Program-made: the position numbers and the translations under genes
Part shown: one piece after another, positions 1 through 64,000 of the stretch
How positions within the stretch are numbered: position 1 is the first letter of the stretch
Layout: every line of letters starts with the position of its first letter
Virus record (IMG/VR): IMGVR_UViG_3300011115_000650
DNA: 64,000 bases
Strand: one strand, 5' to 3'
DNA from: a virus
Notes under the pieces: model-generated
What the model was told of the DNA's origin: nothing
What the model saw: the letters and a program-made list of their open reading frames with translations, nothing else
The model's database searches: none

Positions 1-52
1 TACGGTTATTATAGTTGGTATTAGTTTTTTTAAGGTGTCTAGCATTAATTTT

Positions 53-1519
53 TTATTTGTCTTTCAATCTCTTGAATACATTTAATAGTTTAGGATCATT
101 AGTAATTTTATCCATTAATTTCTTTAAAGTATCGTCTAAAAATTTTTCGTATTCTTCGTCGTCTTTAAATCTATCTTTAGGGTAGTTGTGTTTTTGTTTT
201 CCTTCAACACCTTCGTTTTCTTTTAAAGTTCTAACTACTTCTTGACGGATATATTTTCCTAGAACGCTTTCTTTTTTTACACCGGAAGGTTTTACTAATT
301 TATCAACAGCTTTTACTAAATCATCCATTGGCACAGTTTCACCATTAAGTTTAATAGTTTTGTCACTTCTTTTAAGATCGCTTAATTTAACCGGTATAGT
401 TTTAAATCCGTTTGTAAGTCCTCCATCAACTGTTTTTAGGTTCTTATATTTTTTCGTCATAGCGTCGGTAACATTATTAAAAGCGTCCTGAATACTAATA
501 TAAGTTGTATCGTAGTTTAGAGCTTTTTTAATACCGCTAAATATTCCTTCGTTTGTTCCTTTACTTACTTTTTTTACTTCATCACGTTGATTGTTATAAG
601 TACCTACTCTCCTACACTTACTGTCATCTACTTTCCAAACATTACCTTCATCGTCTTTTGCATGACATACTCTAGAACCGTATCTGTCTGTTTTATAAAA
701 ATAGTGAATTTCAGATTCATTTAACATCTCATCTTCTCCTTCCTCTCCACCACTCATCTGTTTTTCGATAGCAGCTTGTAGATTCTTGATTTGTTGAGGT
801 ATATTACCAATCTCTTGTTTGTATTGATCGATAGAAATTTCACCGGATTTGAATTTAGATAAGATTGCATCTTTTTGGCTCATTAGAGTCTGTAGTCTGC
901 TTTGGCTTCCACCTAACACTCCTACCATCTTATCACCTACTTGAATATCTTTCTTAGTTGGCTCTTGTTCGTAATCGTCGTCACTGTCTGCTTTATTCCA
1001 ATCATCTTCCATATCTTCTGCATCGTCATCGTCATCTGCTTCCTGGATCTTATCCATTGCAAATTCAGTATACTTAGGATCTCTGTTTAGACTAGCCTCC
1101 AACCATTCTGGCCACATTTCTGGGTCCATACTAGCATATTTTTCAGCTTGATCTGGATCTTTTACATGTCCTAGTAAGATGTCCACAAGTTCATCACCGT
1201 TATCCATACCTTCTTGTATATTACCTAGTAGTTGAATATCTGTGATAGTATCTGGGTCTAATTCTCCGTGAACCATTTCTCCCATTGCATCATACTTGTT
1301 ATCTTCATCATCGATACCAGTTAGGGTTACTGAATCAGTAGCTCCGCCATCAATACTTTTTTCTTCTACTTCGTAGTCGTTCCAGTTAATTTTTTTACCT
1401 TTATGAGTTGATGATCCTAGACCTTCTCTTACTAGTCTACTTTCGAATTCATAGAGCGGTCTAATTCCAGCTATTTGTTGCAACTTAAATGCTTCCTTGA
1501 TTAGTTGTTGTTTTGCCAT
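53..1519 (-). CDS. Acidic mosaic protein, probable head-internal protein
   Basis: 488-aa ORF with N-terminal LIKEAFKLQQIAG, D/E-rich tracts and many [LIV]-x-E sites; CTATTTAT motif upstream at 1551-1558. Confidence 0.5.
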   Translation of the reverse strand: MAKQQLIKEAFKLQQIAGIRPLYEFESRLVREGLGSSTHKGKKINWNDYEVEEKSIDGGATDSVTLTGIDDEDNKYDAMGEMVHGELDPDTITDIQLLGNIQEGMDNGDELVDILLGHVKDPDQAEKYASMDPEMWPEWLEASLNRDPKYTEFAMDKIQEADDDDDAEDMEDDWNKADSDDDYEQEPTKKDIQVGDKMVGVLGGSQSRLQTLMSQKDAILSKFKSGEISIDQYKQEIGNIPQQIKNLQAAIEKQMSGGEEGEDEMLNESEIHYFYKTDRYGSRVCHAKDDEGNVWKVDDSKCRRVGTYNNQRDEVKKVSKGTNEGIFSGIKKALNYDTTYISIQDAFNNVTDAMTKKYKNLKTVDGGLTNGFKTIPVKLSDLKRSDKTIKLNGETVPMDDLVKAVDKLVKPSGVKKESVLGKYIRQEVVRTLKENEGVEGKQKHNYPKDRFKDDEEYEKFLDDTLKKLMDKITNDPKLLNVFKRLKDK

Positions 1520-1571
1520 TGTTTTATTATATGGTTTTTATTGATTTATAATAAATAGCTGGAATAAGAGA

Positions 1572-1817
1572 TTACCCTTCTAGTTTAGGATCGATAGGCA
1601 TGTATTTTACCTTAGCATCCTCCTTAACTTCCAACCATTTTTCTTTTGTGTACGCTATTCCAAATATAAAATACTCGTCTTTTTTTTTATTACCTGTTGG
1701 GTATTTAATCGCCGGACCATCTAAAGAATGTGGTACAGGATTTTTACCTTGTTGGTTATAGGTGTGTAAGACTACACCCTCGGGTGTTCTGATTGTTTTG
1801 AATGTTCCTTGACTCAT
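1572..1817 (-). CDS. Hypothetical protein with HSLDGPA motif
   Basis: 81-aa ORF preceded by an early-type promoter (~1833-1866). Confidence 0.6.
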   Translation of the reverse strand: MSQGTFKTIRTPEGVVLHTYNQQGKNPVPHSLDGPAIKYPTGNKKKDEYFIFGIAYTKEKWLEVKEDAKVKYMPIDPKLEG

Positions 1818-1878
1818 AGTGTTTATTTTTCATAAAGATATGAATTAAATCTCATTCAATCAACTTGTTTTTGGTACA

Positions 1879-3018
1879 CTACTTTTTTATATAATCACAC
1901 ATTATATGAGAGGGGTATACACCTCCTGATTTACTCCTAATATTAATCTTAAATTTGTATATTGCTGATTCTACTACTACATCTACACGCTTACCTGCTC
2001 CACCTGTTCCTCCATAGTATACAACGTTGACGCCAGATGTTATATCGGAAGCTTGGTCAGCATAGCTACTATCTACTTTATATACTCCTGCATTTTTTGA
2101 ACCTCCATTAACTAGGTAATAGTCTTCTCCTATACCGGATTTTATTAGATTTTGTAGCTTTGTAGTACTGTATTTTTCTGAAGGACCGCTTTGCTGTGCA
2201 AAATTTGATTCTCCATACTCGTTAAATACTTTACAGAACGTTTTATTATCTATCCCCAGTGTTTCTAGTAAAGATTTACCGTCTGCATTTTTTATCTCCC
2301 CTGCTTTTATTTCGCTAGCAGGGAATATCTTAGTTACCCCAGAGTTGAAGAATGTAGTCCCTGTTCCGAATTTAGCTGATAGATAATATTTCTCAGATCC
2401 TACTGTAATTATGATATCTGCTAATGTTTCAGCAGCAGAACCGGCAGAAAATGCTACTACAGGTCCTCCGTTTTCAAATTTTAATGGGCGGGATTGATTT
2501 TTTTCTCCTACTAACTTAACTGTAAAATTGCCGGGTTTTAATTTTAGTTCTTTTGTAAGCTCTATTATTAGGTCTGGGTATTGGTATTCATCTTGATTGG
2601 CTTGATTGATGCCTTGTTTTGAAAGAGTTTCTAAATCTTTTACTAATTCATGTTCAAATTTTAACCCTTTACTGTGTACTCCTCTACCTCCTCTAGATCC
2701 TTCTCCATAAGCAACTGTTAGATTGCCTACTTTAAATTTACCATCAGGTCTAATAGTTGCTCCTAGTTCTTTGTTGATATAGTCTGCGAATTTATCGTCC
2801 CTTTGTAAGCTTCTTGTGATCTTAACCGCGTTAGGGTTATCTGGATTTATAGCAATAGGGTCAGGTATACTAATCTGTTTACTAGATAGGTATTTCTGTA
2901 TGGCGTTAAATAGTCGTTTGGTATCGGGATTATCGATCTCTTCTGCAGATGTTGGAAAGTCAGTATACGCCTCTCTCAATACCATCACTTCTTTTAGTAT
3001 ATCTAGTAGTTTGATCAT
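1879..3018 (-). CDS. Putative PD-(D/E)XK restriction-endonuclease-like nuclease with MIKL leader
   Basis: GLKFEHEL helix and ADIIIT...YLSAK motif; starts MIKLLDILKE. Confidence 0.5.
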   Translation of the reverse strand: MIKLLDILKEVMVLREAYTDFPTSAEEIDNPDTKRLFNAIQKYLSSKQISIPDPIAINPDNPNAVKITRSLQRDDKFADYINKELGATIRPDGKFKVGNLTVAYGEGSRGGRGVHSKGLKFEHELVKDLETLSKQGINQANQDEYQYPDLIIELTKELKLKPGNFTVKLVGEKNQSRPLKFENGGPVVAFSAGSAAETLADIIITVGSEKYYLSAKFGTGTTFFNSGVTKIFPASEIKAGEIKNADGKSLLETLGIDNKTFCKVFNEYGESNFAQQSGPSEKYSTTKLQNLIKSGIGEDYYLVNGGSKNAGVYKVDSSYADQASDITSGVNVVYYGGTGGAGKRVDVVVESAIYKFKINIRSKSGGVYPSHIMCDYIKK

Positions 3019-3531
3019 TTAAGATTCTGTTTTTTCTTCTTCTTTTTGACTTGCCGGTATTTCTTGTTGGTCGGCTGGTGGTGGTGCGGTTGAGGTATCT
3101 TCTGCCGGTGTCTCCTGTTCAGGACCTTTTGTATTAATAGGTGCACCTAGTTCTAATAATCCTGCTATAGCTAGGACTGCTCTCTGTTTCTCTCCTACTG
3201 TTAATAGGTAGTACCTCTTACCTAATACCTTGGCTTCATAGGCTCTGCCTAGAAAAGCTAGATAGAAGAATTGTCCATTATGTAGTACGATTTTAAACGT
3301 AGTTGGTTTAGGTGCTACGATATAAATTCCTGTAACGTAGTCTTTATACGCATCAGTTAGTAAGTAGATGAGTGTTTGTGCTAGAGAGGGGTATTTAGCT
3401 AGAATAAAATTAATCGGATCTTCTTCAAAAGAACGAACCGGTGCAATCTTGCCTGGTGCCTCTTCCTCTTCTTTTAGGTACTTTCGTACTTCTTGTTCGA
3501 TGAGGTATTTTAATATTTTATTTGGCTTCAT
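3019..3531 (-). CDS. Hypothetical protein, probable virion-internal
   Basis: 170-aa ORF; N-terminal LKYLIEQEVRKYLKEE. Confidence 0.55.
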   Translation of the reverse strand: MKPNKILKYLIEQEVRKYLKEEEEAPGKIAPVRSFEEDPINFILAKYPSLAQTLIYLLTDAYKDYVTGIYIVAPKPTTFKIVLHNGQFFYLAFLGRAYEAKVLGKRYYLLTVGEKQRAVLAIAGLLELGAPINTKGPEQETPAEDTSTAPPPADQQEIPASQKEEEKTES

Positions 3532-3533
3532 AA

Positions 3534-3827
3534 TTATTCTGCTGTTAATTCTTCAGGTAATACTTGGTCTAATTGTCCGCTTAGAGACTCTTTTACTGAG
3601 TGTATATAATCTGAAGCTAAGGAGATGTAGGCAGATGTCCAACCTGGAAGTTGATCATTAGTACCTAGCATTTTATAAATAGATACTGCATTTAGGATTA
3701 AATCCTTTAATTCACCTTTAGCCATACTTCCTTCATGGTCGTGACCATTGGTCCAGTCTTGACTATCTTGGGCTGCTCTATCGCATCCATCACATTCTTT
3801 TAAGTTAACTCTTATTTTCTGTATCAT
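3534..3827 (-). CDS. Hypothetical protein
   Basis: 97-aa ORF tightly packed in the operon; VNLKE in N-terminus. Confidence 0.6.
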   Translation of the reverse strand: MIQKIRVNLKECDGCDRAAQDSQDWTNGHDHEGSMAKGELKDLILNAVSIYKMLGTNDQLPGWTSAYISLASDYIHSVKESLSGQLDQVLPEELTAE

Positions 3828-3837
3828 TAGTTTTATT

Positions 3838-4254
3838 TTAGATTACTGCTAATTGGAAGTGCATACCATCCTTTCTCGTCCAGGTACCGCCCCATTCAAA
3901 ACCAGCATCAGTAAAACATTTTACAAACTCAGGACTTAGTGTTGGTGTTGCTCCTAAAGCATTCCAAGCAGCATTAACATCTACTGCAATCCCCCATGAA
4001 TGTAAAGACATCGAACTCAAACCTCTCTTTTTTCTAATTTGAAAACATCCATCCCAAGTCTTTAACTGTTTTACACAGCCTGTTAAGATTAGGTTATGTA
4101 ATGCTTTAGATAAGGGTTGAACCATATCTTCATTACAGTATATTTTTTTAGGAATTACTCCTATTTCTAACTCTGTTGGAACATCCCATACCGTCATATG
4201 ACTTTCTTTTTCAGGATCTCCGTATTTCTTTATACACTGTTGTGAGGTAACCAT
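3838..4254 (-). CDS. Peptidase M15 family peptidoglycan hydrolase (endolysin candidate)
   Basis: SLHSWGIAVD and WGGTW...DGMHFQ zinc-binding motifs. Confidence 0.85.
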   Translation of the reverse strand: MVTSQQCIKKYGDPEKESHMTVWDVPTELEIGVIPKKIYCNEDMVQPLSKALHNLILTGCVKQLKTWDGCFQIRKKRGLSSMSLHSWGIAVDVNAAWNALGATPTLSPEFVKCFTDAGFEWGGTWTRKDGMHFQLAVI

Positions 4255-4270
4255 ACTATCTAATTTTAGT

Positions 4271-4606
4271 TTATGAAATTTTACGTGCGTTTGTATTTGG
4301 TATAAAGGTTGTTACACCGTCGATATGTTTGATTTGACTAATAATCTCTCTTACCTGTTCTTTACCAAAAGAGGCAAACGGGTAAGGGTCTATTTTGAGC
4401 TTAATTTCTTCTGTATAAGAAGGGTTATTAGTCGGAACATCACTACTATGACCTTCTCCTCTAACAATAGTCACCCCTGTAATTGCTCTCATATCTGATA
4501 ATATGTCTCCTAAAGTTCTCTTGGTAGTATTAGCAGTCAATTTCCCTATTAGTTCATAGAGATTGGTGTTTTTACTTTCGTTAAATAAATCTACTAGTTT
4601 TATCAT
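4271..4606 (-). CDS. MIKL-leader hypothetical protein
   Basis: Starts MIKLVDLFNE; CTATTTAT motif 4 nt upstream of ATG. Confidence 0.65.
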   Translation of the reverse strand: MIKLVDLFNESKNTNLYELIGKLTANTTKRTLGDILSDMRAITGVTIVRGEGHSSDVPTNNPSYTEEIKLKIDPYPFASFGKEQVREIISQIKHIDGVTTFIPNTNARKIS

Positions 4607-4618
4607 ATTAATAAATAG

Positions 4619-4810
4619 TTATTGGCAGTGGTAGTTTAAGTATCTTTGTAAAGCTTTAGCGTAGTGTGTTCCTTTATCTTTTAAATTAGACTTTGCCGAC
4701 CTGACTCTACTACAAGATAACTTACCTAACCTCTTCTTTAAGATGCCTGGTTTGACAGGATCATCAATACCTTCTTCTATCTCTTTTAGTATGTCTAGTA
4801 ATTTTATCAT
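4619..4810 (-). CDS. MIKL-leader small basic protein
   Basis: Starts MIKLLDILKE; basic C-terminal part. Confidence 0.65.
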   Translation of the reverse strand: MIKLLDILKEIEEGIDDPVKPGILKKRLGKLSCSRVRSAKSNLKDKGTHYAKALQRYLNYHCQ

Positions 4811-5442
4811 TTTGTTTTACCCCAATTTTTACCTTTACCCGGTTGTTTACATTGAGCGGGTGTAGGTCGGCAGGAAGGATATTCAGCTCGTTTCTCTCCT
4901 TTTTCTCTACCGCAAGATTTACATTTACCATTACGGCAAGTATTACAATCTACCCATCCACCTGTTTTACCAGGAGCACCTTTACGTTTAAACCAAGTAT
5001 GAAGTGTTTCTTTTTTAGCTTCGCTTAAATTACTTTTATGGTAAAAGGTAATAATGTTTATAGCATTTTTTAATAATGAATTTCCTGCTAAATCCCATAA
5101 CCTATCAAGTATAGTACCATCTCCCTTTTTAACTAAATCAAATATTTTTTGATTTAATTTAACCATATTTTCTTCATTATGTTCTAAACTTTGTTGATGA
5201 ATAAGGTTATGTGATAAAACAGGTATTATAGGTTTAATATCTTTTAAAGCTTGTTGGTATGATCCTTCTGATGGTTGGTTATCTTCTTTTAGTTTTTTCC
5301 AAATATCTCCTTTACGACAGCGAACAATAGCTCCTGATCTATATGCAGAGGGTTTGTCATACTTCTGACGTGCTAGACGTAGACAGCGATCTGCTTTCTT
5401 CTCTTCGAGTAAATCTTTTAATATGTTTACTAACTTAATCAC
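4807..5442 (-). CDS. MIKL-leader mosaic basic/Cys-rich protein
   Basis: GTG start, MIKLVNILKDLLEE; C-terminal CNTC...CKSC...YPSCRP. Confidence 0.65.
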   Translation of the reverse strand: MIKLVNILKDLLEEKKADRCLRLARQKYDKPSAYRSGAIVRCRKGDIWKKLKEDNQPSEGSYQQALKDIKPIIPVLSHNLIHQQSLEHNEENMVKLNQKIFDLVKKGDGTILDRLWDLAGNSLLKNAINIITFYHKSNLSEAKKETLHTWFKRKGAPGKTGGWVDCNTCRNGKCKSCGREKGEKRAEYPSCRPTPAQCKQPGKGKNWGKTK

Positions 5443-5765
5443 TTGTCTCTAATTATAAGTTCCCCAAGTACTTCTAGTTTACCTACTGCTTTTTGAAACT
5501 CTATCTGAGTCATAGTTAGTGATATACTCTTGTATACCTGTTCGTATTCTTTCTTGGCTTTTTCTATATCAAATTTACCTTCTGATGCTTTCTTATAATA
5601 AGGTGCTTTAACTTTAAAGTGGTTATAGGTTAGCATAGAAAGACCACCTTTCTCTTTAGCAGTATCTGCTATCTTTTCTGCACCTTTGCCTCTTGTTTCA
5701 GCAAAGTCTTCAAAAGTATTGTCTTGTTTCTTTGCTTCGTTTAGTATATCGGCTAGCTTAATCAT
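5439..5765 (-). CDS. MIKL-leader hypothetical protein
   Basis: Starts MIKLADILNE; overlaps both neighbours. Confidence 0.65.
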   Translation of the reverse strand: MIKLADILNEAKKQDNTFEDFAETRGKGAEKIADTAKEKGGLSMLTYNHFKVKAPYYKKASEGKFDIEKAKKEYEQVYKSISLTMTQIEFQKAVGKLEVLGELIIRDK

Positions 5766-6225
5766 GCTTCTTAGTTATTGTTATTTGATTATCTCCAGTC
5801 ACTGCAACACTGTATTCCTTAGGATTAACTAATCGTTCTATCATAGCCGTATAGACTCTGAATCGTTTAGAATCTTCTACTCCAGCCTCTCTTTCCTGTT
5901 CTGTCTTAGCAGCATCTATGACTAGTTTATCGACTCTATCACCAAATTTGCTTATAAAATCTTTTATAATATCGGTTACCGTTGACAGTACTTGGATAGA
6001 AGCACCTTGGCCGGTTAGTTGTTGAGGGGTATGTCCTGTAGCCATGTAGGATACATTGTATATACCTTCACCTTCTTTCCCAAAGTATACTAGATACTCT
6101 TGAGTCTTATCTTCGGTCTTTACTTCAAATTTATACACGACCTTACCGCTGCCTAATTCACCTTTGAATTGCCAGGGTAGTGGTTTGTTTAAGATCTCTC
6201 TTAGTAGACTGGTTAGTTTAATCAT
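5758..6225 (-). CDS. MIKL-leader hypothetical protein
   Basis: Starts MIKLTSLLRE. Confidence 0.65.
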   Translation of the reverse strand: MIKLTSLLREILNKPLPWQFKGELGSGKVVYKFEVKTEDKTQEYLVYFGKEGEGIYNVSYMATGHTPQQLTGQGASIQVLSTVTDIIKDFISKFGDRVDKLVIDAAKTEQEREAGVEDSKRFRVYTAMIERLVNPKEYSVAVTGDNQITITKKHD

Positions 6226-6235
6226 TTTCGGTGTG

Positions 6236-6571
6236 TTACTGTTCTATAGTTTGATTTTGGTTTAATCCTACTTGTACTATGTTCTTCTTTCTTACATTTA
6301 AAAGTTGAACGGGATTTTTCTTTTTAAAAGTACTGTGGGATCTGGTTTCAAAATCGTAAGCACCGGTTCCTTCATACATTTCAATTATTACTAGATCTCC
6401 TTTAATCTTAACTACAACACCGTAAATAGGGTTAGCTCTATAAGTTGCTCTGATAAAATCTCCTACCTTAATATTGTTTGGATCATCTACTCTTTTGCTA
6501 TAGGCAGGGTTAACTGCAGCTAGTTGCTGCATTCTACTTGCTTCTTTTAATAAATCTATTAGTTTAATCAT
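6236..6571 (-). CDS. MIKL-leader protein with KOW/SH3-like module
   Basis: Starts MIKLIDLLKEASRMQQLA; IKVGDFIRA...GVVVKI. Confidence 0.6.
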   Translation of the reverse strand: MIKLIDLLKEASRMQQLAAVNPAYSKRVDDPNNIKVGDFIRATYRANPIYGVVVKIKGDLVIIEMYEGTGAYDFETRSHSTFKKKNPVQLLNVRKKNIVQVGLNQNQTIEQ

Positions 6572-6597
6572 TCTTTGATTTTGCTATTTGTAAAATA

Positions 6598-6933
6598 TTA
6601 GCGATTACTGCGATTCTTTTTTAAGTACTTCCGTATTTGTTTGTAGGCTGCTGCTTCGAACTTTTCAACTTCCTCAGGACTGCTCATCTGCTCTAACTTT
6701 TCCAATCCTGCTTGTATTTCCTGAGATGGCTGACTCATTCCGTATTCTAACCAGTTTTCAAAATCACCTTCGTAGTTATCCATACAGTCAATAAGCATGT
6801 CATTCATTAGCGGAATAGATATTTCTTTAAATTCAGGATCTTGGTATCCGTATTGTTGCTGATTGGCTATATCTTCGTTTACTAATCCAGCTAATTGCTG
6901 CATTCTTCTTACTTCGTTAATTACTTTTTTCAT
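6598..6933 (-). CDS. Hypothetical protein with RMQQLAG motif
   Basis: Starts MKKVINEVRRMQQLAGLVNE. Confidence 0.6.
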   Translation of the reverse strand: MKKVINEVRRMQQLAGLVNEDIANQQQYGYQDPEFKEISIPLMNDMLIDCMDNYEGDFENWLEYGMSQPSQEIQAGLEKLEQMSSPEEVEKFEAAAYKQIRKYLKKNRSNR

Positions 6934-6942
6934 TTTATATAT

Positions 6943-7488
6943 TTAAAAATATTTACTTCCAATTTCTAAAATCTTGTAACCGGCAAACTTTTCCTTATCA
7001 CTTTTGCACCTATTAATCACTGTCTGTTGATTTACTCCGAGTGCAGCTGCTGCTTTTGTCGATGATAAAAAAACTCCTACCGGTGTTAGTACCTTATATG
7101 AGATTTTTTCAATCTGAGAATCTTCCAACTTTCTACCAGTCATCGTTCCTGGTTGAGTTTTGAAATACTCTTTCTTCTTTTCTGACAGGAGCTGTTTTGT
7201 TTGCTCACTCCGTTTAACTCCTAGTTGGGATGGTGGCTGTTTGCCTCCCTCTAGCATGTTTCTTAAATTTGGAAGCGTTGCTATTAAAAAAGCTTCGTAA
7301 GCTAGTGCATCTTCTTCCTTGTCAAAGTGCTTTAGAATTTTAATCCTACTAGAGTCTTCAGGCTTCAAATCAATAAAAACATTCTCTCTTAATCTTCTCT
7401 TATGTGGTGCGTACGCTCTACCATCTTTACCCTTTCCCACATAGTATGGGGTTCCATCCTCTCTTTCGTACACATATACATAGTACAT
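6943..7488 (-). CDS. GIY-YIG homing endonuclease
   Basis: YYVYVY...PYYVGKG...R motif, catalytic E and N, NUMOD-like basic tail. Confidence 0.85.
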   Translation of the reverse strand: MYYVYVYEREDGTPYYVGKGKDGRAYAPHKRRLRENVFIDLKPEDSSRIKILKHFDKEEDALAYEAFLIATLPNLRNMLEGGKQPPSQLGVKRSEQTKQLLSEKKKEYFKTQPGTMTGRKLEDSQIEKISYKVLTPVGVFLSSTKAAAALGVNQQTVINRCKSDKEKFAGYKILEIGSKYF

Positions 7489-7489
7489 A

Positions 7490-8398
7490 TTACCAAAATT
7501 TACAGCTCCAATATCTTGGAGAGGTTCTATCCTTTGCAGTATCGCAGTGATGTCTAGCTCTAAAGGACTTTCTGCGTGCTGGGATATTCTTTTTTATTTT
7601 TAGATTGGGATCACCGAAGTTAACCTTAACAACATTTCCTTTTGCATTCTTAACGTATACTGATCTTTTCTTGGGTCCACCAGGGGTGTAAAAAGGCTTG
7701 CCTAACTGTACCTTACGTCCTCTATATTCTGCTTCTTCTATCTTATCTCTATACTCTATTAAGTACTCTTTTAAACAGGTTGCACAGTAAGCCTCTGTCT
7801 CGTCTACTTCGTTTAGTTTATTTCCAGCAGCCACCGCTTTTTTATAAGCTTCTGAACCCTTAGGTGATGATTTTTCACCACGAGCTCTTTTAGCATTAAT
7901 ATTCGCCCATAGTCCCTTACTTTGTTCTTCTATGTATTCGCCTAATACATCTTGAAATTCTTGAGGTAATTCTTTAGTCTTAACTAATTTAGCAGGTATA
8001 GTTTTTAAGCCTGCATCTATGGCTTTATTAGCCCTATGATTACCGTCTAGAATATACTTAAAGTTTCCTGTATCTCCTACAACTATAATAATAGGGTGTT
8101 TTATATCAGCAGCACTTAATCTATCTGACTCTATACCACCGCTATCTTTTTTAATAACTATTTTTTCAATCCTTTCGATTGGTACCTGTATAACAGGGTA
8201 ATTTTTTATAACATCTAAAAGTTGTTGTAATGTTACTGTTTGATCTTTATCATTTGTCCAAGAAGTATCTTCTAAACCTTCATTAGTTCTTCTCTCACAG
8301 CTTCTCTCTCCTTTTAAAAAAGGGGTAGGGCACGATGTTCCTTTTACGTGAACGTGCCCGCATTTATGACAGCATGTACCTTTCTTTTCGTCTAACAT
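7490..8398 (-). CDS. Mosaic protein: Cys/His N-terminal module, ParB/Srx-like domain and basic C-terminal module
   Basis: HPIIIV...YILDGNHRA (ParB-N like); C-terminal RRKSFRARHHC...RYWSCKFW. Confidence 0.6.
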   Translation of the reverse strand: MLDEKKGTCCHKCGHVHVKGTSCPTPFLKGERSCERRTNEGLEDTSWTNDKDQTVTLQQLLDVIKNYPVIQVPIERIEKIVIKKDSGGIESDRLSAADIKHPIIIVVGDTGNFKYILDGNHRANKAIDAGLKTIPAKLVKTKELPQEFQDVLGEYIEEQSKGLWANINAKRARGEKSSPKGSEAYKKAVAAGNKLNEVDETEAYCATCLKEYLIEYRDKIEEAEYRGRKVQLGKPFYTPGGPKKRSVYVKNAKGNVVKVNFGDPNLKIKKNIPARRKSFRARHHCDTAKDRTSPRYWSCKFW

Positions 8399-8399
8399 A

Positions 8400-8762
8400 T
8401 TAATGTAAGAATATTAGTTTATATTTAGTTGATTCGATTAGAGCTACTAGGGTATCTACCTCGTTTTGAATGTAACTATCCTGAGGTAATTCGTGTCTTG
8501 TAGACTCTACATACTTATCTAATGCTTCGAAGTAGGTAAGGGGTTGGTTGTCTTCTTTAAAAGAAGCCTGGCCTTGATAACCTCTTAAGATACCGTATCG
8601 ACCTTGATAAGATTCTACTAAACCATCTGCAATTTCTATGATTTCTTCGTAGTATTCTTGTAAAGCTTTATGGGCTGCAAAAGAATCTGTTTGTAGATGA
8701 TAAATGTGTGCTTGTGTTCTCGATGCAAATAGCATAGAGATGAATTGTGCGTATTGTTCCAT
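8400..8762 (-). CDS. Ferritin/Dps-like four-helix protein (DUF5856-like)
   Basis: QAHIYHLQT.SFAAHKAL.EYY...D.LVESYQG pattern. Confidence 0.7.
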   Translation of the reverse strand: MEQYAQFISMLFASRTQAHIYHLQTDSFAAHKALQEYYEEIIEIADGLVESYQGRYGILRGYQGQASFKEDNQPLTYFEALDKYVESTRHELPQDSYIQNEVDTLVALIESTKYKLIFLH

Positions 8763-8763
8763 A

Positions 8764-9387
8764 CTATTTGTCTTCCTCTTCTAGAGGTTTTAATTGTTTT
8801 TTAGATGATTCAACCATTTTATGTTTACCACGTAGTTCTTTGATACGTGCCATTATTTTTTCTGCTTCGTCGTGATGATGATCCGCTTGTGTAGGATCTT
8901 TTTTAACCATTCTCATATGCTCTTCAGCCTTCTTTTGAAGCTTATCGATAGTCTTTTGCAGTTTACCCGATACTTCTTCCTTTTTTTCTTCTAAAGCTTT
9001 AGCTATTGAATACTTATCTGTTAATAGTTTCTGGGCTTGTGTCTGTGCTTCATCTTCTTCGGTGTAAAATCCATGTACTTGATCTGGTGCTAGACCTGAA
9101 CGGCACATATCAGCAAACTGAAATGGGTCACATGGCATTAAAATGTTATCTAAAGTATCTTCATGAGTCTGAGGTTTAGTTACAACCCAAAATTCTAATG
9201 TATCTACGGGGTGTGTGCCTTTAACTGATTCTTTTAGTGTCTTTTTCTTTGGAGATTTCTTGTCTGCAATGTGTAGAGCGGCTAGATACTTGTCGAGAGC
9301 TGTCTTAGTTCCTGCTGTAGAACCTACTTTCTTACCTGCTTTGTAGACGACATACTTGTCACCTACTTTCTTATGTGTGTATGGCAT
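8764..9387 (-). CDS. Hypothetical protein
   Basis: 207-aa ORF; basic N-terminal module ending TLKE; late motif at 9409-9416. Confidence 0.6.
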   Translation of the reverse strand: MPYTHKKVGDKYVVYKAGKKVGSTAGTKTALDKYLAALHIADKKSPKKKTLKESVKGTHPVDTLEFWVVTKPQTHEDTLDNILMPCDPFQFADMCRSGLAPDQVHGFYTEEDEAQTQAQKLLTDKYSIAKALEEKKEEVSGKLQKTIDKLQKKAEEHMRMVKKDPTQADHHHDEAEKIMARIKELRGKHKMVESSKKQLKPLEEEDK

Positions 9388-9416
9388 GTGTAGTTACGTA
9401 TTTTAATAATAAATAG

Positions 9417-9977
9417 TTAAATTTCCTGCTCTTTAGCCTTTTTTATTTCCCCTCTTAACCCTTCATAGTCTTCGGGGTTTACTTTGACTTTACTCCAGTC
9501 TTCCGCTACACCATCTTCGGACATAAACGTATCAGTATTCACTAGCCATGCATCTAGAGCACGTTCTAGGTCTTCTAATATACCGTTCTTGTTTCCATTT
9601 AACATCCTCCTTTCATACTCCTGGTATCTACCTGTTGCTTTTAGTTGAGATTCCATTTCAATCACACAGTCAAAACAGGTATTATGTGTAGAATACATCT
9701 TTTTATTAAGGTTATTCACCTTCATCGGCTTGCTACACTTCGGACAACTCAAAGGTAAAACGGTTAACTGTTTTAGACTATCAAACTTTGTAACAGTTTG
9801 TCTTATTCCGTTCTTAATAGTCCATTTCCTACCGCTCTCCTCCCAAATATCACCTTCTTTGTGTTCAACCCTACCTCTTTCATAGCCTGATTGTAGGCTA
9901 GTGGCTGCATCTACCTGACCAGTTATAAGGTTTCTTGCTCTTTGAACGTCTTTTTGCGTAAACTCTTTCTTTAACAT
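9417..9977 (-). CDS. Hypothetical zinc-binding protein
   Basis: CPKC...CFDC. Confidence 0.6.
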   Translation of the reverse strand: MLKKEFTQKDVQRARNLITGQVDAATSLQSGYERGRVEHKEGDIWEESGRKWTIKNGIRQTVTKFDSLKQLTVLPLSCPKCSKPMKVNNLNKKMYSTHNTCFDCVIEMESQLKATGRYQEYERRMLNGNKNGILEDLERALDAWLVNTDTFMSEDGVAEDWSKVKVNPEDYEGLRGEIKKAKEQEI

Positions 9978-10007
9978 AACGATTCTTATTTTATAATATT
10001 AATTCCA

Positions 10008-10217
10008 TTATTTGGTAGTTATTTCAACCCTGTCCATTGAAATATTTTTACAGAACCTCAGTTCTTTAGTACTAAGTGTCCAGATTTCACCGTCATCCAT
10101 TCCGCAAGTAAATAGTAAATCATGTTCCTGACTATAATCTATAACTAAAAAAGCGTATCCTTCCATTTTATCGGATACTCTCATTATAGGAATCATAGGA
10201 TTTAGCTGTACTACCAT
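10008..10217 (-). CDS. Hypothetical protein
   Basis: 69-aa ORF overlapping the upstream stop. Confidence 0.55.
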   Translation of the reverse strand: MVVQLNPMIPIMRVSDKMEGYAFLVIDYSQEHDLLFTCGMDDGEIWTLSTKELRFCKNISMDRVEITTK

Positions 10218-12400
10218 TTCTTATCTTCGAATGTTAACTGAGGTGTATGGGTTAGGAAGTTAGGCTTTCTCATAATCGTCTTAGCAATCGCTTTATGAGT
10301 CAGATTTAGGAAAGGTATATTTAACTTACTTTGTCTATCTGTAGCTACAATTTCAGAATATCTATTAAAGAAATCAAGAAACTCTTTTTTCTTTTTGGAT
10401 AAATTCTCAAAAAATTTAATTAATTGTTGATACGTAACATCCGATTCTCTTCCTGTTAACCTATCTAATACGTGCTTGGAAGTTAGGTCTACATCTACCG
10501 GTGCTAAAATGTTATCCGCAAATGCATCTACTTTCTCTATTTCATCAGGTGTAACTGATTCATTTATCATGATCTGTGTGTAGATATCTGGATTTCTTTT
10601 ACCGTACTCTCTCATTATCTGCCCTGCTACTGCATTTGCTTCATTTTCAACATCAGATCCTGTCTTACCATCTTCGGCTGTTATACCGTATTTCTCATTT
10701 TGACAGTGGTGTACTAATTCGTGTGCTAGTGTTCTTAGTATATCGGCTAGATTACGGTTTACAATCACTGTTGCAATCTTTTTATCGGTAGGGTCATAAC
10801 CTCCAAAGCTATGCATCTCCCCAGGGAAATTAGGATCTGTAATATACTCTATCTCCGGGATTTGCTTTAAATCTAGCAAGGGAGAACACCATCTAATAAA
10901 CTTCTCGATGTCTTCCACTATACCTTCTTGCTCTGAATCTAATTCTACACCCTCTTTGATAGCAGTCTGCGTTATAGTAGTGGCTAGCATCTTAAATAAA
11001 TCACCTGCATGACCTTTATTTATGGTTGCATCTGGTAGAGCTTCTTTGAAACCTTCTAGATCTCCTGCTCTTAGTAGTCTTCTTACATAAGAGGCTGAGA
11101 TTCTACCGAACTTCTCTTCCATTGGTACTGGTTTGATCTTATCTCCGAAGGCTTTCTTCAGTGATGCAAAGTAATTTTGATCATCTACTTCATCCTTACC
11201 CCCAACTATGTAGATTGGTGATTGTTCGGGGTGTTCGGCTATATAATCGAAGATGTCTCTGATTGGAGATGCTGATTTAGCGATACCAACCGAGATTTTA
11301 GGATTAGGTTCTGCTTGAAGATATGTTTGCCATACTTCTAGACTCTGTTCTGCCGTTATACCATCCCTCTCTTTCTTTGAAATTATAACATATACCGCGG
11401 TGATATAGTTACGAGATGCCATATCCTTGGCTACTTCGAAGTGACCTTTGTGTGGGGGTTTGAATCCACCTGGATAAAAACAGATTCCAGGTTCATTTAC
11501 TACTTCTTCACCTATCAACCTACCTAGATTGGTCATGAATTCTAGTAGACTATCCACTGAATCTAAGGCTTTTTGCTTACCTGCTCCTTTGGCTGTACCT
11601 ACTTCTCCACTCTTAATCGATACCATAGATTTAAAGATACCTTTAATCCTGTTTTTTGATCTTTCGTTCTTACATTTACGTTTAATGTCTTGTAATAACT
11701 CTTCAAAAGTACCATCTATTCTATAGCCATCGTATAGTTTCTTAACTGTATTCCAATCCGTAGTTTTCCATACCTCTTTTCTACCTGTTTCTTTAAAATC
11801 AGGTGATAGGTCTACTATGCGTAGCGTTAGAGCTGCACCAGAAAGATTGAATTCATACTCCTGACCCTTCTCCAGAGGCGGTACATCTTTAATACCTAGT
11901 CTTTTAAACACCGTCTGCGGGTCTTCTTCTAATAATACTACCTTAGTTAGGCCTAGTAATAAGCCCTGTATCTCGGCTGGATAGTCTAAGAAAGCTTTTT
12001 TGAAGTCAGATTCTTGTTCTGATGTTGAAACCATGTTATCAATCTGGATATATTCACCTGGCATACCTTCGATAGGGTATAATATGGTTACTAACTCACC
12101 TGAACTCAATGATTTCTTGCCTCTATACTTATCACTTCTAAAAGGTACGATAAGGTTATCAGGAAACTTAGCAAAGAATGCTGCTAGATCCTGTTTTAGT
12201 TGTTTTTTATCTTGACCTCCTTCTAAAGTTACGATCAAATCTATATCACCAAAATCAGATTTACTTGATGTATTGTAAGATCCTGAGATCTTAGCATCTT
12301 TAAACAAAGGGAATTTACTCAAGACCTTTCTTATATATGAATCTTTAGTTGATTCGACTGCTTTTCTTGGTATTCTATTACCGCCTGCTGATCCTGACAT
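10211..12400 (-). CDS. Multidomain protein: Pol-beta nucleotidyltransferase, HIGH-motif cytidylyltransferase-like domain and HExxH metallopeptidase-like domain
   Basis: ISGSY...FGDIDLIV; FYPGGFKPPHKGH...RISASYVR; LRTLAHELVHHCQ. Confidence 0.75.
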   Translation of the reverse strand: MSGSAGGNRIPRKAVESTKDSYIRKVLSKFPLFKDAKISGSYNTSSKSDFGDIDLIVTLEGGQDKKQLKQDLAAFFAKFPDNLIVPFRSDKYRGKKSLSSGELVTILYPIEGMPGEYIQIDNMVSTSEQESDFKKAFLDYPAEIQGLLLGLTKVVLLEEDPQTVFKRLGIKDVPPLEKGQEYEFNLSGAALTLRIVDLSPDFKETGRKEVWKTTDWNTVKKLYDGYRIDGTFEELLQDIKRKCKNERSKNRIKGIFKSMVSIKSGEVGTAKGAGKQKALDSVDSLLEFMTNLGRLIGEEVVNEPGICFYPGGFKPPHKGHFEVAKDMASRNYITAVYVIISKKERDGITAEQSLEVWQTYLQAEPNPKISVGIAKSASPIRDIFDYIAEHPEQSPIYIVGGKDEVDDQNYFASLKKAFGDKIKPVPMEEKFGRISASYVRRLLRAGDLEGFKEALPDATINKGHAGDLFKMLATTITQTAIKEGVELDSEQEGIVEDIEKFIRWCSPLLDLKQIPEIEYITDPNFPGEMHSFGGYDPTDKKIATVIVNRNLADILRTLAHELVHHCQNEKYGITAEDGKTGSDVENEANAVAGQIMREYGKRNPDIYTQIMINESVTPDEIEKVDAFADNILAPVDVDLTSKHVLDRLTGRESDVTYQQLIKFFENLSKKKKEFLDFFNRYSEIVATDRQSKLNIPFLNLTHKAIAKTIMRKPNFLTHTPQLTFEDKKW

Positions 12401-13371
12401 TATGCTTCTGTTTTATACTTGGTTAATTCTGAGTCATCAGGTAAAAACTTACCTTTCAAACCTAGTCTGTCTTGATTTTTAATCCAGTAGTCCTGTATAT
12501 CACTTGGTATATCGGCTCTAGTTGAATCTAAGATCTTTAAATAGATATCCAGTATTCCATTAACGTCTTGGCTGCTTAAACTGCTGCCTAGATACGTCAT
12601 TAACTTGTGATAGTCTTCTAAGATATCTGGAGTTATTTTAGTTCCGTAGAGTTTATTTAATAATGCTATAGCTTCTTGAGGTGTCTTAGCCTCAACCTCT
12701 CTGGTATCTTTATTAATAACTCCTTGACCGTGTCTAAAGGTATAGCCTTTATAGCCAAATAAAGCAACCAATAACTGTGTTCTATGTAAGCCTTTAACAT
12801 TACCTTGGTAGGTAGATGAATAGTAGCTAAACTTTAACCAGTCTAGATTACCTATATTAATGTCGGTTTGAACTGTTTTACCTAGTTCTTCACCTTTGTC
12901 GTTGTACTGACCTGTCTCACAGAAGATCGCTCCACCACCGGCTTGTTTTAAATCTACTTGAATGATATCAGATTTTTCATTAATCTGTGCACCAATCATT
13001 TCGATCATAGCTCTTAATTGGTTTTGAGCGGGTGTGGCTGTTCTAGCACGTTTTGCAATCGCTGCAACTCTCTCTTCGAACTGTGCTTTATCAACATTCC
13101 AACCTTTAAAGTCAGGTGTTTCACCGTCTGGGAATAAATACTTAACGTCGTACCCTAGATCGATATCACCTGATTGTGGTTTCTTACCCACTGATCCTAA
13201 TGTTTGGAAAGTTGTAAAGGTCTTAGCCTTAGCAGGGAAGATTCTTCCTAATTCTGCTGAAAATTTATCTAATGTTGGATCTATATCCTCTCTTTTAATA
13301 GGTGCGGTAGATCCAAAAACATTACCTCCTTCAAGGAGTATTTGCTTTAGTAACGGTATTAGTTTTATCAT
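12400..13371 (-). CDS. Pol-beta superfamily nucleotidyltransferase with MIKL leader
   Basis: LGSVGKKPQSGDIDLG and VQTD third aspartate; starts MIKLIPLLKQILLE. Confidence 0.7.
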   Translation of the reverse strand: MIKLIPLLKQILLEGGNVFGSTAPIKREDIDPTLDKFSAELGRIFPAKAKTFTTFQTLGSVGKKPQSGDIDLGYDVKYLFPDGETPDFKGWNVDKAQFEERVAAIAKRARTATPAQNQLRAMIEMIGAQINEKSDIIQVDLKQAGGGAIFCETGQYNDKGEELGKTVQTDINIGNLDWLKFSYYSSTYQGNVKGLHRTQLLVALFGYKGYTFRHGQGVINKDTREVEAKTPQEAIALLNKLYGTKITPDILEDYHKLMTYLGSSLSSQDVNGILDIYLKILDSTRADIPSDIQDYWIKNQDRLGLKGKFLPDDSELTKYKTEA

Positions 13372-13385
13372 ACACTTATAAATAG

Positions 13386-14054
13386 TTACTCTTCCTTGAT
13401 TACAATCTGCTCTTCTGATATTATAGATTTAGGTAACTTATTAGCAAGTTCTTTCATGTATCCAACCGCTATATCGACCCTACTCAACATATTCTTGATT
13501 TCATCTTCATCTCTATGTAGTCTATAGATAAACATCATGTAATCTGTACTCACTCTTGGGTCAAAACTAATAAAATCGCACCACTTAGCACCTGTTACTG
13601 CCATGTGTGAGATACATTGATAGTAGTACGCTGTAGAAGCTTTCTTAAACTCGGCATCTGATGTAATTAGACCGTATTTAAAATGATTTACTGAGTTGTA
13701 GGGGCATTTAATTTCAAGTGTTCCGTCTGGATTTACAATAGAATCTGGAGATCCACCATAATGGTTGCCTACTGTATAGAAAGAGCAGGGTTGGACATCT
13801 AATCCTGTAGCTGCTTTGTAGATATCTCGTGCAGTATCTTCTAGATCAGTTCCCCAATCAAGGGCTTGCCCTAGAGCTGGTGATGAAAATCCACCTAGTT
13901 TTTCGGATACCTTCTCTAATAAGTAGCTTTTTGCGGTCTCACTAAGACTCTCTGTCTTAGATTTACCTTCTCCCATAATTTTCCACACTTCTGAGCTGGT
14001 TATTCTTCCTTTTCGAATGTTAAACCACTCTGGTGAACGCTGTTCAATTAACAT
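13386..14054 (-). CDS. YqaJ/lambda-type exonuclease
   Basis: EQRSPEW..R.G.ITSS, GGSPD, LEIKCP, YYYQC. Confidence 0.9.
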   Translation of the reverse strand: MLIEQRSPEWFNIRKGRITSSEVWKIMGEGKSKTESLSETAKSYLLEKVSEKLGGFSSPALGQALDWGTDLEDTARDIYKAATGLDVQPCSFYTVGNHYGGSPDSIVNPDGTLEIKCPYNSVNHFKYGLITSDAEFKKASTAYYYQCISHMAVTGAKWCDFISFDPRVSTDYMMFIYRLHRDEDEIKNMLSRVDIAVGYMKELANKLPKSIISEEQIVIKEE

Positions 14055-14992
14055 AATTCTAGTTTTTTGTGAAGTAATTTTGCATAACTCAACGGACTAG
14101 CTTGATGTAAGAGCTTGGTCATTTCTTGAAAACCAATATCTGAAGGATCTTTACCATCTAATTCTACTAGATATACTTCTTTGCCCTGGTCTAATAGATG
14201 CTGAGCATGTTTTAATGCGTCTTTTAGTGCATCATTATCTAGAGCGATATAAACCGTCTTAACCTCACTCTGTGCTAACTGCATCTGTAGTGCTGTTGAG
14301 ATGGTTTTTCCAAATAGAGGAACTGCATTTCGTTTTATAGCTACTGCATCAAAGATACCTTCACATAAAACTACTGGACATTTCCAGTTTACATAATATT
14401 CTAAACCTACTATTTCATTCTTATCACAACGGGGAGTATTATATTTCCTTCCAGGGTCTTTTTCAAAAGATCTACCTATGAAGTAGTTCAGTTTCCCGTC
14501 TTTATTTAGGGATTGGACAATTAGTGAATTAGCATATCTACCTGTTTCACAGTATCCTATCCCGTATTTTATGATATCTTGTTCGGTTATACCTCTTTTT
14601 TTGGCATAGGCTTGAGCTTGTCGGAAAGTGATCGAAGATTTATTACCGCCTAGTAGTGATTTAAACTCCTTAGGTAGTGTGATTATAAACTTCTCTGCTT
14701 CCTCACCCCCTCCTCCCTTGGGTATATACTTTAAAAAAGGCTTTAATTCTAAGATCTTCTCTCTACTAGCTCCTGCTTTTTTAAGCAAAGTAGCTAGTGA
14801 TCTACCTTTAGTATTACACACCCAGCAGTTCCATGAATTCTTATCATCTGCCGATATCTGTAGATCGACCTCTAGTTTGGGTTTTACATGATGACAGAAT
14901 GGACAGTTGAATGCATAATTCTGTCTTGAAGTATGCTTACCTCTACCTAGTACAGTCTCTACGATTCCTAATAACAATCTAGTATTATCCAT
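14048..14992 (-). CDS. DNA primase (zinc finger plus TOPRIM)
   Basis: CPFC...CWVC zinc finger; VLCEGIFDA; ALDNDA; KDP. Confidence 0.9.
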   Translation of the reverse strand: MDNTRLLLGIVETVLGRGKHTSRQNYAFNCPFCHHVKPKLEVDLQISADDKNSWNCWVCNTKGRSLATLLKKAGASREKILELKPFLKYIPKGGGGEEAEKFIITLPKEFKSLLGGNKSSITFRQAQAYAKKRGITEQDIIKYGIGYCETGRYANSLIVQSLNKDGKLNYFIGRSFEKDPGRKYNTPRCDKNEIVGLEYYVNWKCPVVLCEGIFDAVAIKRNAVPLFGKTISTALQMQLAQSEVKTVYIALDNDALKDALKHAQHLLDQGKEVYLVELDGKDPSDIGFQEMTKLLHQASPLSYAKLLHKKLELC

Positions 14993-15042
14993 ATTATGAT
15001 AATATACGGAAAATTAATTAGAGTACCTACCTAAACTTATTC

Positions 15043-15462
15043 CTAAGATTTAGGAGATTCTTTTATCCAAGCCTCTGGTATCAACTTATCTGCATAAGGT
15101 ATGCCTAATTTCTCACACCACATTCCATATGTGGTTTTAGAGTTCTTTGATATCTTTGTGTTCGAATTAGTGAATACAAATCTAATATCTAATTCAGGAA
15201 ACTGCTGTTTAATCAGTTCGTGTTTCTTTCTATCTGCTAATACGAATCTACCTTTAGTTTCTACTACGATACCGTTACTTAATTTAAAGTCTGGTAGGTA
15301 GGTATGGGATTTAGCTGGTACTAGATACTTAACTATATTAGCTTTACTCTCGTATTCGTATTCTACTTGTTTATTCTTGAGTTGATTTGCGACTGTTTCT
15401 TCTAAGCCTGAGCGATATCCATGCTGAATAGCTCTTCTTCGAACATTAACTTTTTTTGCCAT
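15043..15462 (-). CDS. T7 endonuclease I-like Holliday junction resolvase
   Basis: YRSGLEE, YLPDF, VETKGRF, DIRFVF, TTYGMWC. Confidence 0.9.
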   Translation of the reverse strand: MAKKVNVRRRAIQHGYRSGLEETVANQLKNKQVEYEYESKANIVKYLVPAKSHTYLPDFKLSNGIVVETKGRFVLADRKKHELIKQQFPELDIRFVFTNSNTKISKNSKTTYGMWCEKLGIPYADKLIPEAWIKESPKS

Positions 15463-15476
15463 AAATGATTGTTTTG

Positions 15477-16376
15477 TTAGCTATCCCACTTCACAATAAA
15501 AGTAACGTCTGTATTAGACGGTATGGGTGTGGGTTGAGCGAGTTTTCCGACAGCTAGTAATTCATTAGCTGCGTTGTATAGACCTACGGTTGTGGTGTAG
15601 GGTTGAAAGGCGGAACCTGTTATATTATTTGATACGTCTCCATAAGACCCAGATATTGCCGAAGGGTTTAGAGTCATATTGAATTCGTTTTCGTTGATAT
15701 GACATCTAACTTGGGACTGGTATATGGTTAGTTCTGATTTGAAGCTTATTACGTAGCTGTTTGTATCAAAACTTTTACTCCCGGATATATCTTGAGTTAT
15801 TACTGCTATGCCTTGTGAGTATATTACGTTACCTACATAGCTATTATCGCTTTCTATTACTAAGTTACCGTTTCCATCGTCAATCATAGTACCGAATTCA
15901 CCTAGGCTAGCTGATATAGTAAAACTATTTGGTCTTATATTTTCCCCGTATAGTGACGTCGGTATCGATACTATTGTTACTTGATTTCCTGATCCTGTAG
16001 GAAAACTCTTTCTGCTATCGTATTCAGATGATCCAGAGGTTGCTGTAGATTGTAGGAAGTTATCGTACATTAGAGTTGTACTGGTCTTAGCTCCTCCTTT
16101 TTCATCCTCTACTAATTGACCGTAATCTTGTTCCGATAGAGGTTTTGGTGGAGCGAGACTTGCTAAACCATTTGAATAAAATAACTGTCTGGCTGATCTA
16201 TAGTAAAGGGTTGAATTTGGTACAGATCCTGTTGATGGTACTGTATTATTTAATCCTAGGAGTACTTCAATGCCTGCATCCGTAACCGTATCTTGAGTAT
16301 AACTAAACGTTTTACTCGCTTTATACGGAAACACAGTTATATCTGATGTCTTAAATGTCTTGTATGCAGAACTCAT
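15477..16376 (-). CDS. Virion structural (baseplate-associated) protein
   Basis: S/T/G-rich; C-terminal TTVGLYNAANELLAVGKL shared with the neighbour. Confidence 0.6.
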   Translation of the reverse strand: MSSAYKTFKTSDITVFPYKASKTFSYTQDTVTDAGIEVLLGLNNTVPSTGSVPNSTLYYRSARQLFYSNGLASLAPPKPLSEQDYGQLVEDEKGGAKTSTTLMYDNFLQSTATSGSSEYDSRKSFPTGSGNQVTIVSIPTSLYGENIRPNSFTISASLGEFGTMIDDGNGNLVIESDNSYVGNVIYSQGIAVITQDISGSKSFDTNSYVISFKSELTIYQSQVRCHINENEFNMTLNPSAISGSYGDVSNNITGSAFQPYTTTVGLYNAANELLAVGKLAQPTPIPSNTDVTFIVKWDS

Positions 16377-16392
16377 CTTTTAGTATTAGCTA

Positions 16393-17412
16393 TTACCAGT
16401 TTAACTTAACTCTTATAAGTGCTTCTTTTGTAAAATCCTTGGTTAAAGGTTTTGACATCTTAGCAACTGCTAATAATTCGTTATTGGTATTATATAGACC
16501 TACAGTTGTTGGATAGGTCTGTGGGTTATTAATTAAGCTTGAGAAGTTTAATGCACCACTACCACTTATGATTGATGGATTAGTGGTGTAGTTAAAGTCT
16601 TGACTCTTTACTCTTACGAATATAAAATCAGATGATACTGTTTCTTCACTGTTTAACTGGAAGTTAGCACCGCCTGATATAGCATTGTAAATATAGTTGT
16701 AGTTGTTAGCATTCGTGTTAACTGATTCACTTACTAATAAATTGATACCACCTGATGCAAATGGTAAAGCTAATGCTCTTGGATTCAAAATTATCGTACC
16801 AATGTCTGGTAGGAATAATCCATAAGAACCTGATGGAGTATAGCCTGCTGTCACACCTGATGCTACTGTAGTTGATACTGCCGTCCCGTTACTTCCACTC
16901 ACGATATTAAATGCTCTACCGCAATCTAGGTAATTAACCGTTGTTGCTGTAACACTATCGTTGGTAAGTTTTATAGTAGATGATCCTGAGGTTAGGGTGA
17001 TATTAAAAGTAGGTGGGTATAACTGTTGTTTGTACCTATTTCTATTAATGTTTAGTACTATGATATCTCTTGCAACTGTATTACCAGTACCAAAGTTAAA
17101 ATTAGTATTTTCATCACCGTATACTAGAGTCCTATATTGACCGTAAGTTGTTCTACTAGGTGAAATATAGGGTACTAATGTGTTATAGTAAGCAGAACCT
17201 GATCCGTTTAGATTTCCGTATGCGATTGAGAACTGTGGAGTTGGATCGGTTACTGTCGTTCCACTAGCATATACATCCACATAGAATGTAGGTGATACTG
17301 AGGATGCGGTTGTAAATGTTGTTAGAACAGGTAGGCCAGTACTCCAGGCTGGAGCAGTTACTGAATCTGCACTTACTACGAAATCTGTTGGGGCTAAAGT
17401 GACAAAGCTCAT
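16393..17412 (-). CDS. Virion structural (baseplate-associated) protein
   Basis: C-terminal TTVGLYNTNNELLAVAKM. Confidence 0.6.
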   Translation of the reverse strand: MSFVTLAPTDFVVSADSVTAPAWSTGLPVLTTFTTASSVSPTFYVDVYASGTTVTDPTPQFSIAYGNLNGSGSAYYNTLVPYISPSRTTYGQYRTLVYGDENTNFNFGTGNTVARDIIVLNINRNRYKQQLYPPTFNITLTSGSSTIKLTNDSVTATTVNYLDCGRAFNIVSGSNGTAVSTTVASGVTAGYTPSGSYGLFLPDIGTIILNPRALALPFASGGINLLVSESVNTNANNYNYIYNAISGGANFQLNSEETVSSDFIFVRVKSQDFNYTTNPSIISGSGALNFSSLINNPQTYPTTVGLYNTNNELLAVAKMSKPLTKDFTKEALIRVKLNW

Positions 17413-17433
17413 ATTTGTATTTGTATAATATTA

Positions 17434-18090
17434 TTAAGATTGCTTGATGATGGTTACCGGTACTGTTATACGTGCACCACTATCTCTACCAATTACAATT
17501 AGGTTGGTTTGTAGTTGAGTTTGAGTACCAAATAGAGTATTGATCGTAGTAGCAGTCATATTGATAGATGTACCGATTACCGTCTTACTCACGTTTGTAC
17601 CTAGGGTAGTTGTAGTGTTTAGAGCCTGAGCTTCTTGAGTATTTATACCTACACCATTAAATGATGACATGGTTCTAACATCTCCAATAGTTACTATATA
17701 TCCAGACTGTTCGAAAGTAGATGTTGCGCCTAAGTAGTTTAGAGTCTGTGGAGTTATAGCTAGAGAAGCACCTTGTTTTAATGTAATCGATGTATAACCA
17801 ATATCTAGAACAGGTATCTTAGCTGTACCACGAGGTAGAGTGATTAACTTATACTTCATGATTTCGTTATCATTTGGAAATGCTTCTATGATTGGCATCG
17901 CCGTAATAGCTTCACCGTAAAATGCTGAACCTGATGGGTGATTAGGATTATAGAGTGTATAATCTATCTCATCGTCTGATAATGCAAATTGAGTAATTTG
18001 GAAAGAACCATCGTTACGTGCTAGTAACTCTCTACCTTTTTTTGTTAAAATTGCGTCAACTGTGACTGTTGTACCGTTTAAGTATCCCAT
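17434..18090 (-). CDS. Virion structural protein
   Basis: DAILTKKGRELLA...ITQFALSDDEIDY N-terminus; late motif upstream. Confidence 0.6.
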   Translation of the reverse strand: MGYLNGTTVTVDAILTKKGRELLARNDGSFQITQFALSDDEIDYTLYNPNHPSGSAFYGEAITAMPIIEAFPNDNEIMKYKLITLPRGTAKIPVLDIGYTSITLKQGASLAITPQTLNYLGATSTFEQSGYIVTIGDVRTMSSFNGVGINTQEAQALNTTTTLGTNVSKTVIGTSINMTATTINTLFGTQTQLQTNLIVIGRDSGARITVPVTIIKQS

Positions 18091-18146
18091 GTTGTTTTAT
18101 GTGTTTATCTTATTATAAATATATGTAAACTAGGTTTTAAGTTAAA

Positions 18147-18758
18147 TTATACTACAGAGCTACCTGTTACTATAAAATACATTGTGTAATTACTTGATGG
18201 TGACATCGTGAATGTAGCAGATGAAGAAACGCTGCTTCCTGATACTTTTGTTATAAAGTTTTGAGGTGGTACGCCTTGGTTACTCATAACAACTAAGCCG
18301 GTACCGTAAGTACCTCCTGTAGCTTTTCCGTATACTCTAGCTGTATAGGTCTGTGATCCGGTTGAAGGTATTGTAATCACTGTGCTTCCTCGATTTGGAC
18401 TGTAACTACCTGTTAGGTATACCGTACTTCCGCTTACTAATGAGTAACCGCTACCGCTTAAATCGCTATCTATGAAATCTGCAGAATTAATTTGAAAATT
18501 CCAATCTATGTTTATAAATGAAGAGGTATTTGGTGTAGTAGGTAGGCTTACAGTTGGAAAAGGTGGGTAGTATAGGTCTGTATTATTTACTGGGTATACA
18601 CCTAGGGTCGAACTTCCTGACTGTATAAAAATACTTATTGAAGATGTTGCTATAGTTACATCGTAGTAGTATAGCGGTACTTGTTGGTTGTTAGTATCTA
18701 TAATCTGCAGAGATGATAAAATGGATCCGGACGGGGGGGTATAGTATAGTTGTGTCAT
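18147..18758 (-). CDS. Ser/Thr-rich structural protein
   Basis: 203-aa beta-rich ORF coupled to the large upstream gene. Confidence 0.5.
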   Translation of the reverse strand: MTQLYYTPPSGSILSSLQIIDTNNQQVPLYYYDVTIATSSISIFIQSGSSTLGVYPVNNTDLYYPPFPTVSLPTTPNTSSFINIDWNFQINSADFIDSDLSGSGYSLVSGSTVYLTGSYSPNRGSTVITIPSTGSQTYTARVYGKATGGTYGTGLVVMSNQGVPPQNFITKVSGSSVSSSATFTMSPSSNYTMYFIVTGSSVV

Positions 18759-21700
18759 TATAATTGTGTGTATAGGTTTTCAAATATTGTACCTACGTTA
18801 GTTTTTAATTCTGTACTTGCATCGTAAGGTATTATCATAGTCTGTGATACTTCTCCTTCACGTTTTTTATAATCTAGTATAACTGAAGTTTCGTTTGGTT
18901 TAGGTCTTAGTATAGCAAAAGTCTGTCCTAGGTTAAATGAACCGGTATCAATGTTCGGTACGACTTTTATCTGTTCTCCGGGGTTTAGTATCGTAAATAC
19001 AGCTGGAGTTGATATTGAACTTATAACAGTTTTATTAACTGCTAATGTATAACTTATATATCCGCTAGGAGGTGCGTTACCTATAGCTCCTATTGCATAG
19101 CCTAACACGGTGACGTTTGAAACGTCGTAAGTCCCGCCTGTTGTACCTGTTACATTAAATAAAGTACCTACACTAAAGTATTTTTCGAAATTAAAAGTCT
19201 GCGGTACTGTAATGGCTATAAAATTAGTAGCTCCACCTGTACCTGTTGTTGAATTTAAAAATAGAAACCCGTATACTATTGCTTGAAAGAAGTATGTAAA
19301 GCCGGCAGTAGGATCTAGGTGATCGAAATAGCAATCGTAAGGGGTGTATGTTGTAATTGCAGTCTCAACTTCTGTAACTGTGTAATACTTTGATTTTAAA
19401 GATTCAAATGGACCTACTCTTATTAAGTCGTATGGCTGTATACTAAAGCGATCTACTACCGGTGTATAGAAGTCTTGATTACTAGACGATGGGAAAAATG
19501 TTGATGCTGATAAGAAGTATTCATTCAGGTTTGATGTAAATCTTATAGTATCAGCTGACCCTGTTACGAATAACGGCTGTGTTGACTCTAATCGTTTGAT
19601 GTAGTAATCAGTCGTTTTTGCTGATAAGTCATCTGTTAGCTGGAAATATCCTTGGCGGTTATTGTCTACGATATAATCGTTTGCAACAGCGGAGTAGTAA
19701 TCTGCACCCTGCGGAATAGCTCCATTAATGAAGAAGTAGAATTTACTAGCTCCTGCTCCGGCGGCATTATTATAATAGGGGTTGTTGTAGCGTCCGAAAA
19801 TATCTGATAGGTCTATTATAAAATATCTTAACCTTAGTACCTGGTCTTGGTTTAGTATAATTCCTGATTTTTTAAGATTCGCTGATAGTATCACTTGGCC
19901 GGGGTCATCATCAAAAAGTATTGCATTGTAGGTTGATTCTACGTAGTATTTAACAGGTCCCGCTTTATATTCTAAATCTAACTCTGTTGCATCTACATAC
20001 TCCCAATCATTAGATTTAGCATTAGTAGCCTTTTCTAGGATTGCAAAGAATTTTACACCTGCACACTGTGGATTCAGGTTATCTGCACCTGCAAATCCTA
20101 TAGGTATGTGAATATCTACGGAGTATTGAGAAGATCTAGGGGCTTTGTATACATATGGTTGAGATGTCCCCGGTGGTATATTATATAGCGTATTAACTGT
20201 CGGTTCAGTATTAAATCCTGGGTCAGTAGTTTTATTAAATAGAACTACACCTCTCAGTTCATAAACATACTGTTGACTTGTAACATATCGGTTAGGTAGT
20301 GTTTGTGCAGCGGTATTCCCTGGATCTATTACATTATTTATTTTGTTATTAGTTGGTATATTACTACCTGTAATATAGCCTGCTTGCCAAATTGTATACG
20401 GTATTGCTAAAGAAGCGAAGGAGTAGTTCGTATTTACAGCACTACCTATAAAATTTAGGTACCTCCCGTATTGTCCTGAGTTATTTGTATTTCCATTATT
20501 TGTAATAATTACATTACGGGCCGAAGCATCACCCATCTGCATACCGAAAATATTTTCAGCTATAGCTTTAATTCCTATATTAGTTAAAGAGGAACTATAC
20601 GGTGCATCGAATCTAAAATACAGTGGTTCGTTATTCTCTCTGAATAAAATAGGGTCGAATGAATACCCTCCTCTCCATATTGTCTTTACTCCATCTAAAG
20701 CTACCTGATTGGTAGGTACGGTTACGTTTGATACTGATACTTTTACAGGATCTCCAGATCTAAATATATTCTGTACTTCAAATAGATTGGTGTTATTAGC
20801 TGATAGCTCTAAGACATTACTATCTTGATCTACTAGGTACTTTAAATTAACGGTTGTCTTATCGTAAAAGTTTTTACTTACTGAAGGTATATTACTTACC
20901 CATCCTAGTTTGTAACTATTATGATCGATAGCAGCTGTACTACCGTAGGATTGATCTCCTCCCCACGTTGCAGATTGACTACTGTACGTATTATAAGTTA
21001 GACTAACTACTTTAGAGCCACTGTATCTTGAATTAGTTCTAGCATAGCTATAATAATTGTAATCGTTAATATCTGAGAAAGGCCAGTATATGCTATCTAA
21101 TCCTGTATAGGTTGGATTGGCACTCCTTGATGGATACAAAGCTAGAGCTCCTGTGATTAATCCACTATTTACCGGTATTATTATATTTGAACTATAATCT
21201 GTTTCTAGGAATCTAGTCGATCTTCTACTACCGGTTACGTTATTGAATAATGCACCTAAGGAATAGGTCGTAAAGATAGCTAGACCGGTGCTAATTGATG
21301 ATGTCCAAGGGTAGTTAATCGATGAAACTTCAGTATTTGTAAATGTACCGTTATTGGTAACTGGTATAGTCGTACCGCTAAATTCACCCGTAAATGGTTC
21401 ACTTAGATCGGTTTTAATCGATGTAATTGTACCTAGAGATGTTACTAGAGATTGAGTGAAAGAAGTATTTAGGTACATAGCTTCCGGATTTGAACCCGTT
21501 ACTATGACCATGTCTATTGATCCACTAGACTCATTACTAAACTCCCAGGTAGGTTCGTGTCTTGGATACTTGGGTCTCTCTAAGATATGTGGTTTGATTA
21601 TGATACCTGTTGATAGATTTGCTCTCGCAGGTACGAAATCCTTTATCATCTTAAATAAAGAGTTATCGTAGAACTTGACTAGGTTCATGAAATCCCATAA

Positions 21701-24700
21701 TGTAAATTTGCTAATATACTTTTGGAAGTACGTCTTCCTTAGATTGTTTAAATCTACATACTCCGTTTCATACGCATCACTAGGTTTACCAATATAGTCG
21801 TCGATATTAAAATAGCCTAACTGATCTGTTATATCTGCATCCACTAAATCGTTAGGTGAGAATCCAACTTCTAGATCGGCAGAATTCTTGCTAATATCTG
21901 GATCGAATCTTTGAACGCTTACATAAGGTGATAATACAGTCTCTGGTAGATCGTTTAGCTGAGGTATAAATAACTTATTATTAACTTTTTGGTTGACTCC
22001 AGTTGATGGTGAAGATACTAGATCCGCTATCACAAATGGAGTAAATGTTCTCGTACTTCCACTACTAAATAAACCGTAACTTATCGACTTACTCGCACTC
22101 ACAAAAGATCCGATACCATTCACTATTCGACTTGTATACGGTACTGTAAATGATCCTGTAATTGAAGGGTGGTAGGAAGTCAGGACTGCGTTTTGATCTA
22201 CCTCACTAAACCCTAGTTGATAATATTGATAATCCTTAGGATTTAGCGTTAAACTCGCCGAAGTTAAGTAAGGTACGTTTAGGTTATTTCCCAACGGGAT
22301 TCTAAGGGATAACTCATATAACGACGATGTTATCGTATTGCCTCTATATGAGATAGAGTTTTGAACGTGTTCATCAAAAGCTGACTCCTGTAATGGTGTA
22401 TTCCAGTATCTAAATTCTTGGAAATAGCCTTGGAATGTTGTTCCTAGAGGACATAAACTACTCGTTTGGTTGATAGGTCCTCCTAAATATCCACAGAATA
22501 GATTTGCTAGTGAAGACGTATTAACTGTATTCCAGTTCGAATTATAGCTAGCCGATAGAGATCCATTTACAGTAATGCTTTGAGAGGCTTCATAAGTAAT
22601 CTCTCCGTTACCTTCCTCGTTATAGGCTGCTCCTTTAACATATACCCAGTACGTATTAGAGGTTTGGCTATTAGATCCTGCAAAGTTTCCTGTATCTCTT
22701 CTCATCATTACTGTCCACCATTGTTCAGAATCGAAGAATGGTAGGGTGATAGGTGTAGTAGATGCATAAGTAGTTCCTAATGAACCTGATTGTAGTTTAA
22801 ATACGAGATTACCGTTATTTTGTAATGAACTAGATGCTACTGCTGAAGCAGAGTTATAGGTTAGTTGTAAACCAAATAATGTCTTAGCAGTACCTCCTCT
22901 ATTAACTTCGAAGATAGATTGTGAGATATGTGCAGAATCTGGGATACCTGTTGTCTTAAATCTAAATTCAATCGTATCTGGTACGATACTACTACTTCCT
23001 ACACTCTGATAGTAATAGTCTTGACCTGCCCAAGGCATGGCTAAGTTCATACTACCTGTATTACGGTAGGCTAATGAGTATCTATCCTGTACTAGATCTG
23101 GTGTTGCTGCTAATTTATCTGAACCACCGAATTCTGTGATCTTTAACATTGTGTCCGGTATACCGTAACAGTTTATCAAAGCTCTCAAACCTCTTGTCGT
23201 ACCTCTAGTCTTTAGTAGGTATGGTAGGTTGTGGTAGATTCTCTTATAATACTCTAGAGTAATGTCGTTACCCGGTATCGTAGGTTTTAGGTCGTAGTCT
23301 AGTACATAGTAGTTAGGGTCTGTATATCCTATATAGACATAAGGTCCTGTAGGATTGTAAGCGATATAGTAAGATGCACTCACAGATCCTGTTGGTGCTA
23401 ATAAACTTCCGTCAGGATCGATTCCTAGTGTTGAGTAGTAGAGGTTATCTGATATACTCGTATTGGTATATAGGTTGATACCCATTGATTTTAGAGCCTC
23501 TCCTACCAAGTCTTTTGAAATACCTTTGGTTAATTTATTCTCTGCATTAAATCTTTCACTAACGTCTTTGTAGTAGATCCAGATATTATCGAAGTGTTGG
23601 CCTACCATGTTTAAGAAAGTCTCGTAAGGTAGGTTATTCTCATCCTCTCTTAGATAAGCCGGGATTGTATTTAAGAATAAGTCTTTATTATCTGAATCGT
23701 AGATTGATGCTGAATATAGCATACCGTAACCTGCATCAGCATTTCCTAGCCAAGATAAAGCTTGAGATGATGTTACAGAGTATAGGGTATATGGCGGGAA
23801 ATCACTTGATTTAGGCCATGCCGTCGGTTCGTTTTCGTAGTAAAGATAGTATTCATACCCATCAAACTTCTCTATGATATTGTTGATCTGCTGTTGAAGC
23901 AAGTAAATACTTCCAGATGTGATTGCATTACTACCTACTACGTTTGTAGTTAAATTTGCAATATCGGCATTGAATTTCTCAATCAAGCTTAACTTGTAAG
24001 CAAAATTGTAGATACGTTCTTGTACAGATGAAAAGTGACTGAAGTTTGAAAAATTGCTATAGTCTACATTTATATCTAATCCTTTTTCATCCATCATACT
24101 CCTAATCTGCTGATAGAGTGATGATGATGAGTTAGATCCTGAGGTTACAAATAAGCTATTAAAATTATATAAAGGTGTTGTCTGGCTAACTCTTTCTGCA
24201 AGCCCTAGATTAAAATTAGGCCCTCTTAGGTTGTTTAGCTCTACAGTCTGCTCTGCAGTAATATCGATTGTGACCTGGTATTTTACTGAATCGCTTAACT
24301 GTTCTACAATCCAAAAAGTATCTTTTAGAGATAAGTTATCCGGTAGTGGTTCGTATAATTTTATAAGTAAACACGCTTCACCGTCCTGGACTGTAAATAA
24401 AACATTTACTCCAATTAGTACGTTATTATCTCCAAAATTTAAGTAAAAGTCAGGGTAATAGGCTTTAAGTTGAGCTTGGTTATCAAAGTCTTGAAACGTT
24501 TGTTGAAGTTCTTGATTTGATAAATCTTGCCTAGAAATCCTTAGCTCCGTTCTATCTCCCGATATCTCTTTGATCCAGAATCTATTTGTAAAATCGCTTC
24601 TAAATATGTTTCTAAAGAAGTTATAGGTTATTTCAACCGAACCTCTATCATAGCCATTTAGCTTAACATCTGCTTCAGGATTGATCTCTAGAGCGGTATA

Positions 24701-24922
24701 ATTACCGGTTACGGGATCGGGGTTAACAGGTGTGTAATTCTTTTCAAAATAGTTAGCAGACAGTAAATTTCCATTCAAATCATAAATGAAATACTCTACG
24801 TAGTCACTTGGTGATCCGAAGGGAGTTGATACTGTTGAGGTATTAATCAAAGAAACATCCTTGTCAGCGTATTGTTGATAATCGGATGTATTGCCTAAAA
24901 AATCTATGTTAACTATTTCCAT
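18758..24922 (-). CDS. Large baseplate/tail structural protein with LamG-like segment
   Basis: 2054 aa; YLLKTRGTTRGLRALINCYG baseplate-like motif; TIEFRFKT...FQGYFQEFRYW. Confidence 0.65.
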   Translation of the reverse strand: MEIVNIDFLGNTSDYQQYADKDVSLINTSTVSTPFGSPSDYVEYFIYDLNGNLLSANYFEKNYTPVNPDPVTGNYTALEINPEADVKLNGYDRGSVEITYNFFRNIFRSDFTNRFWIKEISGDRTELRISRQDLSNQELQQTFQDFDNQAQLKAYYPDFYLNFGDNNVLIGVNVLFTVQDGEACLLIKLYEPLPDNLSLKDTFWIVEQLSDSVKYQVTIDITAEQTVELNNLRGPNFNLGLAERVSQTTPLYNFNSLFVTSGSNSSSSLYQQIRSMMDEKGLDINVDYSNFSNFSHFSSVQERIYNFAYKLSLIEKFNADIANLTTNVVGSNAITSGSIYLLQQQINNIIEKFDGYEYYLYYENEPTAWPKSSDFPPYTLYSVTSSQALSWLGNADAGYGMLYSASIYDSDNKDLFLNTIPAYLREDENNLPYETFLNMVGQHFDNIWIYYKDVSERFNAENKLTKGISKDLVGEALKSMGINLYTNTSISDNLYYSTLGIDPDGSLLAPTGSVSASYYIAYNPTGPYVYIGYTDPNYYVLDYDLKPTIPGNDITLEYYKRIYHNLPYLLKTRGTTRGLRALINCYGIPDTMLKITEFGGSDKLAATPDLVQDRYSLAYRNTGSMNLAMPWAGQDYYYQSVGSSSIVPDTIEFRFKTTGIPDSAHISQSIFEVNRGGTAKTLFGLQLTYNSASAVASSSLQNNGNLVFKLQSGSLGTTYASTTPITLPFFDSEQWWTVMMRRDTGNFAGSNSQTSNTYWVYVKGAAYNEEGNGEITYEASQSITVNGSLSASYNSNWNTVNTSSLANLFCGYLGGPINQTSSLCPLGTTFQGYFQEFRYWNTPLQESAFDEHVQNSISYRGNTITSSLYELSLRIPLGNNLNVPYLTSASLTLNPKDYQYYQLGFSEVDQNAVLTSYHPSITGSFTVPYTSRIVNGIGSFVSASKSISYGLFSSGSTRTFTPFVIADLVSSPSTGVNQKVNNKLFIPQLNDLPETVLSPYVSVQRFDPDISKNSADLEVGFSPNDLVDADITDQLGYFNIDDYIGKPSDAYETEYVDLNNLRKTYFQKYISKFTLWDFMNLVKFYDNSLFKMIKDFVPARANLSTGIIIKPHILERPKYPRHEPTWEFSNESSGSIDMVIVTGSNPEAMYLNTSFTQSLVTSLGTITSIKTDLSEPFTGEFSGTTIPVTNNGTFTNTEVSSINYPWTSSISTGLAIFTTYSLGALFNNVTGSRRSTRFLETDYSSNIIIPVNSGLITGALALYPSRSANPTYTGLDSIYWPFSDINDYNYYSYARTNSRYSGSKVVSLTYNTYSSQSATWGGDQSYGSTAAIDHNSYKLGWVSNIPSVSKNFYDKTTVNLKYLVDQDSNVLELSANNTNLFEVQNIFRSGDPVKVSVSNVTVPTNQVALDGVKTIWRGGYSFDPILFRENNEPLYFRFDAPYSSSLTNIGIKAIAENIFGMQMGDASARNVIITNNGNTNNSGQYGRYLNFIGSAVNTNYSFASLAIPYTIWQAGYITGSNIPTNNKINNVIDPGNTAAQTLPNRYVTSQQYVYELRGVVLFNKTTDPGFNTEPTVNTLYNIPPGTSQPYVYKAPRSSQYSVDIHIPIGFAGADNLNPQCAGVKFFAILEKATNAKSNDWEYVDATELDLEYKAGPVKYYVESTYNAILFDDDPGQVILSANLKKSGIILNQDQVLRLRYFIIDLSDIFGRYNNPYYNNAAGAGASKFYFFINGAIPQGADYYSAVANDYIVDNNRQGYFQLTDDLSAKTTDYYIKRLESTQPLFVTGSADTIRFTSNLNEYFLSASTFFPSSSNQDFYTPVVDRFSIQPYDLIRVGPFESLKSKYYTVTEVETAITTYTPYDCYFDHLDPTAGFTYFFQAIVYGFLFLNSTTGTGGATNFIAITVPQTFNFEKYFSVGTLFNVTGTTGGTYDVSNVTVLGYAIGAIGNAPPSGYISYTLAVNKTVISSISTPAVFTILNPGEQIKVVPNIDTGSFNLGQTFAILRPKPNETSVILDYKKREGEVSQTMIIPYDASTELKTNVGTIFENLYTQL

Positions 24923-25263
24923 TATACTGTTAATGAGCTTATGTCTATGATGCTTTTATTAGCGTCAAGTAATTGTTGTCTTAAACTATTGATCTCTTCA
25001 ATCAATGCTTTTTCGTTATCTGTTAATACCTCTCCGCCTATATACTCACTACTTCTTTTAACTAAGTATTCATGTGAATTTATATCGCCTGTGATAGGTA
25101 TTTGGAAGAATAATTCATCGTATAATTCAAAGAATCTATCAACGGTTACAGGTGCTTGAACAGGTTCTGTTGGTGCAACCAATTCCTTAAACTGAGTATC
25201 TATCACTCTAGTATAGGTGGCTGTGCCGTAGACTTGCTTGGATAAATTTACCTGCTCTACCAT
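24922..25263 (-). CDS. Hypothetical structural-module protein
   Basis: 113-aa ORF coupled to its neighbour. Confidence 0.55.
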   Translation of the reverse strand: MVEQVNLSKQVYGTATYTRVIDTQFKELVAPTEPVQAPVTVDRFFELYDELFFQIPITGDINSHEYLVKRSSEYIGGEVLTDNEKALIEEINSLRQQLLDANKSIIDISSLTV

Positions 25264-25264
25264 T

Positions 25265-26362
25265 TTATCTTATTACTTTAAATATAATATTGTTGTCTAA
25301 AATTACTTCTTCGTTACTACCTGTCAGTACTGCTTTTACCAGTACTTTATATGATCTTTCTGGTTGTAATCCGTTGGTATAGAGTACGAAATAGTTTCCT
25401 GAACTATCAGCACTCAACTTTGTATAGGTAGTATCGAAATCTACTATCGTCTCCTTAGTCTTATAATCTTGTATTGACCAATAACTTGTTTGAGGTAGAT
25501 ATTTCCAGTTTAAATACTCCGATCCTGTACCAAAATTCCTAACCGGGAATCTATCTCTAGCTTTAAATTTCATTCTGTACCTGTTGCCTTCTTTAAAATC
25601 CCCAGGGTTATTTTCAGCTAGTAAAACAAAATCATCTGCCGTTATAGTTGCTACTCCGCTACTGGTAACGTAGATAGAATCGTCCCATTTCATTTCTAGG
25701 CAAGGCGGATAAATAGTATGTGTATCGAAAGAGAAGAATTTAGTTTCTAGTGATGAACTAGGATTTAATTCTAGAGATCCAGTTAGTTTAAGAAGTAATC
25801 CGTAATTTGGAATTGAACCTGAAAACCATTTATCTGCTATCGATGTTACATCTAGGTTTAGATCTTTGTCTGAAATGTAATTAAAAGACTGTGAACCTGA
25901 ATAAGTACTATTCCATGTACCTCCACCTGTCGTATATAAATAGCTGTGACTACCACTTAGTGGGTTCCAAACTGCAGATTGACCATAAGCTCCTACTGAG
26001 GACCAACAAACTCCGTTTAAAGGGTTTGGTACATCAGCAAACTTACCTGTACCCATCGTCCAGCTTTCTGAAACCGGGTAGCATTCTATTGTATAGTTTT
26101 GAGGTAGAGCTGAAGCATAGGCTAGATACATCTTTAGACTCACCTGGAAAGATCCTGTTCTAAATCCTTTAATGGTTGCGATATCTTGATCGGAAAACGC
26201 TATTACGGTTCTCCTAATATCATCTAGTCCCGTTGCTACTCCAATAGCATTATTACTATTGATTGAAGAGATTTCTAGAATCTCATCAAGGCCTGCATTA
26301 GCGGTAGGTGAGCTAGAGTAAAGAGTTGCGTCTTTTTCAGGAAATATTTTATATACTGACAT
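25265..26362 (-). CDS. Structural protein with DNRLRE-like beta domain
   Basis: KDATLYS...NAGLDEILEI; DVTSI...W...NYGLLLK; P.LE..WDD. Confidence 0.55.
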   Translation of the reverse strand: MSVYKIFPEKDATLYSSSPTANAGLDEILEISSINSNNAIGVATGLDDIRRTVIAFSDQDIATIKGFRTGSFQVSLKMYLAYASALPQNYTIECYPVSESWTMGTGKFADVPNPLNGVCWSSVGAYGQSAVWNPLSGSHSYLYTTGGGTWNSTYSGSQSFNYISDKDLNLDVTSIADKWFSGSIPNYGLLLKLTGSLELNPSSSLETKFFSFDTHTIYPPCLEMKWDDSIYVTSSGVATITADDFVLLAENNPGDFKEGNRYRMKFKARDRFPVRNFGTGSEYLNWKYLPQTSYWSIQDYKTKETIVDFDTTYTKLSADSSGNYFVLYTNGLQPERSYKVLVKAVLTGSNEEVILDNNIIFKVIR

Positions 26363-26378
26363 GTCTTTATTTTTTATC

Positions 26379-28268
26379 TTAATATGTAACTACTCTACCT
26401 TGGATATCTGTAGAAGGATACTTAACTTCAAAGATTGAAGGATCTAATGAAGGGTAGATAACTCCTTTCAACGTTGCTGCTGTGATATCGTAAGCGTATT
26501 TAGAATATCCTAATGATTCACCTGTATTATTTGTAATATTTACTTTCTGTACTGTTTGCACACCTTGTATTTGGTCTATTAGCGTATAGATTTCTGATAT
26601 TATGATTGGTTGATTAATTTGCCATTTATCGATATTAAAGTAATCTTGAACTGCTAAGATGCATTGTGCTAATACGTCTCTACTAGCATAGTTGGGTCTT
26701 AATATAACATCAAATGATACTCCAATATTGATTACATAAGCACTCTTTAGATTTATAGCATCTGTTAGCATTCTATACTGAGATAGATATGTTCTAAGAT
26801 TTTGCTGTAATATAAAAGGTGGTTGTATTAAGTTCTTATTAATATCGTAAGCTAGTGTATAGAGAGATGTAGCTAGAGGATCACTTAGAGATTGATCTCC
26901 ACCTGTATCTTGTTTATAGATTACATCATCCTTGGTTACGTATGCCTTAGCAATCTGTCCGAATTTAGAAGGCATATTATATGCAAATCCTAGATAATCC
27001 TGTTGAGTGACAGCTCTCATCTGAGAAGGAAATTGATTTAACGTATTTAATCTCAATTGTTCTATAGTGTCACCGTCCCCACCTCCTACTGCTGGAGTAG
27101 CATTATTGATTGCGACTGATTGTAATATCTGTGCTCCTATTGTATTATTGACAACACCGCCTGTAAAAGATGAATCGTAAGAGATAACTTTTGTTAATTC
27201 GTTAACTGATACGTTAGCTTGAGCTCCACCACCTACTAGGTAGGTTATTGTTAGAGTAGTTCTATTTGGAGCTAACCCGTAAGTCTCCGTTGTTGTAAAG
27301 TTTGCAGGATCATAAGCTACATTATTCTTACTCAGTCCGTCGATTGTACCTAATCCTACATTAGCTACACTAGGTAAGACAGCTTCATCGCTAATCGTAT
27401 TAATACCGGATCCGAATTGTAGTTCTAATGTTTCGTCTGTTTTAAATCTAGTTGCAAATCTTCTAGGCACAGTTCGTAATTCTAAGATATACGGTACAGT
27501 ACCGGCATATGCAGCATAATCTGGATTGATAGCAGGTACATTCTGTACAGCTTTTAAGATAACATCTTGAGCTAGATACGGTACTTCATACCAAATATGT
27601 CCATCGCTGTCTACTACATTAGTTATTTCGATTATGTTAGTATCTTGAATAGTTCTTGTATCAAATTTCTGTGCTGCATCAAAAGTAAATGTTGTAGTTT
27701 TAACTGTTCCAGATAAAGCTTTTGTAGTTTTCTTAGCTAGATAGTACGTTGGTACGTTACCTGAAGTCTGATATACTGAGATATCGGTAGGATCGCTTGA
27801 TGATGAAACGGCGAAGTTTATCTTCTCAGGTACTAGGAAATTAGATACTCCATTAGTATTCGAACCTACTTGCATACCTTCATTAATAATTAAAGCGTAA
27901 TTAAAATCAGGTGCATAATTAACACCGCTACCTGATGCGGGTAATAGTTGGTATACATCTAGATCTACTGTTGCTGCTGATGTTATTTTAGGTCTATACC
28001 CTAACATATACGCCATTGTGAAGAGGTTATCTTTTTGTTTTGCGTACTGTAGAAACGTTTCTTGTAGTTGATTATCAAGGTAAAATGATAATACATCACC
28101 TACATAAGCTGCCATCTCAATGAACATAGTCCCGGGAGAGGCAGTTGAGAAATCGTTATAGGTTGTTGGAAAATATGCTTTAGCATACTCAATCAACGCT
28201 GCTTTAAAATCAGTAAAATCTTTATTAAGATACTTTATATCCTTTGTATTTGTACTATTGCTGGCCAT
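26379..28268 (-). CDS. Baseplate wedge subunit (T4 gp6-like)
   Basis: KDFTDFKAAL..Y...YFP..YNDF; YLVGGGAQAN; GGGDGDT; RAVTQQDY. Confidence 0.85.
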   Translation of the reverse strand: MASNSTNTKDIKYLNKDFTDFKAALIEYAKAYFPTTYNDFSTASPGTMFIEMAAYVGDVLSFYLDNQLQETFLQYAKQKDNLFTMAYMLGYRPKITSAATVDLDVYQLLPASGSGVNYAPDFNYALIINEGMQVGSNTNGVSNFLVPEKINFAVSSSSDPTDISVYQTSGNVPTYYLAKKTTKALSGTVKTTTFTFDAAQKFDTRTIQDTNIIEITNVVDSDGHIWYEVPYLAQDVILKAVQNVPAINPDYAAYAGTVPYILELRTVPRRFATRFKTDETLELQFGSGINTISDEAVLPSVANVGLGTIDGLSKNNVAYDPANFTTTETYGLAPNRTTLTITYLVGGGAQANVSVNELTKVISYDSSFTGGVVNNTIGAQILQSVAINNATPAVGGGDGDTIEQLRLNTLNQFPSQMRAVTQQDYLGFAYNMPSKFGQIAKAYVTKDDVIYKQDTGGDQSLSDPLATSLYTLAYDINKNLIQPPFILQQNLRTYLSQYRMLTDAINLKSAYVINIGVSFDVILRPNYASRDVLAQCILAVQDYFNIDKWQINQPIIISEIYTLIDQIQGVQTVQKVNITNNTGESLGYSKYAYDITAATLKGVIYPSLDPSIFEVKYPSTDIQGRVVTY

Positions 28269-28674
28269 TTGCGAAATTTAAAAATATTTGGTCTAACTGA
28301 CCAGTATTAATTATACTATAACTAAATAGTACGTTAATTGTGTTTTGATCGTATAAAGGTTCTACCTGTACACTAGTTGTCAATACGTTAGGAAAATTAG
28401 CCTCCACCCCTATCCTAATATTAGCTTCTATGGTTGCTATAGTATCGTCGGTGATCTGTTCAAATAACTGCTCTCTTAACCCAGCACCAAAGGTAGGTCT
28501 AAATACTCTCTCTCTTCTACCTGTTAGTAGGAAGTTGATGATATTGTATTTCAACTGTTCCTGGGTTGTAAATACTGAAGTAAATACATTAGGAGCTGAG
28601 AAGGGTATTGCTACTCCGATTGCAGTACTTGGTTTTAAATCAAGTGGGTTTATATTTCCAACTACGTATGCCAT
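28255..28674 (-). CDS. Baseplate wedge subunit (T4 gp25-like)
   Basis: NIINFLLTGRRERVFRPTFGAGL...LFE. Confidence 0.85.
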   Translation of the reverse strand: MAYVVGNINPLDLKPSTAIGVAIPFSAPNVFTSVFTTQEQLKYNIINFLLTGRRERVFRPTFGAGLREQLFEQITDDTIATIEANIRIGVEANFPNVLTTSVQVEPLYDQNTINVLFSYSIINTGQLDQIFLNFANGQQ

Positions 28675-29159
28675 TATATTGCGCCTTTACTTTTTAATGT
28701 TTGCATCATTGCACTAAAGTCCGGTACAGCATCGATATTAACTTGGTGTATATCAGTGACTGGTCCTGTACTTGCTATCATTTCCTGTACCGATTCCACG
28801 ACTTGAGGTTCTGCCATCGACATACCAGATGATTGTTGATACATTTGCGGAAATCCTTGAGCCATTCCTGCATCTGCATTTACGAGTGATCTATACTCAC
28901 TACTATCCATACCGTAAGCTGTTTCATTTAGTAGGTCCATTATAGGATCTCCTGTTGATACCTGTTGTATAGGCTTTCTACTTACAGTAGGTGTTGTTGT
29001 TTTTATACTTTCCTTTAACGTATCAGTATATGTTTTAGTTGGAAGTGTTGTCTTTAGAGGCTGTTTTTTTATCTCTAAAAGAATCGGACGAAGTTCTTCT
29101 TTAAGAACCTGTCTTAACTCCTCTCTTATTAGTTTTCTAAATGCATCTAATTTTGTCAT
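28674..29159 (-). CDS. Hypothetical protein
   Basis: Starts MTKLDAFRKLIREE; late motif upstream. Confidence 0.6.
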   Translation of the reverse strand: MTKLDAFRKLIREELRQVLKEELRPILLEIKKQPLKTTLPTKTYTDTLKESIKTTTPTVSRKPIQQVSTGDPIMDLLNETAYGMDSSEYRSLVNADAGMAQGFPQMYQQSSGMSMAEPQVVESVQEMIASTGPVTDIHQVNIDAVPDFSAMMQTLKSKGAI

Positions 29160-29188
29160 ATGTTTATAAATATTTTTAAATCCTAAAT

Positions 29189-31000
29189 TTAACTTGTTCT
29201 ACCAGTACTAATTCCTACTTCTCCTTGAGCTGCTAGATCATTTTTTAGTACCAGATTCGCTTTTTGTTTTAATATCGAAGGTGCTGTTGTACTGGTTGAA
29301 ATCGACTGCCACTTTGCTCTTTGAGAAGGTGTTAATAGGTTACTATTCACTTTTGTACCTGTTGAGATGGTTTGTATCTGTGCCTGAATAGGGTATTTTG
29401 ATGAAGAGCCAGCTAGGTTTGCTAATGCTGTAGATCTAATTCCTTGTGCTGTCTGTGCGGTTGAGCTAACTAATTGCTGTTGCATTTTGCGCCTAAACTT
29501 CTTACCGCCTTTATTAATACCATCTACAAAACTTGATACCTCTCTCTGAACTGCTGCTGCGTTGGCGGTTAATTTTTGTTCATTTTCTATACCTAATGTC
29601 TTGTACGTATCTTGAATATCTGTACCTGCTTCTATAGGAAGACCGGAGTTTTGCAGCAGTAATTTTATTTCTTCAAATAGTATACTGTTATCTGTAGCAA
29701 AGGTTAATTCTGTCTCTGCTACCAAAACTCCTCTTTGATCTAGAGCGATTGCCTTTCTTCGCTTATACTTAATTCCATTATCTACTAATTCTTCTTCTAC
29801 AATTTTCAAAGTATAGCTACCGTATTTTTGTTGATTTTTATCTACATTAGCGTAATCCTTTACAAAGGTTTTAAGATTAACGGCTGTGTTACTTAGTACT
29901 GCTTTAGAATCTTTTAAACCTTGTAATGTTGGTGAATTCTCTGTTGCTTTACATACTTCTAAGTTATAGATTAATGGTTCGATAGCAGCTTGTAATTCAG
30001 CTACCTTACCTAATACTCCTATCGTAAAATTATAGATTAGATCTATTAAAGCTTGTATCTCACTGACTCTCTTCTTAGCTTCTAAGATCTGTTTCTTTAG
30101 ATCTTCAACCCCAGTTGCTAATTTAGTCGTTATTGTAGTTACTGTTAAGAGTCCTGGTATTGCTATTGATGATAGTACTGCTTTTACTACTGTGAATACT
30201 TTTACAAGTACGTCTAATACTTTCCCTACAATCTGTAGTATATTTAAGTAACTTGCTATCTTTAATCCTATTTGATTGATACCCTTTAGTAAAGTTGTTA
30301 TCTGTTGGAGTGCTGGTATTATTTGAGCTGGATTGATTATCTTCTGTAGATTCTGTATCTGAGATGCTAGGTTTAGACCAGGTATATTAGATGCTAAATT
30401 AATTAAGTCTTGAGCTGTTCCAAGATTAGCTAGGTTATCTAGAGTCGATCTAACTCCTTGAATGCCAGATAGTATCCTCTGAACATCTGCATTAGGTATC
30501 TGGTTTAAGTTATCCTTACCTATATTCACATTAGTTATACTTCCTACTACGTCGTCTATATAATTCTTAGTAACGACTATTTGGGGAGATATGGTAGCAA
30601 CTTCACTATCTATTGAATTCGATAATTCATTTATACTTGTAAGTAATGCATCTCTCTTTTCAGGATTCTTAATCACTGCTGCCGATAGTTGGCTTGTATC
30701 TATTTGATTGGATAATTTTTGAGCCTGCTCTTTTACCTTATCTAGTTTTTTACTTAGCGCACTACTTAATCCGTCTAGTTTAACATTTTGTAAAGTCGTT
30801 GTTACGATATTACACAAATCATATTTAGACACCTCTTGAACTAAAGGTAAGATACCGTTAATATTTTTACTAGTTCCGGGTAACTTAATACCTCCGCTTT
30901 TTTTCAAAGGATCTCCATAGTAGATCTGATCTATTGCTACCTCTAGAGTTCCTAACTGTCTAGATATATTTGTTACAACATTTTCTATACCTTTTGCCAT
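29189..31000 (-). CDS. Helical hypothetical protein of the tail module
   Basis: 603-aa ORF in the baseplate operon; long helical and hydrophobic stretch. Confidence 0.5.
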   Translation of the reverse strand: MAKGIENVVTNISRQLGTLEVAIDQIYYGDPLKKSGGIKLPGTSKNINGILPLVQEVSKYDLCNIVTTTLQNVKLDGLSSALSKKLDKVKEQAQKLSNQIDTSQLSAAVIKNPEKRDALLTSINELSNSIDSEVATISPQIVVTKNYIDDVVGSITNVNIGKDNLNQIPNADVQRILSGIQGVRSTLDNLANLGTAQDLINLASNIPGLNLASQIQNLQKIINPAQIIPALQQITTLLKGINQIGLKIASYLNILQIVGKVLDVLVKVFTVVKAVLSSIAIPGLLTVTTITTKLATGVEDLKKQILEAKKRVSEIQALIDLIYNFTIGVLGKVAELQAAIEPLIYNLEVCKATENSPTLQGLKDSKAVLSNTAVNLKTFVKDYANVDKNQQKYGSYTLKIVEEELVDNGIKYKRRKAIALDQRGVLVAETELTFATDNSILFEEIKLLLQNSGLPIEAGTDIQDTYKTLGIENEQKLTANAAAVQREVSSFVDGINKGGKKFRRKMQQQLVSSTAQTAQGIRSTALANLAGSSSKYPIQAQIQTISTGTKVNSNLLTPSQRAKWQSISTSTTAPSILKQKANLVLKNDLAAQGEVGISTGRTS

Positions 31001-31449
31001 TATCTCGTATAAGTTACTTGTGATAATAAAGCCCCACTTTGATTTGCAATTGCAGCCAATTGGGGGAATTCCTTTTGTATAACTGTACTTGCTTTTACGA
31101 TCCCAGGTATTGATGTCTCTAATTCTGTTTCCGATATCTGACCTAATGCTACGCTTAGAGCCCCTAACATCTTAATCATCCTATTCAGTAACTGTACTGT
31201 GGAATTACCTAGTAATACCGGTTGACCTATAGTCTCTGCTTCGTATCCTAGTTCAATTTTAGGTGAATTTACGATAACTCTATTTGAGACATCGAAGTTA
31301 ACTGTACCTAGTGAAGATAGAGCAATAGACTTTTTACCAAATATTAATGTACTGTCATCTTTTGAATGTAATAACACTCTCCCTGAAGATAATATGATTT
31401 GATTATCTTTATAAGATCTTTTTTCTGGTATGTATGATGATTGAGCCAT
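31000..31449 (-). CDS. Baseplate spike-like protein
   Basis: QIILSSGRVLL...SPKIELG...PVLLGN beta-repeat pattern. Confidence 0.5.
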   Translation of the reverse strand: MAQSSYIPEKRSYKDNQIILSSGRVLLHSKDDSTLIFGKKSIALSSLGTVNFDVSNRVIVNSPKIELGYEAETIGQPVLLGNSTVQLLNRMIKMLGALSVALGQISETELETSIPGIVKASTVIQKEFPQLAAIANQSGALLSQVTYTR

Positions 31450-32393
31450 TACTTAGTGTTTAGTTGGTTTTGTGCTTGAGACTGTGCCGAAGTTGAATCT
31501 GTACTCAAAGGTACAGTATTTCTTGTCTGTACTTGATCTACCGTTGGCTTAGTTCTACTAGCATATGAAGTCATGGGGTAATTATCTAGATCTTTTATAT
31601 AGATAGATTGTCCTGAGCAGATATAGATAGAAGAAGCATCTGAATTGATATCTTCTATCGTAGGTATCCAAGCTTCTTTTACTGTTTGCTTACCTTGACC
31701 ATTTCTTATTATAATAATAGGGTCACCACTTGTACCTTGACTACTCCAAGGATTAGCTATACCCTTACCTTTTACTGTCGAACCTAACCTAATAGACTGT
31801 CCCCATCTACCTTCTACTATACTATCTCCTTCGTAGTACTGCAGGTTCTTAATATTAGACTTCTCTTTAAAAGTACCTCCTAATGGGTAACTTATTGATT
31901 CTGATACATTTGAATAGGTCGCACCTGCCTCTGTCGCAGCATAGCCTGTTTGTTGAGCTTGTGTAAAATTACCGTATTGAACTAAGTCTGGGAAAGCATT
32001 ATGATGTGTCGATCCCCATAGGTTATACGGTTCTCTATAATAGTACTGCTTACTTGAAGCATCATCATTTAAGTTAGGCGATGGACCGGCGATTAATTCT
32101 ACAATCTCTCCTTCTACAGGGTATTTTTTAATCGCCGTACTTATAGGGAGTGCTAGAGGTCGAATACTATCTAGAGTTTCTACTGAAAGATCTGTATAAA
32201 GTATTGTATATAAGATACCTCCTACACTAGCCCATTCACCGTTATTTTTAAAATACGTATCTACATTACCTCTTGAATCCCTAGGACCTAGAATAATTCT
32301 ATTGACCCTAGCTATGATGGTGCCCTGTCCTAGACCCTGTGTAGGATTTTGGTTATATAGGCTGTAATTTACTCCAAGTAGGTTAGATGCCAT
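31449..32393 (-). CDS. Baseplate hub/spike protein (gp5-like N-terminus)
   Basis: YPVEGEIV; YEGDSIVEGRWGQSIRLGS; position in module. Confidence 0.55.
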   Translation of the reverse strand: MASNLLGVNYSLYNQNPTQGLGQGTIIARVNRIILGPRDSRGNVDTYFKNNGEWASVGGILYTILYTDLSVETLDSIRPLALPISTAIKKYPVEGEIVELIAGPSPNLNDDASSKQYYYREPYNLWGSTHHNAFPDLVQYGNFTQAQQTGYAATEAGATYSNVSESISYPLGGTFKEKSNIKNLQYYEGDSIVEGRWGQSIRLGSTVKGKGIANPWSSQGTSGDPIIIIRNGQGKQTVKEAWIPTIEDINSDASSIYICSGQSIYIKDLDNYPMTSYASRTKPTVDQVQTRNTVPLSTDSTSAQSQAQNQLNTK

Positions 32394-32398
32394 ATGTA

Positions 32399-32758
32399 TT
32401 AAGCAGTTAGTTTTTTAGTTACTTCAGGTATATCTATCTTTTTAATTTCAGCGAACAATAATTCCTTATCTTTTTCGGATAGTAATTCTGTATCGCCTTC
32501 TGCTTTCGCTGCCACCGACATAGCCTTTTGAACTATGCCTGCCATCTTAATCAAAGCTTCATCATTCTTAACAGCTACCTCCATATACCCTTGTAATAAA
32601 GGTACAATTAAAGTAGCATCTCCAGGTTCAGTGACCATGTCTTTTAACTGGCCGACTAGATCCTTGAGTTGCTTTTCTTTGCTTCTGCTATTATCGTAAA
32701 TATCTTTGAGTAGAGATGAAAAACTCTTACCTTTAAATAACTCTTGTTCGAAATCCAT
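32399..32758 (-). CDS. Hypothetical protein
   Basis: 119-aa ORF; late motif at 32775-32782. Confidence 0.6.
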   Translation of the reverse strand: MDFEQELFKGKSFSSLLKDIYDNSRSKEKQLKDLVGQLKDMVTEPGDATLIVPLLQGYMEVAVKNDEALIKMAGIVQKAMSVAAKAEGDTELLSEKDKELLFAEIKKIDIPEVTKKLTA

Positions 32759-32798
32759 ACACTGTTCTTTACTAATAAATAGATCTTTTCTATAAAAA

Positions 32799-33548
32799 TT
32801 ACGAAGGGTGTCCTTGTTCTAGATACTTGTTATGGAGTTTCTTGTAGAGTGTTTTAAGTTTTTTAATGACTTTCGTAATGGTTGGGGTACTAGTTTCTGT
32901 AATTTCTCGGATATAAATGTATAAAGCTTTCTTGGATAAGATATCTAGATTCTCTCTCTTTTTAAATAATTCTAGTATAGCATCTGCTACTCTAGCCTCT
33001 TTTTCTTTAGGAAATAACGTAAATAATTTATCGTCAATGTAGTCTACATAAACATCTATGAAATTAACTCTACCTAATTCATAATCCACTTCATCTACCA
33101 ATCCTCCAACAATAGTCTGATCTGTATCTACTTCATCTAAGGTAGCTTTATTCTTGAGTTTCTTATAGTTATTGTTATTGTAAACAATTAAGTACCTCTT
33201 TACAATTGTACCAAAGTATGAGTAAGCTTTACCTTTTTCTTGTTTATATAACTTTAACTTCTCTAATAGTACGCATACCACTTCGTGCTTTAACTCCTCT
33301 ATCGTCTCCACCTCTGAATAATAAAATTTAAAGGTGTGTATGATATTCTCTGCTAATTTATGAAAGGCATAATTGATATGCGTATTAAAGATTTCATTCC
33401 TCTCTATATCATCTTCACTCGTAGTATATCTTACGATTGCATCTTCAGTCTCTTGGGTAAAATAGATATTAGCTTGTTTAGGCTTCCTCTTTCTAACCGT
33501 GCCTTGTTGTGTGAGTGTGATTTCGATCTCGGGTGTGAATATATCCAT
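32799..33548 (-). CDS. Late-transcription sigma factor (T4 gp55-like)
   Basis: KLAENII...EKGKAYSYFGTIVKRYL region-2-like motif. Confidence 0.7.
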   Translation of the reverse strand: MDIFTPEIEITLTQQGTVRKRKPKQANIYFTQETEDAIVRYTTSEDDIERNEIFNTHINYAFHKLAENIIHTFKFYYSEVETIEELKHEVVCVLLEKLKLYKQEKGKAYSYFGTIVKRYLIVYNNNNYKKLKNKATLDEVDTDQTIVGGLVDEVDYELGRVNFIDVYVDYIDDKLFTLFPKEKEARVADAILELFKKRENLDILSKKALYIYIREITETSTPTITKVIKKLKTLYKKLHNKYLEQGHPS

Positions 33549-33552
33549 TCGG

Positions 33553-33828
33553 TTAGTTTGTCTTATTGGTAGTGAATTGATTTAAGGCTGCTTGGATATC
33601 TTTAACGGTTGTGAAAAAGATTCCTATCTCATCATCACTCTTAAAAGCACCTAGTTTATCTATCTCTTTTAATACTCTATCTGATTCTGTGATAGTATTA
33701 GAAAGATCGGATAATATCTGATCCCTCTCAACCACCATTTTCTCTAACTTAGTATTCTTACTGTAAAGGTTATAGATTACATATCCTAAGATTGTAACGA
33801 TCCATAACATGACGCTTGCTATTATCAT
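33553..33828 (-). CDS. Small membrane-anchored protein
   Basis: N-terminal hydrophobic helix followed by coiled coil. Confidence 0.6.
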   Translation of the reverse strand: MIIASVMLWIVTILGYVIYNLYSKNTKLEKMVVERDQILSDLSNTITESDRVLKEIDKLGAFKSDDEIGIFFTTVKDIQAALNQFTTNKTN

Positions 33829-33831
33829 ATA

Positions 33832-34599
33832 TTATAAGTTTTTTAGTATGTTAGCCAAACCTGGATTAGCTTTACCTATCTTCGATACTGCTTCTTTTCT
33901 AGCATCTACTGAGGTAAAACTTTTGGGTTTAGGTTTTGAAGGAGTAATACCGCTAGTTAATCTCTCCATCCACACCCTCTCCCATTCTACTCTAGCTGAT
34001 AATAAATCGGCTTGATGTAAAATTAAAGGTAAAGAGGTTCTTAATCTAGCTTCGTTCTGGTAAGACATTAAATAAGGTTTATTAGATTCATCATATAAAC
34101 CATCATGTAATTTAATACCCAGATATTCATTCTCAGTAACTGGTACACCTATACTCTGTAAGATGAATAAAGTACGATCTGGTACAGTAGAGAAAGTTAG
34201 AGCGGTATTAATTTTATACATGACTCCTTGATTCTTTACCTGCCAATCATTGTCATTAGGGAATACTCCAGACTTATCTCCAAGACCTAATTTACCTAGG
34301 TCATGATTGATAGCAGCGAAGATTAATTCCTCTTGCGTAAAGGTTAGCGGTGTGTGTTGACTCCAGAGTTCACTCAATTGCAAAGAAGCCTTAACTACTC
34401 TATTGATATGGTCTACATAGCCTCCAGGGAGACAGTTATGATAGGTCTCTCTAATAGAAGCAGGTGCTAGTACTAGATGATCTTCAATAGACTTATAATA
34501 GGTAAGTAAAGCTTCTTTACGCGGAGACTCAATATAGGTCTCGATGTTGGTCAAGAAGATTTGGTAATTTTCTTGAATCTGTTCAGCTGTTAATTGCAT
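33832..34599 (-). CDS. HD-domain phosphohydrolase
   Basis: APAS..YH...GGYVDH, NHDLGK, LHDG, HQAD. Confidence 0.85.
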   Translation of the reverse strand: MQLTAEQIQENYQIFLTNIETYIESPRKEALLTYYKSIEDHLVLAPASIRETYHNCLPGGYVDHINRVVKASLQLSELWSQHTPLTFTQEELIFAAINHDLGKLGLGDKSGVFPNDNDWQVKNQGVMYKINTALTFSTVPDRTLFILQSIGVPVTENEYLGIKLHDGLYDESNKPYLMSYQNEARLRTSLPLILHQADLLSARVEWERVWMERLTSGITPSKPKPKSFTSVDARKEAVSKIGKANPGLANILKNL

Positions 34600-34639
34600 A
34601 TTGTTATATATTTAATAACCAATATACGGACTTATTAGC

Positions 34640-34822
34640 TTAATTCCAACTATCGCTCTCATTATTTACTAAAGTTTGTATATCGGCTAACTTTTCTTTG
34701 ATATCCTCAATCTCTAACTTTAGGTCTCTAATCGGTTTACCGATCGACATACTAGAATCTAGACTAGTTAAACGATTTACTACGGTCTCTAGTTTACTAG
34801 TAACTACTTGTTTATTTCTCAT
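34640..34822 (-). CDS. Hypothetical protein
   Basis: 60-aa coiled-coil ORF overlapping the upstream gene. Confidence 0.5.
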   Translation of the reverse strand: MRNKQVVTSKLETVVNRLTSLDSSMSIGKPIRDLKLEIEDIKEKLADIQTLVNNESDSWN

Positions 34823-35109
34823 AAGTTTTGTTTTATTAATATAACGGCGTGAGGTATTGAATCATAAGTCATAACAGTATCGCTAAAAGCAGTATGTTGA
34901 CAATCTTCACCTGTTAGGTAAATACTTTTAGTTAATTTTTTAATGTGTATGATAGGATATAGAGTAGTTGATAGTAATCTTTCTACCTTATCTGCTAATT
35001 CTGCATTAATATCGGCATCGATATTCTTATAACTAATACCTTGACCATTTAGTTCTTTTACTAGAGCATTACATCGACTACAACCTTCTAGCGTATATAT
35101 TTGTAACAT
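34819..35109 (-). CDS. Glutaredoxin-like protein
   Basis: IYTLEGCSRC...YP. Confidence 0.75.
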   Translation of the reverse strand: MLQIYTLEGCSRCNALVKELNGQGISYKNIDADINAELADKVERLLSTTLYPIIHIKKLTKSIYLTGEDCQHTAFSDTVMTYDSIPHAVILIKQNL

Positions 35110-35208
35110 TTTATTTCTATTTTTTTATTCTCTCTTTCTTACTATCTTGCTATTTTTTAATAGTTATTGATTTAGCAAAAAGCTAATGTTTTTTCTTCAT
35201 ATTTCCAA

Positions 35209-35502
35209 CTAGTTCACTAGCTTTTTTTCTAGCTGGTCTAGTATTAGTACAATCTCTATAGATTCTTCATAGTATTCATACTGGGTATACAGATTTAATA
35301 ATTTTTTGAAGTAGGTCTGCATGCTTGTAGCCTGTTTTGGATCTAACTTATTTAAAAACTCCTCAGGATCAGATTCCATAGCCTCCCACACTCCCATCAC
35401 AGCTATATCCAGGATTTCAAACACCGTATCTATCATCCCAGGATCAACTTGAGAAAGAAATTCAAAATCAGCATCATCGTAAGGAAGATATTCGGTAACC
35501 AT
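35209..35502 (-). CDS. Acidic hypothetical protein (start revised to MVTEYL)
   Basis: Late motif at 35527-35534 lies inside the longer ORF call, which favours the ATG at 35502. Confidence 0.5.
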   Translation of the reverse strand: MVTEYLPYDDADFEFLSQVDPGMIDTVFEILDIAVMGVWEAMESDPEEFLNKLDPKQATSMQTYFKKLLNLYTQYEYYEESIEIVLILDQLEKKLVN

Positions 35503-35645
35503 ACTCTTATATATATCTATATAGTTATAAATAGTACTAGACACAATAAAACCCTCCCTCTAGAAATAAATTAAAGAAGAAAGGTTATCTTGGATTCTAG
35601 CCCTTTTTTTAAAAGCCTTATACCTTTGTTATGATTTGAGATAGA

Positions 35646-36146
35646 CTAGGGAGATGAAGGGCTATCCATTGTCTGGCTATAGGTTTGATAGTCCTGTCCT
35701 AACACTTCAATGATATCAGCCGCGGACTTAGAATCGATATAAAATCCCTCTCTCCTTGTCGATACCCTATAACCTCTCTCCTGTAGATATTGATGAACGT
35801 CCTGTTCTAGGTAACGAGCATTGACGCATTTATATCTAAAGACTGGAAACCATGGAGAGATGACACCGGTTACGGAATTAATCTCGCGAGTCCGTTGCTC
35901 GACCGAGGTCGTGGTCATGCCAATTTTACATACACCTGGTATATCTTTATTGACTAGGATATAAACCCATTCTGGTTTACGGATACCACCTGATGGGTCA
36001 AAGATTGCGTCACCGTAGTAATTGACCTGCTCCCATCCATCACCTAGAGGAGTGAGAGTAAAACCAATCGCCCTCTGACATAACTGGTTTGAGGAGGGGG
36101 GTAGGTAGACATGATACTGTGCCTGTTCGGGGGTTAGTCTTTTCAT
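35646..36146 (-). CDS. T5orf172-type GIY-YIG domain protein
   Basis: WVYIL...CKIGMTT..VEQR..E...LEQDVH...REGF; start revised to MKRLTP. Confidence 0.75.
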   Translation of the reverse strand: MKRLTPEQAQYHVYLPPSSNQLCQRAIGFTLTPLGDGWEQVNYYGDAIFDPSGGIRKPEWVYILVNKDIPGVCKIGMTTTSVEQRTREINSVTGVISPWFPVFRYKCVNARYLEQDVHQYLQERGYRVSTRREGFYIDSKSAADIIEVLGQDYQTYSQTMDSPSSP

Positions 36147-36162
36147 TTGAATTAGGTTTTTT

Positions 36163-36408
36163 TTAATAGCATCGTAAAACATTGCGAGGGGGTATCTGTA
36201 GTCCCTGTAACGTATCTTGGAGGGATTTTAGTTCCTGGGGAGTTAATCTGAAGGAGAACCTACCTCTAATCCTTGATGGAACTATTTTAAGGGGTGTGGG
36301 TATACAACCTTGTATTATATATCGAAATCTATCTAGACTAGATACGACTACTGTTTTACCTTGATAGGGATATATATTTTGCGTTGGGGATGAAATTTTT
36401 GTCGGCAT
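36163..36408 (-). CDS. Hypothetical protein
   Basis: 81-aa ORF with ATG. Confidence 0.4.
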   Translation of the reverse strand: MPTKISSPTQNIYPYQGKTVVVSSLDRFRYIIQGCIPTPLKIVPSRIRGRFSFRLTPQELKSLQDTLQGLQIPPRNVLRCY

Positions 36409-36847
36409 TGAAACTTGGGTTTTATGTTTTTTAAATTTTTTTGTCTGTTTGGAAAAAGATATGAAGATATATTTTGTATGAGGTCGAGATTTGAACAGCT
36501 TGGCTAACTTCCATTAAGCCAACCTATCCTACCTAACACTGTATATGGGCTATAACCATGTTGGTGGAATAGTGGTGTCATACTGCCGGCAGTCGTGGTA
36601 GGACTTGGGTCACTTTTTCCCCCCGGTCGAGAAAAGAGTTCGTGAACTAGTCTCTGTATACCTCTCTCCATACGGCTAGATACCATAGTACGGCTATACC
36701 CCTCCACACCCAGTGCCACTCCAGAGGATTGAAGCTACCTCCTATTATACTCGATAGTAACCACATTACTAGAGTCATTACTAGTAGTCTTAGTATCTTT
36801 ATCATTTTTTATTAGTTTAGTTTACCCTGGATTGATTACTTGATTAG

Positions 36848-37174
36848 TTACTTCACCTCCTCTAGGATTATATAACCATCTATATCCTTATCATGGCGAG
36901 TTGTAACATAGGTTAAGGTAACAGTCTTGTATACACTACTGCCGTGTTCATTAGGCATATACCTCACTCTATTTGATACAGTAGTACCTGTACTATACTT
37001 TACTACCTTACGACTACCTTCTACACCATACCACTCTACTAACTGCTTAGCCCAATTCCATACCTCATCTCCTTTACGTACTGGCGTACCTTCATCACAA
37101 GCATCAGGATAGATACGCTTTGTATTCTTTTTAATTAGATTGATTGCATGTACTGCTTCTTTGTAAACTGACAT
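36848..37174 (-). CDS. Early hypothetical protein
   Basis: Directly downstream of an early promoter copy. Confidence 0.65.
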   Translation of the reverse strand: MSVYKEAVHAINLIKKNTKRIYPDACDEGTPVRKGDEVWNWAKQLVEWYGVEGSRKVVKYSTGTTVSNRVRYMPNEHGSSVYKTVTLTYVTTRHDKDIDGYIILEEVK

Positions 37175-37229
37175 AGTATTTGTTTTTGATTGTACCTAAA
37201 TATAGGATATTGGATTCATACTACCAACT

Positions 37230-37832
37230 TTATTTACCTCTCATCTTGGCTACTGCCTCTGCTAGTTCATCGAAGTCCTCAAAGGTAACCACTTGGTCAT
37301 TTATCTTGATACCCTTCTCAGTCACCTCTGCTATATAATCATCGGAGATATGTACGTGAATTGGTTTAGGTCCTTTATGTACTAGTCGTACTGATTGGAG
37401 TGGATAGTAATAGTCATTACCCTTTCCATCTAATTGAACACCAGCATTATCTGGTACTTCAGTAACAACACACTCCTCACCTATAGCATTATCCATATCC
37501 TTAGACCACCTATTATCCCAACCTAACTCATAACTAGGTACCTTATGAGTAACCTTTACTATGTCACCTACTTCCAGTGTACTTCTTTCTACTAAGATAG
37601 CATGGATACTCTTCTCCTTCTCCTTTACCTCTTCTACCTTGATTAAGTCTGATGCTTCATAGCTATTAGCACCTCCATTACTCCAATCAACATAGTAAGG
37701 TAAACTACCATCCTCTCCTTCAATACGAGCTATCACACCTTCAACATCTTTTGGATTATACTTACTAATACCATAGTACTCTGACGACACACTAATCATT
37801 ACTTTATCACCTACTTTTAATTTCTTATTCAT
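37230..37832 (-). CDS. Early protein with two KOW/SH3-like modules
   Basis: KVGDKVMI and EVGDIVKV. Confidence 0.6.
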   Translation of the reverse strand: MNKKLKVGDKVMISVSSEYYGISKYNPKDVEGVIARIEGEDGSLPYYVDWSNGGANSYEASDLIKVEEVKEKEKSIHAILVERSTLEVGDIVKVTHKVPSYELGWDNRWSKDMDNAIGEECVVTEVPDNAGVQLDGKGNDYYYPLQSVRLVHKGPKPIHVHISDDYIAEVTEKGIKINDQVVTFEDFDELAEAVAKMRGK

Positions 37833-37865
37833 AATGTTTATTTTTAATTGATTTATCTAAAGATA

Positions 37866-37886
37866 AGAAGAAGGCCCCTAAGGGCC
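37866..37886 (-). terminator. Terminator hairpin embedded in a promoter spacer
   Basis: GGCCC-TTAG-GGGCC followed by TTCTTCTT. Confidence 0.55.
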
Positions 37887-37894
37887 AACTTTAA

Positions 37895-38233
37895 TTATTG
37901 GCCTCCTAGGTAATCTGTTATAGAATTTTCAATAGCATCTCTAACCTTATCACATATACCTCCTAAATCTAAATCTACACTATCTAATTCTAATTTGTTA
38001 TCGTAGCTAATCTCAAATTGAGCACTACTTAAATCAACCACATCATCTGTACTAGCATCCTCTATAACACTACTTACTCTATCACTCACTACCTTGATTA
38101 ATAAATCAACCTGATCTTTATCTAATCCTTTCTCTTCCTCCTGGATACCTTTAATGATACTGATTACTTGTTCTTGACTGTAGAAGCTCGGTAATTGGCT
38201 TTCTAATAACTCGATTGTTTGTTGTTTGTTCAT
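37895..38233 (-). CDS. Early acidic hypothetical protein
   Basis: Own promoter copy; D/E-rich. Confidence 0.65.
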   Translation of the reverse strand: MNKQQTIELLESQLPSFYSQEQVISIIKGIQEEEKGLDKDQVDLLIKVVSDRVSSVIEDASTDDVVDLSSAQFEISYDNKLELDSVDLDLGGICDKVRDAIENSITDYLGGQ

Positions 38234-38292
38234 AACGTTTTTTATTTTTTGATTATACCTAAATATAGTTACTTTGTTTCATACTACCAACT

Positions 38293-38580
38293 TTAAATTT
38301 TAAAAATCTGAATATAATCTTCACCATCTCCATTCATATCCATCGCCCATTTCAAGAAAGATTTTGTAGGATTTTTAGGCTCTTTTCCTGTTTCCTCTAC
38401 TTCTGTATCCATCCAACTTCTAAAATCGAAAGTATCTTCAATCTTTTTGATTACTTGCTTACCTGTTGCTTCAAATAAATCAGGACCCTCTCCTCCATAT
38501 CTTTCATATTCTTCTATACTAACTAAATAAGTTTCCTCTGGAATAATACTTGTGAATTTGATTGACTTTAATTGTTTCAT
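38293..38580 (-). CDS. Early hypothetical protein
   Basis: Own promoter copy. Confidence 0.65.
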   Translation of the reverse strand: MKQLKSIKFTSIIPEETYLVSIEEYERYGGEGPDLFEATGKQVIKKIEDTFDFRSWMDTEVEETGKEPKNPTKSFLKWAMDMNGDGEDYIQIFKI

Positions 38581-38655
38581 AATTTGTTATTTTTTGATTA
38601 TACCTAAATATAAGATATACTATCCAGACTAACAACTTTATTTGGTAACTTTTTT

Positions 38656-38775
38656 TTAATGCCTCAAGCAAGAATGTCCTGGAGGAAAGAAAGTATAAGC
38701 ACGAGTGCCTATTCTAGGAGAGCAGCTTGATAAAGCGATAACGATTAATACTGTAATGACTACTAATTGTTTCAT
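38656..38775 (-). CDS. 39-aa lipoprotein (not in ORF track)
   Basis: MKQLVVITVLIVIALSSCSPRIGTRAYTFFPPGHSCLRH*; LSSC lipobox; own promoter. Confidence 0.65.
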   Translation of the reverse strand: MKQLVVITVLIVIALSSCSPRIGTRAYTFFPPGHSCLRH

Positions 38776-38833
38776 GATTTGTTATTTTTTGATTGTTTAT
38801 TAATATACCTAAATATAGTTACTTTGTTTCATA

Positions 38834-39061
38834 CTACCAACTTTTATTTAATAAAGTCTGGAAATTATTCCCTACTAATTCACGAGCCTTCTCTTCATCA
38901 AATCCTTCACCTGCAGGCTTAGTCTCATCATAGCAGTACTTATCTAATAGCTCTTCTGAATCAGTTCTAAACCTCTCTCCATTACATAATTCGATAATAA
39001 AAGTTCTACCTGTAGCTGGATTGAATGTAGAGGTAGGAGTAAGTTTTGTGATTGTAGACAT
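38834..39061 (-). CDS. Early hypothetical protein
   Basis: Own promoter; last codons and stop lie within the next promoter. Confidence 0.6.
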   Translation of the reverse strand: MSTITKLTPTSTFNPATGRTFIIELCNGERFRTDSEELLDKYCYDETKPAGEGFDEEKARELVGNNFQTLLNKSW

Positions 39062-39118
39062 ATTTTTTATTTTTTGATTATACCTAAAGATAAGTTAAAT
39101 GATTTAAACTACCAACTT

Positions 39119-39184
39119 TTATTTAATATTATTTTTATTAATACTAACGATAAAGATGATGATTAAAATGATTACTACTGTCAT
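39119..39184 (-). CDS. 21-aa hydrophobic micro-peptide (not in ORF track)
   Basis: MTVVIILIIIFIVSINKNNIK* exactly fills the space between two promoter copies. Confidence 0.45.
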   Translation of the reverse strand: MTVVIILIIIFIVSINKNNIK

Positions 39185-39247
39185 ATTTTTTATTTTTTGA
39201 TTGTACCTAAAGATAAGTTAAATGATTGAGACGAGCAACTTTATTTA

Positions 39248-39406
39248 TTACACTAATTCATTTTCTATAATTGTGTAAGTTTTTCCTGAACAGTAAAGTC
39301 TAGCATAGTCAAGAGCTTTATCGTAGGTTGTAAAACTTTTAACATCGTCGCGAAAGATTTCAACATCGTCAGAAAAGAATGGAATAACAGTGTAAATTTT
39401 TTTCAT
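39248..39406 (-). CDS. 52-aa early protein (not in ORF track)
   Basis: MKKIYTVIPFFSDDVEIF...IIENELV*; own promoter. Confidence 0.65.
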   Translation of the reverse strand: MKKIYTVIPFFSDDVEIFRDDVKSFTTYDKALDYARLYCSGKTYTIIENELV

Positions 39407-39469
39407 TTTTTTATTTTTTTTTAATTATAACTAAATATAGGGTAAATGATTGAGACGAGCAACTTTATT

Positions 39470-39661
39470 TTATTTATTTCTACGATACGCCTGATAGTCT
39501 AAGATACATTCTATAACCTCTTCTTCTTCTAATTCCTCACCTGGGTACTCTTCGAAATTATATATCAAAGATTCTACGTAGTCGAAATCATCAGCTTCAT
39601 CAAGAGATAATCCATGAGCATCTAGCCAATTGAAGACCTGTGTTTTTAAGCTTACTATCAT
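39470..39661 (-). CDS. Early acidic protein (start revised to MIVSLK)
   Basis: The upstream extension is the translated promoter. Confidence 0.65.
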   Translation of the reverse strand: MIVSLKTQVFNWLDAHGLSLDEADDFDYVESLIYNFEEYPGEELEEEEVIECILDYQAYRRNK

Positions 39662-39750
39662 ATTTGTTATTTTTTGATTATACCTAAAGATAAGATATAC
39701 TATCCAGACTAACAACTTTATGTTAAATTATTTTAGACAAAGAAAGAGTA

Positions 39751-40245
39751 TTAAGCCTTCTTCCTCTTAGCGTCTCTTAATGCTTGCTTATGCGCTTCTG
39801 ATAACGGTTTACCTTTCTTAGATAGACTACATTTCTTTCTTATCTCTTCAGTCCTTTCGTAAGGCACCTTACCCTCCATCCACTTTTCAACAACCTCCCT
39901 AGGTATCTTTCTACCTGTCAAGGTCTTAGATATCTTAGCTTTAGTCTCTTCGCTTAACCTACCCGCCCTAAAATGCAAAGGAGTATACCTTAAATTCAAC
40001 CCCTCATCTAATACCTTAAAATGCTCCTGCCAAAACCTCTCCCTCTCATTAAGCTCTTCTAGAGAACATTCCTCTAAAACTTCGAACGTGTGACTATCTA
40101 CTGCGTACTTAAGAAAAGATGCATGTAACTTAGGCTGTCCCTTGCACCCACACTTTTTATAATGACGCCACCTTCCTTGTATATCTGTACTCTGACCGAT
40201 ATAGACCCTACCCTTAGGGTTCATAATTTTGTATATTCCTATCAT
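39751..40245 (-). CDS. GIY-YIG homing endonuclease with NUMOD3-like repeats
   Basis: MIGIYKI...VYIGQS..I..RW..Y; ERE; LSEETKAKIS, LSEAHK. Confidence 0.9.
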   Translation of the reverse strand: MIGIYKIMNPKGRVYIGQSTDIQGRWRHYKKCGCKGQPKLHASFLKYAVDSHTFEVLEECSLEELNERERFWQEHFKVLDEGLNLRYTPLHFRAGRLSEETKAKISKTLTGRKIPREVVEKWMEGKVPYERTEEIRKKCSLSKKGKPLSEAHKQALRDAKRKKA

Positions 40246-40337
40246 AAAAAAAGCCTCTGATTACTGTAAAGATCTGGTACATCTCTACAATGAAAAAGAG
40301 GCTAATAAGTTTTAGCATTCGAACAGGTACCAGCTAT
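40246..40337 (-). promoter_or_regulatory. Structured 5' leader of the homing endonuclease (hairpin plus possible pseudoknot)
   Basis: AGCCTCT/AGAGGCT outer stem, inner stem, loop GTACCAG complementary to upstream CTGGTAC; T-run directly before ATG. Confidence 0.55.
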
Positions 40338-40372
40338 TCTATATAATATAAATAGCTATAAAGTACTACTTT

Positions 40373-41170
40373 CTAACAATATTCTTCAGCTAATTCAAAT
40401 AACTTTTCATTTAAAGCTACATCGGCTTGGATATTTACAATCTTTCGAACCCTCCTCTCCTTCTTGTCTGCTCCTATCATCGTAAATCCGCCTCTCACTA
40501 AACGCTCCTGTACACGATTTAAAGTAACCCAGATACTCGATCCATCATCCTCAGCTCTAGTAGAGGTTAAGACCTGATTGATTTCATAATCATCTACTAA
40601 TCTTTCTTCGCCAAATCTAGCTTGGATGGCTTTATAAGCGAATGATCTTTGCTCATCTGGTGTCATCATAGTCTGAGAGAATACATTAATCTTCTCTACC
40701 ATCTTAGGTAAGCTCTCTACAACACTCTGTACCAGCTTCTGAAGATCTTCGAAGGTATATCCAAAGTGACGTAAGCTGAATTCACCTAAGTCCTTACTCT
40801 TTACAATCAATCCATTTGAACAGATCATACGAAAGATACCAACAGAGAACTTTAACTTACCCCAACCTCTTGCATTGTTCTGAATCAAGATCTGAGGATA
40901 GGCCTCAATCTCACCTTGATCATCTTTGATAAAGATATCTGGATGATAGAATACTACCATATGTTTACCGAACTTCTTTTGAATCTGGTTCTTAGTCTTC
41001 ATCGTCTTAGCATCCGATACCTGCCATCCAAGCTTTGCCATATCATCTACGATTTGATGAGTGGGTAAGAAGACATACTTCTCTGATACCTGATCATAAG
41101 GCTTTGTGGTGTAGACCTGTGGTGCTCTTTCTTTGATTTGCTCTGGTGTTAATGTTACTAATTTTTGCAT
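40373..41170 (-). CDS. DUF932/DUF945 family protein
   Basis: VSEKYVFLPT, KHMVVF, GIFRMICSNGL, W.TLNRVQE. Confidence 0.8.
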   Translation of the reverse strand: MQKLVTLTPEQIKERAPQVYTTKPYDQVSEKYVFLPTHQIVDDMAKLGWQVSDAKTMKTKNQIQKKFGKHMVVFYHPDIFIKDDQGEIEAYPQILIQNNARGWGKLKFSVGIFRMICSNGLIVKSKDLGEFSLRHFGYTFEDLQKLVQSVVESLPKMVEKINVFSQTMMTPDEQRSFAYKAIQARFGEERLVDDYEINQVLTSTRAEDDGSSIWVTLNRVQERLVRGGFTMIGADKKERRVRKIVNIQADVALNEKLFELAEEYC

Positions 41171-41247
41171 AATGTCTGTATTGTTTTTATTATTTAACTA
41201 AAGATACGATAAAGTATTCATACGAGCAACTTTATTTTAATTTAGTC

Positions 41248-41341
41248 ATACAGGGTATAGTCTAACCGCCTTAATTATTCCAGAGACTCACCTAGTTTTA
41301 TCGGCCGATTATTGACTAGGCTTAGGCTTTATACCCTGTAT
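41248..41341 (-). ncRNA. Putative ~94-nt structured RNA
   Basis: 12-bp perfect terminal inverted repeat ATACAGGGTATA/TATACCCTGTAT; inner CCTAGT/ACTAGG stem. Confidence 0.45.
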
Positions 41342-41350
41342 AACGATATG

Positions 41351-41440
41351 TAGTCAGGACAGGATTCGAACCTGTTAGGAGTTATTGACTATTACCTCCG
41401 CCGCTCACTCGGTGCGTCTAACCAATTCCGCCACCTGACT
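41351..41440 (-). tRNA. tRNA-like RNA (class II/Leu-like body, anticodon undetermined)
   Basis: Acceptor AGTCAGG/CCTGACT, D region TGGCGGAATTGGTTAGACGC, T arm ACAGG-TTCGAAT-CCTGT; no canonical anticodon arm; no encoded CCA. Confidence 0.7.
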
Positions 41441-41450
41441 ATTTTATAAC

Positions 41451-41561
41451 CTACATTCTATTATGATAGAACCAGGTTTTGCTATGTGAAGGACAATTTG
41501 TACTTCTGCAACTTGTAAGACCTAAAACTACTACTGCTAATACTGCTAATACTTTTTTCAT
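41451..41561 (-). CDS. 36-aa lipoprotein (not in ORF track)
   Basis: MKKVLAVLAVVVLGLTSCRSTNCPSHSKTWFYHNRM*; LTSC lipobox; own promoter. Confidence 0.7.
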   Translation of the reverse strand: MKKVLAVLAVVVLGLTSCRSTNCPSHSKTWFYHNRM

Positions 41562-41629
41562 AACTTTTAATTTTTGTTTGTTTTTTAATATACCTAAATA
41601 TATGAACCTTATTTCAGACTACCAACTTT

Positions 41630-41824
41630 TTATCCTAAAAATACTGCTCTATCTTTACTAAATTTTGTACTCACATTTAATTCAGTAGCCCACTCATAGA
41701 ATGATGCAGTAACATAGCCTCCAACCGTTCTTCTACTAGGAGTAGGGACTGGAGTACCTCTTTTCTTCTTACCGACGATATTGCGTTTTGCTTTTAAGAC
41801 CAGTGTTGTGATTTGACGTTTCAT
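41630..41824 (-). CDS. Early basic hypothetical protein
   Basis: Own promoter copy. Confidence 0.6.
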   Translation of the reverse strand: MKRQITTLVLKAKRNIVGKKKRGTPVPTPSRRTVGGYVTASFYEWATELNVSTKFSKDRAVFLG

Positions 41825-41880
41825 AACTTTTTTATTTTTGATTTATCTAAAGATAGGATATTGGATTCAGACGAGCAACT

Positions 41881-42138
41881 TTATTTCTCTAAAGATTCCA
41901 TAAATTCTTGCATAGTATCTTCCTCACCTTTAAAATAACCTAATACTTCAAACTTACCTTTTTCCATATCGGAAATTAAAATACCTAAACTCTCATAACT
42001 GTCAATCACAGCTATCAAATCCCCCATACCTTTAAAATGATCCTGGTATTCATTTAATGTAATATCGTAGCGTCTATCAGACCATAGTTGAATTGCATTA
42101 CCTACTAAATTTTCTTTTGCACTTGATAATAATGACAT
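41881..42138 (-). CDS. Early hypothetical protein
   Basis: Own promoter copy. Confidence 0.65.
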   Translation of the reverse strand: MSLLSSAKENLVGNAIQLWSDRRYDITLNEYQDHFKGMGDLIAVIDSYESLGILISDMEKGKFEVLGYFKGEEDTMQEFMESLEK

Positions 42139-42199
42139 ATTTTTTATTTTTTGATTATACCTAAATATAGTTACTTTATTTCAGACTACCAACTTTATT

Positions 42200-42397
42200 T
42201 TAAAACTCTCCTAATTTTAATCCATTCCAAAGTTCATCTAATCTCTCATCTGAAATCCTAACTGTAGTATCTGGACATTCTGAGATTAACATTCTAACAA
42301 GTCTCAATCTTTTAGAAGCCATTTCCGGATTAGTTGTAAGTTCTATTTCCATATCTTCTAAATGGCTAAGAACTATTATGCTTACTTTTGTTGTCAT
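42200..42397 (-). CDS. Early hypothetical protein
   Basis: Own promoter copy. Confidence 0.65.
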   Translation of the reverse strand: MTTKVSIIVLSHLEDMEIELTTNPEMASKRLRLVRMLISECPDTTVRISDERLDELWNGLKLGEF

Positions 42398-42457
42398 ATC
42401 TTTTATTTTTGATTATACCTAAATATAGCTACTTTATTTCATACTACCAACTTTATT

Positions 42458-42610
42458 TTACCAATTATACCACCTAAAACTTTTACTACCGCATTTACAT
42501 TTAAACTCTCTAGCCCATTTCTTTAATGTAAAATTGTACTTTCTGCGAGACTCTTTACCGCAGCTATGACATTGACACTTTTTAACTTCCAAATGATGAT
42601 TATTAGCCAT
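42458..42610 (-). CDS. 50-aa zinc-ribbon protein (not in ORF track)
   Basis: MANNHHLEVKKCQCHSCGKES...FKCKCGSKSFRWYNW*; own promoter. Confidence 0.65.
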   Translation of the reverse strand: MANNHHLEVKKCQCHSCGKESRRKYNFTLKKWAREFKCKCGSKSFRWYNW

Positions 42611-42672
42611 ATCTTTTATTTTTGATTATACCTAAATATAGGTACTATTATTCAAACGAGCAACTTTAACAC

Positions 42673-42697
42673 AAAAAAAAATCCCCTAGAAAGGGGA
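42673..42697 (-). terminator. Intrinsic terminator
   Basis: TCCCCT-TTCT-AGGGGA followed by T9. Confidence 0.8.
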
Positions 42698-42732
42698 CTT
42701 AGTGGTGTTGTCATAAGATAGGGTTAGGACAA

Positions 42733-42969
42733 TTAAGCTGATAATACAGCTACTTCTGTTTTAAGGCGAGATACCAATTGGGCGTTGGTTAATCTACGGT
42801 TCGCCATTCGGTAAGCGGCTGAGGTGATTGAAGAATTGAATCTTCTGCCATTCATTACATTGCTAACGTGAGATACTGAGTACCCACTCTCTGTGGCTAG
42901 CTTGGTTAGATCTCCTCTACGTCTCTTTTGCTGAAACTTAGCTACCTTTGTGATTTCTGTTAAATTCAT
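42733..42969 (-). CDS. Small helix-turn-helix DNA-binding protein
   Basis: GDLTKLATESGYSVSHVSNVMNGRR (XRE-like HTH). Confidence 0.7.
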   Translation of the reverse strand: MNLTEITKVAKFQQKRRRGDLTKLATESGYSVSHVSNVMNGRRFNSSITSAAYRMANRRLTNAQLVSRLKTEVAVLSA

Positions 42970-43035
42970 ACTGCTTGTTTTTATTTACTATTTTAATATA
43001 AGGACTCTGATTCAATCGACCAACTTTATTTTTTT

Positions 43036-43395
43036 TTAATCTTTATGATTTAGAGTAGCCCAGAAGTAGATAAAACCTATCAGGGATACTAATAAGAATA
43101 TACCATCTAGCCCTAAGAAGAATAATATTACAGAATCGATGTCTCCCTGTAAATTACAGAGGATAATTACTTGGATGATAAGTCCTATACAAAACAGGCC
43201 AAACGCTCTCTTTCCTATTCTCTCCCCTGTCTGGCTATCTGGCTTCCTACCCTGTAGCCTAGCGTAACAATCGTATATACCATTCCATCCAGCTCCTATG
43301 ATAAAGTATACAACTAGGGTTATGATTAAGAACTTCAAGGTCTCAACTATACCATCAAGTAGGGCTAGGGTCGAAGATTTGTTTTGATCTGACAT
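43036..43395 (-). CDS. Membrane protein (3 predicted TM helices)
   Basis: Three hydrophobic segments. Confidence 0.6.
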   Translation of the reverse strand: MSDQNKSSTLALLDGIVETLKFLIITLVVYFIIGAGWNGIYDCYARLQGRKPDSQTGERIGKRAFGLFCIGLIIQVIILCNLQGDIDSVILFFLGLDGIFLLVSLIGFIYFWATLNHKD

Positions 43396-43417
43396 AGCAG
43401 TTTAATGTTTTAAAGGT

Positions 43418-43669
43418 TTAATATTCTTCTTCTACATCGAAGTTATCCTCTTCCTCATACACTTCATTCTCTACATTGGCTAGGAATGTATCCAAGTTAT
43501 TCAATAGGCCATCAAATGGCTTTTCGATCATAGCTACAAAGTCTGATTCCTCGACCGAGCTAAAGCCAACCGTAGCAGCATCAATGCTAGCATTCTCTCT
43601 TAGGGTTTCTAATTGCTCTCTTAACTCCTGTAATAGTTCTACTTTTGAATTTTGTTTCCTTCTTGACAT
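43418..43669 (-). CDS. Acidic hypothetical protein
   Basis: C-terminus EVYEEEDNFDVEEEY. Confidence 0.6.
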   Translation of the reverse strand: MSRRKQNSKVELLQELREQLETLRENASIDAATVGFSSVEESDFVAMIEKPFDGLLNNLDTFLANVENEVYEEEDNFDVEEEY

Positions 43670-43692
43670 ATGATTTTTATTTTTATTGATTG

Positions 43693-44022
43693 TTAATTAA
43701 TTTCACTACCTGTCTCTCCTAATAGTATTCTTTCAGCATACCAATAACTCACATCCTCCATCGGCATCGTCATCATCAACTGACGCAGCATCTGTTCTTC
43801 CATATGATTAGCCTTTAGATACTCTTGCATATCCTCTCCTGTCATCTCTGCTAACTCCATATCATCCTCATATATCCAATTAGCATAATTATCCTTACCC
43901 TCTACCTGAACTCGATAAGAACTATCCTCACCTGCCTCGGTAATAAATCCTACATCACCTTTCTTTAGTATCGATTGACGTGCATCTAATACTCTTACTT
44001 TTTGACCTACTCTAAATTGCAT
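43693..44022 (-). CDS. Early protein with KOW/SH3-like module
   Basis: FRVGQKVRV...GDVGFI; own promoter. Confidence 0.6.
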   Translation of the reverse strand: MQFRVGQKVRVLDARQSILKKGDVGFITEAGEDSSYRVQVEGKDNYANWIYEDDMELAEMTGEDMQEYLKANHMEEQMLRQLMMTMPMEDVSYWYAERILLGETGSEIN

Positions 44023-44097
44023 ATTTTTTATTTTTATTGATTATACCTAAATATATGAACTACTATTCGTACTAACAACTTTATTTTAACTAATTTT

Positions 44098-44132
44098 AAA
44101 AAAGAGGCCACCCCGTAGAAACAGGGCAGGCC
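44098..44132 (-). terminator. Intrinsic terminator
   Basis: GGCC-T-GCCCTGT-TTCT-ACGGGGT-GGCC followed by a T-run. Confidence 0.65.
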
Positions 44133-44149
44133 GTTTTTACAATCAAAAA

Positions 44150-45046
44150 TTACGAGTTTAAAGAATATTCACCATCCACCTCTTCCTCCTTCTCCTCAAC
44201 CAAAGTTCCATAATGAATATCCTGATTATTTAGTTGGTAAGTAAATTTAATACCTGCTTGACCGTTTCTATTTTTTGAGAACATAATATAAGTTCCTCCT
44301 CCCTCTCTCTCCCCTTCCCTCTTTAATTCCATATGCGCATCTGTGATATGCTTAATCTTATTTGAACCTACAAACACTCCTGCTTTAGTTACTTGTTGGA
44401 TTAATAGGAATGAAGTATACTTTCCTAATTCATTATTAGCTTCATTATGCTCAACGCATAAATCAACCAACCACTTCTCTGCCTGGCTCTGAGACATACT
44501 AGCATCCTCTTTAACCGATTCTAATACCTCAACTATACTATCGATTAGGATATAGTCATATCCCTTTTTAAACAACTGCTCTATAACTTCCTTAGAGTTA
44601 TAATTCATGAAATCAGAAGTAAAGATAGTCTCCAAGTTACCAAAAATTGGAAACCTTTGAGTATACTTAAACATTTGAATCTTTGACATCTCAGCACAAA
44701 CAAACAAACATTTTAATTTAGGATTCTTTAACTGTAAACTAGCCAAGGTATGTAGCAATACAGTCGTTTTACCAACCCCTGGATCTCCTGTAGCCATTAT
44801 ATTAGTTCCTACTGGAACACCTCCCTCGTATGAGAAGATAGTATCCAATACCAACCCTGTTTTATTTATTTTTAACATGTTGGAGTTTATATTAATATGA
44901 TCCAACTTTACTACCTTACCGAAGTCTATGACTTGAGGTACTTTAGGCTCCATAACCTGGCCTGATTTTCTTACTAGGTACTCTTCAAGAGTTAATCCTA
45001 GATCTTTTGCTTTTTTAGTAGCGTAATACTTTTGTGTGTAAGTCAT
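44150..45046 (-). CDS. RadA/Sms-like (RecA/KaiC fold) ATPase
   Basis: Walker A GDPGVGKTT, AEMS, ILIDSI, VTKAG.F.GS..IKH..D, KNRNG. Confidence 0.8.
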   Translation of the reverse strand: MTYTQKYYATKKAKDLGLTLEEYLVRKSGQVMEPKVPQVIDFGKVVKLDHININSNMLKINKTGLVLDTIFSYEGGVPVGTNIMATGDPGVGKTTVLLHTLASLQLKNPKLKCLFVCAEMSKIQMFKYTQRFPIFGNLETIFTSDFMNYNSKEVIEQLFKKGYDYILIDSIVEVLESVKEDASMSQSQAEKWLVDLCVEHNEANNELGKYTSFLLIQQVTKAGVFVGSNKIKHITDAHMELKREGEREGGGTYIMFSKNRNGQAGIKFTYQLNNQDIHYGTLVEEKEEEVDGEYSLNS

Positions 45047-45119
45047 GTTGTAATTTTTTGATTATACCTAAATATAGGTTAAATGTTTCAGACTAGCAAC
45101 TTTATTTTAAAATAATTTT

Positions 45120-45227
45120 CTACTCTTCATCACTTTCAAATACACAATGTTCATAACATTCAGGACATATACCTATGTCTTCTGAAGTAACCTCTGCTAC
45201 CGCTCCGCAACAATTTGATGTTATCAT
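45120..45227 (-). CDS. 35-aa Cys-rich metal-binding peptide (not in ORF track)
   Basis: MITSNCCGAVAEVTSEDIGICPECYEHCVFESDEE*; own promoter. Confidence 0.7.
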   Translation of the reverse strand: MITSNCCGAVAEVTSEDIGICPECYEHCVFESDEE

Positions 45228-45287
45228 ATCTTTTATTTTTGATTATACCTAAATGTACGAACTTTATTTCAGACTAGCAACTTTATT

Positions 45288-45542
45288 TTAAAAATCTTTC
45301 CAAGTAGTATGCTTACTTCTTATTTCTAGGTATTCAAAATGCTCTGCTAATTGGAAAATATCCATACTAAATTCCATCTCTTCACACATACTACTTACTT
45401 CAACTTCACAATCATACCAAGCAACTTCTTTGTCCCATCTACTATCTTTTATAACATCAGAACCTAAAATTTTAATAACATCATGTTTCATGATAATTAC
45501 CTGACTGTCTAATACTAAATTTTTTGTGCACTTTAATAGCAT
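45288..45542 (-). CDS. Early hypothetical protein (start revised to MLLKCT)
   Basis: The upstream extension is the translated promoter. Confidence 0.6.
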   Translation of the reverse strand: MLLKCTKNLVLDSQVIIMKHDVIKILGSDVIKDSRWDKEVAWYDCEVEVSSMCEEMEFSMDIFQLAEHFEYLEIRSKHTTWKDF

Positions 45543-45576
45543 ATGTTTTAATTTTTGATTGTACCTAAAGATAAGT

Positions 45577-45594
45577 AAAAGGCCCCGAAGGGCC
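45577..45594 (-). terminator. Terminator hairpin embedded in a promoter spacer
   Basis: GGCCC-TTCG-GGGCC-TTTT (cUUCGg tetraloop). Confidence 0.7.
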
Positions 45595-45614
45595 AACTAT
45601 TTTGTAAACTTTTT

Positions 45615-45899
45615 TTAATTTATTTTGCTAAAGCAAAACCTTGTACCTTGGTAATAGCCTCCGTAATATCCCACTCTTCCAGTATTAAGCCTAGCATAAT
45701 GGAATTTAAAACCTCTTTTTTCCATTTCAGTAACCACAGCTGCTTTTTGCGAATCAGTAACCTGTAATCCACAAAATTTAACTCCGACAGCTTTTTGACC
45801 TTTTGGTTTACGGCTATCTGAGAATACATACCTACCTGTTCCTAAATTTAAACTTTTTAAAACCTTTCTTAATTCAGACGTAACTGTTACTTTTGACAT
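45615..45899 (-). CDS. Early basic protein (start revised to MSKVTV)
   Basis: The upstream extension is the translated promoter. Confidence 0.6.
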   Translation of the reverse strand: MSKVTVTSELRKVLKSLNLGTGRYVFSDSRKPKGQKAVGVKFCGLQVTDSQKAAVVTEMEKRGFKFHYARLNTGRVGYYGGYYQGTRFCFSKIN

Positions 45900-45955
45900 A
45901 TTATTTAATTTTTGATTATACCTAAATATAGCTACTTTATTTCGATTAGGCAACT

Positions 45956-46189
45956 TTATTTTTCTGGGTCTTCAGGTACTATAAATATGCCAATTTCTGG
46001 TACATCAACTTCCTTACCGGCAAGTTCATCAATGAAATACATTCTACCATCCTCTCCTTCAAACATCATATCATCAGTCCAATCCTCTACGTTATTAAGA
46101 ACACTAAATATGATATCTCCTCTCATAGAAGACTCAGTTCTACCCCTGTTATCAATAGTTTCTGTGCAACAAATAATTTTAATTGCCAT
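45956..46189 (-). CDS. Early acidic hypothetical protein
   Basis: Own promoter copy. Confidence 0.65.
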   Translation of the reverse strand: MAIKIICCTETIDNRGRTESSMRGDIIFSVLNNVEDWTDDMMFEGEDGRMYFIDELAGKEVDVPEIGIFIVPEDPEK

Positions 46190-46246
46190 GTTTTATTATT
46201 TTTTGATTATACCTAAATATAGGATATTGGATTCAGACTACCAACT

Positions 46247-46726
46247 TTATTTTGCAAAAGTTTTAATAATTGCTTTCATTTCACCTAATTCCTTTTTCAA
46301 CTTCTTCATATCATATGAACCTTTACAAGCAGTTTTATAACCCTCCTCTGAACCAAATACCTCAATAAACCTAGCACATTTTTCTTTCCAATATTCTCCT
46401 TCTAATTCAGAAGCCCATTTGTATCCAAAATCATTAAAGTCTCTTGAATCTCCTAAACTAATACCATTCTCAGTCATATTAGCAATATTCAACATCCTAT
46501 CCCCTATTATCGATAATAAATCCTGGGAAGTAAAATTGTAATTATTTTTCATAGCATGAAAGTTAACACCTACATTTGAAGTATCTACTCCTACTCCTGC
46601 CCTACACCATACCTTGTAATGATCAAATGGTCTAATATTCTCCCACATACCATCTGAGATTTGACCTGATAATTCATTTTTGAATAATGCTACTTGGATT
46701 TGATTTGCGAAATTAATCTTGTTCAT
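46247..46726 (-). CDS. Early hypothetical protein (start revised to MNKINF)
   Basis: ELSGQISDGMWEN motif; the upstream extension is the promoter. Confidence 0.65.
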   Translation of the reverse strand: MNKINFANQIQVALFKNELSGQISDGMWENIRPFDHYKVWCRAGVGVDTSNVGVNFHAMKNNYNFTSQDLLSIIGDRMLNIANMTENGISLGDSRDFNDFGYKWASELEGEYWKEKCARFIEVFGSEEGYKTACKGSYDMKKLKKELGEMKAIIKTFAK

Positions 46727-46804
46727 ATTTGTTATTTTTTGATTATACCTAAAGATAAGAAATAGGGAGCAATATTCCAACTACTCCCTAAACTTTTTTT
46801 TAAA

Positions 46805-47083
46805 TTAAATTGCTAGAGGAGCTTTTGAAGCAACTTCATCCATAAAATTTAAAGCCTCTTCATCTGACATCAACATTCCATCATACTCTAAATGCACTGA
46901 AAGCCTAACATCATTATGCAGTAGACAATCTTCTAATGCAGCATAGACAGCTAAATTATCATAGGCCGATAAATCCATTTCAGCAACATAATCGTCTGCA
47001 CTATCTTTCTCAATTCCAAATCCCATTTTAGCATAAGCTTCAATTTCGCTAACATCGATAAAAGCAAATAATTTTTTTGTCAT
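46805..47083 (-). CDS. Early acidic hypothetical protein
   Basis: Own promoter copy. Confidence 0.65.
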   Translation of the reverse strand: MTKKLFAFIDVSEIEAYAKMGFGIEKDSADDYVAEMDLSAYDNLAVYAALEDCLLHNDVRLSVHLEYDGMLMSDEEALNFMDEVASKAPLAI

Positions 47084-47143
47084 ATTGTTTATTTTTGATT
47101 AGACCTAAATATAGGCTTTTAATTTTAGACTACCAACTTTTTT

Positions 47144-47305
47144 TTAAATAAAATCTGAAATAAATTCATCTACTTCCTCCTCACTTTCTAGAGCTAAAAA
47201 TAAATCTCTCCCATTAATTCCTAAATTCTCCTCTATAGCATTTTCAATTTCTGAAGATCTAACTGTTCCAAATTTTGTCTCTAAATAGCTAATTGCTGTA
47301 AACAT
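47144..47305 (-). CDS. 53-aa acidic protein (not in ORF track)
   Basis: MFTAISYLETKFG...ESEEEVDEFISDFI*; own promoter. Confidence 0.65.
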   Translation of the reverse strand: MFTAISYLETKFGTVRSSEIENAIEENLGINGRDLFLALESEEEVDEFISDFI

Positions 47306-47361
47306 ATTTTTTATTTTTGATTAGACCTAAATATATGAACTAGTATTCAGACTACCAACTT

Positions 47362-47559
47362 TTATTTTAAACTATATTCTAATTGTTTGAATAGATTATA
47401 GCCTGTAGGAGAGGGGAAGTAACGCTGAAACCAATTCGATACTGTTAGATAAGGTATAGTCTCTTGATTGACAAATTCCTCTCCAAAGCATTGACAGGCA
47501 TAAGGATATTCTTTGGCTAGATGTAATCGAACTTGGTTGGTTTCAAATGAAGTTATCAT
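47362..47559 (-). CDS. Early hypothetical protein (start revised to MITSFE)
   Basis: The upstream extension is the translated promoter. Confidence 0.6.
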   Translation of the reverse strand: MITSFETNQVRLHLAKEYPYACQCFGEEFVNQETIPYLTVSNWFQRYFPSPTGYNLFKQLEYSLK

Positions 47560-47641
47560 ATTAATTTGTTTTTGATTATACCTAAAGATAAGTAATAGGG
47601 AGCAATTAAACAACTACTCCCTAAACTTTTTTTAACCTCTA

Positions 47642-47887
47642 CTAGTACTTAACTAACTCTGCAGAATTTACAAATACTAGAGCTCCTAAATCCTCTTGCG
47701 CACTTTCCTCTAAAATTTCTACTTCAAACCACTCCCAAGTTTCTGGCTTATCTAATTCCGGAGCTATTCCCTCCATAGCTTTAGAACAAGTACTAGGCCC
47801 TTCCTCAAACTTAACCTCTCTAACTACTCTAACTTTATCTTCCCATAGCGTAACATACTCTTCTCCTACTTTAATTTTGCTTTGCAT
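47642..47887 (-). CDS. Early hypothetical protein
   Basis: Own promoter; IKVGEEYV. Confidence 0.65.
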   Translation of the reverse strand: MQSKIKVGEEYVTLWEDKVRVVREVKFEEGPSTCSKAMEGIAPELDKPETWEWFEVEILEESAQEDLGALVFVNSAELVKY

Positions 47888-47952
47888 ATTTTTTATTTTT
47901 TGATTATACCTAAATATAGTATATTGGATTCAAACGAGCAACTTTATTTTGA

Positions 47953-48177
47953 TTATTCTTCGGAATAAATCTCCCATTCCTTTCTTAAATTGCTTTTAAA
48001 AGTTTCCTGAGAAGCTTTATCTAAATCCTCAAATCCAATTTCAAATTCATCTCTCAATATCTCATCAAAACCTTCAATACTCTCCTTAATATAGGATTTC
48101 TTATTAGGATAATCTCCTGGGAAATTATCATCGAAGAAAAATTCATTTACAAATTGGGTAATTTTTTGATTTTGCAT
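47953..48177 (-). CDS. Early acidic hypothetical protein
   Basis: Own promoter copy. Confidence 0.65.
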   Translation of the reverse strand: MQNQKITQFVNEFFFDDNFPGDYPNKKSYIKESIEGFDEILRDEFEIGFEDLDKASQETFKSNLRKEWEIYSEE

Positions 48178-48238
48178 AACTTTTTATTTTTGATTATACC
48201 TAAATATAGATTAATTATTTCAGACTAGCAACTCTTTT

Positions 48239-48394
48239 TTAATAGGGTAGAGAAACTCTTCTATCCCTCCTCCTATCATAGGCCTTCTTATTCCTATGGA
48301 CTCTGTGCCTGGAAACTCTTTGACCTGTCTCCAATTCGATCTGCCTGGAAACCTTTCTTTGAAGGGAAGTGATTAGGGAAGCTTCTACTCGCAT
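48239..48394 (-). CDS. 51-aa Arg-rich protein (not in ORF track)
   Basis: MRVEASLITSLQRKVSRQIELETGQRVSRHRVHRNKKAYDRRRDRRVSLPY*; own promoter. Confidence 0.6.
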   Translation of the reverse strand: MRVEASLITSLQRKVSRQIELETGQRVSRHRVHRNKKAYDRRRDRRVSLPY

Positions 48395-48831
48395 ATAACT
48401 CTTTTTTGATTATACCTAAATGTATGAACTAGTATTCAGACTAGCAACTCTTTTTTAGAAAGGTATTAAACTCTTTTATAGGTAATAGAGACTTCCGAAC
48501 ATAGCGATAGAGACCTACTACTAAGTCTCTTTGAATAATTTTGATTGAACTCTTTTTTGTACTCCAAGAACAACAGTGTGAGGGTTTGGTTATAAAGTTT
48601 CTTATACGGCACCTGTCCGGCTTAACCTCTGTTCTTCTTTTGTACTATTATAAATAGGCACCTCCAACTCTTTTTTAACTCTTTTTTTAAAGGTGCCTAA
48701 CTCTTTTTTAGAAATAAACTCTTTTTACTAGACCCTTTCATCTCCCTTAGCTAAACTCTTTTTTGTATAAAGGTATAGCCTACACATGGAGCATTTAATC
48801 TCCCCAGGCTATGAAAGGGCTAGCAATAGAA

Positions 48832-49125
48832 TTAGATCAGGCCTAGATTCTTAGCCCTCACATAACCAACCTCCTTACCCGTTTTTGGATTGAGATACTT
48901 TTGTTTGGTCTTAGGTAAACTCTTTTTAGGGCTTACAACTCTTTCTTTGTCTACAACTCTTTTTTCATGAGTGTTAGCGAATGTACTAATCTGGATAGTA
49001 CTACCTGGTAATTCACCTCTTTCTAACTCTTCTACCATTATTGGATTGTATTCCGAATGCTCGGTATCGAAATGCCATATCGAACTCGTACCATCCTCTG
49101 ATTTGTAATGTCTTTGAAATTTCAT
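48832..49125 (-). CDS. Early hypothetical protein
   Basis: 97-aa ORF behind a promoter variant. Confidence 0.55.
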   Translation of the reverse strand: MKFQRHYKSEDGTSSIWHFDTEHSEYNPIMVEELERGELPGSTIQISTFANTHEKRVVDKERVVSPKKSLPKTKQKYLNPKTGKEVGYVRAKNLGLI

Positions 49126-49206
49126 AACTGTTTTTTTATTTTTATAAAGATAAGGAAAAGAAAGGAGACTAGCAACTAATCTCCTAACTCTTTTTTCAAC
49201 TCTTTT

Positions 49207-49488
49207 TTACTTCCCGCTATAATTAGCAGGGTCGGTTATAATCGCAATCGTTCTCTCAACCGCCTGATCTAAATTAATTTTCCCTAATTCTAAATCCTCC
49301 CTCATTGCAATTAACGAATCCGCCATCCCATTATTAAAATAGCCTTTAGGGACTTTTATTCCTTTATTTTCTGGAATATTACCCTCTACAAATTCCTCAA
49401 TTACAACCTCCCCAAATACATCCGGGCCGGCTTTTACATTTTCTAAACTCCAAACTGAAATTGCATTTTTTAAATTTTCCTTCATCAT
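49207..49488 (-). CDS. Early hypothetical protein (first gene of the cassette array)
   Basis: Preceded by two tandem promoter copies. Confidence 0.65.
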   Translation of the reverse strand: MMKENLKNAISVWSLENVKAGPDVFGEVVIEEFVEGNIPENKGIKVPKGYFNNGMADSLIAMREDLELGKINLDQAVERTIAIITDPANYSGK

Positions 49489-49938
49489 ATTGTTTATTTT
49501 TGATTATACCTAAATATATGAACTCTTTTTCGACTTTCCAACTCTTTTTTTAATTAATTTAAAATATTTTTTTTATTTTATTTCCCTCCCTAATTAATTA
49601 ATATACCTAAATATAGGGGCTTATTTTCAAGTCGCCAACTCTTTTTTTGGGTTTTAACTCTTTTTTCCTTTTGTCTAATAAAGGCAGGTAAAGGGTAGAA
49701 ATTGTCTAATATAGTATGGGGAACTGTATATATTTTCTAAATTTCCTAAGGAAGTTGGACGTCTGAGACAGGCTAGCCTCGGTACCAGGTTCTTTATTTA
49801 TAAACGTTCCCCCTTTTTTTCTATACATCTTCACTCTCCATTCCTACCTATTAGTGTTTTTCCTTACCTCTCCTCTCTTTCCCCGTTTCTATATTTTCTA
49901 CTTCCTACTTTTTTTATACACTATCTCCTTCCCTCCAC

Positions 49939-50028
49939 TCATCTAAGTTTCTTTCTTATATCTCTTAATTCAGTAGCAATCAACCATAGCGGTACCCCTA
50001 TCATTATCGAGGATATAAATTGTATCAT
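49939..50028 (-). CDS. 29-aa membrane micro-protein (not in ORF track)
   Basis: MIQFISSIMIGVPLWLIATELRDIRKKLR*; A-rich leader. Confidence 0.4.
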   Translation of the reverse strand: MIQFISSIMIGVPLWLIATELRDIRKKLR

Positions 50029-50047
50029 ATAGTATTTATTTCTCGTT

Positions 50048-50803
50048 TTACTTCTTTTTAAATTGTTCTAATAAATCAATCGTTCTTTCAGCCCCATCGT
50101 ATTTTGATTTTGAGTGCAGCATTTCACCATAAACATTTCTATTTTTATCGGGGTATGTTGCTACAAATTCCGCAAAACTAATCATTTCTTCCTCACTATA
50201 CACTCTTTTAGCCATAAAATAAGCTCCATGTTTAAACTCAACAAAAGCAGTTTGTTTCTCTTTTTCTTCTTTATAGACATCTGAAAAAGTTTTTGCTGTA
50301 CTTTCAATTAAATCTTCAATACTTTGTTGTTTAGTTTCTTCTACTGGAATGATGATTTTGTAATCTAAATCCCATTCTCCTTTAGTTTGCCAAGATTCTA
50401 TTTTAACCTCCTCACAACTTGGATTCTTAACAAACCATTCTAAAAAATCATCATCAATAGCTTGTACGCCATCTTCAATTAAGTCTTGGTCTGTTGTTAG
50501 GATTATTTTTTTAGGTTTAAGATTAATGTGAATACTAAAAGGTTGAGCTATTTTAGACACTCCAGGAACAGTTAATCTTTCATACCAAACAAATTTGTCT
50601 TCCTTTTTAGTACATTTAAGAATTTCATTTAAGTTAGTCATAAACCAATCCCCTTCTTTAATCTCTTCATCAGAAGTGATGTAGATGTTTTGAGGTTTAC
50701 AATATGATGTATTAGGAAAATTTTCTCCTAAACATAATCCATTAGCTCCTACATAAGCTAACCTACTTAGTTTGTCTGTTGGTAGTAAATGTATATTTTT
50801 CAT
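50048..50803 (-). CDS. Hypothetical mosaic protein
   Basis: 251-aa ORF; early promoter at ~50820-50860. Confidence 0.65.
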   Translation of the reverse strand: MKNIHLLPTDKLSRLAYVGANGLCLGENFPNTSYCKPQNIYITSDEEIKEGDWFMTNLNEILKCTKKEDKFVWYERLTVPGVSKIAQPFSIHINLKPKKIILTTDQDLIEDGVQAIDDDFLEWFVKNPSCEEVKIESWQTKGEWDLDYKIIIPVEETKQQSIEDLIESTAKTFSDVYKEEKEKQTAFVEFKHGAYFMAKRVYSEEEMISFAEFVATYPDKNRNVYGEMLHSKSKYDGAERTIDLLEQFKKK

Positions 50804-50858
50804 TGTTGTTTTATTATAAACTAAAGATAAGAATTTTATTTTGACTAAGCAACTTTAT

Positions 50859-50970
50859 TTATAAAGAAATTTCAAATCTATCTCTCATTCTCTCAATAGT
50901 CTCTTCTGGGCAGTCGTGTACATTTTTAGAACCATGTCTATTCTCTTACTATAAACAATACTTTATTCAT
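50859..50970 (-). pseudogene. Internally deleted P-loop kinase (AAA_33-like) remnant
   Basis: N-terminal MNKVLFIVR joined out of frame to C-terminal ENRHGSKNVHDCPEETIERMRDRFEISL*. Confidence 0.6.
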
Positions 50971-51623
50971 CTCACTTCTGTTTCGTGGTGATCTTGTGGG
51001 ATTACTGATGTCTTATTTGGCCTATCTTTTAGTATCGATACTACCTCTCTTAGTTCGTAGGGTATTAAATCATTACCGTCCATACCTACGTCCATTGATT
51101 TGCCTGGCATTATTTTCTTATACTGAGGTAGATGAACGTGACCAAATAAATGATAGGTACCTTTGTTCATATCATGCCAGCTACAGATTGGAAAGTGGCT
51201 CAATACAAAATTAAACTTCTCTACAATCCTATTGTTTACAGGCCTTACTACTTCCAGTCTTGTGTATTGGTATACTCCTTTGAATAAATCCTGACAGTTA
51301 CCTCTATTGTTTTCAATATGGTGATCGTGGTTACCTAGTATAAGGTAAATGTTTTTACATATTATCCTGTCTCTGAATTCTTGAATAGATTCAAAGCCAC
51401 CAAACGACCAATCACCTAAGTGTACTAAGATATCATCTTGACCTACTGTTTGATTGATACCGTTTATTATAGTAGCATTCATTCGGTCTATAGTCCTAAA
51501 GTCTCTAGTCTTATCCAATCCTCCCGTCCAATTACTCACACCCCTACATATATTTTTGTGCCCGTAGTGTGTGTCGGAGGTAAAGAATATTTTCTGGTCC
51601 TTATTTAATTGTATTGTTAACAT
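50967..51623 (-). CDS. Calcineurin-like metallophosphoesterase
   Basis: SDTH, HLGD, GNHD, SHFP, GHVH. Confidence 0.9.
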   Translation of the reverse strand: MLTIQLNKDQKIFFTSDTHYGHKNICRGVSNWTGGLDKTRDFRTIDRMNATIINGINQTVGQDDILVHLGDWSFGGFESIQEFRDRIICKNIYLILGNHDHHIENNRGNCQDLFKGVYQYTRLEVVRPVNNRIVEKFNFVLSHFPICSWHDMNKGTYHLFGHVHLPQYKKIMPGKSMDVGMDGNDLIPYELREVVSILKDRPNKTSVIPQDHHETEVR

Positions 51624-51630
51624 ACGCTAC

Positions 51631-51735
51631 CTACTTTTTAGAGATTACAATTATTAGTACTACAACAGTTACCATGAGTAGTGGATGATCATTACACCAA
51701 TCCCCTATCCTATCTATATACTCACTAATTTTCAT
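51631..51735 (-). CDS. 34-aa membrane micro-protein (not in ORF track)
   Basis: MKISEYIDRIGDWCNDHPLLMVTVVVLIIVISKK*; promoter at ~51758-51797. Confidence 0.45.
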   Translation of the reverse strand: MKISEYIDRIGDWCNDHPLLMVTVVVLIIVISKK

Positions 51736-51870
51736 AGTTAAATCGTTTTACTGTTCGTACTAAATATATGAATTATTCTTCATACAAACAACTTTATTTT
51801 TATAGCTGTCTAGTTATAAGCCTTTCATCTCCCTAGTCTATACTAGTAGTAGTAATAAGGTGAAGGAGAA

Positions 51871-52143
51871 TTATTTTAACCTCTTCTCCCACACCTCCAT
51901 AGGTTTCTTTGTCTTGGTGTTCCATTCCTTATTCATCCTAGATACTAATTCTTCGTAGTCCTCTTTTAGCTTCTTCTTGAGTTTACGTTCCTTGGTTGAA
52001 TGATACTCGGTCTTGATTCGCTCCATTTCTATCTCTCCAGCCGTGGTATAGTCTAGTTCAACTACCTGTATGCCGTCTAGGTTGTAGGTATGTATTTGAG
52101 TTAGTTCACCATCTTGTTCTTTACTTGTATACTTGTAGTTCAT
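51871..52143 (-). CDS. Hypothetical protein
   Basis: 90-aa ORF. Confidence 0.55.
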   Translation of the reverse strand: MNYKYTSKEQDGELTQIHTYNLDGIQVVELDYTTAGEIEMERIKTEYHSTKERKLKKKLKEDYEELVSRMNKEWNTKTKKPMEVWEKRLK

Positions 52144-52216
52144 GCTTGGTTGGCTTTGATTGAATATAGAAAGAAAGGGAGAAGATATTCAAACCCGTCT
52201 CCCTTCCTACTCTAAC

Positions 52217-53377
52217 CTATATATCAAATCGGATTACTAGACAGCTATTACCGCCTAATACTCCTGATGGAGCTTCATCCTTACCAACATTATGTACTGG
52301 GTATGATTGTGGGTATGCTTTTATAAATGCTATAACGTAGTCGAATGCTGCTAATGACCATTCTCTATTAGCATTTGGTAATGGTATGAATATTCTACTT
52401 TTTTCTTCATCAATAACTACTTTATAACCTGCATAAATTACCTTACCAATCTTTTTAACAGCTTCCTTAATTGCTGAAGAACGTGTAAAGGTTGGGAAAT
52501 ATTTACTTAGCATCTCAACCTGTGCTGAATCAGCTTCTTCAAATGCTTTAGATACTGCAGGATGAGCAACTTCATAACTATCGGCAAATATATCCGATTT
52601 AATCGTTTCTTCGATTATACTCTGCCATTTACTACATACTTGTGGATGTATTTCACTTAATTGCTTTCTTGTAACTGTGTACTTTGTCATAACTGTATTT
52701 GTATTTGTTTTATTATTTACTAAATATTCGATATCGGTTGTTGAAAAAGACCAAGATTCACTTCCTTCAAATTTAAAGTTGTATCCATCTGAGTCAAGAG
52801 ACTTAATCACTACTTCTTTACCTAAAAAATGATCCATTAAACCACTAGCATTCCAATAAACCGGTCTTTCACTTACCAATCTTACTGTATCACCTACTTT
52901 ATACTGTGGTGTTGATGTCTCGGTTGTTGCAAAACCCCTAGTATCTGCTCTTCTAAAATCCTTTAAGTAGAACCATAAACAACTATCTCCTTCTAATTGG
53001 AATGTTTCACCTTTTACTGATTTGATCTTTCTACCAACATCGTAATTAAATGATTCTCCACATACCGTCGTAACTGGTAGGTTAATTGCTGACACTACAT
53101 TACCTTTTCTTAATTTTACAGTAGTTGCTGTATCGTTGTATGGTGTAACGTCTTGTGGGTTATAGTAATTACCTTCTACACTTATACCATTATACGGTTC
53201 AACTGAGAAGCAATGGTAATCATTATGGTAATCATCATAAGTTCCTGTATAGTACAGGAATGGTTGATTAGCTTTTTTAGCTTTACTCCATTGACTACAT
53301 TCATCTAAGCTATCCCAATTTCGGGCTGTTTTTTGATGAGGTACGTACTTGTTACCTACTATTAATTTTGTACTCAT
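52217..53377 (-). CDS. Modular early protein (SH3-like modules plus a C-domain shared with 55701-56546)
   Basis: YKVGDTVRL; VCSKWQS.IEETIK; early promoter at ~53395-53432. Confidence 0.65.
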   Translation of the reverse strand: MSTKLIVGNKYVPHQKTARNWDSLDECSQWSKAKKANQPFLYYTGTYDDYHNDYHCFSVEPYNGISVEGNYYNPQDVTPYNDTATTVKLRKGNVVSAINLPVTTVCGESFNYDVGRKIKSVKGETFQLEGDSCLWFYLKDFRRADTRGFATTETSTPQYKVGDTVRLVSERPVYWNASGLMDHFLGKEVVIKSLDSDGYNFKFEGSESWSFSTTDIEYLVNNKTNTNTVMTKYTVTRKQLSEIHPQVCSKWQSIIEETIKSDIFADSYEVAHPAVSKAFEEADSAQVEMLSKYFPTFTRSSAIKEAVKKIGKVIYAGYKVVIDEEKSRIFIPLPNANREWSLAAFDYVIAFIKAYPQSYPVHNVGKDEAPSGVLGGNSCLVIRFDI

Positions 53378-53432
53378 AACGTTTTATTTATTTAACTAAA
53401 GATAAGAATGTTTATTGTAACGACCAACTTTT

Positions 53433-53681
53433 TTACTTTAAAAATGATAAAAGTTTTGGCTTAGGCATTATACCTACATTCTTTAGGACGATGCTTCCAT
53501 TTTGGATAATTACAACGGTGGGTACGGAAGTAACCTGGTACTGAGTAACTAGATCAGTATCTTGGCTAGCATCTATCTTGGTTAACGATGTTCCGGTTTG
53601 ATTACAAACCTCCTCGACTGTAGGATAGAACATTCGACATGGTGCACAGGTGGGGGTGGAGAAGTATAAGACTTGCTTCAT
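53433..53681 (-). CDS. Thioredoxin (start revised to MKQVLY)
   Basis: YFSTPTCAPC...KIDA...VTSVPT. Confidence 0.85.
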   Translation of the reverse strand: MKQVLYFSTPTCAPCRMFYPTVEEVCNQTGTSLTKIDASQDTDLVTQYQVTSVPTVVIIQNGSIVLKNVGIMPKPKLLSFLK

Positions 53682-53700
53682 AATAGATTGTTTGTTTCTA

Positions 53701-54171
53701 TTAAGATACGGACTCTTCCTCAAACTTCCAACCCTGCAGTTCAGAATATTTTTTTAGGTATAGGTCAGCAAATTCATCGGCCTGTCTCTCCATTGGATGA
53801 TTCCAATAGTCTACTTTTAGGTAGTGGTATAGTTGACGGGGTTGTTGAGAGTGGCAGTATTCATGTAGCAGTGTCCCCAGGACCTCTTTCATGGTATAGC
53901 TAGACTTGCAGTATAGTAAGATTGTATTGGAGGTGTAGTCCATCAAGCCATAAAAGTCTCCCTGTCTCCATAGAGATTTAGTTTTATAGGCCCATTTTAC
54001 TTGTAGAGTGTCTGGATTAGAATATGACTTCCAGGTTGTGTACTTCTTGGTGAAGTTTAGATTGTTTTGATAGGAAGTATCAGGTACCTCTTTTTTAATC
54101 CATTCAAATATGTTATTGATTAATTCCTGTAACTGCTGTTGGGGTAAGTCCTTTACTGTTAAATCAAGCAT
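53701..54171 (-). CDS. HExxH zinc metallopeptidase-like protein
   Basis: TLLHEYCHSQQ...HPMERQA; late motif at 54190-54197. Confidence 0.7.
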   Translation of the reverse strand: MLDLTVKDLPQQQLQELINNIFEWIKKEVPDTSYQNNLNFTKKYTTWKSYSNPDTLQVKWAYKTKSLWRQGDFYGLMDYTSNTILLYCKSSYTMKEVLGTLLHEYCHSQQPRQLYHYLKVDYWNHPMERQADEFADLYLKKYSELQGWKFEEESVS

Positions 54172-54204
54172 AAGAGAAGAGGTATATTAATAAATAGTGT
54201 AAAT

Positions 54205-54231
54205 AAAAAAACCTCTTGGTTAAAAGAGGTT
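54205..54231 (-). terminator. Intrinsic terminator
   Basis: AACCTCTT-N6-AAGAGGTT followed by a T-run. Confidence 0.7.
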
Positions 54232-54249
54232 CTTTGTTTATTAATATGT

Positions 54250-55353
54250 CTACTGGTAGAGAGGCATAAACCAAGCTGCAGGACTTCCTGCTATACTAAC
54301 TGATACCCAAGCTACTGGGGTTTCAGTATTAGTAGGTGTATTGAACACGTTAGTATTAAAGACTAGTGGAGTATCTGCTTTTATAAGCATAGAACCAGTT
54401 ACGGTTACATTACCTTTGATAATATGAGATGAACCTGTTACTAGTAAAGAACCGGTAATAGTGTTTGTACCAATGATGGTCTTAGATCCACTTATGAATA
54501 CACTACCCGTTATTGTCTTAGTACCAATTAAGGTATTTGAACCTGTTACAGATAGTGAACCTGTGATAGCTGTCGTACCATTGCCGTCGATATTAATTCT
54601 CTCTATAGAGTTAGTCTTGATAGAAAGGGTATTATTATTCCCGGTTGCATTCAAGATAGAAGTACCGCCTGTATTTGCTTTTAGGTTTAGGGTAGCTGAA
54701 CCAGCACCACCAGGTGCAATTGTAAGATCTATATCTCCAGATGTTTGCCCTGAAGCAGTTATGTGATTGGAGTTTAGATATAGAGCAGTTGAGGTTAGGG
54801 TAGTGGTGGTTGAGTTTATATTAGTAGTAGTCGAAGTTAGGGTATGGGTAGAACCGGATGCCACTAAAGAACCTGATACTGTAGTGGTACCTCTAAAGGT
54901 GTACGTAGATCCTGATGCTACTATAGAGCCTGTGATTTGAACTGGACCGATTGCTTTTAAAGCTATACCTGTATCCGTTGTAGCGAGTATACCTGTCCCC
55001 GTTCCTGTAGAATATCCTTGAACACCTACACTACTGTCTGTTTCACTGTATATGCCTATCTGAGCATTAGAGTTTACAGCAAGACTTGTACCTGCAGAAT
55101 TAGTAATTGTTAGAGCGTCATCTCCAGTGTTAGCAGTAAGCGTTAATGCTCCTCCTGCTGTTTCAGATAGAATACTACTCCCAGTAATCTTGTTTGCAGA
55201 TGAAAATACAGCTACCCTATTTACTGAACCTGAGATAGCTGTATTTATCGAAGATGAAATAGATCCGGTTATGTATAGGAAATTGTTATCTAGTTCTGTA
55301 TATGTTAGTGGAGATCCTTTTTGGAGTCTCAAAGTAAGTGAAGTAGCAGGCAT
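54250..55353 (-). CDS. Fibre-like structural protein with [IV]TGS repeats
   Basis: LTLRLQKGSPLTYTELDNNF N-terminus; ~14 [ST]GS repeats; late motif upstream. Confidence 0.65.
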   Translation of the reverse strand: MPATSLTLRLQKGSPLTYTELDNNFLYITGSISSSINTAISGSVNRVAVFSSANKITGSSILSETAGGALTLTANTGDDALTITNSAGTSLAVNSNAQIGIYSETDSSVGVQGYSTGTGTGILATTDTGIALKAIGPVQITGSIVASGSTYTFRGTTTVSGSLVASGSTHTLTSTTTNINSTTTTLTSTALYLNSNHITASGQTSGDIDLTIAPGGAGSATLNLKANTGGTSILNATGNNNTLSIKTNSIERINIDGNGTTAITGSLSVTGSNTLIGTKTITGSVFISGSKTIIGTNTITGSLLVTGSSHIIKGNVTVTGSMLIKADTPLVFNTNVFNTPTNTETPVAWVSVSIAGSPAAWFMPLYQ

Positions 55354-55394
55354 GGTATGGTGAGCTTATTTAATATAAATATCTCACCTTTTGA

Positions 55395-55610
55395 TTAACA
55401 CCTTCCTCTTGTTCTACTTAAATGCTGGAGATGCTTTGCCGTTGAACTATCTCGTATGATCTGTAGGGAGTTAGTTGCCTTAGCATCTGCTATAATCAAA
55501 CCTGAATACCTTTCGGTTGAGGAATGATTGACACAGGTATCTGGATATCCTAATGCTACTCTCTTTGGGTGGATTACTGTTCCGCAAACTTTACATTGAT
55601 GTGTTGCCAT
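55395..55610 (-). CDS. Small zinc-finger protein
   Basis: CKVC...IHPKR...TCVNH. Confidence 0.6.
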   Translation of the reverse strand: MATHQCKVCGTVIHPKRVALGYPDTCVNHSSTERYSGLIIADAKATNSLQIIRDSSTAKHLQHLSRTRGRC

Positions 55611-55640
55611 GGTGTATAACTTTTATTTTACTAAAGATAA

Positions 55641-55672
55641 GAAAAAAGGACCAATTTTCCAACTGATCCTTT
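55641..55672 (-). terminator. GNRA terminator hairpin overlapping a promoter -33 box
   Basis: AAAGGATCAGTT-GGAA-AATTGGTCCTTT followed by a T-run. Confidence 0.65.
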
Positions 55673-55700
55673 ATCTTTTTTTCTATTGGGGAAGGGGGGA

Positions 55701-56546
55701 CTATTTATGCTTAAATACAATCATTGTATCTCTATCCGAAGTCCTTTGTGGATTAGGCATAATAATTGCTTCATATTTACTTGAATCAAATATAATTGAT
55801 TTACCTCTGAATTCTTTCGGTACAGAACCCCTACCTATTACTATCTTATCAGTTTCAAATACATTTGCTTCAAAATCTCCTGTCGCTAATGTAACATAAC
55901 CATTATCTGGTTTGGTAAAAATCTCTAGCAACAATGCTACTTGGTCTTTATCTGCTTCATCGAATGCTTGGGTGATTAGTCCATTAGGTATTTCGAATGA
56001 ATCAGCAAACATATCTAACTTGATCGTCTCTTCGATTCGACTCTGCCATTTACTACATACTTTACTGTGGATTGACTTTAACTGTGCCCTTGTGGCGGTT
56101 TGTGTTGTTGACATAACTGTGTTTTTATTTGCAGGTTGAATATATGACTGTTGTTTTTCCTCTGAAATGATTTCTGCCCATTTACCATGGTTATATATAC
56201 ATCCTTTACCATTTTCTCCATAGATTTCATTAATACCATCACTTTCTTTATTCCAGTTCATACTTCCCACTGTAAATACATCATAATCACCAGCAGCACA
56301 TTTATACTTTGTACCTATAGGATATAAGCGTTTGGCTTGTTCTAGTAGCGTTTCTTCCTTAACTACTTCCATGTCGTAGTCTCTTACAACAAAGCTATCA
56401 CAACGATATGCAGTATACCCAAATCCATCTGTTGGACCGGTATACTCCTCTCTAATTGTTACAACGTCACCTATTGTATATCCATGTGCGTTTGAATTGC
56501 CTGTAATTCTTACTTTTGTACCTGCGAGTAGTTTTTCTTTTTTCAT
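55701..56546 (-). CDS. Modular early protein (SH3-like modules plus a C-domain shared with 52217-53377)
   Basis: AGTKVRIT; VCSKWQSRIEETIK; early promoter at ~56577-56615. Confidence 0.65.
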   Translation of the reverse strand: MKKEKLLAGTKVRITGNSNAHGYTIGDVVTIREEYTGPTDGFGYTAYRCDSFVVRDYDMEVVKEETLLEQAKRLYPIGTKYKCAAGDYDVFTVGSMNWNKESDGINEIYGENGKGCIYNHGKWAEIISEEKQQSYIQPANKNTVMSTTQTATRAQLKSIHSKVCSKWQSRIEETIKLDMFADSFEIPNGLITQAFDEADKDQVALLLEIFTKPDNGYVTLATGDFEANVFETDKIVIGRGSVPKEFRGKSIIFDSSKYEAIIMPNPQRTSDRDTMIVFKHK

Positions 56547-56615
56547 AACTGTATTTATTATGTTTTAATATTATATACTAAAGATATGAAGACATTTTCA
56601 GACTAGCAACTTTTT

Positions 56616-56921
56616 TTAAAAAAGATTGTATTTTTTTACTAGCAGCTTTAATCTCTCCTGGTCTTCTGATTGTAGGCTAGTGAGTGGGGTTAACTTTTTA
56701 AGAAATAGCTCATCCTTCTTTAAGTCCTTTAACCTAACTTCGGAGTGTGGGGTGTGTTTACTTCCCCAAAATACTGTCTCCTCTTCTACCTTCTGGAGTA
56801 GGAGTTGGTGTTGATGTCTCCAGTCTCCTTTTTGGCCTAGCTTCTTTAGGGCCTGGGCCTGGGTTTGAGATTTTAGAATCTGTTCTGATATCTTATTTAG
56901 GTATTTGGGATTAAATTTCAT
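56616..56921 (-). CDS. Hypothetical protein
   Basis: 101-aa ORF. Confidence 0.55.
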   Translation of the reverse strand: MKFNPKYLNKISEQILKSQTQAQALKKLGQKGDWRHQHQLLLQKVEEETVFWGSKHTPHSEVRLKDLKKDELFLKKLTPLTSLQSEDQERLKLLVKKYNLF

Positions 56922-56929
56922 CGCTATTA

Positions 56930-57601
56930 TTATAATCGGTCAATGAATTTAGCTGCTGGATTGTCTTCTTCTTTAGATAGTAGACCTAATTGACGGAAAT
57001 GTTCTTCGTAGAAGTCATCCAATTCCCAAGCCGTTTGATTGGGCTGTTGTATGGTTGCTCCTGCATCTTCGAGGTAATTAATTTGACGGGGTGAGAAGAT
57101 GTCACCAACATGTAGAAAGTAATGGTTGTAGCATAGTAGGTGTATATTCTCCAACTCCCAATTATGTCTATTACCATCTTTAAAGGCCAGGATTAGCGGT
57201 ATCTTAAAATCCAATACCCTAGTCTCACAAAATCCACATACACCACATTCTGGTATTAATAGACCTTCGTGTAACAATCTATTCTTTAGCTTCTCTATCG
57301 AATAACTTTCAGTACTTATACCTCTTCTTAGTAACTTCTCCAAGATAGGTTCGTTAGCTTCATATTGAAATTTAGGAATACCTTTACCAGTCCTATTCTT
57401 ATGTATCTCAAATAGACTTGCCTTCTGTACGGGGTCCCAGTATTGTTTAGCATATAACCGGTAGGTGGGATAGGATACGTTTAGGTAGCGTGACGCCGCT
57501 CGATTACTCTTGGTGAACTTCATCGCCTGACGGATCTGTTGTTCGGTTAATAGCTTGGAGGGTCGACCGTAGTGTTTAACATTATCTACTTCCTCACTCA
57601 T
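56930..57601 (-). CDS. HNH-like endonuclease with N-terminal HTH
   Basis: CGVCG...DGNRHN..LENIHLLCYNH. Confidence 0.7.
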   Translation of the reverse strand: MSEEVDNVKHYGRPSKLLTEQQIRQAMKFTKSNRAASRYLNVSYPTYRLYAKQYWDPVQKASLFEIHKNRTGKGIPKFQYEANEPILEKLLRRGISTESYSIEKLKNRLLHEGLLIPECGVCGFCETRVLDFKIPLILAFKDGNRHNWELENIHLLCYNHYFLHVGDIFSPRQINYLEDAGATIQQPNQTAWELDDFYEEHFRQLGLLSKEEDNPAAKFIDRL

Positions 57602-58004
57602 CTATCTTTGGGTTTACTTTTAATAAAAGGTTCCATAAATCCTGAGCATTGTCTAGAGGGATTGGATTGTTGTTCTCGTCTAAAGGATAGTTGATAGTAC
57701 CGTCACTATTCTCCCTCTCCCATAGATAGAAATTTACCAACTCACATGCCTCTCTTCCAAACTTCATCAAGAATAAAGCATCAATGACTTCATAGAAAGG
57801 TTCTTCGTAGGTTCCAAAATCTAATCTTAGGTCGGCAAACAATAAAGTAGACCTAGTGGACATCATCTGTAGACTGGTAATGATACCAACAAACAAATCT
57901 CTAGTCTGGATCTGTTTGGTTTGCTTCTTCCTCTTAACTGTTGACTTTATGTTTAGTAGATGGTCGATGGCTTGTCGTATATTTTGGTATGGGTCTTGAG
58001 ACAT
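57594..58004 (-). CDS. Hypothetical protein
   Basis: 136-aa ORF. Confidence 0.6.
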   Translation of the reverse strand: MSQDPYQNIRQAIDHLLNIKSTVKRKKQTKQIQTRDLFVGIITSLQMMSTRSTLLFADLRLDFGTYEEPFYEVIDALFLMKFGREACELVNFYLWERENSDGTINYPLDENNNPIPLDNAQDLWNLLLKVNPKIDE

Positions 58005-58025
58005 AACTTGTATTATAATTTGGGG

Positions 58026-58364
58026 TTAAACTAATTGAGGTTCTAGTCTAGACTTCATCTCCTGTAACTGTATACATAATTCGAAGTCTTCTTTTATGGA
58101 GAAGTATTGGATGCATTGATCGAGTGCATTAGGCCAATCCTTTCTTTCGATCTCTATAAAATGATTACTACCATTTATCTCTACCAGGGTAGCTGTCTTC
58201 TTTCTAGACTTGATTGCATCTTGAATAGCTAGGTGAGCTTCTTGATAGACGATCCTGGCTAGATCGGGTGCTTCCAAGATCCTATCCACCGGTGTACTCT
58301 CTAGAGGCTCTATACTGATATTCAATATCTTTCTAACTTCTTTCTTTTGCTTCTTTGCTGACAT
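58026..58364 (-). CDS. Hypothetical protein
   Basis: 112-aa ORF; C-terminal EDFELC motif. Confidence 0.6.
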   Translation of the reverse strand: MSAKKQKKEVRKILNISIEPLESTPVDRILEAPDLARIVYQEAHLAIQDAIKSRKKTATLVEINGSNHFIEIERKDWPNALDQCIQYFSIKEDFELCIQLQEMKSRLEPQLV

Positions 58365-58378
58365 AGACTATTGATTGA

Positions 58379-58696
58379 TTAAGCTCCTTGAATTACTTTC
58401 TTCATGATAAAATCTGATATAGAGACTAGAGGTATGATAAAGCCTATGATCATAGGGTTTCTAACCTGAGTATCTCTATCGATCTGTATGCCGTAGTCGG
58501 CAAACTTCTTCTGTAATATAACAGCAATCTTATTTGCAATCTCAGATAACTGTCTAATGTCTATGTTTTGATTCTGAGGTACAAATCTCATCTTAATGCC
58601 TCTCTTGGTTTCATTAATGTTTGTATCGAACACAACACCAAACTGCTCTCCTTCTAGAGTAACAACGTATTGTGGTTTAGGTATGATTGTTGGCAT
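58379..58696 (-). CDS. Hypothetical protein
   Basis: 105-aa ORF; late motif at 58714-58721. Confidence 0.6.
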   Translation of the reverse strand: MPTIIPKPQYVVTLEGEQFGVVFDTNINETKRGIKMRFVPQNQNIDIRQLSEIANKIAVILQKKFADYGIQIDRDTQVRNPMIIGFIIPLVSISDFIMKKVIQGA

Positions 58697-58722
58697 AGTA
58701 TAGTTTATTTAATATAAATAGT

Positions 58723-59898
58723 TTAAAGTAGCTGATTAGTATAGTAAGGTGAGTCTAATCTGATAAGTTCTTTTTCATGAGTCTTTAAATTATTAACTGT
58801 TACTCTAAAAATATCTAATTCGAATTCTCCAACCTCTCCTGATTCTTTTAGTATGTCTGGTAATTGCTGTAACATGTTAAACGAATTGTTAGTCAGAGAC
58901 ATAGCATCAAAATCAATCAAGATATAGTTTTGCTTCTCATTACCGTACGGTCTAATACGTTCCCTTAGGTTGAATTTTGTATTGGGCTGTTCTTTATTTA
59001 TATAGTCCTTATAATCACAATCTACATAAATTGTTGAACACCAAGGTTCAAGTACTTCTAATAGGTGTAGGTTACAGTTCCTAACCACAAAGCCGATATC
59101 GTACTTAGAAGGTATGATCGGATATTGGTAATCGTCGTTCTTAATCCAACTACCCCATTTACGCAAATAATTTCTACCTGCTTTAGCAGATACTACTTTA
59201 AAGTAATCGTCATCTTTACCCACTTGATCGTTCCATCTATGACCTCTGCAGGTTAGGTGGTAGACAAATGCATCTCTACTCTGGATTAATTCATACCCAG
59301 CTAATATCCATCTCTGAAAGATATCTGAGTCTTCATACGGGAATGGGGCAAACAAAGGATCATGTCCTCTTATAGCTTGAAAGTCTTCTTTGTAGAGTAT
59401 CCAGGGAGCAAACATTCCCTTAGTTGTTTTATCTTTTTCGTAACCGGCAATTGTATCTACATACTCTTCAAACATCTCTATATTCAAAGTATCGAAGTCT
59501 TGACCGAAATCTTTTACGATCTTCTCTTTACCTTCAGGGTGTAAAGGAGGTTCGATTCTAGTACCACAAACAACTGTACCCGGTTTTAGATGCTTAACCA
59601 TATTCTGAATATAGTTAGGGCCTAGAATCATATCAGCATGTAAGATACCAACTACATCGTTAGTAGCTTCTCTGATTCCAATATCGTATAAGATAGTATG
59701 ACCTACTCGAGTACTCCATCTCAAGTGTAGAACCTTGTCATCTGATTTAGCAATTTGCTGCATCCACTCCCAAGTACCGTCTGTGGACGCATCGTCTAAT
59801 AAAACAATTTCAGCTTCAGAGGCATGTTTCTTTATTGAAGCGTAGACGTTCTTAAGATGGTTAATGTTGTTATAACTCGGTATTATAAATGATATCAT
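58723..59898 (-). CDS. GT2 family glycosyltransferase
   Basis: ISFIIPSYN, DDASTDGT, HADM, YEDSD. Confidence 0.9.
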   Translation of the reverse strand: MISFIIPSYNNINHLKNVYASIKKHASEAEIVLLDDASTDGTWEWMQQIAKSDDKVLHLRWSTRVGHTILYDIGIREATNDVVGILHADMILGPNYIQNMVKHLKPGTVVCGTRIEPPLHPEGKEKIVKDFGQDFDTLNIEMFEEYVDTIAGYEKDKTTKGMFAPWILYKEDFQAIRGHDPLFAPFPYEDSDIFQRWILAGYELIQSRDAFVYHLTCRGHRWNDQVGKDDDYFKVVSAKAGRNYLRKWGSWIKNDDYQYPIIPSKYDIGFVVRNCNLHLLEVLEPWCSTIYVDCDYKDYINKEQPNTKFNLRERIRPYGNEKQNYILIDFDAMSLTNNSFNMLQQLPDILKESGEVGEFELDIFRVTVNNLKTHEKELIRLDSPYYTNQLL

Positions 59899-59899
59899 A

Positions 59900-60589
59900 T
59901 TATTGTTTTTGGATTGTGAACCCCCATATTACATTTGGAGTCCATGGATTATATACTTGGTAGTAATCCGGGCTATTAATCTCCGGGGTAACTATCTCCC
60001 AATTGGTGAAGTCTTCTGAGTAGTAAAACTTTTCGTCTGTAATCTCGTAACCATTCCTCTTACACTCAGCTTTTATCAAACCCTGTCTTTGGTGGTTGTA
60101 GTACCGTAAAAAAGGTTCCCCCGATGTTTCGTAGTTCATATACGGCCCTGCAGGTAGAGTGATCATTAGTTTAGAATCTAGATCTTTTAATAGTTTACAA
60201 GCTTTATTAATACCTCTAAGATCGTGGTTCCAGTAACACTTATCATCTTCTGCTAAACCATTTGCCATTCTATTACCAGCAAACCAAAATCCAAAATGCT
60301 CAAATACCGATACTGATATAACATAGTCGTATTTATTCGATTCATCAAATTCAATAAAGTCGCTCTGTATATGCTTCCAGTTAGTATTCTCTCTCAACCA
60401 GCATCCCGGTTCCGAAGGCATAATGTCTGTAGTAGATACATTGGTAAAACCTTTTTCGTGAATAGTCTCTGAGACTCCTTCTATCCCTCCCTGACACTCG
60501 CCAATAATTAAAACTGTCTTTGTAACATCAGTAAGCTGATCTGCAAAGTAGGGGACTTCTACAATCTTTGTACCTGATAATTTTATCAT
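59900..60589 (-). CDS. SAM-dependent methyltransferase-like protein
   Basis: VLIIG, TDI, YDYVISVSVFEHFG, ITLP. Confidence 0.65.
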   Translation of the reverse strand: MIKLSGTKIVEVPYFADQLTDVTKTVLIIGECQGGIEGVSETIHEKGFTNVSTTDIMPSEPGCWLRENTNWKHIQSDFIEFDESNKYDYVISVSVFEHFGFWFAGNRMANGLAEDDKCYWNHDLRGINKACKLLKDLDSKLMITLPAGPYMNYETSGEPFLRYYNHQRQGLIKAECKRNGYEITDEKFYYSEDFTNWEIVTPEINSPDYYQVYNPWTPNVIWGFTIQKQ

Positions 60590-61308
60590 ATTTTATAATT
60601 TTCTCCGTACTGTCTTAGCTGTAAATACAGTAACCCCAGTTCAGAATTATTGAAATAGTTATACATATTTGTCTCAGCTAGTCTACAAAACTCACTTACT
60701 CCTATATTAATTTTATTTTGTTTAAAGGTCTGAGAGTTTAGATGACATATAGTATTAGTGTCTGACACAGTGGTTTTAATATTATTCTGTTCTGTAATAC
60801 ACCCTGCGTAGAAATCTAACCCCCATCCATAGATCAACTCATCAGGGAAGTGTTGTATCTTTTCTAGAACATCTCTTCTTATTAACGGACATTGAAAATC
60901 AACCCACCTTACTTCACGCAAACCCTTCCCCCAGTTCCACATCTGCTTCCAATGACATTGTTCAACTGAAGCATTTATAACAGATGGTGAGTATACACCA
61001 GCATCTGCACGACGTGCTTCTTTTAAGGAGGTCGTAAGGAATGATGGTCCGTGAAAAATTAAATCGTTATTTAAAAAATATAGGTAGTCGTGATTTGTTG
61101 TAAGGAAATATTCTAACACAACATTAAATCCTCCACCAAAGTATATGTTATTATCTAACTGGTGTGTGGTTGACTTAGCTAAAGTTTCTTTGGATCCATT
61201 ATCGACAACCATTAATTCACATTGATTAAATAGTGTATCTTTTTTTAACTGGTCTACTAAATTATCTGTTAGATCTGGTAGATTGTGGTTTAGGGTTGCT
61301 ATTAACAT
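60586..61308 (-). CDS. GT2 family glycosyltransferase
   Basis: VVDNGS, N.YFGGGFN, FLNNDL, GWGLD. Confidence 0.85.
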   Translation of the reverse strand: MLIATLNHNLPDLTDNLVDQLKKDTLFNQCELMVVDNGSKETLAKSTTHQLDNNIYFGGGFNVVLEYFLTTNHDYLYFLNNDLIFHGPSFLTTSLKEARRADAGVYSPSVINASVEQCHWKQMWNWGKGLREVRWVDFQCPLIRRDVLEKIQHFPDELIYGWGLDFYAGCITEQNNIKTTVSDTNTICHLNSQTFKQNKINIGVSEFCRLAETNMYNYFNNSELGLLYLQLRQYGENYKI

Positions 61309-61310
61309 GT

Positions 61311-62147
61311 TTAGGTATATGGTGGTGATAGTTGATCAAAAGTATAATTCGTTTTATGTAAATGTAGATATTCCTTATAAGATACTAAATTATTTTCATT
61401 TAACCAACTACTATTTAGTTCTGATATGCTTTGGCCGTTCATATCAATTCCATTTGATAAGTAAGGGTAGTAACCTAATCTAGAAACAACGAAGGGAAAT
61501 ACTCCTTCAAAATAGTACCTATCTAATTTAGAATTAAACCATACATCCGTGATAAGCTCTAGGAATTTTTTAACTACGATTCTTTTAACAGCATACAAGG
61601 TATGTATATAGAAAAAGTTAGCATGCGTATAAGGTAGTGCATCTGTTAGAGTATTTTGAAATAGCGGTATTTCAGTATCCTGTTCTTGATAGTTGTTATG
61701 TTTGTTATAAGCTATACCGAGCATTCCATATGATCCTATACCAGTATGCTTATGTAAAAAAGTTTCTACGTTTGACCTATCGGATAAAAAACTATTAATG
61801 TACCATTCCCGTAAATAGTCACTATGAGAATTTACACCACTTTTAGTATGTATAAACCAATAAGTATCGTAATCAGTATTAGATTGCTTAACTAATTTAA
61901 GAGCAAGTTGATACGCAGATGCATCACTAAGTGTGTATAAACTTTCGGATACTCTTGCTAATCCTTTTATATTTAGATTTGAATTATTTATAAGATCCTC
62001 TACAGCTTGTGTAGAATTTGGATTAATGCCTACGTAAATATCACAATCTGAGAAGTCTTTCTTAAACTCGTCTAAGAAGTTTTGTAATACGAATAACCTA
62101 TCATCCGATAAGATAGTGCAGGCGAATATAACACAGCTCTGTTTCAT
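61311..62147 (-). CDS. Putative glycosyltransferase-like protein
   Basis: WFIHTKSG...LREW motif; position in the glycan cluster. Confidence 0.45.
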   Translation of the reverse strand: MKQSCVIFACTILSDDRLFVLQNFLDEFKKDFSDCDIYVGINPNSTQAVEDLINNSNLNIKGLARVSESLYTLSDASAYQLALKLVKQSNTDYDTYWFIHTKSGVNSHSDYLREWYINSFLSDRSNVETFLHKHTGIGSYGMLGIAYNKHNNYQEQDTEIPLFQNTLTDALPYTHANFFYIHTLYAVKRIVVKKFLELITDVWFNSKLDRYYFEGVFPFVVSRLGYYPYLSNGIDMNGQSISELNSSWLNENNLVSYKEYLHLHKTNYTFDQLSPPYT

Positions 62148-62148
62148 T

Positions 62149-62763
62149 TTACTTCTTTGTTATAAATGCTATTGGGGATACGTTACCTTGTTCAACATTC
62201 ACAGTTTTAATATTTTGAAGCAGGTAGTTAATTTCTTCCTGAGTCATGCAAGTGCTTATTAATTCTCCTGTGCTGTTGTAATGGTGTAGCATTTGTAGTG
62301 TGTCAGTATCACCTGGTCTGGTATAGGCAGGGTTGCCTGATGTATGTAAATCTTCTACTACAAATATTCCGCCAGATTTTAAATACTTAAACATAGTTCC
62401 TAGAGTAATTTGTTGCTGATGCATCATATGCCCTCCATCGTCAATAATGATATCGAATTCCTTGTAAGATTTTTCTATAATAGCCTCTAAATCAGCTCTG
62501 ATAGATTGATCGCCTAGTAAGATTGTAGTATCTTTGAGTTTAATATGTGTTAGGTCTAATATATCTACTCCAACTAGGTTACCTACGTTAAAATAGTCTC
62601 TCCACATTCTAATACTCTCTCCTTGCCATAGTCCTATTTCTAGAAAGTTCTCTAGACTATCTCTATACTTACTGAAGTACTTTTCATAGATCTCTAAATA
62701 GTTGTGGTAAACTGCTCCTTTGTCTGATTTATAGCCTAAGCTAATTTCTTCTAATGTTTTCAT
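62149..62763 (-). CDS. Class I SAM-dependent (sugar O-)methyltransferase
   Basis: SDKG..HNY..IY, LEIG...G.S..MW, GDQ, FDIIIDDGGH, GGIFVVED. Confidence 0.85.
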   Translation of the reverse strand: MKTLEEISLGYKSDKGAVYHNYLEIYEKYFSKYRDSLENFLEIGLWQGESIRMWRDYFNVGNLVGVDILDLTHIKLKDTTILLGDQSIRADLEAIIEKSYKEFDIIIDDGGHMMHQQQITLGTMFKYLKSGGIFVVEDLHTSGNPAYTRPGDTDTLQMLHHYNSTGELISTCMTQEEINYLLQNIKTVNVEQGNVSPIAFITKK

Positions 62764-63545
62764 AAATTAAAGTTATAAATTGATTGTAAACCTATTCCTA
62801 GATATTGTTTAGATATTTTATCTGTAGTATAATTATAATGTTTATCAAAATCGTATTGATGTGTATAGTGGTAATTTTTAAATAAAGGGCCTTTTGGCAT
62901 TAGCCTAATTTCTTGAGTTGCTAACAACCACTCTCCATACCAGGTGAATTCAGATCCATTTACATTAATTAAGTCTACAAAAGTTAAGTTATTTGGAACT
63001 AGGTAGTTATCGTTAAGACTCTTCCAAACTTTACTTGACCACACTGTAGGACCTGGTCCAAAATCATATATTACTCCTTTCCTTCCAAATAGTTCCATTA
63101 TCTGCAATCTCTCTTTTGTGAATGATTCATAAGGATCAAACCCTAATGGATGTTTATCCATAAATTCAAAAAAGGACTTGTACTCATGACAGATTGTATA
63201 AGGAGTATCCTCATCAAACATAAAATCCGATATTGAGAACGGCTTAATAAAAAAGCAATCTGAATCGATACATAGGTAGTTTTCACATAAATCTAATTTC
63301 CAGAATTGACTCTTAACTATTTGCTGTCCTTTCCACCCTTGATTTGAGGTATCTATATCCTCATCTCTAAGTAACGTATAGTCTTTCTCTCCCAGTACTG
63401 TTCTAAATAATTCAAGATCTTTGGTAGGTACCGATATGTAGAAAGGAATCTGGTCTACGTTGTACCTGAGAATACTGTCTAGGAGCTGTTTTACCCTATC
63501 TACATCTTTGTCATAGGACTTGCAATAAAGTACTATCTTACTCAT
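62760..63545 (-). CDS. GT-A fold glycosyltransferase-like protein (DUF6492-like)
   Basis: GWKGQQIVK, YLCIDSD, SEFTWYG. Confidence 0.65.
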   Translation of the reverse strand: MSKIVLYCKSYDKDVDRVKQLLDSILRYNVDQIPFYISVPTKDLELFRTVLGEKDYTLLRDEDIDTSNQGWKGQQIVKSQFWKLDLCENYLCIDSDCFFIKPFSISDFMFDEDTPYTICHEYKSFFEFMDKHPLGFDPYESFTKERLQIMELFGRKGVIYDFGPGPTVWSSKVWKSLNDNYLVPNNLTFVDLINVNGSEFTWYGEWLLATQEIRLMPKGPLFKNYHYTHQYDFDKHYNYTTDKISKQYLGIGLQSIYNFNL

Positions 63546-64000
63546 AGTATGTTATAATTTTGAATGATTCGACAAAACCTTTCCCTTTTTTCATACATTG
63601 AAAGTTTGTATGGAATCCATCTAGTACTTCACTATTAAAATAAGGTTTATCTATCTGTGATTTGAACCCCTGTAGCATACTCTTCTTCGTTTCGTAAACA
63701 TCGTCAAGAGATACGAATAAGTTTGGTTCCCAGGCATCTAATGTAGATGGCGATCTATATTGAATTATGCTGTAAGGAGTCGCTCTCGATAACGGGGCAG
63801 CTAATGAAGAAACCGACACATGTTCGTGGTGACTGTCAAACTCTGAGGTAATAAGTATACATTCATACTTATTTTTATAAGCGTAGGTGTCCTCAATGTA
63901 CTTTACCCACTCGTCAATGCCCCTAGTTCTAAATACAGGAACATCGCTAAAGTAGAGGCTGTAATTAGTTACTCCGCTTCTTGACCAAGCATCTTTAACT
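63538..64000 (-). CDS. PIG-L/LmbE family deacetylase (5' part outside window)
   Basis: The frame extends upstream of the ORF call and includes DSHHEH; PNLFVSL...K...F.SQ...ESF. Confidence 0.7.
   Translation of the reverse strand, partial: VKDAWSRSGVTNYSLYFSDVPVFRTRGIDEWVKYIEDTYAYKNKYECILITSEFDSHHEHVSVSSLAAPLSRATPYSIIQYRSPSTLDAWEPNLFVSLDDVYETKKSMLQGFKSQIDKPYFNSEVLDGFHTNFQCMKKGKGFVESFKIITYYE

Follow-up and report, generated by a model that had tools for sequence, protein, structure and literature searches.

A promoter-headed gene-cassette array in a freshwater phage and its probable turnover by homologous recombination

Between 36.8 and 49.65 kb, the minus strand of the 64,000-nucleotide viral sequence IMGVR_UViG_3300011115_000650 (the whole of which is called the window here) carries an array of small genes headed by copies of a repeated, predicted promoter element of 60-75 nt (28 strong and about six degenerate copies), and close relatives differ in their cassettes with most breakpoints at this element. 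The best explanation, which we regard as probable in its entirety, is that the window belongs to a large freshwater myovirus distantly related to Flavobacterium phage immuto and that the array is a hyperplastic early-gene region with homology-driven cassette turnover at its promoters, the promoter doubling as a recombination site that swaps accessory genes. The system is not an integron. It resembles the promoter-early stem-loop (PeSL) cassettes found in hyperplastic regions of T4-type phages (Arbiol et al. 2010, PMC2839356; Comeau et al. 2014, PMC4122927) and occurs in a new phage group with a new promoter class.

The repeated element and its genes

The repeat array is confirmed. Repeat finding returned families of 26-28 copies, and a weight matrix built from 25 copies gave 30 minus-strand peaks at a threshold of >=15 bits, 28 of them scoring 37-82 bits, with none on the plus strand of the window, outside 37.2-51.8 kb or in five shuffles. 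With four further degenerate copies (50826, 49150, 42997 and 37861) the total is about 33-34, and the 32 lying inside 36848-49648 match the count of a first-pass annotation, whose repeat coordinates were also correct, all on the minus strand, and whose motifs read in the minus-strand sense.

The element consists of AAATAAAGTTG (-33), AGTCTGAA, a variable 10 nt, TATATTTAGG (-7) and then TATAATCAAAAA(A)TAAAAAATATG. Conservation does extend beyond the -33 and -7 boxes, as had been observed, the high-information columns of the matrix being AGTTG, AGTCTGAA and TATATTTAGGTATAATCAAAAA. The near-exact spacer duplicates reported earlier (38590/39670, 38245/38803 and 37183/46200) hold at 23-24 of 24 positions (P39688/P38608, 23/24; P38813/P38263, 24/24; P46217/P37200, 23/24). 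The distance from core to ATG is 26-29 nt in 27 of 33 units, and in 26 of 32 gaps the upstream stop ends 30-57 nt ahead of the next core, a distance of 0-25 nt to AAAGTTG. The nine stops listed earlier either coincide with the TAA of AAATAAAGTTG or are at most 2 nt away from it. Stop codons are present in all three frames of the element, so that the upstream ORF is always closed.

About 38 small ORFs, all co-oriented, lie in the array with one to three per promoter copy. A unit of one promoter and one small ORF, as first described, is found in most cases but not in four, which contain two or three ORFs or an ORF and a tRNA-like gene. Purifying selection acts on the ORFs, with a pooled pN/pS of 0.28 for those <=160 aa, against ~1 for overlapping alternative frames. 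Almost all lack a known family, and by analogy their products would mostly act in host takeover or counter-defence. The array is partitioned by a few predicted intrinsic terminators, five of them built into promoters as predicted hairpins.

Features are listed below from the head of the array to its end; promoters and hairpins are predicted, (-) is the minus strand, WM marks location by the weight matrix, and "missing from" refers to relatives.

36848..49648 (-) whole array: 32 promoter elements, ~38 ORFs
50804..50858 (-) P50826, degenerate outlying copy preceding a 251-aa ORF
49594..49643 (-) P49611, degenerate copy heading the array (18 bits); no ORF directly behind
49489..49546 (-) P49514, promoter and leader, WM
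49207..49488 (-) ORF, 93 aa, no family
49126..49185 (-) P49150, degenerate promoter; its -33 box is crossed by a terminator-like hairpin, 49163-49185
48832..49125 (-) ORF, 97 aa
48395..48452 (-) P48420, promoter and leader, WM
48239..48394 (-) ORF, 51 aa; missing from L029, L032
48178..48236 (-) P48204, promoter and leader, WM
47953..48177 (-) ORF, 74 aa; missing in 6/6 close relatives covering the site
47888..47946 (-) P47914, promoter and leader, WM
47642..47887 (-) ORF, 81 aa; missing from L003, L100, L088
47560..47623 (-) P47586; 12-pair hairpin 47596-47623 around the -33 box (promoter-terminator composite)
47362..47559 (-) ORF, 65 aa
47306..47363 (-) P47331, promoter and leader, WM
47144..47305 (-) ORF, 53 aa; missing from 7 close relatives and the Logan contigs of X5, X6 (runs)
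47084..47141 (-) P47109, promoter and leader, WM
46805..47083 (-) ORF, 92 aa
46727..46790 (-) P46753, promoter; 11-pair hairpin 46763-46790
46247..46726 (-) ORF, 159 aa
46190..46249 (-) P46217, promoter and leader, WM
45956..46189 (-) ORF, 77 aa; missing from L003, L100, L088
45900..45958 (-) P45926, promoter and leader, WM
45615..45899 (-) ORF, 94 aa
45543..45601 (-) P45569, promoter; GC hairpin 45581-45594 between the boxes
45288..45542 (-) ORF, 84 aa; missing from L029, L032, L099
45228..45285 (-) P45253, promoter and leader, WM
45120..45227 (-) ORF, 35 aa
45047..45104 (-) P45072, promoter and leader, WM
44150..45046 (-) ORF, 298 aa, RecA/RadA(Sms)-like P-loop ATPase; homologues in 17 loci
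44108..44129 (-) intrinsic-terminator-like hairpin 3' of the ATPase gene
44023..44083 (-) P44051, promoter and leader, WM
43036..44022 (-) three ORFs behind one promoter
44022..43693 (-) first ORF behind P44051, 109 aa, paralogue of the 200-aa ORF
43669..43418 (-) second ORF behind P44051, 83 aa
43395..43036 (-) third ORF behind P44051, 119 aa
42970..43029 (-) P42997, degenerate promoter
42733..42969 (-) ORF, 78 aa; homologues in 36 loci
42679..42700 (-) intrinsic-terminator-like hairpin
42611..42668 (-) P42636, promoter and leader, WM
42458..42610 (-) ORF, 50 aa; skipped by a run X5 contig (joint 42460|42669)
42398..42455 (-) P42423, promoter and leader, WM
42200..42397 (-) ORF, 65 aa
42139..42197 (-) P42165, promoter and leader, WM
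41881..42138 (-) ORF, 85 aa; missing from L090, L024; unrelated 72-aa ORF instead in L038
41825..41883 (-) P41851, promoter and leader, weaker copy, WM
41630..41824 (-) ORF, 64 aa
41562..41630 (-) P41598, promoter and leader, WM
41451..41561 (-) ORF, 36 aa
41350..41440 (-) tRNA-Leu(GAG), ARAGORN call; no Rfam match
41171..41234 (-) P41202, promoter, weaker copy, WM
40373..41170 (-) ORF, 265 aa, DUF932; homologues in 32 loci
39751..40245 (-) ORF, 164 aa, GIY-YIG and NUMOD3 homing endonuclease without its own promoter copy
39662..39720 (-) P39688, promoter and leader, WM
39470..39661 (-) ORF, 63 aa; window only
39407..39467 (-) P39435, promoter and leader, WM
39248..39406 (-) ORF, 52 aa; window only
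39185..39243 (-) P39211, promoter and leader, WM
39119..39184 (-) ORF, 21 aa, hydrophobic
39062..39120 (-) P39088, promoter and leader, WM
38834..39061 (-) ORF, 75 aa
38776..38845 (-) P38813, promoter, leader interrupted, WM
38656..38775 (-) ORF, 39 aa; missing from L090, L025, L069
38581..38640 (-) P38608, promoter and leader, WM
38293..38580 (-) ORF, 95 aa; missing from L090, L069
38234..38295 (-) P38263, promoter and leader, WM
37895..38233 (-) ORF, 112 aa
37833..37893 (-) P37861, degenerate promoter; GC hairpin 37873-37886
37230..37832 (-) ORF, 200 aa, phrog_11307, weak SH3-like matches
37175..37232 (-) P37200, final promoter of the array, WM
36848..37174 (-) ORF, 108 aa, final cassette; missing from G001, L069, L090
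13386..14054 (-) YqaJ-like recombination nuclease of the lambda-exonuclease type, encoded outside the array; a candidate for the exchange

Cassette differences among relatives

The comparison set comprised 15 close metagenomic relatives, mostly of >90% identity with some cassettes at 76-89%, and structural differences were counted among relatives of >83% identity. The array is not fixed in these relatives: 19 distinct structural differences were found, and 14 of 37 ORFs are variable when only relatives covering the ORF in question are counted. Nor are the breakpoints unrelated to the repeat, since 28 of 38 are no more than 10 nt from a promoter element, against 7.6 expected (28 was reached in 0 of 20,000 randomisations), and the promoters at junctions are in-register chimeras. 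The other ten breakpoints are at the array end (36841), the homing-endonuclease site (40341/40373), the tRNA-like gene (41346/41414) and, for five, at 13-20 nt from an element. Junctions differ in where the crossover falls (-33 box, core or leader), and this movement along the repeat indicates that the process is homology-driven and not site-specific.

Close relatives are collinear and differ by presence, absence and replacement of cassettes (unpolarised), as in L038, where an unrelated 72-aa ORF substitutes for the cassette between the same promoters. The proposal that genes are gained, lost or reordered holds among close relatives for its first two parts, together with replacement; cassette families are reordered only at ~70% identity and below, as judged from protein clusters that include some multi-copy families. 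An 85-aa family, for which the window has a place downstream of the ATPase gene, is just upstream of that gene in eight loci. The presence/absence matrix is mosaic, alleles of 76-84% identity occur within backgrounds of 95-98%, and the 200-aa ORF has an ~83% allele in relatives with flanks ~95% identical.

The relatives are mostly represented by short contigs, metagenomic or de Bruijn, that are liable to mis-join at repeats, and the variants could in principle be assembly chimeras produced by collapsing or mis-joining near-identical promoters; every long relative contig ends inside the array, where assemblers struggle, and the Logan contigs were built on a graph of k=31, a length that some promoter stretches exceed. 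This origin is hardly credible, however, as the 47148|47303 junction recurs in two additional runs and in seven contigs that come from different samples, and as the variants hold novel cassettes of their own with consistent haplotype divergence, which mis-joining does not make. Logan contigs of independent freshwater runs show the same joints 47114|47346 and 47592|48218, along with the additional promoter-to-promoter joints 42460|42669, 38243|38787 and 41575|46745.

Selection, homing and site-specific recombination

Breakpoint enrichment alone cannot separate mechanism from selection of viable products, because whole-gene indels must break between genes and the intergenic DNA of the array is nearly all promoter. 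Selection alone might hold promoters and leaders at their optimum, with illegitimate recombination or replication errors arising anywhere and only whole-gene removals surviving. That selection acts on the sequence is certain, given that the same boxes are kept in immuto and in phages with proteins only 30-50% identical. As the sole cause it is nevertheless unlikely: ten junctions have 26-98 nt common to both parental flanks in exact register, L090 holds an extra 90-aa cassette between two copies of the P39088 promoter type, probably neutral spacer variants are common to promoters up to 9 kb apart, and the leader is homogeneous within one genome while differing between the window and immuto, which fits concerted evolution.

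The GIY-YIG homing endonuclease (40245..39751) might drive the variability through double-strand breaks and co-conversion of flanks in mixed infection. Its gene is found in the window only, being missing in 4/4 close relatives covering the site, which have other DNA there, and both breakpoints are off promoters. Such an effect accounts only for the neighbourhood of 39.2-40.4 kb, however, and the majority of variable cassettes are 2-9 kb distant and occur in relatives without the gene, making it a very unlikely general cause.

The array had also been called integron-like and homology-driven, of which the latter is borne out by the moving crossover, whereas the former is only a loose analogy. 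As in integron cassette arrays, tandem single-gene units vary in presence, absence and order, and a site-specific recombinase acting at a fixed core site of the repeat could be encoded outside the window, which is part of a ~160 kb genome. The resemblance in layout is superficial, however: Pfam or PHROG scans of 45 larger and 34 small ORFs detected no tyrosine or serine recombinase, in keeping with the earlier remark that no integrase is visible in the window, and no attC-type site was found either; attC-like dyad symmetry is lacking in 29 of 34 elements. The crossover is homology-dependent and varies in position among junctions, and every cassette comes with a promoter, whereas in integrons the cassettes share the single Pc promoter. 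A true integron-like system is therefore extremely improbable.

Proposed mechanism

Each predicted strong host-type promoter is joined to a fixed leader of ~20 nt, which is A-rich, lacks a Shine-Dalgarno motif and is followed by ATG, and each copy would express one to three small accessory proteins early in infection. Promoter activity and strength, start sites and early timing are predicted from sequence. Since all units begin with the same 60-75 nt, any two copies, in one genome or in co-infecting relatives, could undergo homologous or short-homology recombination, by which whole units would be deleted, inserted, replaced or moved, and every exchange would restore the promoter, the leader and the start codon intact. 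The candidates for catalysing it are the YqaJ-like exonuclease with a partner, the RecA/RadA-like ATPase and, acting locally, the GIY-YIG endonuclease; we infer these enzymes, as well as circular intermediates and cassette functions.

Relationship to known systems

The comparison with PeSLs made at first reading is apt (PMC2839356, PMC4122927). In both systems a repeated strong host-type early promoter, predicted in the present case, precedes ORFan genes concentrated in a plastic region, the upstream stop lies in an AT-rich flank and the next start codon at the element's 3' end, and some copies are promoter-terminator composites. Where close relatives differ by an indel or a replacement, the element marks the limits of the change and a single chimeric copy remains. 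Unlike PeSLs, which have E. coli -35/-10 boxes with a Shine-Dalgarno motif, the elements here have Bacteroidota -33/-7 boxes without one; only 5 of 34 contain a significant stem-loop; T4 core genes were not recognised in the window; the units are packed far more densely and regularly (~33 in 13 kb, one orientation, fixed leader length); and, as regards mini-circles, a search for a circular contig found none.

Bacillus phage SPO1 has a host-takeover module of early genes in its terminal redundancy with many strong early promoters, and resembles the array in having ~13 kb of small co-oriented early genes, each or nearly each with a strong host-sigma promoter (predicted in the array); we know of no description of promoter-mediated cassette turnover there. 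In halovirus HF2, intergenic repeats of 29-58 bp are promoters (PMC8707807), as the repeated intergenic elements are predicted to be here, but HF2 is an archaeal virus whose relatives strongly conserve both the repeats and their locations, and the repeats are not sites of turnover.

Promoter class and likely host

The boxes (-33 TTG and -7 TAnnTTTAG) fit the TTG/TAnnTTTG promoter of Bacteroidota, TAnnTTTG being a Bacteroidetes promoter motif (PMC10309648). Minus-strand matches to the generic pattern GTTG-N19-21-TAnnTT[TA][AG] number 39, of which all except one are within 37.2-56.6 kb, and the plus strand gives two. Only 3 of 63 ORFs are preceded by a Shine-Dalgarno-like motif, and the leaders are 51% A. 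The host is most likely Flavobacterium or another member of Bacteroidota. The promoter was not found in 67.7 kb of G001 nor in the first 31 kb of G002; 285 distinct instances are spread across 87 other loci. In the cultured phage immuto, whose host is Flavobacterium sp. LMO8, there are at least 24 copies on one strand with identical boxes and a different leader, situated in ~15 kb of small hypothetical genes that include DUF932.

The promoter element and its placement

Every gene of the window is on the minus strand, which is also the sense in which the motifs of the first-pass annotation are given; the pattern AAAGTTG...TATAAT found no match on the plus strand because the array sits on the minus strand. 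The repeated promoter array claimed by that annotation is real, as seen by two approaches: repeat finding recovered families of 26-28 copies with a unit of 58-75 nt, and a weight matrix made from 25 copies and applied to the whole window gave 30 minus-strand peaks, 28 of them at 37-82 bits, with none on the plus strand, none beyond 37.2-51.8 kb and none in shuffled sequences. Degenerate extra copies occur at four positions (50826, 49150, 42997 and 37861). The element has the consensus aAAATAAAGTTG-g/cTAGTCTGAA-N10-cTATATTTAGGTATAATCAAAAA(A)TAAAAAATATG, within which all three frames are closed by stop codons.

The placement of the element is regular. The distance from the core to the ATG is 26-29 nt in 27 of 33 units, and that from the preceding stop to the next core is 30-57 nt in 26 of the 32 gaps between consecutive units. 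At the nine sites where a stop had been noted beside or inside the next AAAGTTG, it is indeed the TAA of AAATAAAGTTG or lies at most 2 nt away, and the spacers singled out as near-exact duplicates are identical at 23-24 of 24 positions. The copies therefore did not arise mainly by simple local tandem duplication: neighbouring promoters are no more similar to each other than randomly chosen ones (permutation p = 0.33). An inverted-repeat search around the array returned one weak 30-nt pair only.

Promoter class, probable host and predicted early region

Read as TTG-N20-TAnnTTTAG, the element agrees with the Bacteroidetes promoter motif (PMC10309648) and fits a predicted host-type promoter. The minus strand of the window has 39 occurrences of the generic form of the pattern and the plus strand two; with 38 of the 39 confined to 37.2-56.6 kb, we read 37-57 kb as the predicted host-polymerase (early) region, of which the array is the densest part. 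Only three of 63 ORFs are preceded by a Shine-Dalgarno-like motif and the leaders are 51% A, as expected for a Bacteroidota host.

The nearest cultured relative of the carrier is Immutovirus: among cultured phages, the best match to the largest protein (2054 aa) comes from the 160-kb Flavobacterium phage vB_FspM_immuto (hereafter immuto), and matches to the T4 core in the window are limited to one gp6-like baseplate wedge and a primase. The window promoter matches an intergenic site of immuto, in which GTTG-N20-TATATTTAGG recurs at least 24 times on one strand within about 15 kb of small hypothetical genes, including one DUF932 gene. The boxes are identical in the two phages but the leader differs (mostly TATCAATAATTAAAAC in immuto); the leader is thus uniform within a genome and different between lineages. 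The array had no Megablast match among cultured phages, and the three immuto isolates, which are about 100% identical with no indels over the 18 kb compared across the array, therefore provide no variation to draw from. Beyond the close relatives, the window-type unit itself occurs in 87 other metagenome and virus contigs, with 285 distinct instances. In the public RNA runs X19 and X20, only 6-7% of the sampled words were present.

Cassette genes

A family could be found for four of the about 38 ORFs in the array, which also contains a putative tRNA gene:

array, minus strand: RecA/RadA(Sms)-like ATPase, 298 aa
array, minus strand: DUF932 protein, 265 aa
array, minus strand: phrog_11307 protein, 200 aa, with a 109-aa paralogue also in the array
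39751-40245, minus strand: GIY-YIG + NUMOD3 homing endonuclease, 164 aa, without its own promoter copy
41350-41440, minus strand: tRNA-Leu(GAG), 91 nt, from ARAGORN

The remaining 34 small ORFs have no Pfam and no PADLOC matches, and two of them match PHROGs of unknown function. They are nevertheless real genes, since the pooled pN/pS against close relatives is 0.28 as compared to about 1 in overlapping alternative frames.

Several observations concern individual cassettes. Rfam gave no match in 35-52 kb at E-values up to 0.1, the ARAGORN tRNA included; the very high contig depth at 41350-41440 comes from tRNAs of other organisms, and the stretch 41237-41414 is exchanged for other DNA in two related contigs, L019 and L038. 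The endonuclease gene is present in the window only, its place in relatives being taken by about 540 bp (L038:330-1000, L025:450-1100) that carry two terminator-like hairpins and in which the array strand has no ORF reaching 30 aa; this stretch may represent a non-coding RNA or an endonuclease-free allele. The SH3-like family of the 200-aa and 109-aa ORFs has nine copies in the 94-kb virus contig L011 (IMGVR_UViG_3300008448_000024).

Turnover of cassettes among relatives

Scanning metagenomes for the promoter yielded 93 further stretches, mostly from lakes and rivers. The close relatives comprise 15 loci, with most segments more than 90% identical and some cassettes 76-89%, and show 19 distinct structural differences. 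A promoter element lies no more than 10 nt from 28 of their 38 breakpoints (7.6 expected; 28 was reached in none of 20,000 randomisations) and no more than 20 nt from another five; the rest are at the homing-endonuclease site, the tRNA-like gene and the end of the array. In an array as compact as this one, however, gene-sized indels necessarily break in promoters, with or without homology. What speaks for homology is therefore the sequence shared at junctions, the exact register, the duplicated promoters on the flanks and the scattered sharing of spacer variants. At ten junctions, 26-98 nt are common to both flanks, and the crossover falls in the -33 box (the upstream TTG), the core or the leader depending on the junction, with the register always kept.

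Individual contigs illustrate these exchanges. G001, a 67.7-kb virus contig, spans 1-37879 of the window, stops within the array and lacks exactly the last cassette, while L003, a 35-kb IMG/VR contig, comes into the array from the opposite side, also ends within it and lacks three blocks, with a chimeric promoter at each junction. Among other related contigs, L090 has an extra 90-aa ORF between two copies of one promoter type, L038 has a 72-aa ORF in place of the 85-aa cassette with the same promoters on either side, and in L029 a 58-aa ORF is joined within TATAATCAAAAA. In the presence/absence matrix, 14 of 37 ORFs are variable and seven occur in the window only; it also reveals cassette alleles of 76-84% identity amid backgrounds of 95-98%. 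The order of cassette families changes in lineages of about 70% identity. In eight loci the 85-aa family directly precedes the ATPase gene, whereas the window has it 3 kb downstream, and further families also switch sides.

The window stretch is present in public runs of 13 studies, mostly freshwater. Logan contigs from four runs carry the joints 47114|47346 and 47592|48218, identical to those of L003, and the other joints, 42460|42669, 38243|38787 and 41575|46745 (a 5.2-kb skip), are all promoter to promoter. The depths of these contigs are uneven enough to mask any doubling that a terminal repeat would give. A backward joint, 45294>42671, again promoter to promoter, was seen in run X6 and may reflect a circle, a tandem duplication or rearrangement in a relative; none of the contigs analysed shows the overlapping ends that a circle would give.

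Four long contigs of close relatives (G001, G002, Ga0114963_10000139 and Ga0304729_1001336) all stop within the array, which fits short-read assemblies being broken by repeats and strain heterogeneity. Upstream of the array, L003:4970-6883 corresponds to 50048-50803 of the window (about 1.9 kb versus 0.74 kb) and contains a 40-49% identical homologue of the 251-aa ORF and three additional ORFs. In three runs the contig depth at 50.0-51.0 kb is high, which suggests that a domain encoded there is widely shared.

Comparison with known systems and possible mechanism

An integron was considered and rejected. No intI tyrosine recombinase was found in the 64-kb window, attC-type imperfect palindromes with dyad symmetry and a fixed crossover point are absent, the crossover being variable, and nearly every cassette has its own promoter, whereas integron cassettes are promoterless and read from one common Pc.

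The best reading of the array is a hyperplastic early region like those built on the promoter-early stem-loop elements (PeSLs) of T4-type phages (PMC2839356, PMC4122927). As with PeSLs, the element by its sequence combines a host primary-sigma consensus with an AT-rich flank and an upstream stop, its copies are restricted to the array, directly 5' of ORFans in a plastic region, and close relatives differ by indels and replacements that have their ends at the element and leave a chimeric copy. Unlike the T4-type PeSLs, the array is mostly without stem-loops and much more regular. Seven terminator-like hairpins occur on the coding strand, five of them built into promoters (P49150, P47586, P46753, P45569 and P37861, numbered by window position). 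Only these 5 of the 34 elements fold well below shuffles: four have z < -2, and P45569, whose GC stem has five pairs, reaches z -1.8. The remaining 29 are unstructured and the mean z is -0.3, so that a stable stem-loop is not a general part of the element.

In such a PeSL-like region, the predicted strong early promoters would also act as portable homology for recombination, and each exchange would thereby carry a gene together with its expression signals and leave a working junction. Candidate enzymes are the RecA/RadA-like ATPase, locally the homing endonuclease, and a nuclease encoded elsewhere in the window:

13386-14054, minus strand: YqaJ-like exonuclease, between a primase (14048-14992) and a 323-aa ORF (12400-13371, minus strand)

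The 323-aa ORF could be the partner annealase; the ESM Atlas provided no lead for it, and hence no annealase is assigned. A more speculative extension, which we regard as rather unlikely, is that the promoter-leader unit serves as a dedicated docking site of a pan-array common to many divergent freshwater Flavobacterium phages, with cassettes travelling as promoter-bearing circles or through co-infection and captured by short-homology recombination with phage enzymes, either the YqaJ-type exonuclease and a partner or the array-borne ATPase. Such traffic would account for the uniformity of the leader within a genome, and the array would then be a functional equivalent of an integron without an integrase.

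Promoter-mediated shuffling is already known from T4-type phages of Proteobacteria, and the array is a variant of it that differs in phage lineage, host phylum and promoter class; in a literature search of incomplete coverage, no description for Flavobacterium phages was found. With about 33 consecutive units it is an unusually clean case, for which lake and river metagenomes provide direct population evidence for the gain, loss and replacement of single accessory genes at the promoters. The compact consensus for a predicted strong Flavobacterium phage early promoter and translation leader is a possible genetic tool, and the about 38 small proteins under selection are candidates for host takeover or counter-defence. 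Immuto, having the same architecture and a cultured host, offers a model open to experiment.

Other features near the array

In 1.4 kb at 48230-49663 (minus strand) there are 20 same-strand copies of AAAGAGTT, mostly as AAAAAGAGTT, against 5.4 expected in the entire window. They take the place of the usual AAATAAAGTTG flank at the first five promoters and also fill the ORF-poor gap 48420-48832, the site of a 9-bp inverted repeat; the cluster could serve as an array for protein binding or as an origin. The stretch 58723-63545 (minus strand), upstream of the predicted early region, holds a run of glycosyltransferase- and methyltransferase-like genes (GtrB-like protein, Glycos_transf_2, Methyltransf), and the sugar-modification genes of immuto occupy the same relative position.
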